The notes: generated by a model not told the origin, from the letters alone. A stretch of 54,140 nt of DNA from Chloroflexota bacterium (GCA_031373765.1 JANMNF010000071.1:1-54140), one strand, 5' to 3'; shown: positions 1-54,140, numbered from the stretch's first letter. Translations and numbers: made by a program.

Positions 1-44
1 GGTCTACCTGTGGTACTGATCTGGTCCATGGCGGCTGGTGTCGG

Positions 45-80
45 AAATGTAAAAGGGGTCGGACCTTTTGGTCCGACCGC
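45..80 (-). terminator. Intrinsic terminator downstream of the GlsB-like gene
   Basis: Perfect 9-bp inverted repeat GGTCGGACC/GGTCCGACC (57-78) with a TTTT loop. On the minus strand the stem is followed by CCTTTTACATTT. Confidence 0.6.
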
Positions 81-114
81 CTGATCTGAGGCCTTTCAGG
101 CGTCGACGATCACG

Positions 115-381
115 TCACCGCGACCGGCGCATGCCTCCGCCCTTGGCCATGTTCACGACGAAGATCACGAGGATGGCGCCCAACGTCGCGATGAAGATGC
201 TCTCGATATTGATGCCGTCAACCGTTCCCATCTTGAAAACAGTGGCTGCGAGATAGCCGCCGACGAGCCCGCCGACGATACCCAGGACCACCATCATCAG
301 GAGCCCCTCACGGGAGCCCATGACCTGATTGGCGAGGAAGCCGGCGATGGCGCCGACGACGATCCATGCAATGAAACCCAT
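115..381 (-). CDS. GlsB/YeaQ/YmgE-family small membrane protein (transglycosylase-associated)
   Basis: MGFIAWIVVGAIAGFLANQVMG...GIVGGLVGGYL glycine-zipper TM pattern typical of the family. ATG at 381 is preceded by GGAAAGGAA. The upstream part of track ORF 115..609 is Ser/Arg-rich non-coding. Confidence 0.75.
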   Translation of the reverse strand: MGFIAWIVVGAIAGFLANQVMGSREGLLMMVVLGIVGGLVGGYLAATVFKMGTVDGINIESIFIATLGAILVIFVVNMAKGGGMRRSR

Positions 382-403
382 GTTGTGTTGTTCCTTTCCG
401 CGG

Positions 404-820
404 TCAGGCGGTCTGTGGGCGTCGGAAGATCCCGACGGCCCAGAGGACAATGAGCTCGATGATCGTCCAGCCCACGAGGGCCACGATGGCCGTAACGTCG
501 AGGGTCGAACCTGCTGAGTGGAGGGCATCGGTTCGCAGGATCCCCTCGAACGGAGCCACGAAGATCTGGCTCGCGTTGAGGATCCCGGATACGAGGCCGT
601 TCGCTTCACGGGCGTCCAGCAGAAGCAGGACGAACCGCAGCCCGATGACGACTTGAATGAGCCCGAAGACGAACACGACGATCCGTCGGATTGACTCGGA
701 CTTCTCGGGCGTCGCCGTTGTGGTCCGGCTCTCGACGCGCGAGGTCTGTTGGGCCGTACCCGACGAAGCGTCGGCGGGCGTGCTCGTGGTGACCGTCTTG
801 TCGACAGAGTCGATGGTCAT
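404..820 (-). CDS. YggT-like integral membrane protein (probable)
   Basis: Internal ATG at 820 is preceded by GGAGGA. Ser/Thr-rich N-terminus, then two hydrophobic segments with IGLRFVLLLLDA...IFVAPFEGIL resembling the YGGT repeat. Confidence 0.5.
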   Translation of the reverse strand: MTIDSVDKTVTTSTPADASSGTAQQTSRVESRTTTATPEKSESIRRIVVFVFGLIQVVIGLRFVLLLLDAREANGLVSGILNASQIFVAPFEGILRTDALHSAGSTLDVTAIVALVGWTIIELIVLWAVGIFRRPQTA

Positions 821-929
821 GGCTTCCTCCGTTGTGCTGTAGGGCATCCGGGGAAGCGATGGAGTTGGACCACCGCCGGGAGTTGCACCGGCCACTGCTG
901 CTCTTGCAGTAGACCATGGTCATGGTGTA

Positions 930-963
930 TTGTCAACTGTAGTTATCGCGCACTACTGTAGTG
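930..963 (+). promoter_or_regulatory. Putative promoter/operator of the XRE regulator: direct repeat ACTGTAGT x2
   Basis: ACTGTAGT at 936-943 and 955-962. TTGTCA (930-935), then 18 nt, then TACTGT (954-959), lying just upstream of AAGGAG and the GTG start. Confidence 0.3.
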
Positions 964-974
964 AAGGAGTGGCA

Positions 975-1373
975 GTGGCACCATCACTCGGCGCCGTCCT
1001 TCGTCAGGCGCGGCAGGTCCGTCGACTTTCGGCGGTCGATGCTGCGCGGTCTGCGGGCATCTCGGGGGCCTACCTCAGCAAGCTCGAGAATGACGCCGTC
1101 AAGAAGCCGTCGCCGCCTGTCCTCCTCCAGCTCAGCGAGGCCCTCGCCATTCCATATGCCGATCTCATGCGCTTGTGTGGCTATCGGGTCCCCGGCGCCG
1201 AATCGGTGAGTCCAGTGGTGACCGTCAGCGCTGCGCTCTTTGCGGACGTGACCGACGAGGAGCGTGAAGAACTCGTCAAATACCTCGCCTGGTATCGCGC
1301 CCGCAATCGATTGGGCCAGCGAACGGCCGGCGTCGGTGACCCAGGCTCTCGAGACCCCGTCGCTTCGGTCTGA
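975..1373 (+). CDS. XRE-family helix-turn-helix transcriptional regulator
   Basis: LRQARQVRRLSAVDAARSAGISGAYLSKLEND is a Cro/C1-type HTH. GTG at 975 lies 5 nt after AAGGAG (964-969). The track ORF starts at 930, which is an alternative start. Confidence 0.7.
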   Translation: MAPSLGAVLRQARQVRRLSAVDAARSAGISGAYLSKLENDAVKKPSPPVLLQLSEALAIPYADLMRLCGYRVPGAESVSPVVTVSAALFADVTDEEREELVKYLAWYRARNRLGQRTAGVGDPGSRDPVASV

Positions 1374-1666
1374 ACTTGGGGCGGCCGCCTGGCTCGTCGT
1401 TCCCAAGGACGTTGTAGACACGGACCTGCCGGGTGACTGATCGACCTGATTCATCAAACCGGAGTCGTCCACGCTCGGCCGGACAGCCAAATCGACGGAT
1501 ATCGGGTACCGCCACGCTCGACCACAGCGCTCGTGATGAACCAGATCGATCACGGCGGCCGAGGCCCAATCCGCTCAATCCGCACGCGGCGCGGCGCGCG
1601 GCCAGGGCATCGGTCACCAACGTGGGTGAGAATCACCGCTAGACATGCTCGAGCAGGAACCGCCCG

Positions 1667-2131
1667 ATGTATCGTCGACCAATGAGAGCGTCGTCTCGAG
1701 CCAGAACGAGCAAGCGCTGGACGACGCTCGTCGTCGGCTTGGCGATTGCCCTGGGTGTCGTCGGTTGTTGGGGCCACTCTGGGATCAACGAGTTCGCGCT
1801 GTCACTCCGAAACGTGAGCGACGTACCCGTGCGCCTCCGGCTCTACACGACGAGCGCCGGCGATGAGCCGGAGTTTGACATCATGCTTCCCGCCGGGACC
1901 GTTCTCCTCAATACCCCACGCGACGTCATGGGCAGTCGCGTGGATGGGTCGGCCGAGCCTCTGGTGATCGCGATGTTCTCGGACACCTGTGAGCTCCTCA
2001 CGAAATTTGCCGTTGGCCAGGGTCGAACGCTGATCGAGGTCAGGCACGATCTGACCGTCCTAACGACTCCGGATCAGCCCGACGACCCGCAGATCCCTGG
2101 TCCGGACCTCGCCATCGCGTGCAAGCCTTAG
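1667..2131 (+). CDS. Hypothetical lipoprotein
   Basis: Basic N-terminus, hydrophobic stretch and lipobox LGVVGC. No recognisable catalytic motif. Confidence 0.5.
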   Translation: MYRRPMRASSRARTSKRWTTLVVGLAIALGVVGCWGHSGINEFALSLRNVSDVPVRLRLYTTSAGDEPEFDIMLPAGTVLLNTPRDVMGSRVDGSAEPLVIAMFSDTCELLTKFAVGQGRTLIEVRHDLTVLTTPDQPDDPQIPGPDLAIACKP

Positions 2132-2177
2132 CGGTGGCGCCTTGGTGGGCGCGTTGCCGCGCTTGCCTGACGTCGAG

Positions 2178-3560
2178 TCATCCGAGCGGCTCGAACCGGG
2201 CCGTGAAGTGGCGAAGCGCGGCGGGTTGCTGTGAGATCCGGAAGCCGCGCAGGGATGAGGCGCCGTCGGCCACGTACTGGACGACCTCGATCGCGTAGTC
2301 GATGTGGCTCTGCGTGTAGGTCCGGCGCGGGATCGCCAACCGCACGAGGTCCATCGCGGCGGCCGTCTCCGTGCCGTCGGGGTGCTGGCCGAACATGACC
2401 GTGCCGATCTCGCAGCCGCGGATGCCGCCCTCGCGATAGAGCGCGACGGCCAGCGCCTGGCCTGGATACTCGAGCGGCGCGATATGGGGCAGCAGCGCCC
2501 GGGCATCGAGGTAGATGGCGTGGCCGCCGAACGGCTGAACCAGCGGCACGCCGGCCGCGGCCAGCGCCTCACCGAAGTAGGCCGTGGACTGGATCCGGTA
2601 ACGGAGGTAGTCCTCGTCGACGACCTCGCGGAGGCCTTGGGCGATCGCCTCGAGGTCGCGGCCTGCGAGGCCGCCGTAGGTCACGAAGCCCTCGGTCAGG
2701 ATGAGCAGGTTTCGGCTCTGCTCGGCGAGGGCATCGTCATTCATGGCCAGCCAACCGCCGATGTTCGCGAGCCCGTCTTTCTTCGCGCTCATCGTCATGC
2801 CGTCGGCGAGCGAGGCGATCTCGCGAACGATGTCCGGGATCGAGCGCTCACCCTGCCCCGGCTCGCGGAGCTTGATGAACCAGGCGTTCTCGGCGAACCG
2901 GCAGCCGTCGAGGAAGAGCGGAACCCCGTGGCGATCGCAGGTTTCGCGGACCGCGTGCAGGTTCGCCAGCGAGACTGGCTGGCCGCCACCCGAGTTGTTG
3001 GTGATCGTCACGAAGACCACCGGCACGTCGCCGGTCCTTGCCTCCAGGAACGCGTCGAGCGCCGCGATGTCCATGTTGCCTTTGAACGGGTGGATCGCCG
3101 TGGGATCCCGACCCTCGGCGATCACCAGGTCCACGGCCTCGGCGCCGGTGGCCTCGACATTGGCCCGAGTCGTGTCGAAGTGGGTATTGTTGGGAATCGC
3201 CTTGCCCGGCCCACCGATGACCGAGAACAGGATCTTCTCGGCGGCCCGGCCCTGGTGGGTCGGGATGACGTGCTTGAACGGGAACAGCTCCTGGACGCTC
3301 TCGAGGAACCGGAACCAGCTCGGGGATCCGGCGTAGCTCTCGTCGCCGTGCTGAATGGCGGCCCACTGGTCACGCGACATCGCGCCGGTCCCGCTGTCGG
3401 TCAGGAGATCGATGAGGACGTCGTCGGCGTGAAGGTTGAACAGGTTGTAGCCGGCGGTTTCGAGCGCGGCGCTCCGCTCCTCGACCGTCGTCATCCGGAC
3501 GGGCTCGACGGAGTGGATGCGGAACGGTTCGACGATGGTCTTCCAGCGGTCCACGAACAC
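2178..3560 (-). CDS. PLP-dependent beta-eliminating lyase (tryptophanase / tyrosine phenol-lyase family)
   Basis: EPFRIHSVEPV...LIDLLTDSGTGAMS...IPTHQGRAAE...NNSGGGQPVS...MSAKKDGLANIGG...RLAIPRRTYTQSHIDY...LRHFTARF aligns along the full length with TnaA/TPL. The start is set at GTG 3560 (or 3554) so the conserved EPFRI N-terminus is included. The upstream part of the track ORF is Arg/Pro-rich. Confidence 0.85.
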   Translation of the reverse strand: MFVDRWKTIVEPFRIHSVEPVRMTTVEERSAALETAGYNLFNLHADDVLIDLLTDSGTGAMSRDQWAAIQHGDESYAGSPSWFRFLESVQELFPFKHVIPTHQGRAAEKILFSVIGGPGKAIPNNTHFDTTRANVEATGAEAVDLVIAEGRDPTAIHPFKGNMDIAALDAFLEARTGDVPVVFVTITNNSGGGQPVSLANLHAVRETCDRHGVPLFLDGCRFAENAWFIKLREPGQGERSIPDIVREIASLADGMTMSAKKDGLANIGGWLAMNDDALAEQSRNLLILTEGFVTYGGLAGRDLEAIAQGLREVVDEDYLRYRIQSTAYFGEALAAAGVPLVQPFGGHAIYLDARALLPHIAPLEYPGQALAVALYREGGIRGCEIGTVMFGQHPDGTETAAAMDLVRLAIPRRTYTQSHIDYAIEVVQYVADGASSLRGFRISQQPAALRHFTARFEPLG

Positions 3561-3618
3561 GATGGTACGCCGCCCCGAGGGACCCGCACCGCTCGCGCCG
3601 GCCGCGCCGTGGCCGGGA

Positions 3619-4713
3619 TCAGGCCTGCGGCGCGGTATTGAGCAGGCGGCTCGGCAGGGTTCCGCGCTCGGTGGCGCCGTTCCAGCGGGCCAGTGGCGCA
3701 TCGACGAGTCGCGAGAGCGCGAGGAGCGGCCGGTCGTAATTGACGCGCCACCCGTTGAAGTCGCCGTACGCGGCGTCGCGGTCCTCGCGGAGTTGGAGTC
3801 CGGCTGTGGCCAGCTCGTCCGCGGCAGCCTCGAACATCTCGCGGGTCACCGCGGTCGGGTCGGTCGCCTCGGGATGGGCGTCGTACGGGATCCGGAAGTA
3901 GTCCGAGATCCGGCGCAGCGCCACGTACCCGGCCCGGATCGCCAGATCGGCCTGCGGGTCCCGAGGGACATCCACGAGCGAGCGTAGCAGCGAGGCGGCA
4001 TCGAGCACGGTCCCGGCGGCAACGATCCACGAATGATCCGGCTGGGGCGATCGATAGAAGGCGAGCGCCGCGATCGAGGTATGGGTCTCCTCGAGATCGG
4101 CGAACCAGCGCTCCCAGGTCCGCCATTCCTCGTGGAGCTGGTCCCAGACGCCGATCCGGTGGAACCGCGACAGCATCGCGACGGCCGAGGGCGGTGAGTC
4201 GGCGCGGACCTCGAGGAGGTTGACCGCCAGTTCGCGGCGGGAGAACGCGCCGTACAGGGTCGGCAGGTAACCGATGAGAAGGGCGACGAGCCCGAGGCCG
4301 ATCGTCGCCTCGGTGAACACGAGGATCGATTGGAGGCCCGATGACGGGGCCACGAACCCGAGGGTCAGCAGCGATGAGCCGCTCTCGCGAAGCCCGCCGA
4401 GGAGGTCCGGACTCCCGGTCGCCCAGAACATGAGGCCGTAGGAGGCCCACACGCTGACGATCCAGAACCCGGTGGTGACGACCAGGCCGACCGGCGCGTA
4501 GTAGGCAAGGACGCGGTCGCGTCGCTCGAAGGACGCCGAGTCCGGTGCCATCACGCGGAGCAGTCGCCGGAATTGGAGAAAGACGAACGTGACGATGCCA
4601 TCGCGGGCACCTCGCGGGAGGATGAAGGTCCGGATCGCCGAACGAACGGTTGCCACGGTGACCACGAGGCCGATCACGACGGCTACGAGTCGCAGGATCA
4701 GGACGTCGGGCAT
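3619..4713 (-). CDS. Uncharacterised multi-pass membrane protein with a soluble C-terminal domain
   Basis: ATG at 4713 (MPDVLILRLVAVVIGLVV...). Four to five hydrophobic helices followed by a roughly 190-aa hydrophilic domain. Co-directional with the lyase gene. Confidence 0.6.
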   Translation of the reverse strand: MPDVLILRLVAVVIGLVVTVATVRSAIRTFILPRGARDGIVTFVFLQFRRLLRVMAPDSASFERRDRVLAYYAPVGLVVTTGFWIVSVWASYGLMFWATGSPDLLGGLRESGSSLLTLGFVAPSSGLQSILVFTEATIGLGLVALLIGYLPTLYGAFSRRELAVNLLEVRADSPPSAVAMLSRFHRIGVWDQLHEEWRTWERWFADLEETHTSIAALAFYRSPQPDHSWIVAAGTVLDAASLLRSLVDVPRDPQADLAIRAGYVALRRISDYFRIPYDAHPEATDPTAVTREMFEAAADELATAGLQLREDRDAAYGDFNGWRVNYDRPLLALSRLVDAPLARWNGATERGTLPSRLLNTAPQA

Positions 4714-4766
4714 TCGGCTGTCGGAACCTCGAGCAAGCTGGCTGGCGCGAACAGGCGCGGAGCGTA

Positions 4767-4812
4767 CCGCGATCCGGAGGGTCTCCGCGAACCGGAGGGT
4801 TTCCGCGCACCG
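4767..4812. repeat. Tandem 18-nt direct repeat (2.5 units) in a divergent intergenic region
   Basis: CCGCGATCCGGAGGGTCT / CCGCGAACCGGAGGGTTT / CCGCGCACCG. The first two units are 16/18 identical. It lies between the membrane-protein start (4713) and the DUF2277 start (4838). Confidence 0.7.
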
Positions 4813-4837
4813 TCGGCCGAGGCGGTACCCTCCCGTC

Positions 4838-5113
4838 ATGTGCCGCAGCATCAAGACCCTCCGTCGGTCCGAGACGGCGACGACAACCGGTGAGATCGAA
4901 GCAGCCGCGCGCCAGTTCGTGCGGAAGGTGAGCGGGTATCGGGTCCCGTCGGCGCGCAACGCCGAGGTCTTCGACGCCGCCATCCTCGAGGTCGCCGAGG
5001 CCTCGCGACGACTCCTCGAATCGCTGTCCGTCTCCGTGGAGGAGGGACCCGATCGCTGGACGCCCCACGGCGCCGCGCACACCCACCCGGCCGGCGAACC
5101 GGCCCATGGATGA
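4838..5113 (+). CDS. DUF2277-family small protein
   Basis: MCRSIKTLRRSE..TTGEIEAAARQFVRKVSGYRVPSARNAEVFDAAI matches the conserved MCRNI..L N-terminus of DUF2277. ATG at 4838. Confidence 0.7.
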   Translation: MCRSIKTLRRSETATTTGEIEAAARQFVRKVSGYRVPSARNAEVFDAAILEVAEASRRLLESLSVSVEEGPDRWTPHGAAHTHPAGEPAHG

Positions 5114-5573
5114 CGCCGTGGGCGCGGGCTCGGCTCCAGCCCCCATACCAAGCGGCATTGCTTCCGGCGAACCCGCCGCCGTCTCCAGTGCCGGCCTTGA
5201 GGCGACAACGCCATGGGTTCGCCGTTGGCTTCGTGCCGAGGGCATCGCGGCCCTCATCGGTGGCCTGTGGGCCTGGATCGCCCTTGGTGCGGCATGGCCG
5301 CTTTTCCTGGCCCTGTTGCTCGTCCCGGATGTCTCGATGGTCGGCTACCTGAAGGGCGCGCATGCCGGCGCGATCAGCTACAACATCGCTCACAACTGGG
5401 CGACAGGCGGGCTCGTCCTTGGTCTCGGAGCGGCGCTCGCCATTCCGGTGCTCGTGTTCGCGGGCATCATCCTGATCGCCCACGTCGGCATGGATCGGCT
5501 GTTCGGCTACGGTCTGAAGTACCCGACGTCGTTCCAGGACACGCACCTCGGGCGGATCGGCAAGCGACGCTGA
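5106..5573 (+). CDS. DUF4260-like membrane protein
   Basis: VPDVSMVGYL...ISYNIAHNW...AHVGMDRLFGYGLKYPTSFQDTHLG. The ATGGATGA overlap with the preceding gene suggests translational coupling. Confidence 0.6.
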   Translation: MDDAVGAGSAPAPIPSGIASGEPAAVSSAGLEATTPWVRRWLRAEGIAALIGGLWAWIALGAAWPLFLALLLVPDVSMVGYLKGAHAGAISYNIAHNWATGGLVLGLGAALAIPVLVFAGIILIAHVGMDRLFGYGLKYPTSFQDTHLGRIGKRR

Positions 5574-5618
5574 AGTCCGTGTGCGGGTGAGCGTTTCGCG
5601 CCGACGGCGGGTATTCCC

Positions 5619-5822
5619 ATGCATGCGTTTCCGGTCCCGTCCCGGCTCGCCCTTGCCTTGGCCGCGGCGGTGCTCGCGGTCGCAGCCGGTTGCGGTAACG
5701 GGGACGCGACGACGGCGCCCACGGACCTTCCTCCGGGCCCAACTTCGGGACCGTTGACCCCGTCGACAGCCCCCACCGATGACCCGGACTCGGTGCCGCC
5801 GGCAGGAAACTCGAGCCCGTAG
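5619..5822 (+). CDS. Small Pro/Thr-rich lipoprotein
   Basis: Signal peptide with lipobox LAVAAGC, followed by a low-complexity Pro/Thr tail. Confidence 0.45.
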   Translation: MHAFPVPSRLALALAAAVLAVAAGCGNGDATTAPTDLPPGPTSGPLTPSTAPTDDPDSVPPAGNSSP

Positions 5823-5828
5823 GTTCGG

Positions 5829-6755
5829 ATGGACCGCGAGGGCCGGCGGCACCGCTCGACCCCGCGCGGCTACACTCGAATCGTGACGACTCCCCTCGAT
5901 CCGGACCTGCCTACGCGCCACCTGACGAGCACGAAAGTGGTGGCCGTACGCGGTGTTCAACTCGAGGTCCGCGACGACATCGTCGTCGGTGAAGAGCCAC
6001 TCGAGATTCGGGCCGGCGGTCCGCGCCAGGCACCGGTCAACGTCGCGATCACAATGCGCACTCCAGGATTCGAGCAAGAGCTGGCCGTTGGTTTCCTGAC
6101 GAGCGAGGGGCTCATCGCCGGCAACGCGGTGACCGGATTCGAGACCGGCGATCCGGGATTCATGGCGGAGCCTGATGACGCAATCGTTGTCCGTCTCGTG
6201 AAGAAGCTCGATCCGGCCATCGCAAAGCAACGCAATTTTGTGGCGACCGCGTCGTGCGGGATCTGCGGCAAGGCCTCGATCGACGATGTCGCGGTCCGCT
6301 GCGAGCCGCTCCCCAAGGGCCTCCCGATCATTTCCAGGGCGGTGATCCTGTCGCTCCCCGGCGGGCTTCGCGCGGCGCAGGCGGCATTTGAGCGGACCGG
6401 CGGGCTTCATGCCGCGGGCCTGTTCGAGACCGATGGGCGCCTCGTGGTCATCCGGGAGGACGTCGGCCGCCACAACGCTCTCGACAAGGTGATCGGATCA
6501 CGGGTCATGGCAAACGAACTGCCCCTTTGGGATCGGATCCTCATGGTCAGTGGCCGCGTCAGCTTCGAGATCGTGCAGAAGGCCGCCGTCGCCGGAATCC
6601 CGATCATCTGCGCCGTGTCAGCGCCGTCGGATCTCGCCGTTCGACTCGCGGATCGACTCGGCGTGACGCTCGTCGGGTTCCTGCGGGGAGATGGATTCAA
6701 CGTGTACACGCACGATGGCCGAATCGACCTCCGCGAACTCATGGGCGTCGGCTGA
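5829..6755 (+). CDS. fdhD: Formate dehydrogenase accessory sulfurtransferase FdhD
   Basis: SCGICGKASIDD, GGLHAAGLF, REDVGRHNALDKVIG and SGRVSFEIVQKAAVAGIPII are FdhD hallmarks. The start could also be GTG 5883. Confidence 0.85.
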   Translation: MDREGRRHRSTPRGYTRIVTTPLDPDLPTRHLTSTKVVAVRGVQLEVRDDIVVGEEPLEIRAGGPRQAPVNVAITMRTPGFEQELAVGFLTSEGLIAGNAVTGFETGDPGFMAEPDDAIVVRLVKKLDPAIAKQRNFVATASCGICGKASIDDVAVRCEPLPKGLPIISRAVILSLPGGLRAAQAAFERTGGLHAAGLFETDGRLVVIREDVGRHNALDKVIGSRVMANELPLWDRILMVSGRVSFEIVQKAAVAGIPIICAVSAPSDLAVRLADRLGVTLVGFLRGDGFNVYTHDGRIDLRELMGVG

Positions 6756-6772
6756 AGGCCGGAGTCGCGAGC

Positions 6773-7351
6773 ATGTCCGCCCTCGACGACGCGCCGCTGG
6801 TCAACGCCAACGATCGCGCAACCTGGCGCGCGTGGCTCGAGGCGAATCACGCTGGTACGAATGGCGCGTGGCTCGTGACGTGGCGGCAGCGTTCGGGGCG
6901 CGCAGGGCTCGATTACGAGGCGGCCGTTGAGGAAGCGCTGTGTTTCGGCTGGGTCGACAGCACCGCTGGTCGCATCGACGACGATCGAGGCAAGCTCTAC
7001 TTCGCGCCGCGGAAGCCGCGCAGTGGCTGGGCCGCGACGAACAAGGCGCGGATCGAGCGACTCCTCGCGGATGGGCGGATGGCTCCGCCCGGGCTTGCGG
7101 CCATCGAGCGGGCCAAGGCGAATGGTTCGTGGGAAGTCCTCGACAGCGCCGAGCGCCTCGAAGTCCCCTCGGATCTCGCCACGGCCCTGGCCGCGCTGCC
7201 GCCTGCCGCGCTCAACTTCGGCGCGTTTCCACCGAGCGCTCGGAAGCAGCTGCTGACGTGGGTGGCCCTCGCCGTCCGGCCCGAGACTCGCGCCGAGCGG
7301 ATCGGCCGGATTGCCGTTGCTGCCGCCAGGAACGAGCGCGCCCTCGGCTAA
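6773..7351 (+). CDS. YdeI/OmpD-associated family protein
   Basis: ATG at 6773. WRAWLEANH...GAWLV...EEALCFGWVDS...YFAPRKPRSGWAATNKARIERL...RAERIGRIA resembles the YdeI (DUF1801-like) family. Confidence 0.65.
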   Translation: MSALDDAPLVNANDRATWRAWLEANHAGTNGAWLVTWRQRSGRAGLDYEAAVEEALCFGWVDSTAGRIDDDRGKLYFAPRKPRSGWAATNKARIERLLADGRMAPPGLAAIERAKANGSWEVLDSAERLEVPSDLATALAALPPAALNFGAFPPSARKQLLTWVALAVRPETRAERIGRIAVAAARNERALG

Positions 7352-7644
7352 AGGCGCCGCTCACAGAGGTCTTCGAGCTCGGCGAGTAACGCGGGTCGGC
7401 CTGCGGACGATCCTGTGGCCGGAGACGCCAATCGGTCGGTCCATGAATCGCGAAATCTGGCCAGATGGATCGGTGGAAGCGGGTCGTCCGAGGAACCCTG
7501 AGGGTTTGACCTGCGCACGAGGCCTGGGACGATCGACCACGGTGCGGCTCCTCCTGCCGACCAGACCGCGAGAAGCGCAAAGATGACCGACGTCGCGATG
7601 ATCGTCACGACCGTGAACAGCCATATCCACGCCAGATCCGTCAT
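7348..7644 (-). CDS. Hypothetical single-pass membrane protein
   Basis: N-terminal TM helix WIWLFTVVTIIATSVIFALLAVW. No homology recognised. Lies downstream of the terminator that follows the FDH Fe-S gene. Confidence 0.35.
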   Translation of the reverse strand: MTDLAWIWLFTVVTIIATSVIFALLAVWSAGGAAPWSIVPGLVRRSNPQGSSDDPLPPIHLARFRDSWTDRLASPATGSSAGRPALLAELEDLCERRL

Positions 7645-7676
7645 GCGGCCACGCTAGCAGCGTCCGGGCGGATTCG

Positions 7677-7718
7677 AAAAGGTCCCGCGGCCCAAGACCG
7701 TGGGCCCTCGCCCGGGAC
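7677..7718 (-). terminator. Intrinsic terminator immediately after the FDH Fe-S-module gene
   Basis: Outer stem GTCCCG/CGGGAC (7682-7687 with 7713-7718) and inner stem GGCCCA/TGGGCC (7689-7694 with 7701-7706). On the minus strand the structure runs into a TTTT tract (7680-7677). It begins 1 nt after the TAG stop (7720-7722). Confidence 0.55.
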
Positions 7719-7719
7719 G

Positions 7720-8790
7720 CTAGCCGCGCCGGCGCTCGTTGGTGAATTCGAAGCCGAAGCGGCCCTTGATGCAGAGATGGCCCTCGGTCACGGACGAGTC
7801 CATCGGGGAGGACACCTTCACGATCGTGTTGTCCTGGACGTGGAGATCGAGGACGCAGCCCACACCGCAGTACGGGCAGATGGTCTCGGTCACCGTCTGC
7901 GCCGATTCGTCCCACGTGCCCTCTGCCCGCATGTCGTGCTCGGACTTGAACATGAGCGCGCCGGTTGGGCAGACGCCGATGCAGTTGCCGCAGTAGACAC
8001 AGGCGGAATCGGGGAGCGGGGTGGCCCATTCCGTCGAAATGCGGGCGTCGAAACCGCGACCGGCCACGGCGATCGCGAACGTGTTCTGGGCGTCCTCGCC
8101 GCAGGCCTCGACGCACTTGTAGCAGAGGATGCACTTCGAGTAGTCGCGGACGTAGAGTTCGTTGTCGACCTTGACGGGCTGCGCGACGGTCGCGGCGTGC
8201 ATGGCCTCGGTGCCGGTGGGCTCGTGATGGTGCCCCGGTTGGTGATCGTCCCGGACGCCGGCCGACGACGCGGCAGCCGCCGGCCCGAACCGCGATGCGT
8301 CGGCCCCGTAGCGCTCCGCCCAGCGAGCCATCTCGCCATCGGGCTGGCGGGAGCCCGCGAGTGACGTGTCAACCGACGAGCCGAGGAACTCCAGGACGAG
8401 CTTGCGCGAGTGCTGAACCCGCTCTGATTCGGTCTGGATGTCCATGCCCGGCTCGACCTTGCGAGAGCACGCCGGCACCAGGACCCGCGAACCGGTCACT
8501 TCCACCACGCAGACGCGGCAGACGTTGACGGGAGCGAGGTTCTCGAGGTAGCAGAGGGTCGGCAGGTCGAGGCCCTGGGCCCTGGCCGCTTCAAGGATCG
8601 TGACGCCCGCGGGCACTGAGACCTCGACGCCGTCGATCGTGATGGTGACGGCGGCCGGCGCTTCGACCGGTGGCACCATGGGCGTTCGCGACGCACGCGC
8701 CGGTGGAGTCGTGTAGATCGTTTCGATGGCCGGAGACATCGGCGGAGCGGGCGAGCGCACCGGGCCGCCGGCGTGGTGGTCAGCGGTCAT
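7720..8790 (-). CDS. NAD-linked formate dehydrogenase alpha subunit, N-terminal Fe-S module only
   Basis: NuoG-type 2Fe-2S motif (LCYLENLAPVNVCRVCVVEV...PACS). Two ferredoxin-type 4Fe-4S motifs (CILCYKCVEAC and CVYCGNCIGVCP). Molybdopterin-oxidoreductase 4Fe-4S domain (CPYCGVGCVLDL...LCIKGRFGFEF). The ORF stops 7 codons later, with no molybdopterin domain. ATGA overlap with the upstream gene. Confidence 0.85.
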   Translation of the reverse strand: MTADHHAGGPVRSPAPPMSPAIETIYTTPPARASRTPMVPPVEAPAAVTITIDGVEVSVPAGVTILEAARAQGLDLPTLCYLENLAPVNVCRVCVVEVTGSRVLVPACSRKVEPGMDIQTESERVQHSRKLVLEFLGSSVDTSLAGSRQPDGEMARWAERYGADASRFGPAAAASSAGVRDDHQPGHHHEPTGTEAMHAATVAQPVKVDNELYVRDYSKCILCYKCVEACGEDAQNTFAIAVAGRGFDARISTEWATPLPDSACVYCGNCIGVCPTGALMFKSEHDMRAEGTWDESAQTVTETICPYCGVGCVLDLHVQDNTIVKVSSPMDSSVTEGHLCIKGRFGFEFTNERRRG

Positions 8791-10694
8791 AGCCCCACCA
8801 GTTCTGGTTGCCGGAACGCCGATTCGATCGCGGAACTTGCCGTCTGACCGAGGCCGCAGATGCTGGCATCGCGCATGGCTCGACCCACCTCAGCGAGAAG
8901 CACAAGTTCCTCGTCCCGCGATCGTCCGCCCGTGCGGTCCGCAAGCCGCGCCAGCAGTTCCTCCTGGCGAACCGTGCCGACTCGGCAAGGCACGCATTGG
9001 CCACACGATTCGTCGCGGAAGAAGGCCGCGATCCGGCGGAGCGTGCCGACCATATCCGCGGTCTCGTCGAAGATCATCACGACCCCGGATCCGAGCGTGG
9101 CGCCTATGGCCCGCGTGCCCTCGAACGTGAGGGGCACATCCAGCGTCTCCGGACCGACGAACACGCCTGCGGCGCCGCCGAGCAGGATCGCGCGAATGGC
9201 CTTGCCGCCAGGCACACCGCCGCCGAGATCGAGCAGCTCCCGCAGCGTCGTCCCGAACGGGACCTCGTAGACGCCGGGCCAGGCGACGTTGCCGGACAGG
9301 CAGAACAGCTTCGGGCCGGTCGATCCTTCAGTCCCGGTGGCCGCGTACCGGGCGCCACCGCCGATACCGTCGCCCTCGCCCAGGATCAGGAGGACGTTGA
9401 CCAGCGTTTCGACGTTGTTGACCGCTGTCGGCTTGCCGAACAGGCCGACCTCGACCGGGAATGGCGGCTTGTTGCGCGGCTCGCCGCGCTTGCCCTCGAT
9501 GGATTCGAACAGGGCGGTCTCCTCGCCACAGATGTAGGCACCGGCGCCGCGGCGCAGCTCGATGTCGAAGGCCCAGCCGGAACCGGCGACGTCGTCGCCG
9601 AGCAGCCCATCGGCGCGTGCTGCGTCGATCGCGCCGAGCAGGCGCGCTTCCGCGAGCGGGTACTCACCGCGGAGGTAGATGTAGCCGCGCGATGCGCCCG
9701 TCGCGAAGCCCTCGATCGTCATAGCCTCGATGACCGCGAACGGATCGGCTTCGAGCAACACGCGGTCCTTGAACGTGCCGGGTTCCGACTCATCGGCATT
9801 GCACACGACGTAATGCGGCTGGACAGGCTGACTCGCGACGGCGGCCCACTTGCGGCCGGTCGGGAATGCCGCGCCGCCGCGACCAACGAGTTTCGCGTCC
9901 GTGACCTCGCGAGTAGACGCTTCGGCGCCCATTGCCATGGCGTTGGCCAGGCCTCGATAGCCGCCGTGGGTTCGGTAGTCGGCAAGGGATGTCGGATCGA
10001 CCGAACCGATGCGGGCAAGCAGTTGGAGCTCCGGACTCCCTGCCTGGGGAACGGAGGCTCGCGCGGCGGCGAGGTCCGTGGCAGAACCGGTCGAAGGATT
10101 GGCCGCCCCGGATCCGGCCAGTGCCGCTTCGAGCGCGCCGACGATCCCGACCGCATCGATCGGCGCGAGCTCTGTTCGGATGGGCGTCTCGCCGGCCACC
10201 GTCAGGAGCGCCGCGGGAGCGAGCTCGCATCGACCGAGGCACGGGCTCCGTAGCCAGGTCATGGTCCCATCCCGAGCCGGTGCGCCAGCCGGACCCAGCG
10301 ACCGGGTGAGGTCGGCGCAGATGTCCTCGGCCCCGGCCAGGCGGCAAGCGATGTCGTCGCACACGTGGGCGGCCGCCGAGGCACGAGGCTGCGTGGTGAA
10401 CAGTGCGTAGAACGTGGCAACGCCGTAGGCCTCGGCCGGAGGCACGGAAAGGCGCTTGCAGACGTAGTTCAGTCCCGGCTGGGTGATCTGACCCACGCGA
10501 TCCTGAAGCGCGTGCAGGGCGGGGAGCAGGAGGTCCCGCCGGCTTCGTGAGGCGTGGCCGCCGCGGGCCACGTGCCCGTCGAGGGCGGAGTCCCGGGCGC
10601 CCCCGGACCAGCCGGACTCCGCGGGACCGATCACCGCATCCACGGCGGCTCGCTCGGCCGGCAGGGCGAGGGGTCCGATGACGTGAAGATCCAT
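8787..10694 (-). CDS. Fused NuoE-like (2Fe-2S) / NuoF-like (FMN, NAD, 4Fe-4S) diaphorase subunit of formate dehydrogenase (FdsG-FdsB type)
   Basis: N-terminal HVCDDIACRL...SPCLGRCELAP (NuoE fold). Then GGAAFPTGRKW...VVCNADESEPGTFKDR...GAGAYICGEETAL...ESCGQCVPCRVG (NuoF motifs). Confidence 0.9.
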   Translation of the reverse strand: MDLHVIGPLALPAERAAVDAVIGPAESGWSGGARDSALDGHVARGGHASRSRRDLLLPALHALQDRVGQITQPGLNYVCKRLSVPPAEAYGVATFYALFTTQPRASAAAHVCDDIACRLAGAEDICADLTRSLGPAGAPARDGTMTWLRSPCLGRCELAPAALLTVAGETPIRTELAPIDAVGIVGALEAALAGSGAANPSTGSATDLAAARASVPQAGSPELQLLARIGSVDPTSLADYRTHGGYRGLANAMAMGAEASTREVTDAKLVGRGGAAFPTGRKWAAVASQPVQPHYVVCNADESEPGTFKDRVLLEADPFAVIEAMTIEGFATGASRGYIYLRGEYPLAEARLLGAIDAARADGLLGDDVAGSGWAFDIELRRGAGAYICGEETALFESIEGKRGEPRNKPPFPVEVGLFGKPTAVNNVETLVNVLLILGEGDGIGGGARYAATGTEGSTGPKLFCLSGNVAWPGVYEVPFGTTLRELLDLGGGVPGGKAIRAILLGGAAGVFVGPETLDVPLTFEGTRAIGATLGSGVVMIFDETADMVGTLRRIAAFFRDESCGQCVPCRVGTVRQEELLARLADRTGGRSRDEELVLLAEVGRAMRDASICGLGQTASSAIESAFRQPELVGL

Positions 10695-10751
10695 TGCGAT
10701 CGAGTGTAGCCTCGGGTGCGATCGCGCGCGGCGTTTGCCCCGGGAATCGAA

Positions 10752-10776
10752 CGACCCCCGGACGGGCCGGGGGTCG
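10752..10776 (-). terminator. GC-rich hairpin between the cold-shock gene and the diaphorase gene (possible terminator)
   Basis: 10-bp perfect stem CGACCCCCGG/CCGGGGGTCG with a 5-nt loop. The minus-strand tail TTCGATT is only weakly U-rich. Confidence 0.35.
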
Positions 10777-10806
10777 ACGGGCTGAAAGCCTGGCAGTTAT
10801 GCCGGA

Positions 10807-11010
10807 CTAGCCAGCCTGGACGTTCGTAGCACGCGGGCCCTTGGGGCTCGCCTGGACTTCGAAAGTGACAGCCTCGCCGCCGTTGAGGCGGTCGAAGTTG
10901 AGCGGTGCCTGAAGGGCATCGCGGTGGAAGAAGTATTCCTTGCCATCCTCGGCGGCGATGAAGCCAAATCCTCGGTCGGCAATGACCTTCTTGACTGTTC
11001 CTGCGGTCAC
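10807..11010 (-). CDS. Cold-shock protein (CspA family)
   Basis: GTVKKVIADRGFGFIAAEDGKEYFFH carries the RNP1/RNP2 motifs. 67 aa. Confidence 0.9.
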   Translation of the reverse strand: MTAGTVKKVIADRGFGFIAAEDGKEYFFHRDALQAPLNFDRLNGGEAVTFEVQASPKGPRATNVQAG

Positions 11011-11302
11011 ATTGACCCCTTTGTCTTCCCGAACTGATCTAGAGGCGCACGGCCTGTTCGAGAAGCAGGTCGACCACGCGGAGCATCATCGCGCATCGCA
11101 ATGACCAGCGAAGAGTACGCGGGATCCGGGATTCGTGGGCTGGACGGCTGGCACCGAGAGGACCACGCGCTTCACCGCCGGGCCACTTCGGCAGTCAGAT
11201 GACTCGGCTGAGGCCCTGTTGGATCAGGAACAGAATGATCGGAAGGAGAACAGCCGACAGGAATCCGGTCAGGGCGACCCGATCCGGCGTGTTCAACCTG
11301 GC

Positions 11303-11323
11303 TAATGTGCTACCTTGTGCTAC
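11303..11323 (+). promoter_or_regulatory. Putative antitoxin operator: direct repeat TGTGCTAC x2 abutting the start codon
   Basis: TGTGCTAC at 11306-11313 and 11316-11323 (10-bp register). TAATGT (11303-11308) could be a -10 box. The ATG follows directly at 11324. Confidence 0.4.
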
Positions 11324-11626
11324 ATGACGGAATCGAACACGGGACCGGCGAGGGTTGGTGTCCGGGACCTGCGCCAGAACCTCAGTGTGTACCTCGACCG
11401 CGTGAAGGCCGGCGAAACGCTCGAGGTGACCGAGCACGGTCATCCTGTCGCTCGGCTTGCGCCGAGCCCACCGAAGGCGCTCTCGATCCTTGATCAGATG
11501 ATCGCCGACGGTCTTGTGACGCCGGCGAAATTCGACCATCGCCTGATCCCGCCGCCGCCGAGTATCCCAGGCTCCCGGCCGCTGTCCGAGATCATCATCG
11601 AGATGCGAGATGAGGACGAGCGGTGA
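11324..11626 (+). CDS. Type II antitoxin, Phd/YefM family
   Basis: VGVRDLRQNLSVYLDRVKAGETLEVTEHGHPVARL is a typical Phd/YefM N-terminus. The stop overlaps the toxin start (GTGA). Confidence 0.8.
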   Translation: MTESNTGPARVGVRDLRQNLSVYLDRVKAGETLEVTEHGHPVARLAPSPPKALSILDQMIADGLVTPAKFDHRLIPPPPSIPGSRPLSEIIIEMRDEDER

Positions 11627-12015
11627 CAGCGCTCGCCTACGTGGACGCGTCCGCACTCGCCAAACTCGTGCTCGACGAGCCGGGTGCCGTCGAGATGCGC
11701 CGCTGGTATGTCGAAAGCGAACGGGTGGTGACGAGCAGGATCGGCATTATCGAGACGCGACGTGCCTGCTCCAGACAGGAGTTCGATGCTCGTCACCTCG
11801 AAGTCATCCTGGAGTCGGTCGAGACCGCAGAGCTCACCACTCGCATCGCCGACGCCGCGGCCATCCTCGGAGCGCCGACCCTCCGCACCATCGATGCGAT
11901 CCACGTCGCGACGGCGCTCCAGCTCGTGCCGGACCTCGACGCATTCGTGACCTACGACGACCGTCTCGCCGACGCGGCGCGGGCGCTCGGGCTTCCGGTG
12001 GTTCGCCCAGCCTGA
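11623..12015 (+). CDS. vapC: PIN-domain ribonuclease toxin (VapC)
   Basis: YVDASALAKLV...E...RTIDAIHVATA...FVTYDDRL carries the conserved acidic PIN residues. 130 aa. Confidence 0.8.
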   Translation: MTALAYVDASALAKLVLDEPGAVEMRRWYVESERVVTSRIGIIETRRACSRQEFDARHLEVILESVETAELTTRIADAAAILGAPTLRTIDAIHVATALQLVPDLDAFVTYDDRLADAARALGLPVVRPA

Positions 12016-12025
12016 GGGCGCAGGC

Positions 12026-14023
12026 TCAAACCGCCGGGACGGGCTCCCCGAGTTTCTCGATCCGGATGGCCGTGGCCTTGAATTCGGCCGTGCCGGATTT
12101 GGGGTCAACGGCGTCGATGGTGAGCAGGTTGACCGCGACATCGTCCTGGAAATGGAGGGTCATGAACGTGAGACCGGGTCGAAGACCCTCGTCAACCCGC
12201 ACCGGCACCTCGATCTGGCCGCGCCGGGACGTAACTCGCACCCGCTCACCCTCCACGAGATCGAAGCGGACGAGATCCTCGGGCGACATGTCGAGCGTCT
12301 CGCCGCGCCGCAGCGGCGACTTCAGGCTGCCGCTCTGGACACCCGTGTTGTAGCTGTCGAGCCGGCGCCCGGTCGTGAGGCGGATAGGGAAGTCGGCATC
12401 GAGCTTGTCGACCGGCGGGTCATGGTCCACGGGAACGAACGGCACGCGACTCCCCGGAACCGGGTCTTCCCACAGGCGTGAGTGCAGGAACTGCTCGCCC
12501 GGGTGCGTTTCGTCCCAGCACGGCCACATGATCCCACCCAGCTCCTCGAGCCTGGCGTAGGTCATGCCCTTGTGCACCGGCGAGAGCGACCGAACTTCGT
12601 CCCAGACCAGTTCTGCCGAGGGCTCGCCCCAGTCGTGGCCCATGCGTCGCGCGAGCTCGAACAGGATCCACAGATCGTCCCGTGCATCGCCAGGGGGGTT
12701 GAGCGCCTTCCGCACGCGCTGCACGCGCCGTTCGGAATTCGTGACCGTGCCTTCGGATTCAGCCCACGCGGCGGAGGCGGGAAAGACCACATCGGCCATC
12801 TCTGCCGTCGCCGTCAGGAACAGGTCCTGTACGACCATGAACTCGAGGCCGCCGATGAGCTCCTTCGTTCGCTTCTGGTCCGCTTCGGACTGGACCGGGT
12901 TCTCTCCGATGACGTACGCGGCCTTGAGCTCGCCGCGCTCCATGGCATCGAACATCTGGGACAGGTGCAGGCCCTTCAACGGCGGGACGGGCACGCCCCA
13001 CGCTGCATCGAACTTGGCGCGCAGTTCGTCCCGCTCGACGAACTGGAATCCCGGCAGGCGATCCGGCAAGGCGCCCATGTCGCCACCGCCCTGAACGTTG
13101 TTCTGGCCGCGCAGCGGGCTGAGGCCGCTGCCGTATCGCCCGACGTGGCCGGTCAGCAGGGAGAGCGAGATGAGGGCGAGGACGTTGTCGACGGCGTTGT
13201 GGTGCTCCGTGATCCCGAGCGTCCAGCACAGCATCGCGCGCGGCGCCTTCGCGTAGGCGTGGGCCAGCTCGCGGATGGCCGAGGCAGGAACGCCGGTCTC
13301 GCGCTCCGCATATTCGAGGGTGTACGACTCGACCTTGTCGCGATAGGCGTCGAAATCGAACGTCGCGCGCTCGATGAATTCGGTGTTGGCAAGGCCGGCA
13401 TGAATGATCTCGCGTCCCACGGCGTTGGCGAGAGCGATGTCGCTGCCGACGTCGAGGCCGAGCCACGTGTCGGACCACTCCGCCGAGCTCGTCCGGCGCG
13501 GGTCTACGGTAAAGAGACGGGCTCCGTTGCGGACCCCGCGCAGCAGGTGATGGAAGAAGATCGGATGCGTCTCCCGGGCATTGCTGCCCCAGAGGATGAT
13601 CAGATCGGTTTCCTCGACCTCACGATATGAGCTGGTTCCACCACCAGCGCCGAAGACGGTCGCCAGACCGGCGACAGACGGGGCGTGTCAGGTGCGGTTG
13701 CAGCTGTCGATGTTGTTGCTGCCCAGGACCACCCGAGAGAACTTCTGCGCGGCGTAGTTGACCTCGTTGGTCGCCTTGCTGCAACTGAAGACTCCGAACG
13801 GCGCGTGCGTATCGGGGGCCCTGCGGGCACCGATGGCGCGAAACGCCGTGACGGTCCGATCGAGCGCCTCATCCCAGGTTGCGGGACGGAGCTCGCCGCC
13901 CTTCGTCTCGCGGACGAGGGGCTGGGTCAGGCGAACATACGACTTCGGCAAGGGTTCCGTGCCTCCGTGCTCTGGCTCGCCGGGGACGGCGAACTGGTTC
14001 GTCACCGCCAAGGCTGACGGCAT
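12026..14023 (-). CDS. Selenocysteine-containing formate dehydrogenase catalytic (molybdopterin) subunit lacking its own Fe-S domain; UGA at 13688-13690 read as Sec
   Basis: Track ORFs 13688..14023 and 12026..13420 share one frame, which is open from 13687 to 12026. Translation across the UGA gives GSNNIDSCNRT-U-HAPSVAGLATVFGAGGGTSSY, matching the FdhF active site (CARVUHGPSVAGL). Downstream motifs (ILWGSNARETHPI, CWTLGITEHHNAVDNV, LRGQNNVQGGGDMG) are typical of the formate dehydrogenase family. Confidence 0.85.
13655..13687 (-). other. Bacterial SECIS hairpin directly 3' of the Sec UGA
   Basis: mRNA reads UGA CAC GCC CCG UCU GUCGCC-GGUCU-GGCGAC. The 6-bp stem (13675-13670 with 13664-13659) has a GGUCU apical loop, as in the E. 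coli fdhF SECIS. A possible lower stem is CCG/CGG. Confidence 0.7.
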
Positions 14024-14128
14024 GGCGAGTGTACTTGCCGGGACGCGGGATCGGCTTCCGCGGATGCGCGCGATCGTGAGGTGCGACGGCCTCCGGCAGA
14101 CGGCGGCCGTGTGCGTTGCCGAACGACG

Positions 14129-15058
14129 TCAGACCCCGAAACGCCTCAGATATTCACGGTTCGCGCGCTGAACCGCGACGACAGATTCGGGCGTGTCGGC
14201 CGCGCGAAGATACTGATCCTGCTCGATGACGAGCCATCCAGCGTAGTCATGGCTCCGAAGGGCATCGATGACCGAATCGATCCCAGAGTCTCCGGTGCCC
14301 AACTGGCAGAAGACCCCGCGACGGAGGGCTTCCTCGAGACCTTTGCCTTCTGCCTTCACGTCGTCCATGACCTTCGTGGTGCAATCCTTGATATGGACGT
14401 GGCGAATCACTTCGTGGTAGTCGTGTACCGCCTGGGTCGGGTCGGCGCCGCCAAACCGGAAATGGCCCGTGTCGAGGCACAGCCCGAGCAACGAGGGATC
14501 GATCCGATCCATCACTCGAGCGATCTCGTCAGCCGATTCGACGTAGGTTCCAGCGTGTGGATGAAGGACCACATCGAAGCCCATCGACTGGCAGAGTTCT
14601 GCAGCTCGATGGAGATTGTTGATGAGAGCTTCGAACCGAGCTGGCGAGAGCCACGTTTCCGGATGTGCCGGGATCCGACCCGAGAATGCCCGGCGGTCGG
14701 GCTCATCGAACTGGTCGGAGAGAATTGCCAAGGGTCGCGACCCGTCTGGAGAACCTTCACGCACCAACTTCAGGCTGTCGGCTAGCCAGGTTCGATCGTC
14801 TTCCGCCAGCTCATTCCGACTGAAGTGCTGCGGAAGGAAGGAGCCAACGAGTTCCAATCCTCGGGACGACAGGCGCTGACGTAGCTGCTCAGCATCCCCG
14901 AGGTAGCCAGGCGGGCCGAGCTCCGTGCCCTCGACGCCGATGTCGACGAGCCAATCAAGCACGTCCTCCGGTCCGGGCATCCAGGCGTCGTCGACCATGA
15001 TCTCGTCCACCCCGAACGACACCGGGGCCCCGGCGACACGCATCCGAGCGTTTGACAT
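14129..15058 (-). CDS. IolE-like sugar phosphate isomerase/epimerase (xylose-isomerase-like TIM barrel; probable inosose dehydratase)
   Basis: GTELGPPGY...HPHAGTYVE...LCLDTGHFRFGG...HVHIKD...GWLVIEQD is the metal-binding pattern of the AP-endonuclease-2/IolE fold. Confidence 0.75.
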   Translation of the reverse strand: MSNARMRVAGAPVSFGVDEIMVDDAWMPGPEDVLDWLVDIGVEGTELGPPGYLGDAEQLRQRLSSRGLELVGSFLPQHFSRNELAEDDRTWLADSLKLVREGSPDGSRPLAILSDQFDEPDRRAFSGRIPAHPETWLSPARFEALINNLHRAAELCQSMGFDVVLHPHAGTYVESADEIARVMDRIDPSLLGLCLDTGHFRFGGADPTQAVHDYHEVIRHVHIKDCTTKVMDDVKAEGKGLEEALRRGVFCQLGTGDSGIDSVIDALRSHDYAGWLVIEQDQYLRAADTPESVVAVQRANREYLRRFGV

Positions 15059-15115
15059 CGAGTCCTCCGTTCACGTGGCCATCGAGCGGTCACGTTCCAC
15101 GTGACCGTGTCCTCG

Positions 15116-15170
15116 TTGACGCGACAACTGGGCACGTGCTAGGTTACTGCAATCGGTTGCGCACGGTCAA
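15116..15170. promoter_or_regulatory. Bidirectional promoter with LacI-type operator (site D)
   Basis: Plus strand: TTGACG (15116-15121), 18 nt, TAGGTT (15140-15145), then operator CTGCAATCGGTTGCGCA (15147-15163). Minus strand: TTGACC (15170-15165), 18 nt that are the operator itself, then TAACCT (15146-15141). Confidence 0.65.
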
Positions 15171-15214
15171 TCACGCACGACCGAGTCCCAGGTTGGGTAC
15201 GCGGAGACGACACA

Positions 15215-16636
15215 TTGCGGATGCTCATCGCGGGTGAGTGGACAGACGGTGCTATCCGTGAAGACGTCACGAATCCGTTCAACGGCGACGTGATCGACAC
15301 GGTGCCGGTTGCGTCGCGGGCGGACGTTGATCGCGCGCTCGCAGCCGCGGTAGGGGCGGCCGACCGCCAGCGCCATACCGCAGCCTACGACCGTCAGGCG
15401 ATCCTGCTCCGCGCGGCCGACCTCGCGGACGAGCGGGTTGAGGATCTGGCTCGAACGATCTCGCTCGAGTCGGGAAAGCTCCTGACCGAGGCGACCGGCG
15501 AAGCCTCCCGGGCCGGCGACATGCTTCGTCTGGCTGCGTTCGAGGGCGCTCAGCTCTACGGCGACAGCCTCCCGCTCGACGCACACCGCGGCGCCGGGCA
15601 GGGTCGACTTGGTTTCACGCTCAGGCAGCCGTGTGGGGTGGTCGTCGCGATCACGCCATTCAACTACCCCTCGTTACTCGTCTTGCACAAGATCGCGCCT
15701 GCACTGGCCGCGGGTAACGCGGTCATCCTCAAGCCCGCGCGCAAGACGCCTCTGACGGCGCTCAAGCTTGCCGAGATTCTTCTCGACGCCGGCCTCGATC
15801 CCGAGGCGATCTCCTGTGTAACGGGCTCAGGAGCCGAACTCGGTGCGCAACTGTGTAGCGATCCGCGCGTGCGGAAGATCAGTTTCACCGGCAACTCGGC
15901 AACCGGCCAGGCGATCACCCGGGTTGCCGGAGTGAAGCGCCTGTCCCTGGAGCTCGGGGCCAGTTGTCCCGTCATCGTCCTGCCGGATGCCGACCTCGAA
16001 CTTGCCGCCAGGGCGGTCTCCATTGGCGGCTACGTGAACGCCGGTCAGGTCTGCATTTCGGTCCAGCGAGTCCTCGTCGACCGGACGGTCATGAGTGACT
16101 TCCTTGATGCGCTGACGCCGCTCGTCAAGGCGATCCGTACCGGTGATCCCCTCGATCCCCAGACGACGGTCGGCGTCCTGGTCAGCGATGTCGAGGCGCG
16201 GCGGGTGGAGCAGGCGATCAACGCGAGTGCCGCGGCCGGGTCGCGCGTGTTGGTTGGTGGCGAGCGCGAAGGAACGATGCTCCGGCCAGCCGTCGTGGCA
16301 GACGTCGATCCGGCGAGCCCATTCAGCCGCGACGAGCTATTCGGACCGGCCGTGGCCGTCTCACCGGCATCGGGAATGGACGACGCCATCCGACTTGCCA
16401 ACGACAGCCCGTACGGCCTCGGTGCCGGCGTCTTCACTCGAGACGTGACAAGCGCGCTGCGCTTCGCGCGGGAAGTGGACGCAGGTATGGTGCACATCAA
16501 CTGGACTCCGCTTTGGCGGGCCGATCTGATGCCGTACGGCGGCCTCAAGAACAGCGGAATCGGCAAGGAAGGCGCGCGCTCGGCGGTCGAGGAGATGACG
16601 GAGTCAAAGACGATCATCCTTCATGGAGCGAGCTGA
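15215..16636 (+). CDS. NAD(P)-dependent aldehyde dehydrogenase
   Basis: ALDH family: FNYPSLLVLHKIAPALAAGNAV, SFTGNSATG, catalytic LELGASCP and NAGQVCISVQR. The true start may be ATG 15221. Confidence 0.85.
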   Translation: MRMLIAGEWTDGAIREDVTNPFNGDVIDTVPVASRADVDRALAAAVGAADRQRHTAAYDRQAILLRAADLADERVEDLARTISLESGKLLTEATGEASRAGDMLRLAAFEGAQLYGDSLPLDAHRGAGQGRLGFTLRQPCGVVVAITPFNYPSLLVLHKIAPALAAGNAVILKPARKTPLTALKLAEILLDAGLDPEAISCVTGSGAELGAQLCSDPRVRKISFTGNSATGQAITRVAGVKRLSLELGASCPVIVLPDADLELAARAVSIGGYVNAGQVCISVQRVLVDRTVMSDFLDALTPLVKAIRTGDPLDPQTTVGVLVSDVEARRVEQAINASAAAGSRVLVGGEREGTMLRPAVVADVDPASPFSRDELFGPAVAVSPASGMDDAIRLANDSPYGLGAGVFTRDVTSALRFAREVDAGMVHINWTPLWRADLMPYGGLKNSGIGKEGARSAVEEMTESKTIILHGAS

Positions 16637-16654
16637 CAGGAGGGTCCCCAACCC

Positions 16655-18553
16655 ATGCCCTCGACGGTCCGATTGACGACCGCGCAGGCGATCATTCGAT
16701 ACCTCGGCCGGCAGCACACCGTCGCGGACGGCGAGCGGGCGCGCTCCGTGCCGGCAATGCTCGGCATCTTCGGCCACGGCAACGTCGCCGGGCTCGGCCA
16801 GGCCCTCGATGAGTTCCGGGCAGAGATGCCATATGTTCAGGGCCGCAACGAGCAGTCTCTGGTCCACGTTGCGACCGCGTTTGCCAAGGCATCGCGCCGG
16901 CGGGCCGTGCTCGCCGTCACCGCGTCCGTCGGGCCGGGCGCCACGAACATGGTCACGGGTGCGGCGCTTGCCACGATCAACCGCCTGCCGGTGCTCCTGC
17001 TGCCCGGCGACACTTACGCCACTCGCCGCCAGGGTCCGGTACTCCAGCAGCTGGAGCACCCGTCCGCAGGCGACATCTCCGTGAACGACTGCTTCCGACC
17101 GGTGGCTCGCTACTTCGACCGGATCACGCGCCCGGAGCAGGTCCTTACGGCTCTGCCCGAAGCGATGCGAGTCTTGACAAACCCGTCCGAAATGGGTGCC
17201 GTGGTCATCGCCCTGCCGCAGGATATCCAATCAGAGGCGTACGACTATCCCGCAGCGTTCTTCGCGCCTGCCGACTGGGTCATCGCGCGCCCAGCTCCGG
17301 ATCTCGAGGCCGTGGCCGCGGTGGCTCACCTACTCGCCGAGGCCCATCGCCCGCTGATCGTGGCCGGAGGGGGCGTCCACTACTCCGAGGCTGGGGAGGC
17401 GCTGGCAGGGCTTGCGGGGGAGTTCGGGATCCCTGTTACCGAGACGTTTGCCGGCAAGGGCGCTGTGGAGACCGATGCCTGGTGGGGCATGGGTGGCATT
17501 GGCGTGGAGGGAAATCCGGCGGCAAACAAGCTCGCCGCCGAGGCCGATCTCGTCCTTCACGTGGGCACGCGCCTGACGGACTTCACGACTGCCTCCCAGT
17601 CCATCTTCGCGGATCCTGCGGTCCGATTCGCCTCCATCAACGTGACCGACCATGACGCGCGCAAGCAAGGTGCCCTGCCAATCGTCGCCGACGCTCGTCG
17701 GGCGCTGCTGGCGCTCGTTACCGCGGCACGGGATGCGGGTGTCCGGCCACGGCCCACGTGGGAGGCACGCGCTCGGGAAGTCAAGTCTGCCTGGCTGCCG
17801 ACGCGAGCTGTGGCCCTCGCCGCCCCGGGGCCGGACCGGTTCGGCGGGGAAAGCCTAATGACGCAGGGCCAGCTGATTGGGATCCTCCAGGATGCGGCCC
17901 GGCCGGGTGACACGATCGTCGCTGCCGCTGGCGGACCCCCCGGCGACTTGCTCAAGGTCTGGGACGCGACCGGCGGCAGGTCGTGCCACCTCGAGTTCGG
18001 GTATTCGTGCATGGGCTATGAGCTTCCGGCGACCCTCGGGGTACGCCTTGCCCAGCCCGACGGCGCGGTGATGGCGCTGATTGGCGACGGGACGTTCCTC
18101 ATGCAGCCGACCGAACTGGTCACTGCCCTGCAGGAAGGTCTGAACGTGACGGTGGTGGTCTCGGAGAACCACGGCTTCCAGGTCATCCGGCGTCTTCAGT
18201 TGATGCGCAATGGCGCGGGATTCGGGAACGAGTTCCGCGGACGAACCGGGCCGCTCGCGACTGGCGCGCTGGATGGCCCATACCTCGATCTCGACCTCGT
18301 TGCCCTGGCTGCCGGGCTTGGGGCACGGGCCACCAGGGCCGGAACGCCGGACGCTATCCGTACCGCTCTGGAAGAGGCCCGGTCCCACCCCGGTCCGAGC
18401 GTCATCGTCGTCGCGACGGATCCCGACGTGAACTTGCCGTCCTCGGGCGTGTGGTGGGATGTCGCTTCGGCCGAAGTGTCGGACGTGACGGCCGTGGCGG
18501 AGCGACGACGCGAATACGAGGCAGGGCTCGCCAGTCAGCGATGGCATGGCTGA
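16655..18553 (+). CDS. iolD: IolD paralog 1: ThDP-dependent 3D-(3,5/4)-trihydroxycyclohexane-1,2-dione acylhydrolase
   Basis: VRLTTAQAIIRYL...IFGHGNVAGLGQAL...GPGATNMVTGAA...IGDGTFLM. The length (632 aa) and N-terminus are typical of IolD. Confidence 0.85.
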   Translation: MPSTVRLTTAQAIIRYLGRQHTVADGERARSVPAMLGIFGHGNVAGLGQALDEFRAEMPYVQGRNEQSLVHVATAFAKASRRRAVLAVTASVGPGATNMVTGAALATINRLPVLLLPGDTYATRRQGPVLQQLEHPSAGDISVNDCFRPVARYFDRITRPEQVLTALPEAMRVLTNPSEMGAVVIALPQDIQSEAYDYPAAFFAPADWVIARPAPDLEAVAAVAHLLAEAHRPLIVAGGGVHYSEAGEALAGLAGEFGIPVTETFAGKGAVETDAWWGMGGIGVEGNPAANKLAAEADLVLHVGTRLTDFTTASQSIFADPAVRFASINVTDHDARKQGALPIVADARRALLALVTAARDAGVRPRPTWEARAREVKSAWLPTRAVALAAPGPDRFGGESLMTQGQLIGILQDAARPGDTIVAAAGGPPGDLLKVWDATGGRSCHLEFGYSCMGYELPATLGVRLAQPDGAVMALIGDGTFLMQPTELVTALQEGLNVTVVVSENHGFQVIRRLQLMRNGAGFGNEFRGRTGPLATGALDGPYLDLDLVALAAGLGARATRAGTPDAIRTALEEARSHPGPSVIVVATDPDVNLPSSGVWWDVASAEVSDVTAVAERRREYEAGLASQRWHG

Positions 18554-19524
18554 TGACTGAGCGTGGGCCCATCCTGGCGCTCGGTCCGATCGATGACGTC
18601 GTGGTGGACCATCTCCGCCCCTTCGGTGATGTCATCGAAGTGGGCGCAGGCGACGTGTCAATAGCCGACCTCCTGCCGATGGCCATCGGCCTGATCGCAC
18701 GCGGTAGCAGCGTTGTCGACCGTCAGGTCATCACCGCCGCAGGAAACCTGCGCGTTATTGGAAGGAGCGGGATCGGGGTCGATCTCGTCGATCTCGCAAG
18801 CGCGAGCGAGCGGCGTATCCCCGTGGTCGTGACGCCGAACGCCGGCACGAACGCCGTGGCGGAGGGGGCGCTGGCGCTCATCCTGCACCTCGTCAAGAGG
18901 CTCGGGCCGCTCACCGAGCTGGTTCGCGAGGGTCGCTGGGCCGAGCGTGAATCGGTCGACGTAGGCGATCTTGAGGGTGCGACGCTCGGGATCGTCGGCT
19001 TTGGCCGGATCGGGCGGCGGCTCGCTGAGCTGGGCGGTGCTCTCAACATGAGCGTCGTGGCATTTGACCCGTATGCGGATCCGCTCACGGCATCTGGGTT
19101 GGGCGTCGATCTGGTCGACCTCGATCGACTTGCCGAGACCGCCGACGTAATCAGCCTCCACGCCCCTCTTACCGCCGAGACGACGCACCTCATCGATGCC
19201 GCCGTCCTGGATCGGGTTCGTAGTGGCACCGTTCTCGTCAACTGTGGGCGCGGTGGCTTGCTGGATCTGGACGCAGTCCATGCGGCGCTGCTTGATGGGC
19301 GCCTGGCCGGGGTGGGTCTCGATGTCTTCGAACCGGAGCCTCCGCCGCCCGGCGGGCATCCGATCTTCCAGCACCCAGCCGTGGTCCTCACGCCCCACGT
19401 ACTCGGCCTGTCCCGACGGGCCAAACGCCGGATATTCCAGGAAATGACCGACGGAATGGCGTCCGTCCTCGCCGGCGGACGCGCCATGAACATCGCCAAT
19501 CCGGAGATCTACGACGAGGCCTGA
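18541..19524 (+). CDS. D-isomer-specific 2-hydroxyacid dehydrogenase
   Basis: GIVGFGRIGRRLA Rossmann motif, RIPVVVTPNAGTNAVAE, NCGRGGLLD, TPHVLG. The start is ATG 18541 or ATG 18553 (the latter overlaps the iolD stop). Confidence 0.8.
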   Translation: MAWLMTERGPILALGPIDDVVVDHLRPFGDVIEVGAGDVSIADLLPMAIGLIARGSSVVDRQVITAAGNLRVIGRSGIGVDLVDLASASERRIPVVVTPNAGTNAVAEGALALILHLVKRLGPLTELVREGRWAERESVDVGDLEGATLGIVGFGRIGRRLAELGGALNMSVVAFDPYADPLTASGLGVDLVDLDRLAETADVISLHAPLTAETTHLIDAAVLDRVRSGTVLVNCGRGGLLDLDAVHAALLDGRLAGVGLDVFEPEPPPPGGHPIFQHPAVVLTPHVLGLSRRAKRRIFQEMTDGMASVLAGGRAMNIANPEIYDEA

Positions 19525-19553
19525 CCGCCAGCCGCCTGGCGATCGCGCTCAGG

Positions 19554-20558
19554 TCAGGGCGTGATGATGATCTTGGTGGCCTGACCTGATCGTAGCTGTG
19601 CGACCCCATCGAGGACCTCGCTCAGGGGCAACACGGCCGACACGATTGGTGCGAGGTTGAGGGTGCCGCTCTCCACGAGGCGAATGGCGGCCGGAAACGT
19701 GAAGTTCGAGATGTAAGAGCCGAGAATTGACAGCCCCTTCTCGGTGATCTCGACCTGATGGATCGGCGGACGCGCCGCTCCGTTCATCCCGAACACGATA
19801 ATCCGCCCGCCCATCCCGGCGGCCTCGATAGCGGGACCGAGGACGCTCCCAACGGCATCGACCACAATGTCGGCGCCACCGGGCAGGATTTCATGGCGCC
19901 GGGCGGCGAATTCGTCCGGCGTGAAGGTGAAGTCCGCCGCGACGGCTTTCGCAACGGCGGCCCTGACAGCGTTCGGCTCGATCACGATGACCGGCCCGGC
20001 GCCCGAGGCTTTGAACACCGCCGCGAACAGACACCCGATCGTGCCGGCACCGATGACGACCACGGATTCTCCTGGTCTGGCGGCCGCTCGATTTGTCCCG
20101 TTCACTACACACGCAAGCGGCTCCACGAGAGCCGCCATCTCGAGTGGTACGTCCTCTGATATCGGGTAGACGGCCGCCGCGGGCGCAATCACGAATTCGG
20201 CAAATGCACCATCCCTGTAGACTCCGAGCGCGCGGATGTTTTCGCAGTTGGCAGGCCGGCCGGCGCGACAGGATGTGCAGGCATTGCACTTCGGATCCGG
20301 GTCGACGACGACGCGCTGACCGACACCGACGCTCGTCGCCGCCTCGCCGACAGCGGTGACGCGGCCCACGAACTCGTGCCCGAGGATTGTGCCTGGCGTC
20401 GCCGGATGACCCGGAGGGACATTGAGGATCTGGAGGTCACTCCCGCACATCCCGCACGCCTCGATGGCGATGAGGACATCATCCGCCTGCTCGACTTGCG
20501 GGCTCGGGCGGTCCTCGAGGCGCAGTTCGCCGTTACCGTGAAAGACGGCGGCACGCAT
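19554..20558 (-). CDS. Zinc-dependent medium-chain alcohol/polyol dehydrogenase
   Basis: ATG at 20558. CGMCGSDL, GHEFVGRV and the structural-Zn cysteines CNACTSCRAG, plus VIGAGTIG Rossmann motif. 334 aa. Confidence 0.85.
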   Translation of the reverse strand: MRAAVFHGNGELRLEDRPSPQVEQADDVLIAIEACGMCGSDLQILNVPPGHPATPGTILGHEFVGRVTAVGEAATSVGVGQRVVVDPDPKCNACTSCRAGRPANCENIRALGVYRDGAFAEFVIAPAAAVYPISEDVPLEMAALVEPLACVVNGTNRAAARPGESVVVIGAGTIGCLFAAVFKASGAGPVIVIEPNAVRAAVAKAVAADFTFTPDEFAARRHEILPGGADIVVDAVGSVLGPAIEAAGMGGRIIVFGMNGAARPPIHQVEITEKGLSILGSYISNFTFPAAIRLVESGTLNLAPIVSAVLPLSEVLDGVAQLRSGQATKIIITP

Positions 20559-21418
20559 CACGTTCCCCTTCGTTTCATCAGACGTCGACCGACTCGCAGG
20601 ACGAGACCGGAGCCAAAGAGCAGGGCGACTGTCGAGAGGAGCAGCACCGTCGCGACGGCGTTCACCTCGGGTGTGACCCCAAACTTGATCTGCGTATAGA
20701 TATACAACGGGAGCGTGACCTGTGGTCCAACGGTAAAGAACGTAATGATGAACTCGTCGATCGAGAGCGTCACGCTGATGAGAGCGCCGGCCACGATCGC
20801 GGGCGAGATGAGCGGCAGGATCACGTGGCGCAACGCCTGGCGCGGGCTGGCTCCGAGGTCGGCCGCCGCCCACTCGAGGCGGTGATCGAAGCCCTGGAGC
20901 CGCGCGGCGACGATCAGGACCACGAACGGCGTCGTGAATACGAGGTGGCCGGCAATCACCGTCAGGAGCGACAGCTCGAGGTCCAGAACCCGACGGAAGA
21001 AGATGAGCATCGCGATGCCCAGGAGGATCCCGGGCAGCATGATCGGCATCGTCGCCAGGATACGGACAGCGTCGGGGTGGCGGATTCCGCCACGGACCAG
21101 AGGGAACGCGGCCATCGTTCCGATCAGGGTCGCCAGGAATGCGACGGCTGCAGCGACGATGATCGAGTTCTTGACCGCCTCGAGCAGCAAGCTGTTGCCT
21201 GCCGCTACTTCGTACCAATGCAAGGTGAGATTGACGATCGGGAGACCTGGGGTGCGCGGCTCGTTGAATGAGAACAGGACGAGGAAGGCGATCGGCACGT
21301 AAAGGAAGACGAGCACGGCGACCGCCCAGAGCCAGAGGACCCAGCGCGTGGGCCGGGCATACGGGCTGACGGGCATCGTCTCCAGCGGATCGATCTGCTT
21401 ACCCACGAGCCACGACAT
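20558..21418 (-). CDS. ABC transporter permease (PotC-like)
   Basis: Six TM segments. EAA-type loop WAAADLGASPRQALRHVILP. Alternative start at 21376. Confidence 0.8.
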   Translation of the reverse strand: MSWLVGKQIDPLETMPVSPYARPTRWVLWLWAVAVLVFLYVPIAFLVLFSFNEPRTPGLPIVNLTLHWYEVAAGNSLLLEAVKNSIIVAAAVAFLATLIGTMAAFPLVRGGIRHPDAVRILATMPIMLPGILLGIAMLIFFRRVLDLELSLLTVIAGHLVFTTPFVVLIVAARLQGFDHRLEWAAADLGASPRQALRHVILPLISPAIVAGALISVTLSIDEFIITFFTVGPQVTLPLYIYTQIKFGVTPEVNAVATVLLLSTVALLFGSGLVLRVGRRLMKRRGT

Positions 21419-22319
21419 CCTCTAGCCGGAGGTACTTGCGGAAGACGACCAGGAGAGCCGTGACGAACACGGCGATGATGATCGCGAACGCCGCACCTTG
21501 AGCGATCTGCGCGCCCCGGAAGAAGTTCACCACCAGATTCGCGATGAGGGAGCCCTGTACGCCGCCTACAAGCGTTGGCGTCAGGAACTCACCCAGAATC
21601 GGGATGAACATGAAAATGCAGGCGGTGATGATCCCGGAGCGAATCTGCGGCACGAGGATGTGCCTAAATGCCTGATCAGGCCGCGCGCCGAGGTCCTGGG
21701 CGGCGTGCAACTGGCTGAAGTCGAACTTCTCGAGCGCTGCGTAGAGTGCCAGCGCGGCGAATGGGAAGTAGACGTAGACAAGAACGATGAACACCCCGAC
21801 GTCGTTGTAGACGAACAGGCGCGACGGTTCGTCGAGGATGCCGACTGCCTGGAGGGCCTGGTTGAGCGCGCCCCGCTCTCCAAGAATCGCCTGCCACGCA
21901 TAGACACGCAGGAGATAGCTCGTCCAGAAGGGCACGATGACCGCGAGCAGGACCAATCGCTGCCGCCGGCGGCTGACGTACCGGACGAGGAAGTAGGTGA
22001 ACGGCACCGCCGCGCCCAGGCCGGCGGCCGTCACCGCCGTTGCCATGAGCATCGTCTTGATGAACGTTCGAATGTAGGTCGGGACGGTGAAGAACTTCAG
22101 GTAGTTATTGAGGTTCCATTCCGGAACCAGATTGAAATCGACGTCGGTTCGCCAGAAGCTGAAGACGACCATGAACGCCATCGGCGCGATGAACAGGAGG
22201 AACAGCGCGATCGCGCCCGGGATGGCGGGTGCGATCCGTCCAAAAGAGCGCGATGGTGCCGCCGATCCGGGCTGGACCAGCGGCACCTCGTTCAGGCTGA
22301 CGCCTGAGGTCTGGTTCAT
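21399..22319 (-). CDS. ABC transporter permease (PotB-like)
   Basis: EAA-type loop HAAQDLGARPDQAFRHILVPQ. Six TM segments. Confidence 0.8.
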   Translation of the reverse strand: MNQTSGVSLNEVPLVQPGSAAPSRSFGRIAPAIPGAIALFLLFIAPMAFMVVFSFWRTDVDFNLVPEWNLNNYLKFFTVPTYIRTFIKTMLMATAVTAAGLGAAVPFTYFLVRYVSRRRQRLVLLAVIVPFWTSYLLRVYAWQAILGERGALNQALQAVGILDEPSRLFVYNDVGVFIVLVYVYFPFAALALYAALEKFDFSQLHAAQDLGARPDQAFRHILVPQIRSGIITACIFMFIPILGEFLTPTLVGGVQGSLIANLVVNFFRGAQIAQGAAFAIIIAVFVTALLVVFRKYLRLEDVVARG

Positions 22320-22345
22320 GGGTGAGGCCGGTTCCCTGACTTCGG

Positions 22346-23464
22346 TCAGGCTCCGAACACCTCGTTGAACGCGTCGATGGCGCCCTGCGTCGATGACCCA
22401 GGGCCCTTGAGGGTCATGGTGTTGACCGTCTCGGGCTTGTTGTAGAGGAACCGGTCAGCGCGGTCCTTCTGGCCCTTGTCCACGAGCAGCTTGTAAGCGG
22501 CCTCGTTGAACAGCGGCCGGCCATACCGGATGAAGTTCTCGGCAATGTGCTCGGCCTGCTCGGCAACTTCCAGGAACGGCTTGAGCAAACTGTTGTTCTT
22601 GCCGCCCTTGACCAGCATCTCCGCGTCCATCCAGCCGACGGTCCCCTCCTTCGGGGTGAAGCCGATGATCTCGGGTCCGCCACCCTCCTTGACCCTTTCC
22701 TCGGCTCCCAGGTTACCGGTCGCGATCCACGCCTCTTCGTTGATCAACGACGTGATGGTCTCCGTGTTCTGTTGGGTCAGTTTGAGGAGGTTCGGCTTGA
22801 GGAGCGTGAGCATCTCCTTTGCCTGCGCAAGCTCCTCATCGGTCATGTTGTAGGGATCCTTGGCGCCGGCGAACTTGGCCATGTAGGCGACAATCTCGAC
22901 CGGCTGGTTCTCGACAACGATATGACCCTTGTACTTGGGGTCGAGCAGCACCTCCCACGAGTCGGGCGGCGTCGTGACGTACTTCGGGTTGTAGTAGAGC
23001 TGGACCGGGGACCAGCCGAACGGATAGCCCAGGTAGCCCTCGGGCTTCTTCCAGATCGAGAAATCGCGCGCGATCGAGTAGAGCTGCTTCGCGACCTGGA
23101 GCTCGTTGATGTCCCAGGCTTCGATGAGACCGTCCTCGAAGTACTTCGGCACCCACAGCGCATCGCCGGAGATCATGTCGAGCTGTCCGCCGACTTCCTT
23201 GACTTTCGTGTAGCCCTCGGAGTTGTCGGCAAGCTCGGTGATGCTCGTCTTGAGCTCCTGGTCCTTGGCGATCGCGGCGAGCTGTTCGTCGTAGTAGTGA
23301 TCGCTCCAGGTCATCCAGTTGAACGTGCCCTTGGTGCTCCCGCCACCGCCGCCGGTAGTACAGGCAGCGGCCAGGCCCCCAAAGGCCACTACGCCACCCA
23401 TGGCTGCCGACGCCTGCAAGAAGCGACGCCGGGATAGATTGTTGTACCTCGCCATTTGATCCAT
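22346..23464 (-). CDS. Periplasmic/lipoprotein substrate-binding protein of a Pot-type (polyamine-like) ABC importer
   Basis: ATG at 23464. Twin-arginine-like LSRRRFLQ followed by lipobox LAAC. The body resembles PotD/PotF-family binding proteins. Confidence 0.75.
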   Translation of the reverse strand: MDQMARYNNLSRRRFLQASAAMGGVVAFGGLAAACTTGGGGGSTKGTFNWMTWSDHYYDEQLAAIAKDQELKTSITELADNSEGYTKVKEVGGQLDMISGDALWVPKYFEDGLIEAWDINELQVAKQLYSIARDFSIWKKPEGYLGYPFGWSPVQLYYNPKYVTTPPDSWEVLLDPKYKGHIVVENQPVEIVAYMAKFAGAKDPYNMTDEELAQAKEMLTLLKPNLLKLTQQNTETITSLINEEAWIATGNLGAEERVKEGGGPEIIGFTPKEGTVGWMDAEMLVKGGKNNSLLKPFLEVAEQAEHIAENFIRYGRPLFNEAAYKLLVDKGQKDRADRFLYNKPETVNTMTLKGPGSSTQGAIDAFNEVFGA

Positions 23465-23466
23465 CG

Positions 23467-24564
23467 CTATGTCCTCGCTTCCGATCCTGCCATGACGATC
23501 GCCGCTGTTGTTGACCACCAGACGCCTACCTCCTCGTCGACATGCCCCTCCGGATCCTGAGACTCAACGTCACCTCCATGAAGTCGATGCACGACGAGGG
23601 CACCTGCCGCCGTGCCGACCGTAACTCGAGTGTGATTCCCCAAGAACGCCATGCCCAGGACTCGTCCCCGAATCGCCGTCGCAGGCGCGCGTTCAATCGG
23701 CGCGATGACGAGCGATTCCGGCCGCAACATCAGCGTCGCGGGTCCATCGATTGCCGTGTCAGGAGCGGGTATCCGCTCCCTGCCTGCGACGAGGAACCAC
23801 GTCTGCAGATCCTCGTGCCGGATCACTCCCTCGATGAAGTTGGATTCGCCGATGAAATCCGCCACGAACCGATCCACGGGCTGGTAATAGACGTCACGCG
23901 GCGTTCCGATCTGGCTTACACGCCCGCCCGACATGACGGCGATGCGCGTTGACATCGAGAGTGCTTCTTCCTGATCGTGCGTGACGAACACGAACGTCGT
24001 GCCAACCTGGCGATGAATCCGCGCGAGTTCAAGCTGCATCTGGTGACGCAACTTGAGGTCAAGTGCGCCCAGGGGCTCGTCGAGAAGGAGTACCGCCGGC
24101 CGTCGTGCCAGCGCCCGAGCCAGCGCGACACGCTGCTGTTGGCCACCCGACAGCTGGGACGGAGCCCGCTGTGCGTGGTCGAGGAGGCCAACGAGATCCA
24201 GGTACTCATCGACCCTCTGACCGACTTCGGCCTTGTTGAGGCCGGCCATGCGCAACCCGAACTCAACGTTCTGGGCCACCGTCATGTGCGGAAATAGGGC
24301 GTAACTCTGGAACACGGTGTTCACGTTCCGCTTGTGGGGCGGCAGGTCATTGACTCGGCGCCCCTCGATCCGCAGCTCTCCGGAACTGAGCGGGATGAAG
24401 CCGCCGATAAGGTTGAGGGTCGTGGTCTTGCCACAGCCGGACGGCCCGAGGAGACAGAAGAACTCGCCGGGTTCGATCTGGAGCGAGACGCCATCGAGCG
24501 CCACGACGTCACCGTAGCGCTTTGTCGCGTCGATCAGCTCGATGGCCGGCTGGGGCTCAGTCAT
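23467..24564 (-). CDS. ABC transporter ATP-binding protein (PotA-like)
   Basis: ATG at 24564. Walker [10 protein letters not shown], signature [15 protein letters not shown], Walker [12 protein letters not shown], and a C-terminal TOBE-like domain. Its start overlaps the lacI-family stop. Confidence 0.9.
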
Positions 24565-25624
24565 GGGCGGCCCCCCCGGCAGCCTGAGAAGCGCGGGAGC
24601 GCGTGCTCTCACGGATGGCCAGCTCAACGGGCAGCACAACGGCCTCCGGCAATTGTCCCGACCGGATCGCATCGACGAGTGAGGAAGCGGCCAGACGTCC
24701 AAGTTCAGTGAGCGGGGTGACCACGGTCGTGAGGCGAGGATTGGACATCTCCGCGAAAGGGATGCCGTCGAAGCCCACCACCGCGACGTCGTCGGGGACA
24801 CGCACGCCGAGCACCCGGAGGGCATCCATCAGGGCGAGGGCCAGCATGTCGTCGTAGCAGATCAGGGCCTCCGGAAGGTCGGCGGCAATCAGTGCGGCGG
24901 TAGGTGCCGGTGTGAGCCAGCCGTCATCCGGGCTCGGGTAGCGATCTGTCCGATGAGCGATTCCGTGCTTCTTCAGCGCCCGCTCGACCGCTTCTCGACG
25001 GACCGTGCTCGATACCAGGCCGCCGCTGCCGACGTACGCGATGTCGCGGCGCCCAGTCTCAACGAGATGATCAACGATCGCCTCAACACCGCTGGCGTCA
25101 TCGGTCAGAATCAACGACGGCTTCGCGAGCCCGGTATCTGGTCCCATCAAACGCTGATCAGGCAGCACGAAGATCATCCGGTCCGGCCGCGCATGCGACC
25201 GGGCTTCGTCGATGGTCATCACGCCGGAGACCACGGCGATCCCGTCAACCGCCTGCTCCGTGAAGACGCGAAGAACGTCCCGCTCCAACGTTGCATCCTG
25301 CATGCCGGTACCAACGATGACTCGATAGCCGCCGGCCAACGCCTCCTGCTCAAATGAGGCCGCAATCTGTCCGTGGAACGGGTCGCTGAGGTCCGGAATG
25401 AGCAGTCCCAGGATCCGGGTCCGTCTTGCGCGGAGGCCGCGCGCTGCGGCGTTCGGGACATACCGCAACTCGACCGCAGCAGCCTTGACGGCGTCGCGCG
25501 TCGGCTCGCTGATCCGTGGGTCGTCCACCAATGCGCGAGACGCGGTCGACCGAGAGACGCCGGCCATTCGGGCGACGTCCTCGAGGCCGACGCGGCGATG
25601 CGGAGTCGGGTCATCGAGAGCCAT
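24557..25624 (-). CDS. LacI-family transcriptional repressor
   Basis: N-terminal HTH VGLEDVARMAGVSRSTASRALV...YVPNAAARGLR plus a periplasmic-binding-protein-like sugar-binding core. Confidence 0.9.
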   Translation of the reverse strand: MALDDPTPHRRVGLEDVARMAGVSRSTASRALVDDPRISEPTRDAVKAAAVELRYVPNAAARGLRARRTRILGLLIPDLSDPFHGQIAASFEQEALAGGYRVIVGTGMQDATLERDVLRVFTEQAVDGIAVVSGVMTIDEARSHARPDRMIFVLPDQRLMGPDTGLAKPSLILTDDASGVEAIVDHLVETGRRDIAYVGSGGLVSSTVRREAVERALKKHGIAHRTDRYPSPDDGWLTPAPTAALIAADLPEALICYDDMLALALMDALRVLGVRVPDDVAVVGFDGIPFAEMSNPRLTTVVTPLTELGRLAASSLVDAIRSGQLPEAVVLPVELAIRESTRSRASQAAGGAAHD

Positions 25625-25641
25625 GGGTTCGCTTCATCCGC

Positions 25642-26874
25642 TCACGACAGGTATCTCGAGGCCACGGTTCGGAACGTTTCTGCCCGTTCATGCGCGGTGG
25701 CCTCACCGTCACGCATCCGTAGCCCAAACGGAGCCAGATTCGGATCCTGGACGCCGATCGAGAAGCTCATGGATCGCTCGAGGAGCCGGTCTGTGACAGG
25801 GAGCATGCCAGCCCTGTAGGCGGCCGGCCGGTCATCACTGCATGAGCAATCGAACGGACATCCTCGACCGGTGATGGTGCGTCCCGTGAGGACGTGCTCC
25901 ATGTGGTGGTACACGTGCCAGCCGGATGCCGCCAGCGTGATCGAACCCAGTTCGGCGGTTACAGCGGTAGCGGTCGCGGCGTCGGGAAAGACGACAACGA
26001 GATGCGTGGCGAGGTCGCCGTCCGGGTCTGGCAGCGTTCGGAAACTGATCCCCGGGATCCCTTCGATAACGCTCCGCACGATGTCCCGGTTGGCACGCAG
26101 GTGGTCACGTATTCGATCAAGCCTGCGGACCTGGGCGAGCAGGACGGCCCCTTGAAGTTCGGTCATCCGGAAGTTCAAGCCGAGAAATGGCCGATTGCCG
26201 ACCTCGATGCCACGCCGGTTTGGACTGTGTCCCTGATCGTGCATCGCGAACGCGCGCCGGTAGAAGGCCTCGTCGTCGGTGATGAGCATGCCGCCGTCGC
26301 CACAGGTGATCGTCTTGAACTCGTTGAAGCTGAAAACCCCGGCATCCGCGTGGCCTCCGACCCAACGGCCCCGATAGGTGGCCCCGAACGCCTGCGCAGC
26401 ATCCTCGATGAGCGGCAGCGAGTGGCGCGCCGCGACCGCTTTGAGTTCATCGAGTCGAGCCGGATTGCCCAGCATGTGGACGACGACGATTGCCCTGGTG
26501 CGCGATGTGATCCGCGCCTCGACGTCGGCCGGGTCGAGGTCGAATGACTCGTCGATTTCGGCCAGGACCGGCCGGGCGCGCGCATAGATCACCGAGCTGA
26601 TCGTGGCGACGAAGGTAAAGCCGGGGACGATGACCTCGTCGCCCGGTCCGATTCCGAGTCCGACCAGTGCCAAATACAGGCCGCTCGTGCCTGAATTGAG
26701 GGCCAGCGCGTACTTCGTCTGGGAGAGATCCGCGACGAGTTCCTCGAACCGGCGCACCTTGGCTGGAAACGTGTCGTCGTCGGGTCCGTAGCGCGCGAGG
26801 TGCCCGCTGGCGAGGACTTCGGCCACCTCGGCCAACTCCTCTGGCCCGAGGAGATCGAGTCCTGGACCCGGCAT
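25642..26874 (-). CDS. DegT/DnrJ/EryC1/StrS-family PLP aminotransferase (scyllo-inosose-type aminotransferase candidate)
   Basis: GDEVIVPGFTFVATI, and FSFNEFKTITCGDGGML holding the PLP lysine. ATG at 26874 is preceded by GGGAAGGGG. The track ORF starts at TTG 26883. Confidence 0.8.
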   Translation of the reverse strand: MPGPGLDLLGPEELAEVAEVLASGHLARYGPDDDTFPAKVRRFEELVADLSQTKYALALNSGTSGLYLALVGLGIGPGDEVIVPGFTFVATISSVIYARARPVLAEIDESFDLDPADVEARITSRTRAIVVVHMLGNPARLDELKAVAARHSLPLIEDAAQAFGATYRGRWVGGHADAGVFSFNEFKTITCGDGGMLITDDEAFYRRAFAMHDQGHSPNRRGIEVGNRPFLGLNFRMTELQGAVLLAQVRRLDRIRDHLRANRDIVRSVIEGIPGISFRTLPDPDGDLATHLVVVFPDAATATAVTAELGSITLAASGWHVYHHMEHVLTGRTITGRGCPFDCSCSDDRPAAYRAGMLPVTDRLLERSMSFSIGVQDPNLAPFGLRMRDGEATAHERAETFRTVASRYLS

Positions 26875-26895
26875 TTCGTGCAAGCCCCTTCCCAG

Positions 26896-26944
26896 TGCGC
26901 AACCGATTGCAGGGACGGTAGCATCCGGACCAGACGGGCGTCAA
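26896..26944 (-). promoter_or_regulatory. Internal promoter with LacI-type operator (site A) upstream of the aminotransferase gene
   Basis: Minus strand: TTGACG (26944-26939), 18 nt, TACCGT (26920-26915), 2 nt, then operator CTGCAATCGGTTGCGCA (26912-26896). The ATG follows at 26874. Confidence 0.6.
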
Positions 26945-27012
26945 GAAGCGCTTCGCGATGTGTCCCAGCGCGGGGCCGTCGCAGGTGGGTCCTGCAGCGC
27001 GAGGGTGCCCCG

Positions 27013-27855
27013 TTATTCGGCGGGAGGCTCTCCTCCGACTGGGATCGCGACAGGCTTGCCAGCCCAGTCTTCGGCCACCCAGATGTAGGCCGGATCAAAT
27101 TTCTGGGTCACTGGTCGCACGTCCCCGCCGAGGAAGTTGAGGTAATAGGCGTTGGTCCCGGGAGCAGTCGCGACCGTGTGATAGCCCTCGTGGACGAGGA
27201 TCAGATCCCCATCCCGTGCGCAGAAGGAGAGATCGAGGTCACCCTCGGGCGAGTAGATCCGCTGGTAAGCGAAGCCGTCACGAGGCTGGAGACGAAAGTA
27301 GTAGGTCTCCTCGTGATACGAGGTCCCATCCTTGCCGTCATGACGGTGAGGCGGAAAGCTCGACCAGTTGCCGCTCGGGGTGATGATCTCGTACGCGATC
27401 AGTCGCTCCGCCGGAAGGCTCAGATCCAGGGTGCCGGTCACGCCTCGGCTGACGTTCGCACCTCCACGGACAGCAGTCGCGAGCTCCGCCGGAGTGATCA
27501 GCCGCGCCGGGTAGCGCCCTTCCGCAGGCACCCCGCCGGTCGCGAATTCGAACGGTGTGATCGCCGTGATCGCATATGCCGTCCGCGGCGGTAGGTAGGC
27601 CACATGCGGCAGGTCGGTGAAGACGTCGCGTCGCGAGACCGTGTGGTCCTGGCCGGCAAACTCGAAGCGCGCAGTCCCCGCGAGCGGGACCAAGGCAACC
27701 TCATTCGGCCCGCTTTCGGCCCGCAGTCGTTCGCCCGCCGCGAGGGCCACGACGCTGGACGAGACGTATTTCCAGTCGACGGTCTCAGGCGTGATCTCGA
27801 GCAGCGTGCCTGGGCCGGCGGCCGAGACCAGATGCCGGAGCGGTTTCGTGGTCAT
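27013..27855 (-). CDS. iolB: 5-deoxy-glucuronate isomerase IolB
   Basis: GNWSSFPPHRHD...EETYYFRLQP..GFAYQRIY...VHEGYHTV.APG..AYYLNFL is the cupin signature of IolB. Confidence 0.85.
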   Translation of the reverse strand: MTTKPLRHLVSAAGPGTLLEITPETVDWKYVSSSVVALAAGERLRAESGPNEVALVPLAGTARFEFAGQDHTVSRRDVFTDLPHVAYLPPRTAYAITAITPFEFATGGVPAEGRYPARLITPAELATAVRGGANVSRGVTGTLDLSLPAERLIAYEIITPSGNWSSFPPHRHDGKDGTSYHEETYYFRLQPRDGFAYQRIYSPEGDLDLSFCARDGDLILVHEGYHTVATAPGTNAYYLNFLGGDVRPVTQKFDPAYIWVAEDWAGKPVAIPVGGEPPAE

Positions 27856-28799
27856 GCCGACCTCCTCGTCGTCGTGTCCTGGAGCTCGAGTCTGGCTCTG
27901 TCCGCGATTCGGGCCGCCGTGAGCCCGTGCTTCTCGAGCAGGAATTCATTGGGAGCCGATTCGCCCCAGCAATCCTCAAGTCCGATCCGGACGAGGCGCC
28001 TGGGCAGATGGGCTGTCAGGATTTCGGCGATCAGACCACCAAGGCCGCCGATGACCGAGTGTTCCTCCACGCTCACCACGAGGCTCGAAGGGTCGATGGC
28101 CGCGACGATCGTCTCGACATCGACGGGCTTGATCGAGGGGACATGGAGGACGCCGGCAGACACGCCGGAGGACTCCAGGATGACGGCAGCCTCCAGGCAA
28201 CGCGACGTCTGTGGGCCGGTCGATATCAGCAATACGTCCGTCCCTTCCCGGAGTTGATAAACACGGCCCGGTTCAAACCGATACGTGCTGTCGAACAACT
28301 CGGGCGCCGGGTCCCGCGTCAATCGAAGGTAGACGGGACCATCGAAGTCGGTTGCCCAGCGGGTCATCGCCGCGCACTCGACCTCATCGGCCGGTGCGAG
28401 GACCGTGAGCCCGGGCATCGCCCGCATGATCGCCAGGTCCTGAATGTCCTGATGCGTCTTCCCGGTGAGCCCGGTCAACAACCCTCCATAGCCGGCACCG
28501 ACCTTGACGTTGGCATGCGGCTGCGCCACGAGCAGACGGATCTGGTCGAGCGCGCGATGGGTCAGGAAGACCGCGAACGACGACAGCCAGGGGACATAGC
28601 CCATCGACGCCAGCCCGGCCGCTACTCCGACCATGTTCTGCTCGGCTATCCCCATCTGGAGGAAGCGCTCGGGATGCCGTCGGGCGAAGATGTCCGCCTT
28701 GGTCGACGTGGCAAGGTCTCCGTCGAGCACGAGGATGTCCGAATTCGTATCGCCGAGCTCAGTGAGCGTCTCGCCCCAGACCTCGCGCTGCGATCTCAC
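27852..28799 (-). CDS. Transketolase, C-terminal (pyrimidine-binding) subunit
   Basis: GTG 28799 overlaps the upstream stop (GTGA). FLQMGIAEQNMVGVAAGLA...GKTHQDIQDLAIMRAMPG. 315 aa. Confidence 0.85.
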   Translation of the reverse strand: MRSQREVWGETLTELGDTNSDILVLDGDLATSTKADIFARRHPERFLQMGIAEQNMVGVAAGLASMGYVPWLSSFAVFLTHRALDQIRLLVAQPHANVKVGAGYGGLLTGLTGKTHQDIQDLAIMRAMPGLTVLAPADEVECAAMTRWATDFDGPVYLRLTRDPAPELFDSTYRFEPGRVYQLREGTDVLLISTGPQTSRCLEAAVILESSGVSAGVLHVPSIKPVDVETIVAAIDPSSLVVSVEEHSVIGGLGGLIAEILTAHLPRRLVRIGLEDCWGESAPNEFLLEKHGLTAARIADRARLELQDTTTRRSA

Positions 28800-29689
28800 T
28801 CGGGGCCGCCTGGGGCATCGATGTCCAGCTCGAGGCGGGCAGCCTCCAACTCGTCGGAGGTCGGGACGCGAGCGTGCCAACCATGCTGACCCTCGGTGAA
28901 GGACAGGCCTCGCCCCTTGATCGTCCGTGCCAAAATCGCCGTCGGCCGACTGTCCGGGGTCGCCTCGGCCGCCGCTGCGCACGCGCCGATGATGGCGCCG
29001 AAATCGTGGCCGTCGATTTCGATCACCCGCCAGCCGGATCCCTCGAACATGGCGCGCAGCATGCCTCCAGGGAATGGCTCACTGCGGTCACCGCGAGCAC
29101 CGGGCTCGTCCTGGAGCGACCAGCCGAATTGTTGGAGGCCGTTGTCATCGACGATCACAATCAGGTGGCCCAGTCGATAGCGAGCAGCCACAAGCGCTGA
29201 CTCCCAGACCATTCCCTCCTGACACTCGCCGTCACCAAGCATCACGTAGGTGTGGAAGTCACGACCTCGGAGCCGTGCCCCGAGTGCGATCCCGACCCCC
29301 ACCGCAAGGCCCTGCCCGAGCGATCCGGTGGACGCGTCGAGTCCCGGCAGGCGGGTCATGTCCGGATGGCCCTGCAGCCGCGAGTCACCTTTGTCGAACG
29401 TGGCTAGCTCCTCAATCGGGAAATAGCCGCGTTGAGCCATCACCGCGTACAGACCCACGGCCGAGTGGCCTTTCGACAGGATGAACCGGTCGCGGTCGGC
29501 CCAATCGGGATCCTCGGCGCGGATTTCCAGCACCCGGAAGTACAGAGCGACCAGCAACTCCATCGCCGACATCGGCCCGCCGACATGGCCGGCCCCACTT
29601 CCGGTCACCGTACGCATCACGAGCCAGCGACCCAGTCGCGCCCGAGCCTCGAGGTCGGCGTGCGGAGAGGGCTCGCTCGCCTTCGTCAC
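28796..29689 (-). CDS. Transketolase, N-terminal (ThDP-binding) subunit
   Basis: GTG 29689 overlaps the iolD stop (GTGA). GHVGGPMSAMEL...SKGHSAVGLYA...GSLGQGL...LGDGECQEGMVWE. 297 aa. Confidence 0.85.
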   Translation of the reverse strand: MTKASEPSPHADLEARARLGRWLVMRTVTGSGAGHVGGPMSAMELLVALYFRVLEIRAEDPDWADRDRFILSKGHSAVGLYAVMAQRGYFPIEELATFDKGDSRLQGHPDMTRLPGLDASTGSLGQGLAVGVGIALGARLRGRDFHTYVMLGDGECQEGMVWESALVAARYRLGHLIVIVDDNGLQQFGWSLQDEPGARGDRSEPFPGGMLRAMFEGSGWRVIEIDGHDFGAIIGACAAAAEATPDSRPTAILARTIKGRGLSFTEGQHGWHARVPTSDELEAARLELDIDAPGGPE

Positions 29690-31566
29690 CCGAGTCGCTG
29701 CCGGGAACGTGCCTGGTCGTACCCGTCGCGCGCCGCCCGGATCCCCGGCTGGGCGCTCACCTCGGCTGCGGGAACGTCCCACCATCCCTCGAAGCCGGGA
29801 ACGCGCTGCTCCGGATCGACAGGCACGACGATGACCGTGACTCGATCGGCCCGTTCGGCCTCGGCGAGCGCGGCATGCAATTCGGCAGCCGTGCGGGCGA
29901 AGATGGCCAGGGCGCCCATCGCCTCCGCGTGCTGCCGAAAGTCCACTGGCACGTACGGCCCTGTGAGGCGGTTGCGGGCCTTGTCGCGGAAGCGAAGGTC
30001 GTTCCCGAAGTCGGGCACGCCGACCGAGCGCGCGAGGCCCGTGATGCACCCGAATCCGTGGTTGTCGAGGAGGACGATGGTGAATTTCAGGCCCTCCGCG
30101 ACCGCTGTCACGATTTCCGAGTTCATCATCAGGTACGACCCGTCACCGACGATCACGGCCACCCGTCGCTCGGGTTCCGCAAACGCCACGCCGAGCCCTG
30201 CGGCGACCTCGTAACCCATGCATGAGTAGCCGTACTCCACGTGGTACGACTTCGGGTCCTCAGCGCGCCACAGTTTGAGTAGGTCACCGGGGAGGCTCCC
30301 GGCGGCGCAGATCACCGTGGCCTTGCCTCCGAGGGCGTCGTTGACGATGCCGATCACCTCGGCCTGACCGAGATCCGCGTCCTTCGGGCCTTCCGCCCGG
30401 AGGGCCGTCACGATGCCGTCCCACTCCACCTTGAGCTGCCCGATCCGCGCGCGGAATGCCTCGTTTGTGCCTCGATAGCCCGCGGCATCGAGTGCGGTCG
30501 AGAGTGCGGCGAGGGCCTCGCGCGCATCGGCGACAAGCGGGATCGCCCGCAGCTTGTGGGCGTCCATGGGCGTGACGTTGACCCCGACGAACTTGACGTC
30601 GGCGTGCTGGAACGTGGTTCTCGACGACGTGACAAAGTCGCCCATTCGGGTACCAACACACAGGACCAGATCTGCTTCGCGGGCAAGGTGATTCGCGGCC
30701 AGGCCCCCATTCGCGCCGATCGGACCCACCATCATCGGATGGTTCCAGGGCAGGGCGCCCTTCCCCGCCTGCGTCTCGGCAACCGGGATGTTGAACCGCG
30801 ACGCAAGGGCGTCGAGTTCATGGGTCGCCTCCGAGTAGATGGTGCCGCCACCGGTGATGATCACCGGCGTCTTCGCTCGCATCAGAAGCTGAACCACCTC
30901 GGCGACGACCGAAGGTTCCGGAACCGGCCTGCGAACCCTCCAGATCCGACGCTCGAAGAACGATTCGGGCCAGTCGAACGCCTCGCTCTGGACGTCCTCC
31001 GGCAGCGACACGGTCACGGCGCCGGTCTCTGCCGGGTCGGTCAGCACGCGGAATGCCTCGGGTAGGCTGGCGATCAGTTGGTCGGGACGTGAAATCCGGT
31101 CGAAGAACCGGGACACTGGCCGGAATGCGTCACTCGCGCTGACATCGTGCTCGCTTGGATGCTCGACCTGTTGCAGGACGGGATCCGAGGACCGGTTGGC
31201 GAAGTAGTCGCTCGGAAGGAGCAGGACGGGGACGCGGTTGACGGTCGCTGCAGCGGCGCCCGTGATCATGTTTGTGGCGCCGGGACCAATCGACGACGTG
31301 CAGGCGAAGGTCTGGAGACGGTTCCGATGGCGCGCGTACGCCGCAGCAATGTGGACCTGCCCCTGCTCGTTCTGGGGTCGGTAGTACGGCATCTCCTCCG
31401 CGTCGCCGAGCTCCTCGAGGGCCTGCCCGAGGCCGGCGACATTGCCGTGTCCGAAAATCCCCCAGACGCCGGCAATGAAGCGCTGTTGCCGGTCGTCACG
31501 CTCCACGTACTGCTTGGCCAGGAACCGGACGACGGCCTGGCCGGTGGTCAGTCGAACAGTCGTCAT
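29686..31566 (-). CDS. iolD: IolD paralog 2: ThDP-dependent trihydroxycyclohexane-1,2-dione acylhydrolase
   Basis: VRLTTGQAVVRFL...IFGHGNVAGLGQALEE...GPGATNMITGAA...VGDGSYLM. 626 aa. Confidence 0.85.
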   Translation of the reverse strand: MTTVRLTTGQAVVRFLAKQYVERDDRQQRFIAGVWGIFGHGNVAGLGQALEELGDAEEMPYYRPQNEQGQVHIAAAYARHRNRLQTFACTSSIGPGATNMITGAAAATVNRVPVLLLPSDYFANRSSDPVLQQVEHPSEHDVSASDAFRPVSRFFDRISRPDQLIASLPEAFRVLTDPAETGAVTVSLPEDVQSEAFDWPESFFERRIWRVRRPVPEPSVVAEVVQLLMRAKTPVIITGGGTIYSEATHELDALASRFNIPVAETQAGKGALPWNHPMMVGPIGANGGLAANHLAREADLVLCVGTRMGDFVTSSRTTFQHADVKFVGVNVTPMDAHKLRAIPLVADAREALAALSTALDAAGYRGTNEAFRARIGQLKVEWDGIVTALRAEGPKDADLGQAEVIGIVNDALGGKATVICAAGSLPGDLLKLWRAEDPKSYHVEYGYSCMGYEVAAGLGVAFAEPERRVAVIVGDGSYLMMNSEIVTAVAEGLKFTIVLLDNHGFGCITGLARSVGVPDFGNDLRFRDKARNRLTGPYVPVDFRQHAEAMGALAIFARTAAELHAALAEAERADRVTVIVVPVDPEQRVPGFEGWWDVPAAEVSAQPGIRAARDGYDQARSRQRLG

Positions 31567-32663
31567 CGAGTTCCTCCCCGCAACGTGTCTGGATTCGGAA
31601 GCATCACATCGTCCACCGTTCTGACCAGATCCCAGTACGAGGCGATGAACCCGCGAAGCGTACGGACCGTCGCGCCATACGAATCGAACTCATTCGGGGC
31701 GAGCCCGTCCTCGTCATAGGCGCGCCGGAAGTCGGGAAGCCGGTCAAGAAGTTCATCGACGAGTCGAAGGTCGACAGGTTCGTCAAAGCGCGGCCGGACC
31801 TCGACACGCGACCCATTGAAGCGACGCTGCCAAACCGGCGGAATCGTCAGGATGATGTCGCCTCCGATCACCTCGGACCAGTGAAGATGGTGGCGATACG
31901 CCGCGGCCAGGAGGCGGGTCCGATACCCGCGCGCTCGATAGATCGGCGCCGCCTTCTTGAGAACAGCGATGCCAGCACGGTCGAGGGCGCCGGGGTCGAC
32001 GATGATGTTGTCCCGCTCGGCAACGACCTTCATCCAGTCGTCGAGCCTGCCAACCATCAGCGTGCAAACAGGGCTCATCGTGCTGACGTCGTGGCCGGCT
32101 GCGACACGTCGACGGAGCCCCGCTTCAACGGCTTCGCCGACGGCGAGGGCTTGACTGAGGGTGAAGCTGACGGTCGCGTTGATCGAGACGCCCGCGGCCG
32201 TGGCTTCCTCGATCGCCGTGATCCCCGCTAGCGTCGCCGGGAACTTGACCTGCATGTTCGGAGCCAATTTCTGGAACCGAAGGCCCTGCTCCAGCATGCG
32301 CTCAGCAGACCCGTGGAAGGTCGGATTGGTCTGAATCGATAGGCGGCCTTTGAGGCCGCGCTCACGATCGAAAATCGGCTCCAGCAGTGCCGCGGCACCC
32401 GCTGCCATCGTTTCGATCAACCACCAGGCGATCTCGACGTCGGTCGCGGACCGTTTGGCCGCCTGGAGGGCCAGGATCCTCGGATGCCAGACGTCCCACT
32501 CGCTACGTAGGACTTCGCCCACGATGGTCGGATTGGACGTCGCGCCGACGCCACCATGGTCGATCGCGTACTTCAGATCCGCCAGAGAACACGAGTCGTT
32601 CCAGAAGTCGGTCGGTGTCGTGCGCACCATTCGGGCAAGCGGGCTTTCCGTGCTCACATCCAT
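31563..32663 (-). CDS. Transaldolase-family protein
   Basis: ATG 32663 is preceded by GGAGGGG. GATSNPTI, RLSIQTNP, and VKFPAT with the Schiff-base lysine. 366 aa, the long actinobacterial type. Confidence 0.8.
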   Translation of the reverse strand: MDVSTESPLARMVRTTPTDFWNDSCSLADLKYAIDHGGVGATSNPTIVGEVLRSEWDVWHPRILALQAAKRSATDVEIAWWLIETMAAGAAALLEPIFDRERGLKGRLSIQTNPTFHGSAERMLEQGLRFQKLAPNMQVKFPATLAGITAIEEATAAGVSINATVSFTLSQALAVGEAVEAGLRRRVAAGHDVSTMSPVCTLMVGRLDDWMKVVAERDNIIVDPGALDRAGIAVLKKAAPIYRARGYRTRLLAAAYRHHLHWSEVIGGDIILTIPPVWQRRFNGSRVEVRPRFDEPVDLRLVDELLDRLPDFRRAYDEDGLAPNEFDSYGATVRTLRGFIASYWDLVRTVDDVMLPNPDTLRGGTR

Positions 32664-32706
32664 GCAGCCCCTCCGAACCAGGTGCCCCGGCCGTCGCTGA
32701 GTCGAC

Positions 32707-32755
32707 TTGCGCAACCGATTGCAGAACGGTAGCATCGGCCAAAGGCGCACGTCAA
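32707..32755. promoter_or_regulatory. Bidirectional promoter with LacI-type operator (site B)
   Basis: Plus strand: TTGCGC (32707-32712), 17 nt, TAGCAT (32730-32735). Minus strand: TTGACG (32755-32750), 18 nt, TACCGT (32731-32726). The operator TGCGCAACCGATTGCAG lies at 32708-32724. The two -10 boxes overlap by 2 bp (ACGGTAGCAT). Confidence 0.65.
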
Positions 32756-32798
32756 CAGATCCTCTCGGCGCCGACTTGCCCAGAGTCATGGAGGTCAG

Positions 32799-34004
32799 AT
32801 GGAGACCCGCGGTCGCCTCCCGGATCTCCGGATCGCGATGATTGGCGCCGGGACGATGGCTCGAGCTCACAGCGCGGCCCTGTCCAATATCGGATCGCTC
32901 TATCCGGCGCTCAGGGCCAGGGTGCGGCTCGTGGTTGTCGCGGACGTCAACGCATCACTGGCCGCCGACCTGGGTGCCCGCTACGGCTATGAGCGGGTGG
33001 AGCCGAACTGGCAAGTCGCCGTGTCGGCGGCCGACGTGGATCTGGTCGTCGCCTGCTTGCCGCCGATCCTGAACCGTCCGGTCATCTTGGCGGCGGCCGC
33101 CGCCGGCAAGCACATCGTGTCCGAGAAGCCGCTGGCCGAGACGGCCGAGATTGCGGCGGAACTCCTTGCCGCCTGCCAGGCCGCGGGCGTGTTCCACGGC
33201 CTCGGACTTGGTTATCGCTGGTCGCCGGCGGTCCGCGCGATCCGAGAATTGATCGCCCGTGGCGATCTCGGCGAGATCCGCAGCATGCGCGGGTCGTTCA
33301 TGCTCGACTACGGTTCGGACCCTGACGTGCCTCTCGTCTGGCGATTCCGGCGGGAACTGTCCGGCGGCGGCCTGGCCATCGACACGGGCTACCACCTCGT
33401 TGACTGCGGCCGGTTCCTGGTCGGGGAGATCGAGTCGGTCCAGGCTCTGACGTCAACGTTCATCGCCGAGCGACCGCTGCCCGGATCCGATGCGATCGGA
33501 AACACCGGGGGCCCCGGCAAGGACTCAGCCGAGCGGACGATGGGGACCGTTGACGTCGAGGATGCCGCAGCCGCGATCGTCAGCTACGCAGGTGGGGCCT
33601 ACGGCGTGCTCGAAACCAGCCGCGTCGCCATCGGCAAGCGCGTCTCGCTCCAATTGGAGGTCTTCGGGTCACTTGGATCCGCTGATTGGGATCTCGAGCG
33701 GCCCGATGAATTCCGGGTCTGTTTGCCTGGGGACCCGGGGACCTTTGGTTATCGGCGAGTCCTGGTCAACCCGGGTCATCCTGGGGCGGCCGCGCTGCTG
33801 ATTGGCGGCGCGGACGGCACGTCGATCGGGTGGCTCGGACAGGAGTGCGCCATGTGGGCTGAGTATGTCGCCGCGATCTGTGAGGGCCGCCGTGGGCGTG
33901 CCGACTTCGACGACGGTGTCCGAGTCAACGCGGTGATCGATGCGCTCTATGCGTCGGCAGCGAGTGGCGTTCGTACGCCGGTGGTTCTGCCGTCCGGGTT
34001 CTGA
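32799..34004 (+). CDS. Gfo/Idh/MocA-family oxidoreductase
   Basis: IAMIGAGTMARAH Rossmann motif and HIVSEKPLA. 401 aa. Confidence 0.8.
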   Translation: METRGRLPDLRIAMIGAGTMARAHSAALSNIGSLYPALRARVRLVVVADVNASLAADLGARYGYERVEPNWQVAVSAADVDLVVACLPPILNRPVILAAAAAGKHIVSEKPLAETAEIAAELLAACQAAGVFHGLGLGYRWSPAVRAIRELIARGDLGEIRSMRGSFMLDYGSDPDVPLVWRFRRELSGGGLAIDTGYHLVDCGRFLVGEIESVQALTSTFIAERPLPGSDAIGNTGGPGKDSAERTMGTVDVEDAAAAIVSYAGGAYGVLETSRVAIGKRVSLQLEVFGSLGSADWDLERPDEFRVCLPGDPGTFGYRRVLVNPGHPGAAALLIGGADGTSIGWLGQECAMWAEYVAAICEGRRGRADFDDGVRVNAVIDALYASAASGVRTPVVLPSGF

Positions 34005-34030
34005 TCCACTTTGTGCGGCCGGGCCGGACG

Positions 34031-34972
34031 TCAGGCGCGGAGAAGAGGCCTCATGAATGCGGCGCCGAGCTCCACACCCTCCTGCGGAGTGACGCTGGCA
34101 TCCTCGTTCTCGATCGCCAACGCATCGTCGTAGCCGACCTCGCGCAGGGTTGCAACAAAGGCCGCCCAGAAGGCACGACCGTGGACGCTGCCGACCGTCC
34201 GGAAGACCCAGGCTCGATGGGCCGCATCCTCGAACGGGCGCTGGTCCAGGACACCGGCCAGGGCGATTTGGTCGGCAATCACCTCGGTGTCCTTCAGATG
34301 GACGTGATGGACGGCCGGGCCCAGGGCGCGGATGACCGCGAGTGGGTCCATCTGCTGCCAGAACAGATGCGACGGATCCACGTTGGCGCCGATGATGGGC
34401 CCGATCGCGTCTCGCATGCGGAGCAGCGTCGGGACGTTGTAGACGAGGTGCAAGGGGTGCAGCTCGAATGCGATCTGCTCGACGCCATGGGCCTTGGCAT
34501 CGAGCGCAAGGTCCCGCCACAGTTCCAGGGCCTGGTCCCACTGCCGGTCCAGCAACGCCACGGCGTCGGACGGCCACGGGTACCACGCGAAGTTGACGGT
34601 CGTCGCGGCCGGGCCGTCGCCGGGGCTTCCGGACATGGACACGATCTTCGTCACTCCGAGTTCGCCGGCCAGCCTGAATGTGGCCCGGATGAGGGCCACG
34701 TGATCCGGTCCGTACACCGGATGCATGGGCCAAGCTGAGCAATTCAGGGCTGCGGTCCGTAGTCCGCGATCCGCGAACGCTCGGGCGAACGCTGCTCGCC
34801 TGTTTGGATCCCCGAGTAACTCGTCGATCCGAAGATGTGGTGCGGACGACTGCCCGCCGGTGGCAATCTCAATACCGGTTGCGCCGACCCGCTCGGCCAG
34901 ATCAAGGGCTGCCTCGAACGTTTCGTCCTTGACTGAATCCGTGTACAGCCCAAGTTCCACCGAGCACCTCAC
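34031..34972 (-). CDS. Sugar phosphate isomerase/epimerase (xylose-isomerase-like TIM barrel)
   Basis: GIEIATGG...FELHPLHLVYN...ANVDPSHLFWQ...HVHLKD...LAIENED metal-ligand pattern. Confidence 0.75.
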   Translation of the reverse strand: MRCSVELGLYTDSVKDETFEAALDLAERVGATGIEIATGGQSSAPHLRIDELLGDPNRRAAFARAFADRGLRTAALNCSAWPMHPVYGPDHVALIRATFRLAGELGVTKIVSMSGSPGDGPAATTVNFAWYPWPSDAVALLDRQWDQALELWRDLALDAKAHGVEQIAFELHPLHLVYNVPTLLRMRDAIGPIIGANVDPSHLFWQQMDPLAVIRALGPAVHHVHLKDTEVIADQIALAGVLDQRPFEDAAHRAWVFRTVGSVHGRAFWAAFVATLREVGYDDALAIENEDASVTPQEGVELGAAFMRPLLRA

Positions 34973-34999
34973 GGCCGTATGCGAGCTGCCTCTGGTGGC

Positions 35000-35048
35000 T
35001 GTGCATTCGGTTGCATGGACGCTAGCATTGTCCCAGGAACGACGTCAA
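35000..35048. promoter_or_regulatory. Bidirectional promoter with a degenerate LacI-type operator (site E)
   Basis: Operator variant TGTGCATTCGGTTGCAT (35000-35016). Minus strand: TTGACG (35048-35043), 18 nt, TAGCGT (35024-35019). Plus strand: TAGCAT (35023-35028). The overlapping -10 layout is the same as at site B (ACGCTAGCAT). Confidence 0.5.
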
Positions 35049-35073
35049 CGCAGGCTGTCGGAGGGGCAGGACC

Positions 35074-36132
35074 GTGGGTGGAGCGACTCCGATTGGTGTC
35101 GGCTTGGTTGGTTATGGCCTCGCCGGGCGGTTCTTTCATGGCCCATTCATTGATGCCTGCGACGGGCTGGAGTTGCGCGCCATAGTCACGTCCGATCCGG
35201 ATCGAGCCGGGCACGCTGCGCGCGAGCATCCGGCGGCTCGGGTCGTTGGAAATCTTGACGAAGTCCTGGCCCGCAGCGACGTGGATCTCATCGTTGTCGC
35301 AGCGCCAAACCGGTTCCATGCGCCTATGGCCATGCGTGCGCTTGGGGCGGGAAGGCACGTGGTCGTCGATAAGCCCATGGCGATGGATGTCGCGGAGGCC
35401 GAGTCGTTGATAGCCGCGGCCGCCGCAGCCGGCCGGCTCCTGTCCGTATTCCAGAACCGGCGCTGGGACGGCGACTTCCTGACCATTCGCGGCCTCATTG
35501 ACGATGGCGCACTCGGCCCAATCGACAGCTTCGAATCTCGATTCGAACGGTGGAGCCCGGTCGCGGACGAATGGCGCGAAACAGCTGCTGAGGCAGCGGG
35601 GCCGCTGCGTGACCTGGGCGCCCATCTCGTTGATCAGAGCCGCGTCCTGTTCGGGCCGGTCCGCCGGGTCTGGGCCCAGACGGATTGCCGTCGCCCCGGG
35701 ACGCAGGTGGAGGACTCGATCTTCGTCGCTCTCGACCACACGAATGGCGTCAGATCACGCCTGTGGATGTCCATGATTGCGGCCGGGACCGGACCGCGAA
35801 TGCGCCTCCGGGGTCTCAACGGTGAATACATCAAGCACGGTCTGGATGTCCAGGAGCCGCAACTGGTGGGAGGGATGCTCCCGACGGCTGCTCATTTCGG
35901 CGAGGAGCCACGTGATGGGTGGGGGACGCTGTTCCAGGGCGGCGGATCGCCGAGGGTAGTCCCCTCCCGGCCGGGTCAGTACGGCCGGTTCTACGAGTTG
36001 CTCAGGGATGCCATTCGGGACGATGGCGAGCCACCCGTCGAACCCTTGGACTCGATGCGCGTGCTGGGCATCCTCGATGCAGCGTCGCGCGCGGCCGCGA
36101 CCGGTGTGGCCGAGGTCCTCGCGGACGGGTAG
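35074..36132 (+). CDS. Gfo/Idh/MocA-family oxidoreductase
   Basis: GVGLVGYGLAGRFFH Rossmann motif and HVVVDKPMA. 352 aa. Confidence 0.8.
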   Translation: MGGATPIGVGLVGYGLAGRFFHGPFIDACDGLELRAIVTSDPDRAGHAAREHPAARVVGNLDEVLARSDVDLIVVAAPNRFHAPMAMRALGAGRHVVVDKPMAMDVAEAESLIAAAAAAGRLLSVFQNRRWDGDFLTIRGLIDDGALGPIDSFESRFERWSPVADEWRETAAEAAGPLRDLGAHLVDQSRVLFGPVRRVWAQTDCRRPGTQVEDSIFVALDHTNGVRSRLWMSMIAAGTGPRMRLRGLNGEYIKHGLDVQEPQLVGGMLPTAAHFGEEPRDGWGTLFQGGGSPRVVPSRPGQYGRFYELLRDAIRDDGEPPVEPLDSMRVLGILDAASRAAATGVAEVLADG

Positions 36133-36155
36133 CAACAGGCGCCGTTTCCCTCCAC

Positions 36156-36184
36156 TTGCGCAACCGATTGCAGGGCGGTAGGAT
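36156..36184 (+). promoter_or_regulatory. Promoter with LacI-type operator (site C)
   Basis: TTGCGC (36156-36161), 17 nt, TAGGAT (36179-36184). Operator TGCGCAACCGATTGCAG at 36157-36173. GGAG (36208-36211) lies 8 nt before GTG 36220. Confidence 0.6.
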
Positions 36185-36219
36185 CGGCCGACTGGACGAA
36201 GTAGATCGGAGCCCGGATC

Positions 36220-38826
36220 GTGAACGTTTCAGGCGGCCCGGCGACTGCTCTGGCCCGCCCGATCCTGCTTTCCAACGCCTGGAATGCCTCCGATTCGGAC
36301 CTGGCCGTCCGTCTCGACCCGCTCTATCGGCAGGCGCTCGAGCGCGTGCCGGAGGGCGATCAGGTCTTCCGCGGAATTCCGTTCCACCTCGGTTCACGTC
36401 AGCTCGGACGGCGCTGGCTCCTGGTCGATCGCGAACACATCATCGATCTTCGGGGCCTTGGGCCAGCCAGCCATCTGGTCATCGCGCACTTCTCCGATAG
36501 CTGGCGTGATTCTGCCGGCACGCGACCGGCTGGCATGCCGGTTGGCTGGGTAATGCCGGCCGGCGAGACGCTCGCACGGTATGAACTTATCGGCAGGGAC
36601 GGCCGAAGCCAGAGTTTCGATATCAGACGAAGGTTCGAGATCAATGACGGGATCATCGGCTGGGGCTTTCTCCCGTTCGCTGCCGTCGGGCACCTGCCGG
36701 ACGAGGTCGTAGATTGGCGCGGACCGCATCCCCGCCAGGGACCAGGCCGCTACGCTTCCGCCGGGCAGGCAGGGCCGCTGACCATGCTGCCCGGAGCTTG
36801 GGGCCCGGCCCAGACCGGCGTCGGCGATCATGTGCCCGCGGCGGATGACGACATTACGTACTGGTTGCACGCGATCCCTATCGACGTCACAACCGAGCTT
36901 GCCGAGCTTCGCGTCGCCCCGCTCGGCGATGGGAGGCCGGGGATGGCCGTCGTCGTTGCCGGGCTGACGCTGTTTGCCGGCTCGGCGAGCCCACTCAACA
37001 TCGGACCGCGCCGCCAGATCCTGGTCCAGGGGTTTGGTGAGGGCCTCCCGAGCGTGGACCTCGGCATCACGATTGCTTCACGCTCGCCCGAGCGACCCTT
37101 GGTGGAGCCGCAGTCCGAAACTCCGATTGGATGGGGTCGCGCAGGCCGACGGGGCGGCGATCAGGCCGCCGCGGACCGACCCGGCCGCGTCGTCGACATC
37201 GCAGTTGCACCGGATGCCGTGGTGCGGTTGGGAACCTGGGATCTGCCGGTCGCGCTCCTTGATGAGCGAGCAGTCAGCCCGGACGGCCGGATCGTGATCG
37301 AGCCACTGCCACCGCGCGACATTCGGGTCGAGGTGACCGTCACGGACGGGTCGACCGGCGAGCCAACTCCGGCGAGGGTTCGATTCGTCGCCGCGGACGG
37401 ACGCTATCTCCCGCCACTCGGCCATCGCGAGGAAATCAACCCGGGGATCTTCGAGGATTCCGGGGCGGATCTCATCCTCGGCGGGGACGCCTATGCCTAT
37501 GTTTCTGGCGTGTTCGAGATCGACCTACCGCCCGGGGCGGTCGAGATCGAGGTCGTCAAAGGCTTCGATCATCGGCCCGCCCGCACCGCCCTGATCGTGG
37601 ACGCTGCGATACGGCGCCTGAACATTCCGCTTGAGCGCCCGATCGACCTTCGCCCGGCGGGCTGGCAGACGGCCGATCCTCATGTCCACTTCATCTCGCC
37701 GTCCACCGCCTTGCTCCAGGCCGCCGCTGAGGACGTGGCGTTCGTCCACCTCCTCGCCACCCAATGGGGCGACCAGTACACGACGGTCAACGATCTCCCA
37801 TGGGGCTCCTCCACAGATCCCGCCGGTCGACATACGGTCATCGTGGGAACCGAAAATCGATCGAACATGCTCGGCCATCTCGGTCTGCTTGGAGCCCGTC
37901 GCCCGGTGCTCTCCATGTCAGCCGGCGGTGCGCCGGAGGGGCGGATCGGCGGCGAACTGACGGAGCTCCTCGCGGACTGGGCAGACCGCTGTCATGCCGA
38001 GGGCGGATTGGTCGTGGCTGCCCATTTCCCGCTGCCTTATGCGGAGATCGCGACCGACATCGTCACCGGTCGAATCGATGGGGTCGAGATGCAATGCTTT
38101 GCGCCCGGTCTCGACAACCCGTCCATTCTCGAGTGGTACCGGTTCCTCAACTGCGGCTACCGGTTGCCGGTCCTGGGCGGGACGGACAAGATGTCGGCCG
38201 AAGTACCGGTGGGCGCTATACGGACCTATGCGCACCTCGATCCCAATGCGCCGCCGACGTTCGATTCTTGGTCAGCGGCGGTGCGGGCGGGCCGTACATT
38301 CGCAACATCAGGTCCGATCATTGAGATGACCGTTGATGGGCACAGCCCCGGCGACGTGCTGTCACTCCCAGCGACCGGTGGACATCTCGAGGTCCTCGTT
38401 CGTGCTCGGTCGGCACAGCCACTGATCAGCGCCGTCGAAGTCGTGGTCAACGGGCGGGTCGTAGCGGTCGAGGAATCGGCGAGTTCGAGCGACGACCTCA
38501 CTGTCACGACACTGGTCGACATCCGGGACGGCGCGTGGATCGCGGGCCGGTCCCGGAGCAAGCACGAGATCCACTCCGCGTTCAACTCGAGCATGGCTTC
38601 CCACACCTCGCCGGTCTACGTTGAGGTTCAGGATCGCCCCCTCCTCAACGAAGGTGACGCCGGGATCATCCTCGACATCATCGACGGGACGCTGGGATGG
38701 GTCCGGGACATGGCTGCCGTCGGCCGGCCGCATGACCGGGCACGGATGGTGAGCCTCATCGAAGACAGTGCCGCACTGCTCAAGGGTCGTCTCAAGCATC
38801 ACCGCCGGGAGGGTCGTCCGACATGA
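36220..38826 (+). CDS. Large (868 aa) uncharacterised protein with a metal-dependent-hydrolase-like C-terminal half
   Basis: Long ORF with non-repetitive composition. The N-terminal ~430 aa have no motif I recognise. The C-terminal half contains ADPHVHF (HxH-type metal site), VVAAHFP and LGGTDKMS, reminiscent of the PHP / CehA-McbA / amidohydrolase folds. Confidence 0.6.
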   Translation: MNVSGGPATALARPILLSNAWNASDSDLAVRLDPLYRQALERVPEGDQVFRGIPFHLGSRQLGRRWLLVDREHIIDLRGLGPASHLVIAHFSDSWRDSAGTRPAGMPVGWVMPAGETLARYELIGRDGRSQSFDIRRRFEINDGIIGWGFLPFAAVGHLPDEVVDWRGPHPRQGPGRYASAGQAGPLTMLPGAWGPAQTGVGDHVPAADDDITYWLHAIPIDVTTELAELRVAPLGDGRPGMAVVVAGLTLFAGSASPLNIGPRRQILVQGFGEGLPSVDLGITIASRSPERPLVEPQSETPIGWGRAGRRGGDQAAADRPGRVVDIAVAPDAVVRLGTWDLPVALLDERAVSPDGRIVIEPLPPRDIRVEVTVTDGSTGEPTPARVRFVAADGRYLPPLGHREEINPGIFEDSGADLILGGDAYAYVSGVFEIDLPPGAVEIEVVKGFDHRPARTALIVDAAIRRLNIPLERPIDLRPAGWQTADPHVHFISPSTALLQAAAEDVAFVHLLATQWGDQYTTVNDLPWGSSTDPAGRHTVIVGTENRSNMLGHLGLLGARRPVLSMSAGGAPEGRIGGELTELLADWADRCHAEGGLVVAAHFPLPYAEIATDIVTGRIDGVEMQCFAPGLDNPSILEWYRFLNCGYRLPVLGGTDKMSAEVPVGAIRTYAHLDPNAPPTFDSWSAAVRAGRTFATSGPIIEMTVDGHSPGDVLSLPATGGHLEVLVRARSAQPLISAVEVVVNGRVVAVEESASSSDDLTVTTLVDIRDGAWIAGRSRSKHEIHSAFNSSMASHTSPVYVEVQDRPLLNEGDAGIILDIIDGTLGWVRDMAAVGRPHDRARMVSLIEDSAALLKGRLKHHRREGRPT

Positions 38827-39701
38827 AGATCGCACTTGATCCATACATGCTTCGCGGTCTGCCGTTCGGAGATGTCTGCAGGATCGCGGCGGATATCGGG
38901 TACGACGCGATCGAGCTGTCACCACGCTCGGACTTCATCCCATTCTTCACCCACCCGCGCGCCGACCGCAGCCGAGTCGCGGAGTTTCGCACGGCCGTCC
39001 GCGAAACAGGCATCGAGATCTCGTCGGTCCTGCCGCTCTATCGCTGGTCCAGCCCGGACGAGGACGAGCGTCTGGCAGCGGTCCGTTACTGGAAGCGGGC
39101 CATCCACCTGACGGTCGAGCTCGGTGTCACGGTGATGAACTCGGAGTTCAACGGCCGGCCCGAGGCGGCAGCGGCCAGCGAGGGGCAGTTCTGGAAGTCG
39201 CTCGAGGAACTCCTTCCGATGTTCAATCGAGAGGGGATACAACTCAATCTCGAAGCGCACCCGGACGATTTCGTGGAGCGCAACGACGAAGCCGTCGACC
39301 TGGTCCGCGCCATCGACTCACCGGACGTCGGCTATCTCTTCTGTGCGCCCCATACCTACCACCTGGGCGATGACATCGGGACGATGATCGAATACGCCGC
39401 TCCGGTCCTTCGGCAGGTGCACATCGCCGACGTCTTCAACCATCGCGCCTCATCCGGCCTGCGCTACATCGTCAACCCGCCCGGGTCTATGGCGCGAGTG
39501 CATCAGCATCTCGACATCGGTCAGGGCGAAGTGGACTGGGACTCCTGTTTCGCGGCACTTCGGAGGGTCCGTTTCGACGGCATCCTGACCAGCTGTGTCT
39601 TCGCCTGGGAGGAACGGGCTGTCGAATCGTCCCGCTTCATGCTCGAGAAGATCCGGCACTACCTCGACGCGCATCCGAACACTGAGGGCAATGAAACGTG
39701 A
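38823..39701 (+). CDS. Sugar phosphate isomerase/epimerase (xylose-isomerase-like TIM barrel)
   Basis: YDAIELSP...NLEAHPDDF...HTYHLGDD...QVHIAD pattern. ATGA overlap with the upstream gene. Confidence 0.75.
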   Translation: MKIALDPYMLRGLPFGDVCRIAADIGYDAIELSPRSDFIPFFTHPRADRSRVAEFRTAVRETGIEISSVLPLYRWSSPDEDERLAAVRYWKRAIHLTVELGVTVMNSEFNGRPEAAAASEGQFWKSLEELLPMFNREGIQLNLEAHPDDFVERNDEAVDLVRAIDSPDVGYLFCAPHTYHLGDDIGTMIEYAAPVLRQVHIADVFNHRASSGLRYIVNPPGSMARVHQHLDIGQGEVDWDSCFAALRRVRFDGILTSCVFAWEERAVESSRFMLEKIRHYLDAHPNTEGNET

Positions 39702-40729
39702 AAACCAAGCGTGTAGGGATCGGCCTCGTGGGTGCCGGGCGCATGGGCTCCATCCACGGGAGGCTCGTGAATTCGAGCGTGCCCCAGGCAACGCTCGTCG
39801 GCATCGCGGACCTGAATGTGGATGCGGGCAATCGTCTCGCGGCGCAGGTCGGCGATCCGCCGGTGTTCGCCTCGCTTGAAGAACTGCTCGAGACGCCGGG
39901 TCTCGATGCCGTCCTGATTGCCACGTCGTCAAGCCAGCACCTGGCGGCGATCGGGCTTGCCGCGAGTGCCGGCAAGGACATCCTGTGCGAGAAGCCCATC
40001 GCGCTGACGCTTGCGGATACGGACGCTGCGATTGCCGCCGCGGCCGAGGCCGGCGTGCGCCTGCAGGTGGGGTTCATGCGCCGCTGGGAGCCCGACTACG
40101 TCCGCGCCAAGGCTCGTCTGGCGTCAGGCTCGCTTGGGCGGCCGATGCTGTTCAAGTCACTCCAGTTCGACCCCGAGCCGCCGCCACTCACGTTCGCCGA
40201 TCCGTCGGTCAGCGGCGGGATCATGACGGACATGGGAATCCACGAATTCGACCTGGCTCGATGGCTCATGGACGACGAGGTTGTCGAAGTCCACGCCTAC
40301 GGCTCGACGTACGCTCATCCAACTCTCGCTTCGGTAGGTGACGTGGACAGCGCAGTCGTCAATCTTCGCTTCCGTAGCGGCGCGACCGGATCGGTTGAGC
40401 TGGCTCGGAACACGACGTACGGGGAGGATGTCCGTACCGAGGTGCTGGCGATGAATGGCTCAATCTGGGTTGGGCTTCTGTCCATGACTCAGGGTGCATC
40501 GAGCGGAGGCAACGTGACCGACGCGATCGCGGTCGACGCCCTCGATACCGCCATTCCTCGCTTCGAGCGTGGATTGGCAGCACAAGCGCGCGGATTCGTG
40601 TCGGCGATCCTGGCCGATCGCCCGGTGGCGGTGACGGGCGGAGACGGCAGGGCTGCTCTCGAGATCGCCGTAGCGGCCACTCGATCGCTCCACGAGGGCC
40701 GTCCAGTCGAGGTGCAACGGGAAGCATGA
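39698..40729 (+). CDS. Gfo/Idh/MocA oxidoreductase, inositol 2-dehydrogenase-like (IolG-like)
   Basis: GIGLVGAGRMGSIH, ILCEKPIAL, VGFMRRWEPDY. GTGA overlap with the upstream gene. Confidence 0.8.
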   Translation: MKTKRVGIGLVGAGRMGSIHGRLVNSSVPQATLVGIADLNVDAGNRLAAQVGDPPVFASLEELLETPGLDAVLIATSSSQHLAAIGLAASAGKDILCEKPIALTLADTDAAIAAAAEAGVRLQVGFMRRWEPDYVRAKARLASGSLGRPMLFKSLQFDPEPPPLTFADPSVSGGIMTDMGIHEFDLARWLMDDEVVEVHAYGSTYAHPTLASVGDVDSAVVNLRFRSGATGSVELARNTTYGEDVRTEVLAMNGSIWVGLLSMTQGASSGGNVTDAIAVDALDTAIPRFERGLAAQARGFVSAILADRPVAVTGGDGRAALEIAVAATRSLHEGRPVEVQREA

Positions 40730-41742
40730 CGACCGGGACCGCTCGAGGTCTTCTCGGACCGCGGCCCGGTCCCGGGGAGCCAATCCGCATCGGGTTCCAG
40801 GTGTGGGGGCAGTCAATCAGCTGGGCGGATCTGATGGCGACGGGCCCGCGGATCGAAGGTTTAGGCTTTGCGAGCCTCTTTGCGAATGACCACTTCATGC
40901 CCATCCTCGGGGATGGCGATGGCCCAGTGGTCGGCCCTCCTGGTCCAGTGTTCGAGGGCTGGATGACGCTCGTCGGCTGGGCCGGCCTTACAAACCGGAT
41001 CCCTCTCGGCGTCCTCGTATCGGGTGCGGGCTATCGAAACCTTGGGCTGACGGTGAAGATGGCGACCTCGCTCGATCACGCGAGCAACGGCCGCGGGATG
41101 CTCGGTCTTGGCGCGGGTTGGCACGAACCAGAACATCGGGCATTCGGCTACGAAGTCGTGCCAATCGGCGAGAGGATCAGTCGGCTGAATGAAGCGTCCC
41201 AGGTCGCCCGCGGTCTGCTCCACGGGAAGGCGGTCACCTTCGAGGGGTCGTGGGTGACGGCCCGCGACCTGCGCAACCTGCCGCCACCGCTCCAACCTCG
41301 TCTTCCGCTCCTCATTGGCGGAAGCGGGGAGCGCCGCACGTTGCGGATCGTTGCCCGAGATGCCGACATCTGGAACGGCGAGGGCGACCCGGCGGTCTAT
41401 GCCCGCAAGAACGCAATCCTGGACGGTCACTGTGCCGAGATCGGGCGGGACCCGGCGGAAATTCGCAGGACCGTCGGAGTGCCGCCGATCTGCATTCGCG
41501 ACACAAGGCTTGGCGCAGTTGAGGCCCTGACGAAGATCCTTGCCGCTCAAGGCGGGACGACCGACGATGCCGGCGGCTGGGCGGCGAGTTCGCCCCTTGC
41601 CGACACCGAGGAGGTCGTGGCGGGTCTCCTTCGCGCCTGGCACCTTGCTGGTGCCGAGGAAGCGATCGCCGACCTGCCGTGGCCTCACGATGACGAGACA
41701 CTCGAGCGCCTGGCCGGCCCTATGCAGGCCCGCCTGGCCTGA
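40726..41742 (+). CDS. LLM-class (luciferase-like) F420-dependent oxidoreductase
   Basis: FASLFANDHF...RIPLGVLVSGAGYRN...LDHASNGRGMLGLGAGW...LLIGGSGERRTLRIVA is typical of the LLM/F420-dependent family. ATGA overlap with the upstream gene. Confidence 0.75.
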   Translation: MTTGTARGLLGPRPGPGEPIRIGFQVWGQSISWADLMATGPRIEGLGFASLFANDHFMPILGDGDGPVVGPPGPVFEGWMTLVGWAGLTNRIPLGVLVSGAGYRNLGLTVKMATSLDHASNGRGMLGLGAGWHEPEHRAFGYEVVPIGERISRLNEASQVARGLLHGKAVTFEGSWVTARDLRNLPPPLQPRLPLLIGGSGERRTLRIVARDADIWNGEGDPAVYARKNAILDGHCAEIGRDPAEIRRTVGVPPICIRDTRLGAVEALTKILAAQGGTTDDAGGWAASSPLADTEEVVAGLLRAWHLAGAEEAIADLPWPHDDETLERLAGPMQARLA

Positions 41743-41924
41743 GGCTCTCGGCCCGCACGCGCGACGTTGCCAGCATCCGTCCGACGGTTCCGGGTGGTCC
41801 GGTGCAGTCGCCTTACACCCAGCTGACAAATGCACTGCGTTCGACGGTTGTGATCACCCGGCGTCTCGAACAGTCTCGACCAGCGACATCCGATATGGGT
41901 GTCTGAAAGGGACTCGACAGACCA

Positions 41925-42293
41925 ATGCGAACCGTCAATAGCCACCGAACCCACCTCGTGATCAGCGCAGCCCTCGTCGTCCTGGTGGTCGCCGGATGTG
42001 GTCGCCATGCCGAAGTTCCCAACGCCGGATCGCCGACATCGCCGTCAACCGTCGATGCGACATCCGCGCCACAACTCCCGGCGGGCGCTCTCGTCGGCGC
42101 AACCGGAGAGCCGGTCGCAACCGACGAACCAGCTACGACGGCCGAACCGTCCGAGCCGGCCGCGACCGCCCAGCCCGGAACCACCCCCGTACCCACGCCG
42201 GACTTCGCCTCCATCGAGGCGCTGCTGTCCGGGATCGATGGCGATCTTGGCGATGACGCCAGCGCCGCCTCATATGAAGGGAGCCCTCAGTGA
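41925..42293 (+). CDS. Pro/Thr/Ala-rich lipoprotein
   Basis: Signal peptide with lipobox VVAGC and a low-complexity mature part. Confidence 0.5.
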   Translation: MRTVNSHRTHLVISAALVVLVVAGCGRHAEVPNAGSPTSPSTVDATSAPQLPAGALVGATGEPVATDEPATTAEPSEPAATAQPGTTPVPTPDFASIEALLSGIDGDLGDDASAASYEGSPQ

Positions 42294-43081
42294 ACAAGCA
42301 CATCACTCGTTTGGCCGGCACGTTTGCCGTCCTCGCCCTGACCGTCTCGGTGGCCATGCCGGCGCTCGCGTCCGCCGCGTCGTCGGGTCGGGTCAGCGAC
42401 CGCTCGGCAGCGCCCCTCAGCGCGGAGACCGACGCCGCGCGTTGCCGGCCCGATTGGCAGGCTGCCAAAGACGACCGAACCCTGGCGAAGGTGCAGGCGG
42501 TCGGATTCTGCGAGATCGACCGACGCCTCGTGACCATCAACCGGCTTCAGGCGCTGGTCCGCGCCTCGGATGGCCTGACCGATGCCCACGCAACGGCCCT
42601 CACCCGGATCCTCGACCATTCGGAGATCGGCCTCAAGGCGCTGCGTCGCGAGATCGCGGCCGATACCACTGTCGCTTCGGCAACGGAGGATGTCCGCCGG
42701 ATCTTCACCGACTTCCGGATCTACGCCCTCGTGACGCGACAGGTCGCGCTTGTTCGGGCCGACGATCGCGTGGACACGGCAGTTAATCGGCTCACCCATG
42801 CCTCCGATCAACTCGCCGCGGCAATCGCCCGGGCTGCCGGCAACGGCAAGGACGTCACGGTGGCGCAGGGTCACCTCGACGCGATGATCGCGGCAATCGG
42901 TGAGGCTCGGGCCGAGGTGGCCGGTGACGCCGGCGCCGTGCTGGAACAGACCCCCGCAACCTGGAACGCCGGCACGGCCAAGCCGATCCTCGACGCCGCA
43001 CGCGCCTCGATCGCCGCCGCGCGATCCGATCTTCGGACTGCCATGACCGAGGCCCGGGCCGTCCTCGCGGCCCTGCGCTGA
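42290..43081 (+). CDS. Secreted alpha-helical protein of unknown function
   Basis: Signal peptide ...AMPALASA. Ala/Arg/Asp-rich helical body. GTGA overlap with the lipoprotein gene. Confidence 0.5.
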   Translation: MNKHITRLAGTFAVLALTVSVAMPALASAASSGRVSDRSAAPLSAETDAARCRPDWQAAKDDRTLAKVQAVGFCEIDRRLVTINRLQALVRASDGLTDAHATALTRILDHSEIGLKALRREIAADTTVASATEDVRRIFTDFRIYALVTRQVALVRADDRVDTAVNRLTHASDQLAAAIARAAGNGKDVTVAQGHLDAMIAAIGEARAEVAGDAGAVLEQTPATWNAGTAKPILDAARASIAAARSDLRTAMTEARAVLAALR

Positions 43082-43166
43082 TCCGCAGCTCAATTCGTCT
43101 CGCTCCAGCCCCGTGCCCGTTGACCGAGTGTCGGCGGGCACGTCGTCGCGCGTAGACTCCCGTTCG

Positions 43167-43812
<646 letters not shown>

Positions 43813-43841
<29 letters not shown>

Positions 43842-45231
43842 TCGGGTCCCCTCGCGGATTGCCGCGGCGTTCATTGCCGTCGGGCTGGTGGCGGTACTGG
43901 CGGTCGGAGCCGGACTCTTTGTCAGCCTCCGGTCGCTCCACCAGGACGCCACGGCTTCCAGCCTCGGTGACATCGCCCAGCCGATCGTGACGCGGGCCCG
44001 TGCCCTTGGCGCGGCGGACCTCCGGGCCGCGATTACCAACCTGCGATCCGACCTGCGGCCGGAACTCGGGCTCTATGCCGTCGTCGGCGAGCGCCTCGTC
44101 ACGGCCGATGGAGCGGTGCCGATCCTGACCGCCCGGTCGCTTTCGGTGCCCGTGGATCTCGCCGTGGGGGCGTCGGCCGGGGGCACCGTGGTCGCCACGG
44201 ACGGCACTCGCCTCATCTACTCGGCGACAGTCCTGCGCCGGGAGGGCGCCGCGGTCGGGCGCGTCCTCGTCGTCCTCACCGCGCCCGACAACTCGGGCGC
44301 TCTCGCGGTCCGGGACCTCCTGCGCGTACTGCCTGCCGTGGCCATCGTCATCGTGATCATCGTTGCGCCGATCGCCTGGTTCCTCTCCCGCTCGATCACG
44401 CGACCCCTTCGTCGCCTGGCCGATGCGACGACGGCCCTTCCGGTGGCCGGCGCATCCGCGGAGACCGTTGAAGCCGAAGGGCCGCGGGAAGTCCGAGATC
44501 TGACGGAACGGTTCAACGAGATGACCGCCGCCCTCGATTCGGTCCGACGCGAAGAGCGCGAACTGCTGGCGAACATCCGTCATGACCTCAAGACGCCACT
44601 CACCGTGGTGTCCGGGTTCGCCGAGGCGCTTCGGGACGGCACCGCGACGGGGCCTGGCGTCCCCCGTGCGGCCGCAGCGATTGCCCAGGAAGCGTCCCGG
44701 ATGGAAGCCCTGATCGAGGATCTGCGATCCGTTGACGAGGCCGGGACCGCCGGCCTAACGCTGCGGCCGGGATCGATCGATCCGGCCGTGCTCGTCATGG
44801 ATGCGGTCGCGCGATTCGGTCCACGCGCCTCAGGTGCCGCCATCGATCTCCGGGCCGACGCGGATCCGGGCATGGCGCTCGTCGCGGATCGGGCAGCGAT
44901 CGAGCGGGTCCTCGGCAATCTCATCGAGAATGCCCTGTCCGTCGTGCCTTCCGGCGGCCACATCCTCGTCGAGGCGCGCCGTGCCGCCGATGGATCGGTG
45001 GCATTCCGGGCGAGCGACGATGGACCTGGGTTCCCGCCAGGCTCGCTCGAGCGTGTCTTCGATCGGTTCTATCGGGCGGATCCTGCGAGGACAGGTCCCG
45101 GGACTGGCCTTGGGCTCTCGATCGTCCGCGCCCTTGCTCGCGCCCACGGGGGTGAGGCCGTCGCGGAGAACCTGGCCCCGTCCGGCGCCCGCGTGACGGT
45201 CACACTGCCGGGAGTCCCAACGCCCGTCTGA
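43813..45231 (+). CDS. Sensor histidine kinase (two TM helices, HAMP, HisKA, HATPase_c)
   Basis: H-box NIRHDLKTPLT, N-box LIENAL, G-boxes DDGPGF and GTGLGLSIV. The start is TTG 43813 or GTG 43834 (the latter overlaps the regulator stop). Confidence 0.85.
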
Positions 45232-45241
45232 GCGGCGCTGA

Positions 45242-46315
45242 TCAGCCGAGGACCACGCCAGGACCGGCCACGCCGGCCGTTTCGACCTGACCGACGAGCC
45301 AGCTCGGGACCCCGCGCGCCTCCAGGGCGGCGACGACGCCATCGAGTTTGTCGGGCGAGATCGCGGCCAATAGGCCGCCCGAGGTCTGCGGGTCATGTGC
45401 CAGGGTGACGAGGTCCTCGCCAACACCCATCGCGATCGTCAGTACTGGCGCGACGAACCGCCGATTGTGTGCCGCCCCGCCCGTTTCCATGCCGGCACGA
45501 GCCAGGTCGAGCGCGCCGTCGAGGGCCGGGAGGGAGGCGGAATCGAATACGAATCGCGTTCCGGAGCCACAAGCCATCTCGAGTCCGTGGCCCAGCAATC
45601 CAAAGCCGGTCACGTCGGTCGCGGCTCGCACGCCGTGCTCCGTGAGCACTTCGGCAGCATCTCGATTGAGGACGGTCATCTGATCCGTGGCCGCGACCAG
45701 GTGCGCGTCCGAGGTCCGTCCGTGGCGCCGTCCCGAGACCAGCAATCCCGTGCCGAGCCGCTTCGTGAGGAGCAGCTGGTCGCCCGGCTCCGCGGCGCCC
45801 TTGCGCAGGAGACGGTCCGGGTGTGCGGCACCGATCACGGCGAGTCCATATTTCGGCTCGGGATCCTTGATCGTGTGGCCGCCCGCGAGCGTGCCCCCGG
45901 CCTCGCGGACCTTGGCCGAGGCGCCCTCGAAGATCGCTGCGAGCGTGTCCCGAGGCAGATCCTCGGGGAATGCGGCAATCGACAGCGCGAACAACACCCG
46001 CCCGCCCATCGCGAAGATATCGGACAAGGCATTTGCCGCCGCGATCTCGCCGTACAGGCGCGGATCGTCCACCAGCGGTGGAAAGAAGTCGAGCGTGCCG
46101 ATGATCGCGAGATCCGGCGAAACGAGATACGCGGCGGCGTCGTCGGGCGGGTTCAGGCCGGCGATCAACTCGTCTGGCGCTACCTGCGCGCCGAGCCCGG
46201 AGAGCGCGTCGGCGAGCAGGTCGGCACCGAGCTTCGCGGCACACCCGCCGCAGTCGGTCATCTCGGTCAGGCGCCTTGCACGGGGGAGCTTCAGCGACGG
46301 GACGTCAGCGGTCAT
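45242..46315 (-). CDS. selD: Selenide, water dikinase SelD (Cys form)
   Basis: LTEMTDCGGCAAKLG aligns with the SelD N-terminal Cys/Sec-Lys loop. DAAAY, ALSDIFAMGG, LAGGHTI, TDVTGFGLLGH and DPQTSGGLL follow. The start is uncertain (ATG 46315 or 46342). The longer track ORF is Arg-rich upstream. Confidence 0.85.
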   Translation of the reverse strand: MTADVPSLKLPRARRLTEMTDCGGCAAKLGADLLADALSGLGAQVAPDELIAGLNPPDDAAAYLVSPDLAIIGTLDFFPPLVDDPRLYGEIAAANALSDIFAMGGRVLFALSIAAFPEDLPRDTLAAIFEGASAKVREAGGTLAGGHTIKDPEPKYGLAVIGAAHPDRLLRKGAAEPGDQLLLTKRLGTGLLVSGRRHGRTSDAHLVAATDQMTVLNRDAAEVLTEHGVRAATDVTGFGLLGHGLEMACGSGTRFVFDSASLPALDGALDLARAGMETGGAAHNRRFVAPVLTIAMGVGEDLVTLAHDPQTSGGLLAAISPDKLDGVVAALEARGVPSWLVGQVETAGVAGPGVVLG

Positions 46316-46445
46316 GCCCGGATGATAGGCCGGGGTACCCATATGGCCCGCGAACGGCACACGGCCCCCGACTTCGATGGGGCGTCGCGTTGACGGTCTC
46401 CCGCCGTGATGGTTGACTGGGTTCCCTAGTTGAGTTGCCGAACCC

Positions 46446-48671
46446 GTGTCCGACCGTCTCCTCGTCGTATCCAATCGCCTGCCCCTGACCACACGCCGCG
46501 CCGGAACCGAATGGCATGCCGACCTGAGCAGTGGCGGCCTCGTAGCCGCCCTCACGCCGGTCATGGAACGCGCCAAGGGTCTGTGGATCGGCTGGCCCGG
46601 TGATGCGCCATCCGGCGATACCGCTGGTCGCGACGCGCTGCTCCGGTCCTGGGAGAAGCAGCATCGGTTCGTCTCCGTCGATCTCCCGCCCAAGATCACC
46701 CGCGCCTTCTACGAGGGCTACAGCAACAACACGATCTGGCCGCTCCTCCACGGCTTTCCGACCCTCGTCAGCTTCGATCGAGAAACCTGGCATGCCTATC
46801 GCGATGCGAACGAGCGCTTCGCGGCAGCCGTCCTCGAGCGCACGAAGCCCGGCGACCTCGTATGGATCCACGACTACCAGCTGATGCTCGTCCCGAGCCT
46901 GCTCCGGGCGGCTCGCCCCGACATCCGGATCGGCTTCTTCCTGCACGTGCCGTTCCCGCCCGCCGAGGTCTTCCGGATCCTTCCGCAGCGTGAGGAGGTC
47001 CTCAATGGCCTGCTCGGGTCTGACCTGATCGGATTCCAGACTCATGAGCACCTCGGCGCGTTCCGGCGAACGCTCCTCCAGGTACTCGGCACCGACAGCC
47101 GGATGGATCGGGTCGAGGTGGACGGGCGGGTGGTATCGCTGGAGGCGCACCCCATCGGGATCGTGACCGACGAGTGGGAGCGACTCGTCACCTCGGACAA
47201 GTCGGTGGGCAAGCGCGTCGCCGACCTCAGGGCGCGGCACGCCGGCCGAAAGCTGGTTCTCGCGGTCGATCGGCTCGATTACACGAAGGGCATCCCGGAG
47301 CGACTCCGAGCGTTCCGGCAATTCCTCATCACGCGCCACGAGTGGCGCGGAAGGGTGACCATGATCCAGGTCGCGGTCCCATCGAGGGAACGCATTCCGC
47401 GCTACGTCGAACTGCGGCGCGAGGTCAGCGAGCTCGTCGGCGAGCTCAACGGGGAGCTTGGTACGGCGACCTGGAACCCGGTCATCTACCTCCGACGGTC
47501 CATTTCCCGGTCCGAGCTCGCTGCTCTCTACGCGGCCGCTGACATCGCCTGGATCGCATCGCTCCGGGACGGGATGAACCTGGTGGCCAAGGAGTTCGTG
47601 GCCTGCCAGCAGGAACGGGCAGGCGTGCTCCTGCTCAGCGAGTTCGCCGGCGCCGCGGGCGAAATGGGCGAGGCGATCCGGGTCAATCCATACGACGAGC
47701 AGGGCTCGGCCGAAGCTCTCGAACGGGCGCTGATGATGCCCGAGGATGAGCGACACGAACGGCAGCGCGCGCTGCTGGCGCGCGTTCGGCGGAGCAATGC
47801 GATCACCTGGGCGGAGGGCTTCGTTGCGGAACTGAAGGCCGCCGCAGCCGACCGCAACATCGCCAGCGGGCCGGTGGGCGAGCCGAAGTTGGTGGCGCTC
47901 CGACGCGCCTTCCGGTCGGCAAAGCGGCGGGTCTGCTATCTCGACTACGACGGAACCCTGGTTCCGCTTGCCGCCCGACCGGCCGATGCGGTGCCCAGCC
48001 ACGCCGTCAGCGAGATCGTCGGATCCCTAGCCAAGAAGCGCGGGACCACCGTGGTGATCGTCTCGGGACGGCCTGCGGTGGACCTCGAGCGCTGGTTCGG
48101 GCATCTGCCGAGCGTGTGGTTGGCCGCGGAACACGGCGCGCTCCTGCGCGAGCCCGGCAGCACCGAGTGGCAGTCGCTCCGTCCCGGTGCGGGCACGGAC
48201 TGGAAGGATCGCGTTCGGCCCGTCCTCGAGCACTTCGCAGCCCGCGCGCCCGGGAGCACGGTCGAGGAGAAGGACTACGCGCTGGCGTGGCACTACCGCC
48301 TGGTCGAGCCGGAATTCGGAACGTGGCTATCGAACGAACTCGGCGTCACGCTGGATCAACAACTGGCCGGCACCGAGCTTGCGGTCCTGCGCGGCAGCAA
48401 GGTCATCGAGATCCGCTACGCCTGGGCAAACAAGGGCGAGGTCGTATCCCACGTCCGATCGATCGGCGATGCCCCGGAGTTCGAACTGGCCATCGGCGAT
48501 GACCGAACCGACGAGGACATGTTCGATCGCCTGCCGCCCGAGGCATGGACCATCCACGTCGGGACCGGACAGACGCGCGCTCGATACGCGGTCCCGGGTC
48601 CGGCGGCCGCCCTCTCCCTCATCGCAGCACTCGCCGGCGCATCATCCGCGGCCGAGCGCGCCGCCGACTGA
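46446..48671 (+). CDS. Bifunctional trehalose-6-phosphate synthase / phosphatase (OtsA-OtsB fusion)
   Basis: GT20 motifs (VVSNRLP, GGLVAAL, GFFLHVPFP, DGMNLVAKEF) followed by a HAD phosphatase (YLDYDGTL, IVSGR, GDDRTDEDMF). Confidence 0.9.
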   Translation: MSDRLLVVSNRLPLTTRRAGTEWHADLSSGGLVAALTPVMERAKGLWIGWPGDAPSGDTAGRDALLRSWEKQHRFVSVDLPPKITRAFYEGYSNNTIWPLLHGFPTLVSFDRETWHAYRDANERFAAAVLERTKPGDLVWIHDYQLMLVPSLLRAARPDIRIGFFLHVPFPPAEVFRILPQREEVLNGLLGSDLIGFQTHEHLGAFRRTLLQVLGTDSRMDRVEVDGRVVSLEAHPIGIVTDEWERLVTSDKSVGKRVADLRARHAGRKLVLAVDRLDYTKGIPERLRAFRQFLITRHEWRGRVTMIQVAVPSRERIPRYVELRREVSELVGELNGELGTATWNPVIYLRRSISRSELAALYAAADIAWIASLRDGMNLVAKEFVACQQERAGVLLLSEFAGAAGEMGEAIRVNPYDEQGSAEALERALMMPEDERHERQRALLARVRRSNAITWAEGFVAELKAAAADRNIASGPVGEPKLVALRRAFRSAKRRVCYLDYDGTLVPLAARPADAVPSHAVSEIVGSLAKKRGTTVVIVSGRPAVDLERWFGHLPSVWLAAEHGALLREPGSTEWQSLRPGAGTDWKDRVRPVLEHFAARAPGSTVEEKDYALAWHYRLVEPEFGTWLSNELGVTLDQQLAGTELAVLRGSKVIEIRYAWANKGEVVSHVRSIGDAPEFELAIGDDRTDEDMFDRLPPEAWTIHVGTGQTRARYAVPGPAAALSLIAALAGASSAAERAAD

Positions 48672-48749
48672 GCGGGGAGTCGGGCCGCGGGACCGCGGGC
48701 ACGCCGGGAACCGCTGGGAGCGGGAATTCACGAGCCGCTACGATGAAGC

Positions 48750-48846
48750 GGGAGTGGGTTCGGGCCGGTGCCCGGTCCGGTCTTCAAAACCGGTGGCGCG
48801 GCGCTTGGCGTCGCGCGGTGGGTTCGACTCCCATGCGCTCCCGCCA
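48750..48846 (+). tRNA. selC: tRNA-Sec (anticodon UCA)
   Basis: 97 nt. Acceptor GGGAGTGG/GCGCTCCC (8 positions, one terminal mismatch). 6-bp D stem TCGGGC/GCCCGG with 4-nt loop. Anticodon arm CCGGT-CTTCAAA-ACCGG. 24-nt variable arm. 5-bp T arm GTGGG-TTCGACT-CCCAT. Discriminator G and encoded CCA. Confidence 0.9.
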
Positions 48847-48864
48847 CGATCCACAGGAGGCTCC

Positions 48865-50286
48865 TTGGCTGCGAAGTCCGTGACCGCCGAGTCGGGCCAG
48901 CACGGCAACCCGCCGAGCGTCGAGCGCGTGCTCGCGGCTGCTCGGCCGCGCGCCGGTTCGCGTGGACCCGACGCAATCCTGGCGGTGGCGCGGGCCGTGG
49001 TTGACGCCGAGCGCACCCGGATTCAGGGTGGGACGCCCGCACGGACGGTCGATGCGCTCGGCGCCCAGGTCGTGGCCGCGCTCGAGGCTTTCGATGGGCC
49101 ACCGCGCACGAATCCTCGCGAGCCAGAGGCGACCCCGGTGATCAACGCAACCGGCGTCATCGTCCACACGAACCTCGGCCGGGCGGGCTGGCCGGAGGCT
49201 GCGATCGAGGCCGCTCGCCTGGCGGCGAAGGGGCCGACGCTTCTCGAGATGGATCGCGCGACCGGGCGCCGCGGACGGCGCGATCGAACTGGCGAGGAGC
49301 ACCTGATCGCCCTCACCGGCGCCGAGGACGCGCTGATCGTCACGAACAACGCGGCGGCGATTGCCCTGGCCGTCGGGCTGGCGGGCCGCGGTGGTGGCGT
49401 GGCCGTCTCACGCGGCGAGTTGATCGAGATCGGCGGGGGCGTGCGGATTCCCGAGATCCTGCGGCGGGCCGGGGTTCGCCTCGTTGAGGTCGGAACCACA
49501 AACCGGACGCGCGTCGCTGATTTCGAGGGTGTCCTCGATGAGCCGAAGGCCAGGATTCGCGCCATCCTGCGGGTGCATCCCTCGAATTTCACCCAGTCGG
49601 GATTCGTCGAGGCACCTGATCCGGCGGCTCTGGCTGACCTCGCGCGTCGTCACGGTGTCATCGTCATCGACGACCTCGGGAGCGGCGCGCTCCTGCCGAC
49701 AGAACGGGTCGGTCTGGCCCACGAGCCGATGCCGGGCGAGCGGCTGGCCGCCGGTGCCGACATCGTGACGTTCTCGGGTGACAAGCTCGTCGGAGGGCCC
49801 CAGGCCGGTCTCATCGTGGGTCGTGCCGACCTTGTCGGGAAGCTGCGCCGGGACCCTTTGGCCCGCGCGATGCGGCCGGACAAGACGATCCTTGCGGGCG
49901 TCGCGGCGACCCTGGCCCTGTACCGCGGCGGTCGGGCCCTGGCGGACATCCCGGTCTGGCGGATGCTCGGGACGCCTGTCGCCGATCTCCGGCTCCGTGC
50001 CGAGGCGCTCCTCGCGATGCTCCCGCGGGCCGCCGCCGCGCCCGTCGAACTCGAAGCGACCGTCGGAGGCGGCTCGGTACCCGGTCAATCGATCCCATCC
50101 CTCGGCCTCGCGTTTTCGCCCGTCACCGGTCGATCGGCGACGAACCTCCTCGCGGCACTGCGCGCAGGCGAGCCGTGCGTGATAGCCCGGATCGAGCATG
50201 ACCGTGTCGTTCTGGACTTGCGGACGGTCGATCCGAACGCAGATGGTGCCCTCGCTGCTGCGATCGTGCGCGCCCTCGAGGGCTGA
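48865..50286 (+). CDS. selA: L-seryl-tRNA(Sec) selenium transferase SelA
   Basis: PSVERVL, VINATGVIVHTNLGRA, TGAEDALIVTNNAAA, SRGELIEIGG, and FSGDKLVGGPQAGLIVG with the PLP lysine. TTG 48865 lies 4 nt after AGGAGG (48855-48860). GTG 48880 is an alternative start. Confidence 0.85.
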   Translation: MAAKSVTAESGQHGNPPSVERVLAAARPRAGSRGPDAILAVARAVVDAERTRIQGGTPARTVDALGAQVVAALEAFDGPPRTNPREPEATPVINATGVIVHTNLGRAGWPEAAIEAARLAAKGPTLLEMDRATGRRGRRDRTGEEHLIALTGAEDALIVTNNAAAIALAVGLAGRGGGVAVSRGELIEIGGGVRIPEILRRAGVRLVEVGTTNRTRVADFEGVLDEPKARIRAILRVHPSNFTQSGFVEAPDPAALADLARRHGVIVIDDLGSGALLPTERVGLAHEPMPGERLAAGADIVTFSGDKLVGGPQAGLIVGRADLVGKLRRDPLARAMRPDKTILAGVAATLALYRGGRALADIPVWRMLGTPVADLRLRAEALLAMLPRAAAAPVELEATVGGGSVPGQSIPSLGLAFSPVTGRSATNLLAALRAGEPCVIARIEHDRVVLDLRTVDPNADGALAAAIVRALEG

Positions 50287-50291
50287 CCGCC

Positions 50292-52256
50292 ATGACTGTC
50301 GTCATCGGCACGGCCGGACATATCGATCACGGCAAGACGACGCTCCTGCGCGCACTGACCGGGATCGACGCCGACCGACTGCCCGAAGAGCAGCGCCGGG
50401 GCATGACGATCGATATCGGCTATGCCCACCTGGACGTGGGTGACGGGACGTCGATCGACTTCGTGGACGTGCCCGGCCATGACGCGCTGATCGGCAACAT
50501 GCTCGTGGGCGCGGGCGAAGTCGACGCGGTGATGGTCGTGATCGCCGCGGACGACGGACCGCGGGCGCAGACGATCGAGCACCTCGAGCTCATCGACGCG
50601 CTCGGGCTGCGGGCCGGGATCGCGGTCGTGACCAAGTCCGATGTCGTCGACCCGAAGCGAACGACCGCGGTGATCGCCGAGACGAGGGACCTGCTGGCCC
50701 GAACGAGCCTTGCCGGCGCTCCGGTCCTTGCTGTTTCGGCTGCCACGGGTGCCGGCCTCGACGACCTCCGCGCCGGGATCCTGACGCTCCGTGACCGCGT
50801 GGCCGCGGACCAGGCGATAGCTGCCCTCGGCCCGCGCCGGCTGGCCGTGGATCGTGCGTTCGTGGTCCGTGGCCGGGGCCTGGTCATGACCGGTTCGCTG
50901 CGCGGCGGCGAGCTGCGCGTCGGCGATGGACTCCGGCTGGAGCCGGGCGGCGCGAAGGTTCGGATTCGGGGCCTCCACGTCCATCACGGAGCCGTTGAAT
51001 CGGCGCAGTCCGGCCGCGTCGCGATCAACCTCGCCGGGGCGGAGCTCGAAGACTGCCGGCGTGGGATGGTCGCGACGTGGGGCACCGGGATCGAGGCGAC
51101 CTCCCGGCTCCTGGTCGCGCTGCGACCGCCGGCGCGCCTCGATCGGCACGGATCGAGGGGTAACCGCCCGAAGTGGCCGCCGGTCGATGGGACCAGGGTC
51201 CGCATCCATCTCGGGACGGCCCAGGTCGATGGCGTCCTTGGCCGGCGCAGCCGTGATGCCGTTGATCTGCCCGACGATCGCGTGACGGCGATCGTCCGTC
51301 TCGCCGAGCCGGTCGCGACCTTCGTCGGTGATAGGGGCATCGCGCGGAGGCCTTCGCCGGGCGACGTTGTGGCTGGTTTCGAGATCCTCGATGCAGATGC
51401 AGCCCGGGGTGCCTCTCGCCGGCGCGCGACGCCGGAACGTCTCGCCGCCCTCGCCGCTGCCGTGGGCGACGCCGACGCGGATGCCACCGCCGATGCCTTG
51501 GTCGGCGTGCACGGGATGATCAGCGTCGATCGGGTCGGGCAGGTCGCCGCCGCCCTGTCGCGGGCGGGATCCACCGATTCCGTGCCGGGCGGGCGTGGGC
51601 TGATCCTCGCGCCCGATGTCGAGGCGGAGCTGGTGGGGGCGGCTCTCGCCTCCGTGGCCGCATTCCACGCCACACAATCGATAGAGTCGGGAGTGCCGAC
51701 CGGGCCGCTCCGACAGCACCTGCGAACGACGCTCCGCCGCCTCGTCACCGTGGGTCGCGATCAGTCCGCGGCCGTGGATCGAGCCATCGATGGGGTCCTG
51801 GATGATCTCGTCCAGCGCGGGAAACTCGCAAGGGACGGGGACCGGCTCCGTGACCCGAGTCGAGCCGGGGCGACGCCACCAGCGCTGGCCCTCGCCATGG
51901 ATCGCCTCGAGGTCGCGCTCGACGTGCCCGCGCCTCCCGATCTCGCGGCAGCTGCGGTGTCCGCGGGTTGCCCGCCGGAGGGCGTTCGAGCCCTCGAGGC
52001 CGCCGGGCGCATCATTCGGGTCGACGCGGACCTGGCCTGGGCAACGCCCACCTTCCACCGGCTCTCGGCGGTTGCCCTTGACATCGCCCGGCGTGATGCG
52101 CTTTCGCCGGCCGCCCTTCGCGATGCGACCGGCACGAGCCGGCGTTACGTCATGCCGCTCATCGAGGATCTCAATCGGCGCGGGATCCTGACGCGAACGC
52201 CGGCCGGCCATGTGCCCGGCCCGCGAGCGCCACGCGAACCGGACAGCGCGAAATGA
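50292..52256 (+). CDS. selB: Selenocysteine-specific translation elongation factor SelB
   Basis: GTAGHIDHGKTTL, DVPGH, and the TKSD G-domain motifs, followed by a long C-terminal winged-helix extension. 654 aa. Confidence 0.9.
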   Translation: MTVVIGTAGHIDHGKTTLLRALTGIDADRLPEEQRRGMTIDIGYAHLDVGDGTSIDFVDVPGHDALIGNMLVGAGEVDAVMVVIAADDGPRAQTIEHLELIDALGLRAGIAVVTKSDVVDPKRTTAVIAETRDLLARTSLAGAPVLAVSAATGAGLDDLRAGILTLRDRVAADQAIAALGPRRLAVDRAFVVRGRGLVMTGSLRGGELRVGDGLRLEPGGAKVRIRGLHVHHGAVESAQSGRVAINLAGAELEDCRRGMVATWGTGIEATSRLLVALRPPARLDRHGSRGNRPKWPPVDGTRVRIHLGTAQVDGVLGRRSRDAVDLPDDRVTAIVRLAEPVATFVGDRGIARRPSPGDVVAGFEILDADAARGASRRRATPERLAALAAAVGDADADATADALVGVHGMISVDRVGQVAAALSRAGSTDSVPGGRGLILAPDVEAELVGAALASVAAFHATQSIESGVPTGPLRQHLRTTLRRLVTVGRDQSAAVDRAIDGVLDDLVQRGKLARDGDRLRDPSRAGATPPALALAMDRLEVALDVPAPPDLAAAAVSAGCPPEGVRALEAAGRIIRVDADLAWATPTFHRLSAVALDIARRDALSPAALRDATGTSRRYVMPLIEDLNRRGILTRTPAGHVPGPRAPREPDSAK

Positions 52257-52861
52257 TGCAGGCTGTACCGATGTTCGACGATGTCACCGCGGTCGTCCTG
52301 GCCGGCGGTCGGTCCTCACGATTCGGGTCCGACAAGCTGGCCTTCGAGATCGATGGCCGAACGATGCTGGACCATGCCGTCGCCGCAGTCGGGGCGGTGA
52401 CCTCGCACGTCATCCTCGTCCTGGCGCCCGGCACCGAGATGCCGCTGGCACTCGCTCCGGCAGTCGCGGGACACGTGCATGACGCAACGGCATTCGAGGG
52501 GCCGCTCGCCGGCCTCGCCGCTGCGCTTGCCGTGATCGAGACGCCGGTCGCACTGGTGGTCGCCGGGGACATGCCCAGGATGGTCCCGGCAGTCCTTCAG
52601 CGCCTTGCCTCGACGGTGGGAGCAGACCGACCGGCAGTCAACCTCGAGGTCCCGCGTCGCATGCAGCCGTTGCCCATGGCGATCTCGGTCGAGGCGGCCC
52701 GGCCTGCGGTGGCGGCTCTTCTTGAGCGTGGCGAGCGCTCGCTTCGGGCGCTGCTCACGGAACTCGGTACCTCCTCGATCCCGGCTCCGGTCTGGCTCAG
52801 CCTGGACCCGGCCGGGATCACGATCCTGGACGTGAACCGACCCGGCGACCTGCGCGGATAG
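52253..52861 (+). CDS. mobA: Molybdenum cofactor guanylyltransferase MobA
   Basis: VVLAGGRSSRFGSDK, GPLAGL, VVAGDMPRM. ATGA-type overlap with the selB stop. Confidence 0.8.
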   Translation: MMQAVPMFDDVTAVVLAGGRSSRFGSDKLAFEIDGRTMLDHAVAAVGAVTSHVILVLAPGTEMPLALAPAVAGHVHDATAFEGPLAGLAAALAVIETPVALVVAGDMPRMVPAVLQRLASTVGADRPAVNLEVPRRMQPLPMAISVEAARPAVAALLERGERSLRALLTELGTSSIPAPVWLSLDPAGITILDVNRPGDLRG

Positions 52862-52874
52862 CGATCCGGCGGAC

Positions 52875-54140
52875 TCAGCCGGCCTCGAGCGCGGGTGCCT
52901 CGAAGACGAACGCCCCGCCAACGACCGTACCGACAACTGACGTGTCACCGATGGGGCCCGGATCGGGTGCGTCGATGTCCCGGTCGAGGATTGCGAGGTC
53001 GGCAAGCCGGCCGACGCCCAGCCAGCCCGCGTCATCCTGGCGGTTGACGAAGGCAGAGCCGACTGTCGCTGCGGCGAGGGCCTCATCGAGGGTGATCCGT
53101 TCGGCTGGCAGGAACGGCGCGGCGTCGCGATGCTCGGGCCAGACCCGCCTGACCGCCACTTCGATCTGCGGAAACGGATCGGCCGTGCTGACCGTCCAGT
53201 CGGAGCCGAAGGCCAGCCGCGCGCCGGCGCGCACCAGCGACCCGAACGGGTATTGCCACTTCGTCCGCTCGGGGCCGAGGAACGGGATCGTGAGCTGATC
53301 CATCTGTGCTTCGTGGACGGCCCACAGCGGCTGCGCGTTGGCGACCGCCCCGAGTGCAGCGAACCGTGGCAGATCATCCGGGTGGATCAGCTGGATATGG
53401 GCGATGTGATGGCGTGCATCTCGCACCCCGTTGGCGGCGCTGGTGGCCTCGATGGCATCGAGCGCCTCGCGGACCGCCCGATCTCCGATCGCGTGATAGT
53501 GGAGCTGGAATCCCTGCGCATCGAGGGCAATCGAGAGCCGATTGAGCTCCTCTGGTACGAGCGTTGTCATGCCGATGCCGCCGTTCGGCTCGCCGTGCGC
53601 ATCGAGGTAGGGGTCGAGCAGCGCCCCGGTCCGATTCTCGAGGATGCCATCGACGAAGAACTTGATCGCCGTGGCGCGCAGTCGGGCCGGGCCGGGAGAC
53701 CCCAGCTCGGACGCACGTCCGTCCGCAGCCACGGCATCACGAACGGCAACGAGCCCGTCGATGCCGCCAAAGTCGTCGAGTTCACTGGCGCCCATGGACA
53801 GGACGACTCGGGCCGTGAGCGCACCGGATGCTGCGACCGCCCGATACGCGTCGACCTCTTCCGGATCGACCTTGGCGTCGCCCCATCCGACGATCCCGAG
53901 CGCGTGGAGCTCAGCCTGAGCATCGCGGATGGCCTTCTCGAGGGTGGCCGAACTGTGGCGCGGAATGAACTTCCGGACCAGGTCGATGGCCGCTTCCTGG
54001 AGCGTGCCTACCGGCGAACCATCGGGGTCGCGTTCGATTCGGCCCGTCGGCGGGTCAGGCGTCTCCGCGGTGATTCCCGCCATCTCGAGCGCTCGCGAGT
54101 TGGCCCATGCGCCATGCCCGTCCCGGTTGGTCAGGAAGAC
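52875..54140 (-). CDS. Amidohydrolase-family (YtcJ-like) metal-dependent hydrolase, 5'-truncated by the window edge
   Basis: The reading frame stays open to position 54140 (...DGHGAWANSRALEMAGI). HYHAIGD, HIAHIQL and FGSDWTV are metal-ligand motifs of the amidohydrolase_3 type. Confidence 0.75.
   Translation of the reverse strand, partial: VFLTNRDGHGAWANSRALEMAGITAETPDPPTGRIERDPDGSPVGTLQEAAIDLVRKFIPRHSSATLEKAIRDAQAELHALGIVGWGDAKVDPEEVDAYRAVAASGALTARVVLSMGASELDDFGGIDGLVAVRDAVAADGRASELGSPGPARLRATAIKFFVDGILENRTGALLDPYLDAHGEPNGGIGMTTLVPEELNRLSIALDAQGFQLHYHAIGDRAVREALDAIEATSAANGVRDARHHIAHIQLIHPDDLPRFAALGAVANAQPLWAVHEAQMDQLTIPFLGPERTKWQYPFGSLVRAGARLAFGSDWTVSTADPFPQIEVAVRRVWPEHRDAAPFLPAERITLDEALAAATVGSAFVNRQDDAGWLGVGRLADLAILDRDIDAPDPGPIGDTSVVGTVVGGAFVFEAPALEAG

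Follow-up and report, generated by a model that had tools for sequence, protein, structure and literature searches.

The canonical iol pathway comprises IolG, IolE, IolD, IolB, IolC, IolJ and IolA, and the role of IolH is unknown. The moc catabolic gene clusters encode enzymes of the GFO/IDH/MocA and TIM-barrel (MocC-like) types whose substrate is an aminocyclitol; we know of no CehA/McbA-type hydrolase in such clusters. Members of the PHP superfamily are mainly phosphoesterases. Limnocylindria are an abundant class of Chloroflexota in soil and freshwater. MosB, a scyllo-inosose:glutamate aminotransferase (PMC6668481), demonstrates that bacteria carry out this transamination. CehA (Rhizobium sp. 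AC100, Sphingobium sp. CFD-1) and McbA (Pseudomonas sp. C5pp, XWY-1) are hydrolases of carbaryl and carbofuran, and the domain of McbA has been described as polymerase/histidinol-phosphatase-like (PMC8292978). Histidines H467 and H504 of McbA and H453 and H495 of CehA are reported, on the basis of mutagenesis, to be functionally important (PMC8292978).

The window analysed here is a stretch of 54,140 nucleotides from a Chloroflexota bacterium (GCA_031373765.1, JANMNF010000071.1). It contains a four-gene operon (36220-41742), led by the gene of an 868-aa protein, here termed BIG868 (Table 1). An earlier reading made from the sequence alone had described the four ORFs as coupled and the first of them as the largest gene of the island. 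Both descriptions are borne out by the ORF calls; the successive junctions ATGA, GTGA and ATGA indicate translational coupling, and the GC3 values of 0.75-0.79 are typical for coding sequence in this window. The assignments of the three downstream genes likewise agree with profile matches (AP_endonuc_2, GFO/IDH/MocA and Bac_luciferase, respectively).

Table 1. Positions of the genes, predicted domains and operator copies discussed in the text, counted from the first nucleotide of the window.
Feature	Position	Strand	Remarks
Operator copy	15146-15164	-	between IolE-like TIM barrel and iolA-like aldehyde dehydrogenase
LacI-family repressor, presumed operator binder	24557-25624	-	PF00356, PF13377
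DegT/DnrJ/EryC1/StrS-family aminotransferase	25642-26883	-	PF01041, E = 2e-82
Operator copy	26895-26913	+	at DegT aminotransferase gene
iolD (one of two copies)	29686-31566	-	TIGR04377, 888 bits vs cut-off 715
Operator copy	32707-32725	+	between transaldolase-family gene (31563-32870, -) and GFO gene (32799-34004, +)
LacI-type operator TTGCGCAACCGATTGCAGG	36156-36174	+	46 bp before start codon of 868-aa gene
Predicted 868-aa hydrolase gene (BIG868)	36220-38826	+	GTG start, first gene of operon
N-terminal family-specific beta-sandwich, residues ~10-290	36220-37119	+	no relative in Pfam or PDB sequences
Second beta-sandwich, residues ~323-470, weakly CarboxypepD_reg-like	37186-37629	+	AF2 strands; PF13620, E = 0.052
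PHP-like alpha/beta barrel	37660-38319	+	NF038032, residues 481-802
C-terminal beta-sandwich (~700-803) and helical hairpin (811-863)	38317-38808	+	AF2, pLDDT > 90
IolH-like xylose-isomerase-type TIM barrel, 292 aa	38823-39701	+	PF01261, E = 7e-50
IolG-like GFO/IDH/MocA dehydrogenase, 343 aa	39698-40729	+	best NCBIfam match IolG, TIGR04380
Luciferase-like (LLM) oxidoreductase, 338 aa	40726-41742	+	PF00296 (Bac_luciferase), E = 6e-34

BIG868 belongs, as a multidomain protein, to the CehA/McbA-type (PHP-like) metallohydrolases. The NCBIfam model of this family (CehA/McbA metallohydrolase, NF038032) is matched over its entire length (positions 1-315 of 315) with a score of 140 bits, the cut-off being 80, and McbA and CehA share about 26% identity with residues 357-707. 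The sequence-only reading had related the C-terminal half to PHP, CehA/McbA or amidohydrolase enzymes on the basis of the motifs ADPHVHF (residue 485), AAHFP (600) and GGTDKMS (653). All three motifs are present, and the relation to CehA/McbA stands, but a search of the protein for the amidohydrolase superfamily in Pfam (Amidohydro_1/3) returned no match. The presumed metal-binding or catalytic residues are D486, H488, H490, E504, E545, R547, H553, H602, D620, E623 and D656. The DxHxH motif (D486, H488, H490) is invariant in 11/11 aligned sequences; together with E504, R547, H553, H602, D620, Y640, D656, R668 and H795 it stays invariant over an identity range of 20-90% that takes in the carbaryl hydrolases, and the invariant columns of the barrel hold across homologues of 30-55% identity plus McbA/CehA. 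In the alignment, H553 and H602 fall on the aforementioned H467/H504 of McbA and H453/H495 of CehA. Another histidine, H477 of McbA, is not kept and aligns with V563, and the published residues H313/H315 of CehA did not fall on histidines in the annotated CehA used. As judged from the alignment, the set DxHxH...E...H...H...D...H, the metal site in the carbaryl-hydrolase relatives, is kept in BIG868.

In the AF2 model of BIG868 (pLDDT 78.7, pTM 0.74), the barrel region (residues 482-700) displays an alternation of strands and helices, with pLDDT mostly 80-95. The C-terminal sandwich that follows carries the conserved residues W773, R777 and H795, with W773 and H795 invariant in McbA/CehA as well. 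The second sandwich, preceding the barrel, displays a conserved loop RYLPPxGHR...ED with P399, H402 and D417; across the wide family the first of these is kept without exception and the other two almost without exception. Homology to McbA/CehA begins at about residue 357 (tblastn), inside this second sandwich. Residues 1-350 are a family-specific beta-sandwich region that is absent from CehA/McbA. For this region no relative was found in Pfam or among PDB sequences. The profile of the N-terminal domain aligns with McbA residues 1-293 at an hhalign probability of 0.2%, so that the domain is absent from McbA, and is found in a Bradyrhizobium homologue at 95.6%. It holds 74 invariant positions among 21 orthologues and carries a conserved insertion of low model confidence (residues ~139-207). 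Foldseek displays only weak and insignificant matches of this domain to jelly-roll or CBM-type sandwiches (E >= 4e-3, TM <= 0.25). The N-terminal beta-sandwich of ~300 residues defines a distinct subfamily of CehA/McbA-type hydrolases. With the whole chain, Foldseek matches are driven by the beta-sandwiches and include weak GH2-like multidomain matches; PHP structures are not among the top 50, and no solved or predicted structural relative in these searches offers a clue to a ligand. An uncharacterised N-terminal part, put at ~430 residues previously, is thus retained with a different limit, namely residues 1-350, since residues 357-470 match CehA/McbA; the latter also carry conserved residues. 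As no signal peptide was seen on inspection, the protein is presumed to be cytoplasmic.

The exact operator copy described ahead of the BIG868 gene is confirmed, its 17-nt core TGCGCAACCGATTGCAG having four exact sites in the window (15146-, 26895+, 32707+, 36156+) versus 0.01 expected. The operator contains the imperfect palindrome GCAAC-CG-ATTGC, and three of the copies in the window have the flank CGGTAG(G/C)ATC in common. A possible promoter may overlap the copy at 36156 (TTGCGC, 17 nt, TAGGAT at 36179-36184); a promoter scan called no promoter. Membership of the operon in a cyclitol regulon, for which position behind an operator had been the argument, gains further support from a 15-mer operator core that lies 60-100 bp upstream of the orthologues in ~38 fetched independent loci and is kept between proteins only 60-65% identical. 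A paralogue has a variant operator upstream. In 20/29 orthologous loci, iolD is immediately upstream of and divergent from the hydrolase gene, with the operator in the common intergenic region, and a LacI-family repressor gene is present in 24/29. In Limnocylindrales-type Chloroflexota, the operator is predicted to control, besides the operon headed by the hydrolase gene, iolB and iolD, the genes of the repressor and of the DegT aminotransferase, and an ABC importer of the PotABCD type. From the conservation of the operator we infer co-regulation of the operon with the iol genes.

BIG868 has 412 full-length homologues at 59-90% identity. The fixed architecture of ~850 aa is found in hundreds of relatives, which are mostly from Limnocylindrales MAGs, with others from cultured Bradyrhizobium and Mesorhizobium. 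Gene neighbourhoods were counted in 29 orthologous (type-1) loci and, separately, in 12 type-2 loci. The neighbourhood is conserved: DegT is found in 28/29 type-1 loci (within 10 kb), the TIM barrel in 26/29 (directly 3' of the hydrolase) and iolD in 20/29, over a range of 60-90% protein identity. The complete four-gene order is confined to the closest relatives, and the widely kept unit is the hydrolase with the TIM barrel only. This constant partner is 78-93% identical between the loci, and 50-54% identical over its full length to a Ralstonia 'protein iolH' and to genes located in the iol clusters of rhizobia and Agrobacterium; many of its orthologues are called IolH by IMG. NCBIfam gives weak epimerase matches only, no close solved structure was found, and homologues are common in iol clusters of the usual kind that have no such hydrolase. 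Its former designation as an isomerase may be refined to that of an IolH-like protein.

The other two genes of the operon, encoding the IolG-like dehydrogenase and an LLM oxidoreductase, accompany the hydrolase variably. The dehydrogenase scores 305.2 bits with TIGR04380, below the equivalog cut-off of 355, and follows the hydrolase and TIM-barrel pair co-directionally only in the eight closest loci. The LLM gene is located within 10 kb of the hydrolase in 11/29 type-1 and 9/12 type-2 loci, and its best matches to F420-type subfamilies are both below cut-off (TIGR03560, 199.2 of 231.4 bits; TIGR03856, 177.4 of 243.7 bits). F420-dependent redox tailoring, as previously suggested, does not hold as a conserved feature.

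The DegT aminotransferase, overlooked by the earlier reading, is the most specific co-occurring gene. Its best solved relative is the 8-amino-Kdo transaminase KdnA (5k8b, 272 bits), and its PDB matches include scyllo-inosose transaminases of the DegT family. A 38%-identical homologue of BIG868 outside any iol cluster again adjoins DegT aminotransferases, together with amide hydrolases (Amidohydro_1, DMFase-like). This recurrence, along with the presence of DegT in 28/29 loci, suggests an amino-substituted substrate. Next to the Mesorhizobium homologue are a gene of the glutamine-synthetase family and a homologous importer of PotABC type, and the binding protein of the importer in the window is PotD/PotF-like, resembling polyamine binders. 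In one group of loci (L002-type), iolD/B/C/J and DegT are present and no IolG-type dehydrogenase is called within ~10 kb, which would be explained by entry via transamination.

Based on this dataset, we tentatively favour, short of calling it probable, the reading that BIG868 acts in the cytoplasm, where it would hydrolyse an imported conjugate of a cyclitol, probably an inosamine substituted on its nitrogen, and so make it available for transamination and then for the iol pathway. The earlier proposal that a cyclitol is released hydrolytically from a conjugate is plausible. BIG868 would catalyse the first, unmasking step on the imported derivative, in which water activated by the metal would attack an acyl group, a carbamoyl group or a comparable substituent. 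The most plausible position of this substituent is the nitrogen of an aminocyclitol (inosamine). Transamination of the freed amine by the DegT enzyme would next yield an inosose, which the IolE-like and IolH-like TIM barrels, IolD and IolB would take into central metabolism. The IolG-like dehydrogenase and the LLM oxidoreductase may add optional accessory redox steps in the closest relatives, probably widening the usable range of stereoisomers or derivatives.

Several observations count against this reading. To our knowledge, no N-acyl- or N-carbamoyl-inosamine is an abundant natural compound of soil. With phosphoesterases predominating in the PHP superfamily, two hydrolases of xenobiotic carbamates that are 26% identical to BIG868 are a weak basis for the chemistry, and KdnA uses a sugar-acid aldehyde rather than an inosose. 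Distant family members are located near GH88, KduI, KduD, KdgK and Eda genes (uronate context) and others near sulfatases, so that the family is functionally diverse; the occurrence of the TIM barrel in iol clusters without the hydrolase likewise counts against it.

The main rival, which we consider unlikely, is a phosphoesterase that acts, ahead of the iol enzymes, on an imported phosphate of inositol or of an inosamine, for example inositol monophosphate, glycerophosphoinositol or a different inositol phosphodiester, by removing the phosphate or cleaving the diester. Phosphoester chemistry is usual for PHP-type domains such as the PHP-like catalytic domain of BIG868, inositol phosphates are abundant in soil, and the family of the LLM partner includes the F420-dependent glucose-6-phosphate dehydrogenase, a sugar-phosphate enzyme. 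The invariant basic residues R547, K657, R668 and R777 could bind an anion; however, R547, R668 and R777 are equally kept in McbA, a hydrolase of neutral carbamates, with CehA keeping R547 and R668 too, and hence are no evidence of a phosphate site. Moreover, the closest relatives with a known activity hydrolyse carbamate esters and are not phosphatases, the importer's binding protein looks like polyamine binders, and the near-obligatory DegT aminotransferase would be left unexplained.

It appears quite improbable that BIG868 processes a glycosyl- or uronosyl-cyclitol or other sugar conjugate, with the jelly-roll-like N-terminal domain as a carbohydrate-binding module. Such a role would agree with the CBM-type and GH2-like fold matches and with the uronate and sulfatase neighbourhoods of distant homologues, but every one of these fold matches is insignificant (TM <= 0.25), GH88 or lyase genes are absent from the Limnocylindrales loci, and we know of no PHP-type enzyme that acts as a glycosidase. 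That the gene is a passenger, encoding an esterase or carbamate hydrolase for general detoxification, as CehA/McbA are, with no cyclitol role, is very improbable: the only characterised relatives do break down xenobiotic or plant carbamates (PMC8292978) and other bacteria have a complete iol pathway without the hydrolase, but iolD, DegT and IolH keep their synteny in 20-28 of 29 loci, the operator is kept upstream of orthologues, translation of the gene is coupled to that of one of iol type, and it has neither signal peptide nor mobile-element context, unlike cehA and mcbA.

Returning to the unmasking of an N-substituted inosamine, a wider proposal, possible although rather doubtful, is that the hydrolase, the DegT aminotransferase and the PotD-like importer form an undescribed catabolic route for aminocyclitols or N-substituted conjugates that feeds IolD/IolB and is widespread in Limnocylindria. 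If true, the CehA/McbA family would with BIG868 gain its first member that has a physiological rather than a xenobiotic substrate, and this substrate would be recognised by a new domain. In soil Chloroflexota, the predicted joint control of this large, conserved but unstudied hydrolase with iol genes and an aminotransferase points to an undescribed breakdown of a modified, probably amino-substituted, cyclitol.

Compared with CehA/McbA, BIG868 (residues ~357-803) has a homologous beta-sandwich, PHP-like barrel and C-terminal sandwich, and keeps DxHxH, E504, R547, H553, H602, D620, Y640, D656, R668, W773 and H795. On the other hand, identity is only 20-26%, the N-terminal ~350 residues are unrelated, and there is neither a signal peptide nor a transposon context. 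The residues H402, Q515, E545/N546 and K657 are specific to the BIG868 subfamily, with tyrosine at 657 in the carbaryl hydrolases, which are encoded in a xenobiotic island rather than in a conserved catabolic regulon. With PHP phosphoesterases (histidinol phosphatase, YcdX and TrpH/pAp phosphatase types) BIG868 presumably has in common a His/Asp/Glu metal site initiated by HxH and an alpha/beta barrel, a likeness that is based on the NCBIfam naming and on the description of McbA cited in PMC8292978. It differs from them in matching no Pfam family, PHP (PF02811) included (whole protein at E <= 0.01, residues 471-710 at E <= 10), and no PDB sequence, the relationship being visible through NF038032 only. 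The terminal D-x-H of these enzymes is replaced by D656-K-M, and H795 from the following sandwich domain may supply the replacement histidine.

The rhizopine (scyllo-inosamine) metabolism of Sinorhizobium resembles the locus in its PLP aminotransferase (MosB), which interconverts inosose and inosamine (PMC6668481). The GFO/IDH/MocA and TIM-barrel enzymes of the moc genes are a further resemblance. The window has no moc-type Rieske or ferredoxin genes, and the rhizobial plasmid matches examined in comparing its DegT protein with MosB are from biosynthetic contexts. With the canonical iol pathway the locus shares IolD (two copies) and IolB, all scoring above their equivalog cut-offs, as well as IolE-, IolG- and IolH-like genes and a single repressor regulon. 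It differs, within the window, by transketolase and transaldolase-family genes in place of iolC and iolJ. Additional to the pathway are a large predicted metallohydrolase, a DegT aminotransferase and a PotD-like importer, joined by an LLM oxidoreductase in some genomes.

The first gene of the operon encodes an 868-residue protein whose catalytic half is of an already known kind. Pfam gave no match for the whole protein, and four sub-regions searched at E <= 10 yielded nothing usable. The NCBIfam model NF038032 (CehA/McbA family metallohydrolase domain) covers residues 481–802 end to end, with 140 bits against a cut-off of 80, and the NCBI pipeline names relatives of the protein "CehA/McbA family metallohydrolase". 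A PDB sequence search with the single protein and two family profiles returned no meaningful relative. The domains listed in the table below were read from an AlphaFold2 model computed with 47 homologues (pLDDT 78.7, pTM 0.74).

Features of the 868-aa protein, the operon and the loci carrying the paralogue
Feature	Position	Strand	Remark	Basis
Beta-rich domain	residues ~12-290		broken by low-confidence segment 148-206	AF2 model
Beta-sandwich	residues ~323-470		low-confidence loop 405-420	AF2 model
Alternating strand-helix barrel	residues 482-700			AF2 model
Beta-sandwich	residues 700-803			AF2 model
Helical hairpin	residues 811-863			AF2 model
868-aa gene	36220-38826	+	GTG start	ORF
292-aa gene	38823-39701	+		ORF
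343-aa gene	39698-40729	+		ORF
338-aa gene	40726-41742	+		ORF
Paralogue in fetched loci L032, L034, L036, L037, L041, L042, L046, L052, L054, L058	~9880-12600			

Comparison of the whole chain with the PDB by Foldseek gave only weak beta-sandwich and GH2-like matches (TM < 0.15), which we treat as uninformative, and a separate model of residues 1–300 (pLDDT 62) had no better matches than weak jelly-roll ones (E >= 4e-3, TM <= 0.25). With weak matches only, the N-terminal domain is therefore without a recognisable solved relative; a jelly-roll fold was considered and left unassigned, the matches being too weak on a model of pLDDT 62. Residues 148–206 (window 36661–36837) are near-invariant in orthologues (W148, G149, H158, W166-R167-G168, W194, D203, P206), despite a pLDDT of 25–35 in both models. 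This segment may be a lid or interface element that requires a partner or ligand.

The sequence-only reading had described a coupled operon and quoted several motifs of its first product. Both were confirmed: the gene junctions are ATGA, GTGA and ATGA, and the motifs lie at residues 485, 600 and 653. Third-position GC of the four reading frames (0.75–0.79) is the same as in the remaining genes of the window. The 87-bp gap 5' of the 868-aa gene contains TTGCGCAACCGATTGCAGG at 36156–36174. The 17-nt core of TTGCGCAACCGATTGCAGG occurs exactly at window positions 15146 (-), 26895, 32707 and 36156, against a chance expectation of 0.01, and all four copies are intergenic and within the inositol island; TGCGCAACCGATTGCAG is the candidate LacI target of this putative operator. 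A simple promoter and terminator scan called none. Three of the operator copies have in common the arrangement TTGCGC-17 nt-TAG(G/C)AT, which, judged by its sequence, may be a promoter overlapping the operator. In about 38 loci, orthologues of the hydrolase have the exact 15-mer operator core 60–100 bp 5' of the gene, and the paralogue has a variant, TGTGCAACCGTTTGTA, located upstream. The probable co-regulation of the hydrolase with the iol genes rests mainly on this phylogenetic footprint. Directly 3' of the operon (42290–45231 (+)) lie a gene for a 263-aa protein, with no Pfam match and an N-terminus that resembles a signal peptide by inspection, followed by a response regulator paired with a histidine kinase. 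None of the operator copies falls within 42290–45231, and these genes are therefore taken as the end of the island.

Conservation of this setting was followed in 60 loci fetched from species-representative genomes, nearly all of them MAGs of Limnocylindrales or other Chloroflexota, onto which homologues of the island genes were mapped by tblastn. Among the 29 orthologous loci (>= 58% identity, adequate flanks), a DegT-family aminotransferase gene lies within 10 kb of the hydrolase in 28, an IolH-like gene follows immediately 3' in 26, and iolD is divergent and immediately 5' in 20; LacI and IolB are present in 24 loci each. The hydrolase combines a conserved operator with conserved synteny to iolD, DegT and IolH. 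Simpler loci, such as L002, contain iolD, iolB, a PfkB kinase, a DeoC-type aldolase, TIM barrels, an EamA permease, DegT and LacI, and no GFO-type dehydrogenase was called there within about 10 kb. The paralogue (51–57% identity, 12 loci) is divergent from a PotABCD-like ABC importer, with the two directly adjacent in 9 of these loci. Many Limnocylindrales genomes carry such a second copy at 51–57% identity; the window has the first type only.

IolB and both IolD copies of the window exceed their equivalog cut-offs. The iolD paralogues at 16655–18553 (+) and 29686–31566 (-) score 786 and 888 bits against 715; it is the copy at 29686–31566 that shows synteny with the hydrolase and DegT. The window's iolD-iolB operon also includes a split transketolase and a transaldolase/FSA-family gene (27852–29690 (-), 31563–32870 (-)), and loci similar to L002 have iolC (PfkB) and iolJ (DeoC) in their position. 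By analogy with the sulfo-TK and sulfo-TAL pathways, this suggests a putative kinase-independent lower inositol branch; a literature search on such a branch found nothing matching. The closest solved relative of DegT (25642–26883 (-)) is KdnA (5k8b), which scores 272 bits where the next match has about 190. KdnA is the 8-amino-3,8-dideoxy-octulosonate transaminase, whose substrate is a free sugar-acid aldehyde and not a nucleotide sugar.

The 292-aa gene encodes a xylose-isomerase-like TIM barrel (PF01261, E = 7e-50) for which no close solved structure was found; its orthologues are labelled IolH in IMG. Relatives with 50–54% identity are contained in ordinary iol clusters of Aureimonas and Agrobacterium, and further homologues are found on many rhizobial, Sinorhizobium and Ralstonia replicons. 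Neither of these two iol clusters has a large hydrolase nearby, and an obligatory, dedicated hydrolase subunit was accordingly rejected as a role for the TIM barrel. The 343-aa protein is a GFO/IDH/MocA dehydrogenase with IolG as top model (305 bits, cut-off 355), and the 338-aa protein is a luciferase-like oxidoreductase whose top models, all below cut-off (199 versus 231 bits), are F420-type subfamilies. Given these scores, "IolG-like" and "F420-type" are resemblances and not established memberships. The F420-dependent tailoring stressed earlier is not a conserved feature, the LLM gene being present in 11 of the 29 orthologous loci.

A word-indexed search returned 412 homologues, the best 120 of which are full length, 59–90% identical and from Chloroflexota/Limnocylindrales MAGs, named, where at all, "hypothetical protein" or "CehA/McbA family metallohydrolase". 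When residues 1–482 were searched exhaustively, at least 600 cluster representatives (602) were returned. Among the best 150 of these, complete members are nearly all about 820–900 aa long, down to 26% identity, so the architecture is fixed. Members with 30–55% identity keep the catalytic-domain residues and P399, G401, H402 and D417 of the second sandwich. Some homologues are from Acidobacteriota, and two are from cultured rhizobia (Bradyrhizobium sp. 4, WP_247360271.1; Mesorhizobium sp. AR10, WP_258600260.1). One orthologue (64% identity) that shares the operator and the IolH-like neighbour lies on a 6.9-kb contig binned as Verrucomicrobiia (L013, DATLVO010000105.1), which is probably a mis-binning, or else a lateral transfer.

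Judged by the varied contexts of its more distant members, the family is functionally diverse, with transporters, hydrolases and amine-handling enzymes as recurrent neighbours. Neighbours of a 38%-identical homologue are two DegT-type aminotransferases, an Amidohydro_1 protein, dimethylformamidase-like subunits and an ABC importer, with no iol genes at the locus. Next to the Mesorhizobium homologue are a serine hydrolase, a glutamine-synthetase-family gene and a PotABC-type importer whose ATPase shares 46% identity with that of the homologous importer in the window, and one further distant homologue lies among sulfatases. Two distant members from different phyla (L064, 8008–20623; L068, Bradyrhizobium sp. 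4 plasmid p4_1, 6556–15654) both have genes for GH88 (unsaturated glucuronyl hydrolase) and a CoA transferase nearby, and KduI, KduD, KdgK, Eda and an LLM oxidoreductase are additional neighbours of one of them; for that branch, such surroundings hint at a role on uronate conjugates.

Based on this dataset, we tentatively hypothesize that the hydrolase would remove the mask from an imported cyclitol derivative, that the inosamine released would be transaminated to an inosose by DegT, and that the inosose would pass to IolE-, IolD- and IolB-type enzymes. A masked amine in the substrate is suggested by the near-obligatory DegT partner, the PotD-like binding protein of the importer, the loci without an IolG-type dehydrogenase, and the presence of DegT and amidase genes around a distant homologue. 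PDB matches of DegT include DegT-family scyllo-inosose transaminases, a precedent for PLP-dependent inosose/inosamine transamination, as is MosB (PMC6668481). A link of DegT to rhizopine MosB via rhizobial plasmids was dropped, the matches examined being in polysaccharide and NRPS biosynthetic contexts. Literature searches on aminocyclitol catabolism with iolD/iolB, on Limnocylindria and inositol, on IolH function and on the hydrolase family name found nothing relevant. The main alternative, a phosphoesterase acting on inositol or inosamine phosphate, is unlikely; conserved arginines as a phosphate site were rejected as evidence, since the carbaryl hydrolase McbA conserves them just as well, and they do not discriminate between the readings. 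Action on glycoconjugates seems less plausible still, and a passenger esterase, in a gene with this operator and synteny, is very improbable.

New, in comparison with the catalytic half, are the N-terminal domain, the placement of a presumed cytoplasmic enzyme within a regulon, and its close linkage to iol genes and an aminotransferase in a lineage that is abundant and uncultured. A large subfamily of fixed architecture is locked into an inositol regulon, with an aminotransferase, in one major uncultured lineage. To our knowledge, CehA/McbA-type hydrolases are known only as pesticide degraders, and their natural origin is unclear. The substrate of the subfamily, if identified, would provide a natural function for the CehA/McbA family, and might show that inositol catabolism in abundant soil bacteria has a further, new point of entry, by way of aminocyclitols or a different cyclitol conjugate. 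The subfamily may also bear on the role of IolH, and the cultured Bradyrhizobium and Mesorhizobium homologues make the question open to experiment.

The PDB copy searched contains no solved structure of a CehA/McbA-type protein. In tblastn searches of plasmids, residues 357–707 align with McbA of Pseudomonas sp. XWY-1 (26.4% identity, E = 1e-11) and residues 434–712 with CehA of Sphingobium sp. CFD-1 (25.9%). Invariant in the joint alignment are D486, H488, H490, E504, R547, H553, H602, D620, Y640, D656, R668, Y670, W773 and H795; the 868-aa protein is a member of the CehA/McbA-type domain family with a complete set of presumed metal and catalytic residues. H553 and H602 are the aligned counterparts of McbA H467/H504 and CehA H453/H495, histidines reported to be functionally important (PMC8292978). 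In contrast to the carbaryl hydrolases, H402, Q515, E545/N546 and K657 are specific to the subfamily of the 868-aa protein. The N-terminal domain is family-specific as well: the first 350 residues are absent from McbA (hhalign probability 0.2%) and present in the full-length homologue on a Bradyrhizobium plasmid (95.6%).
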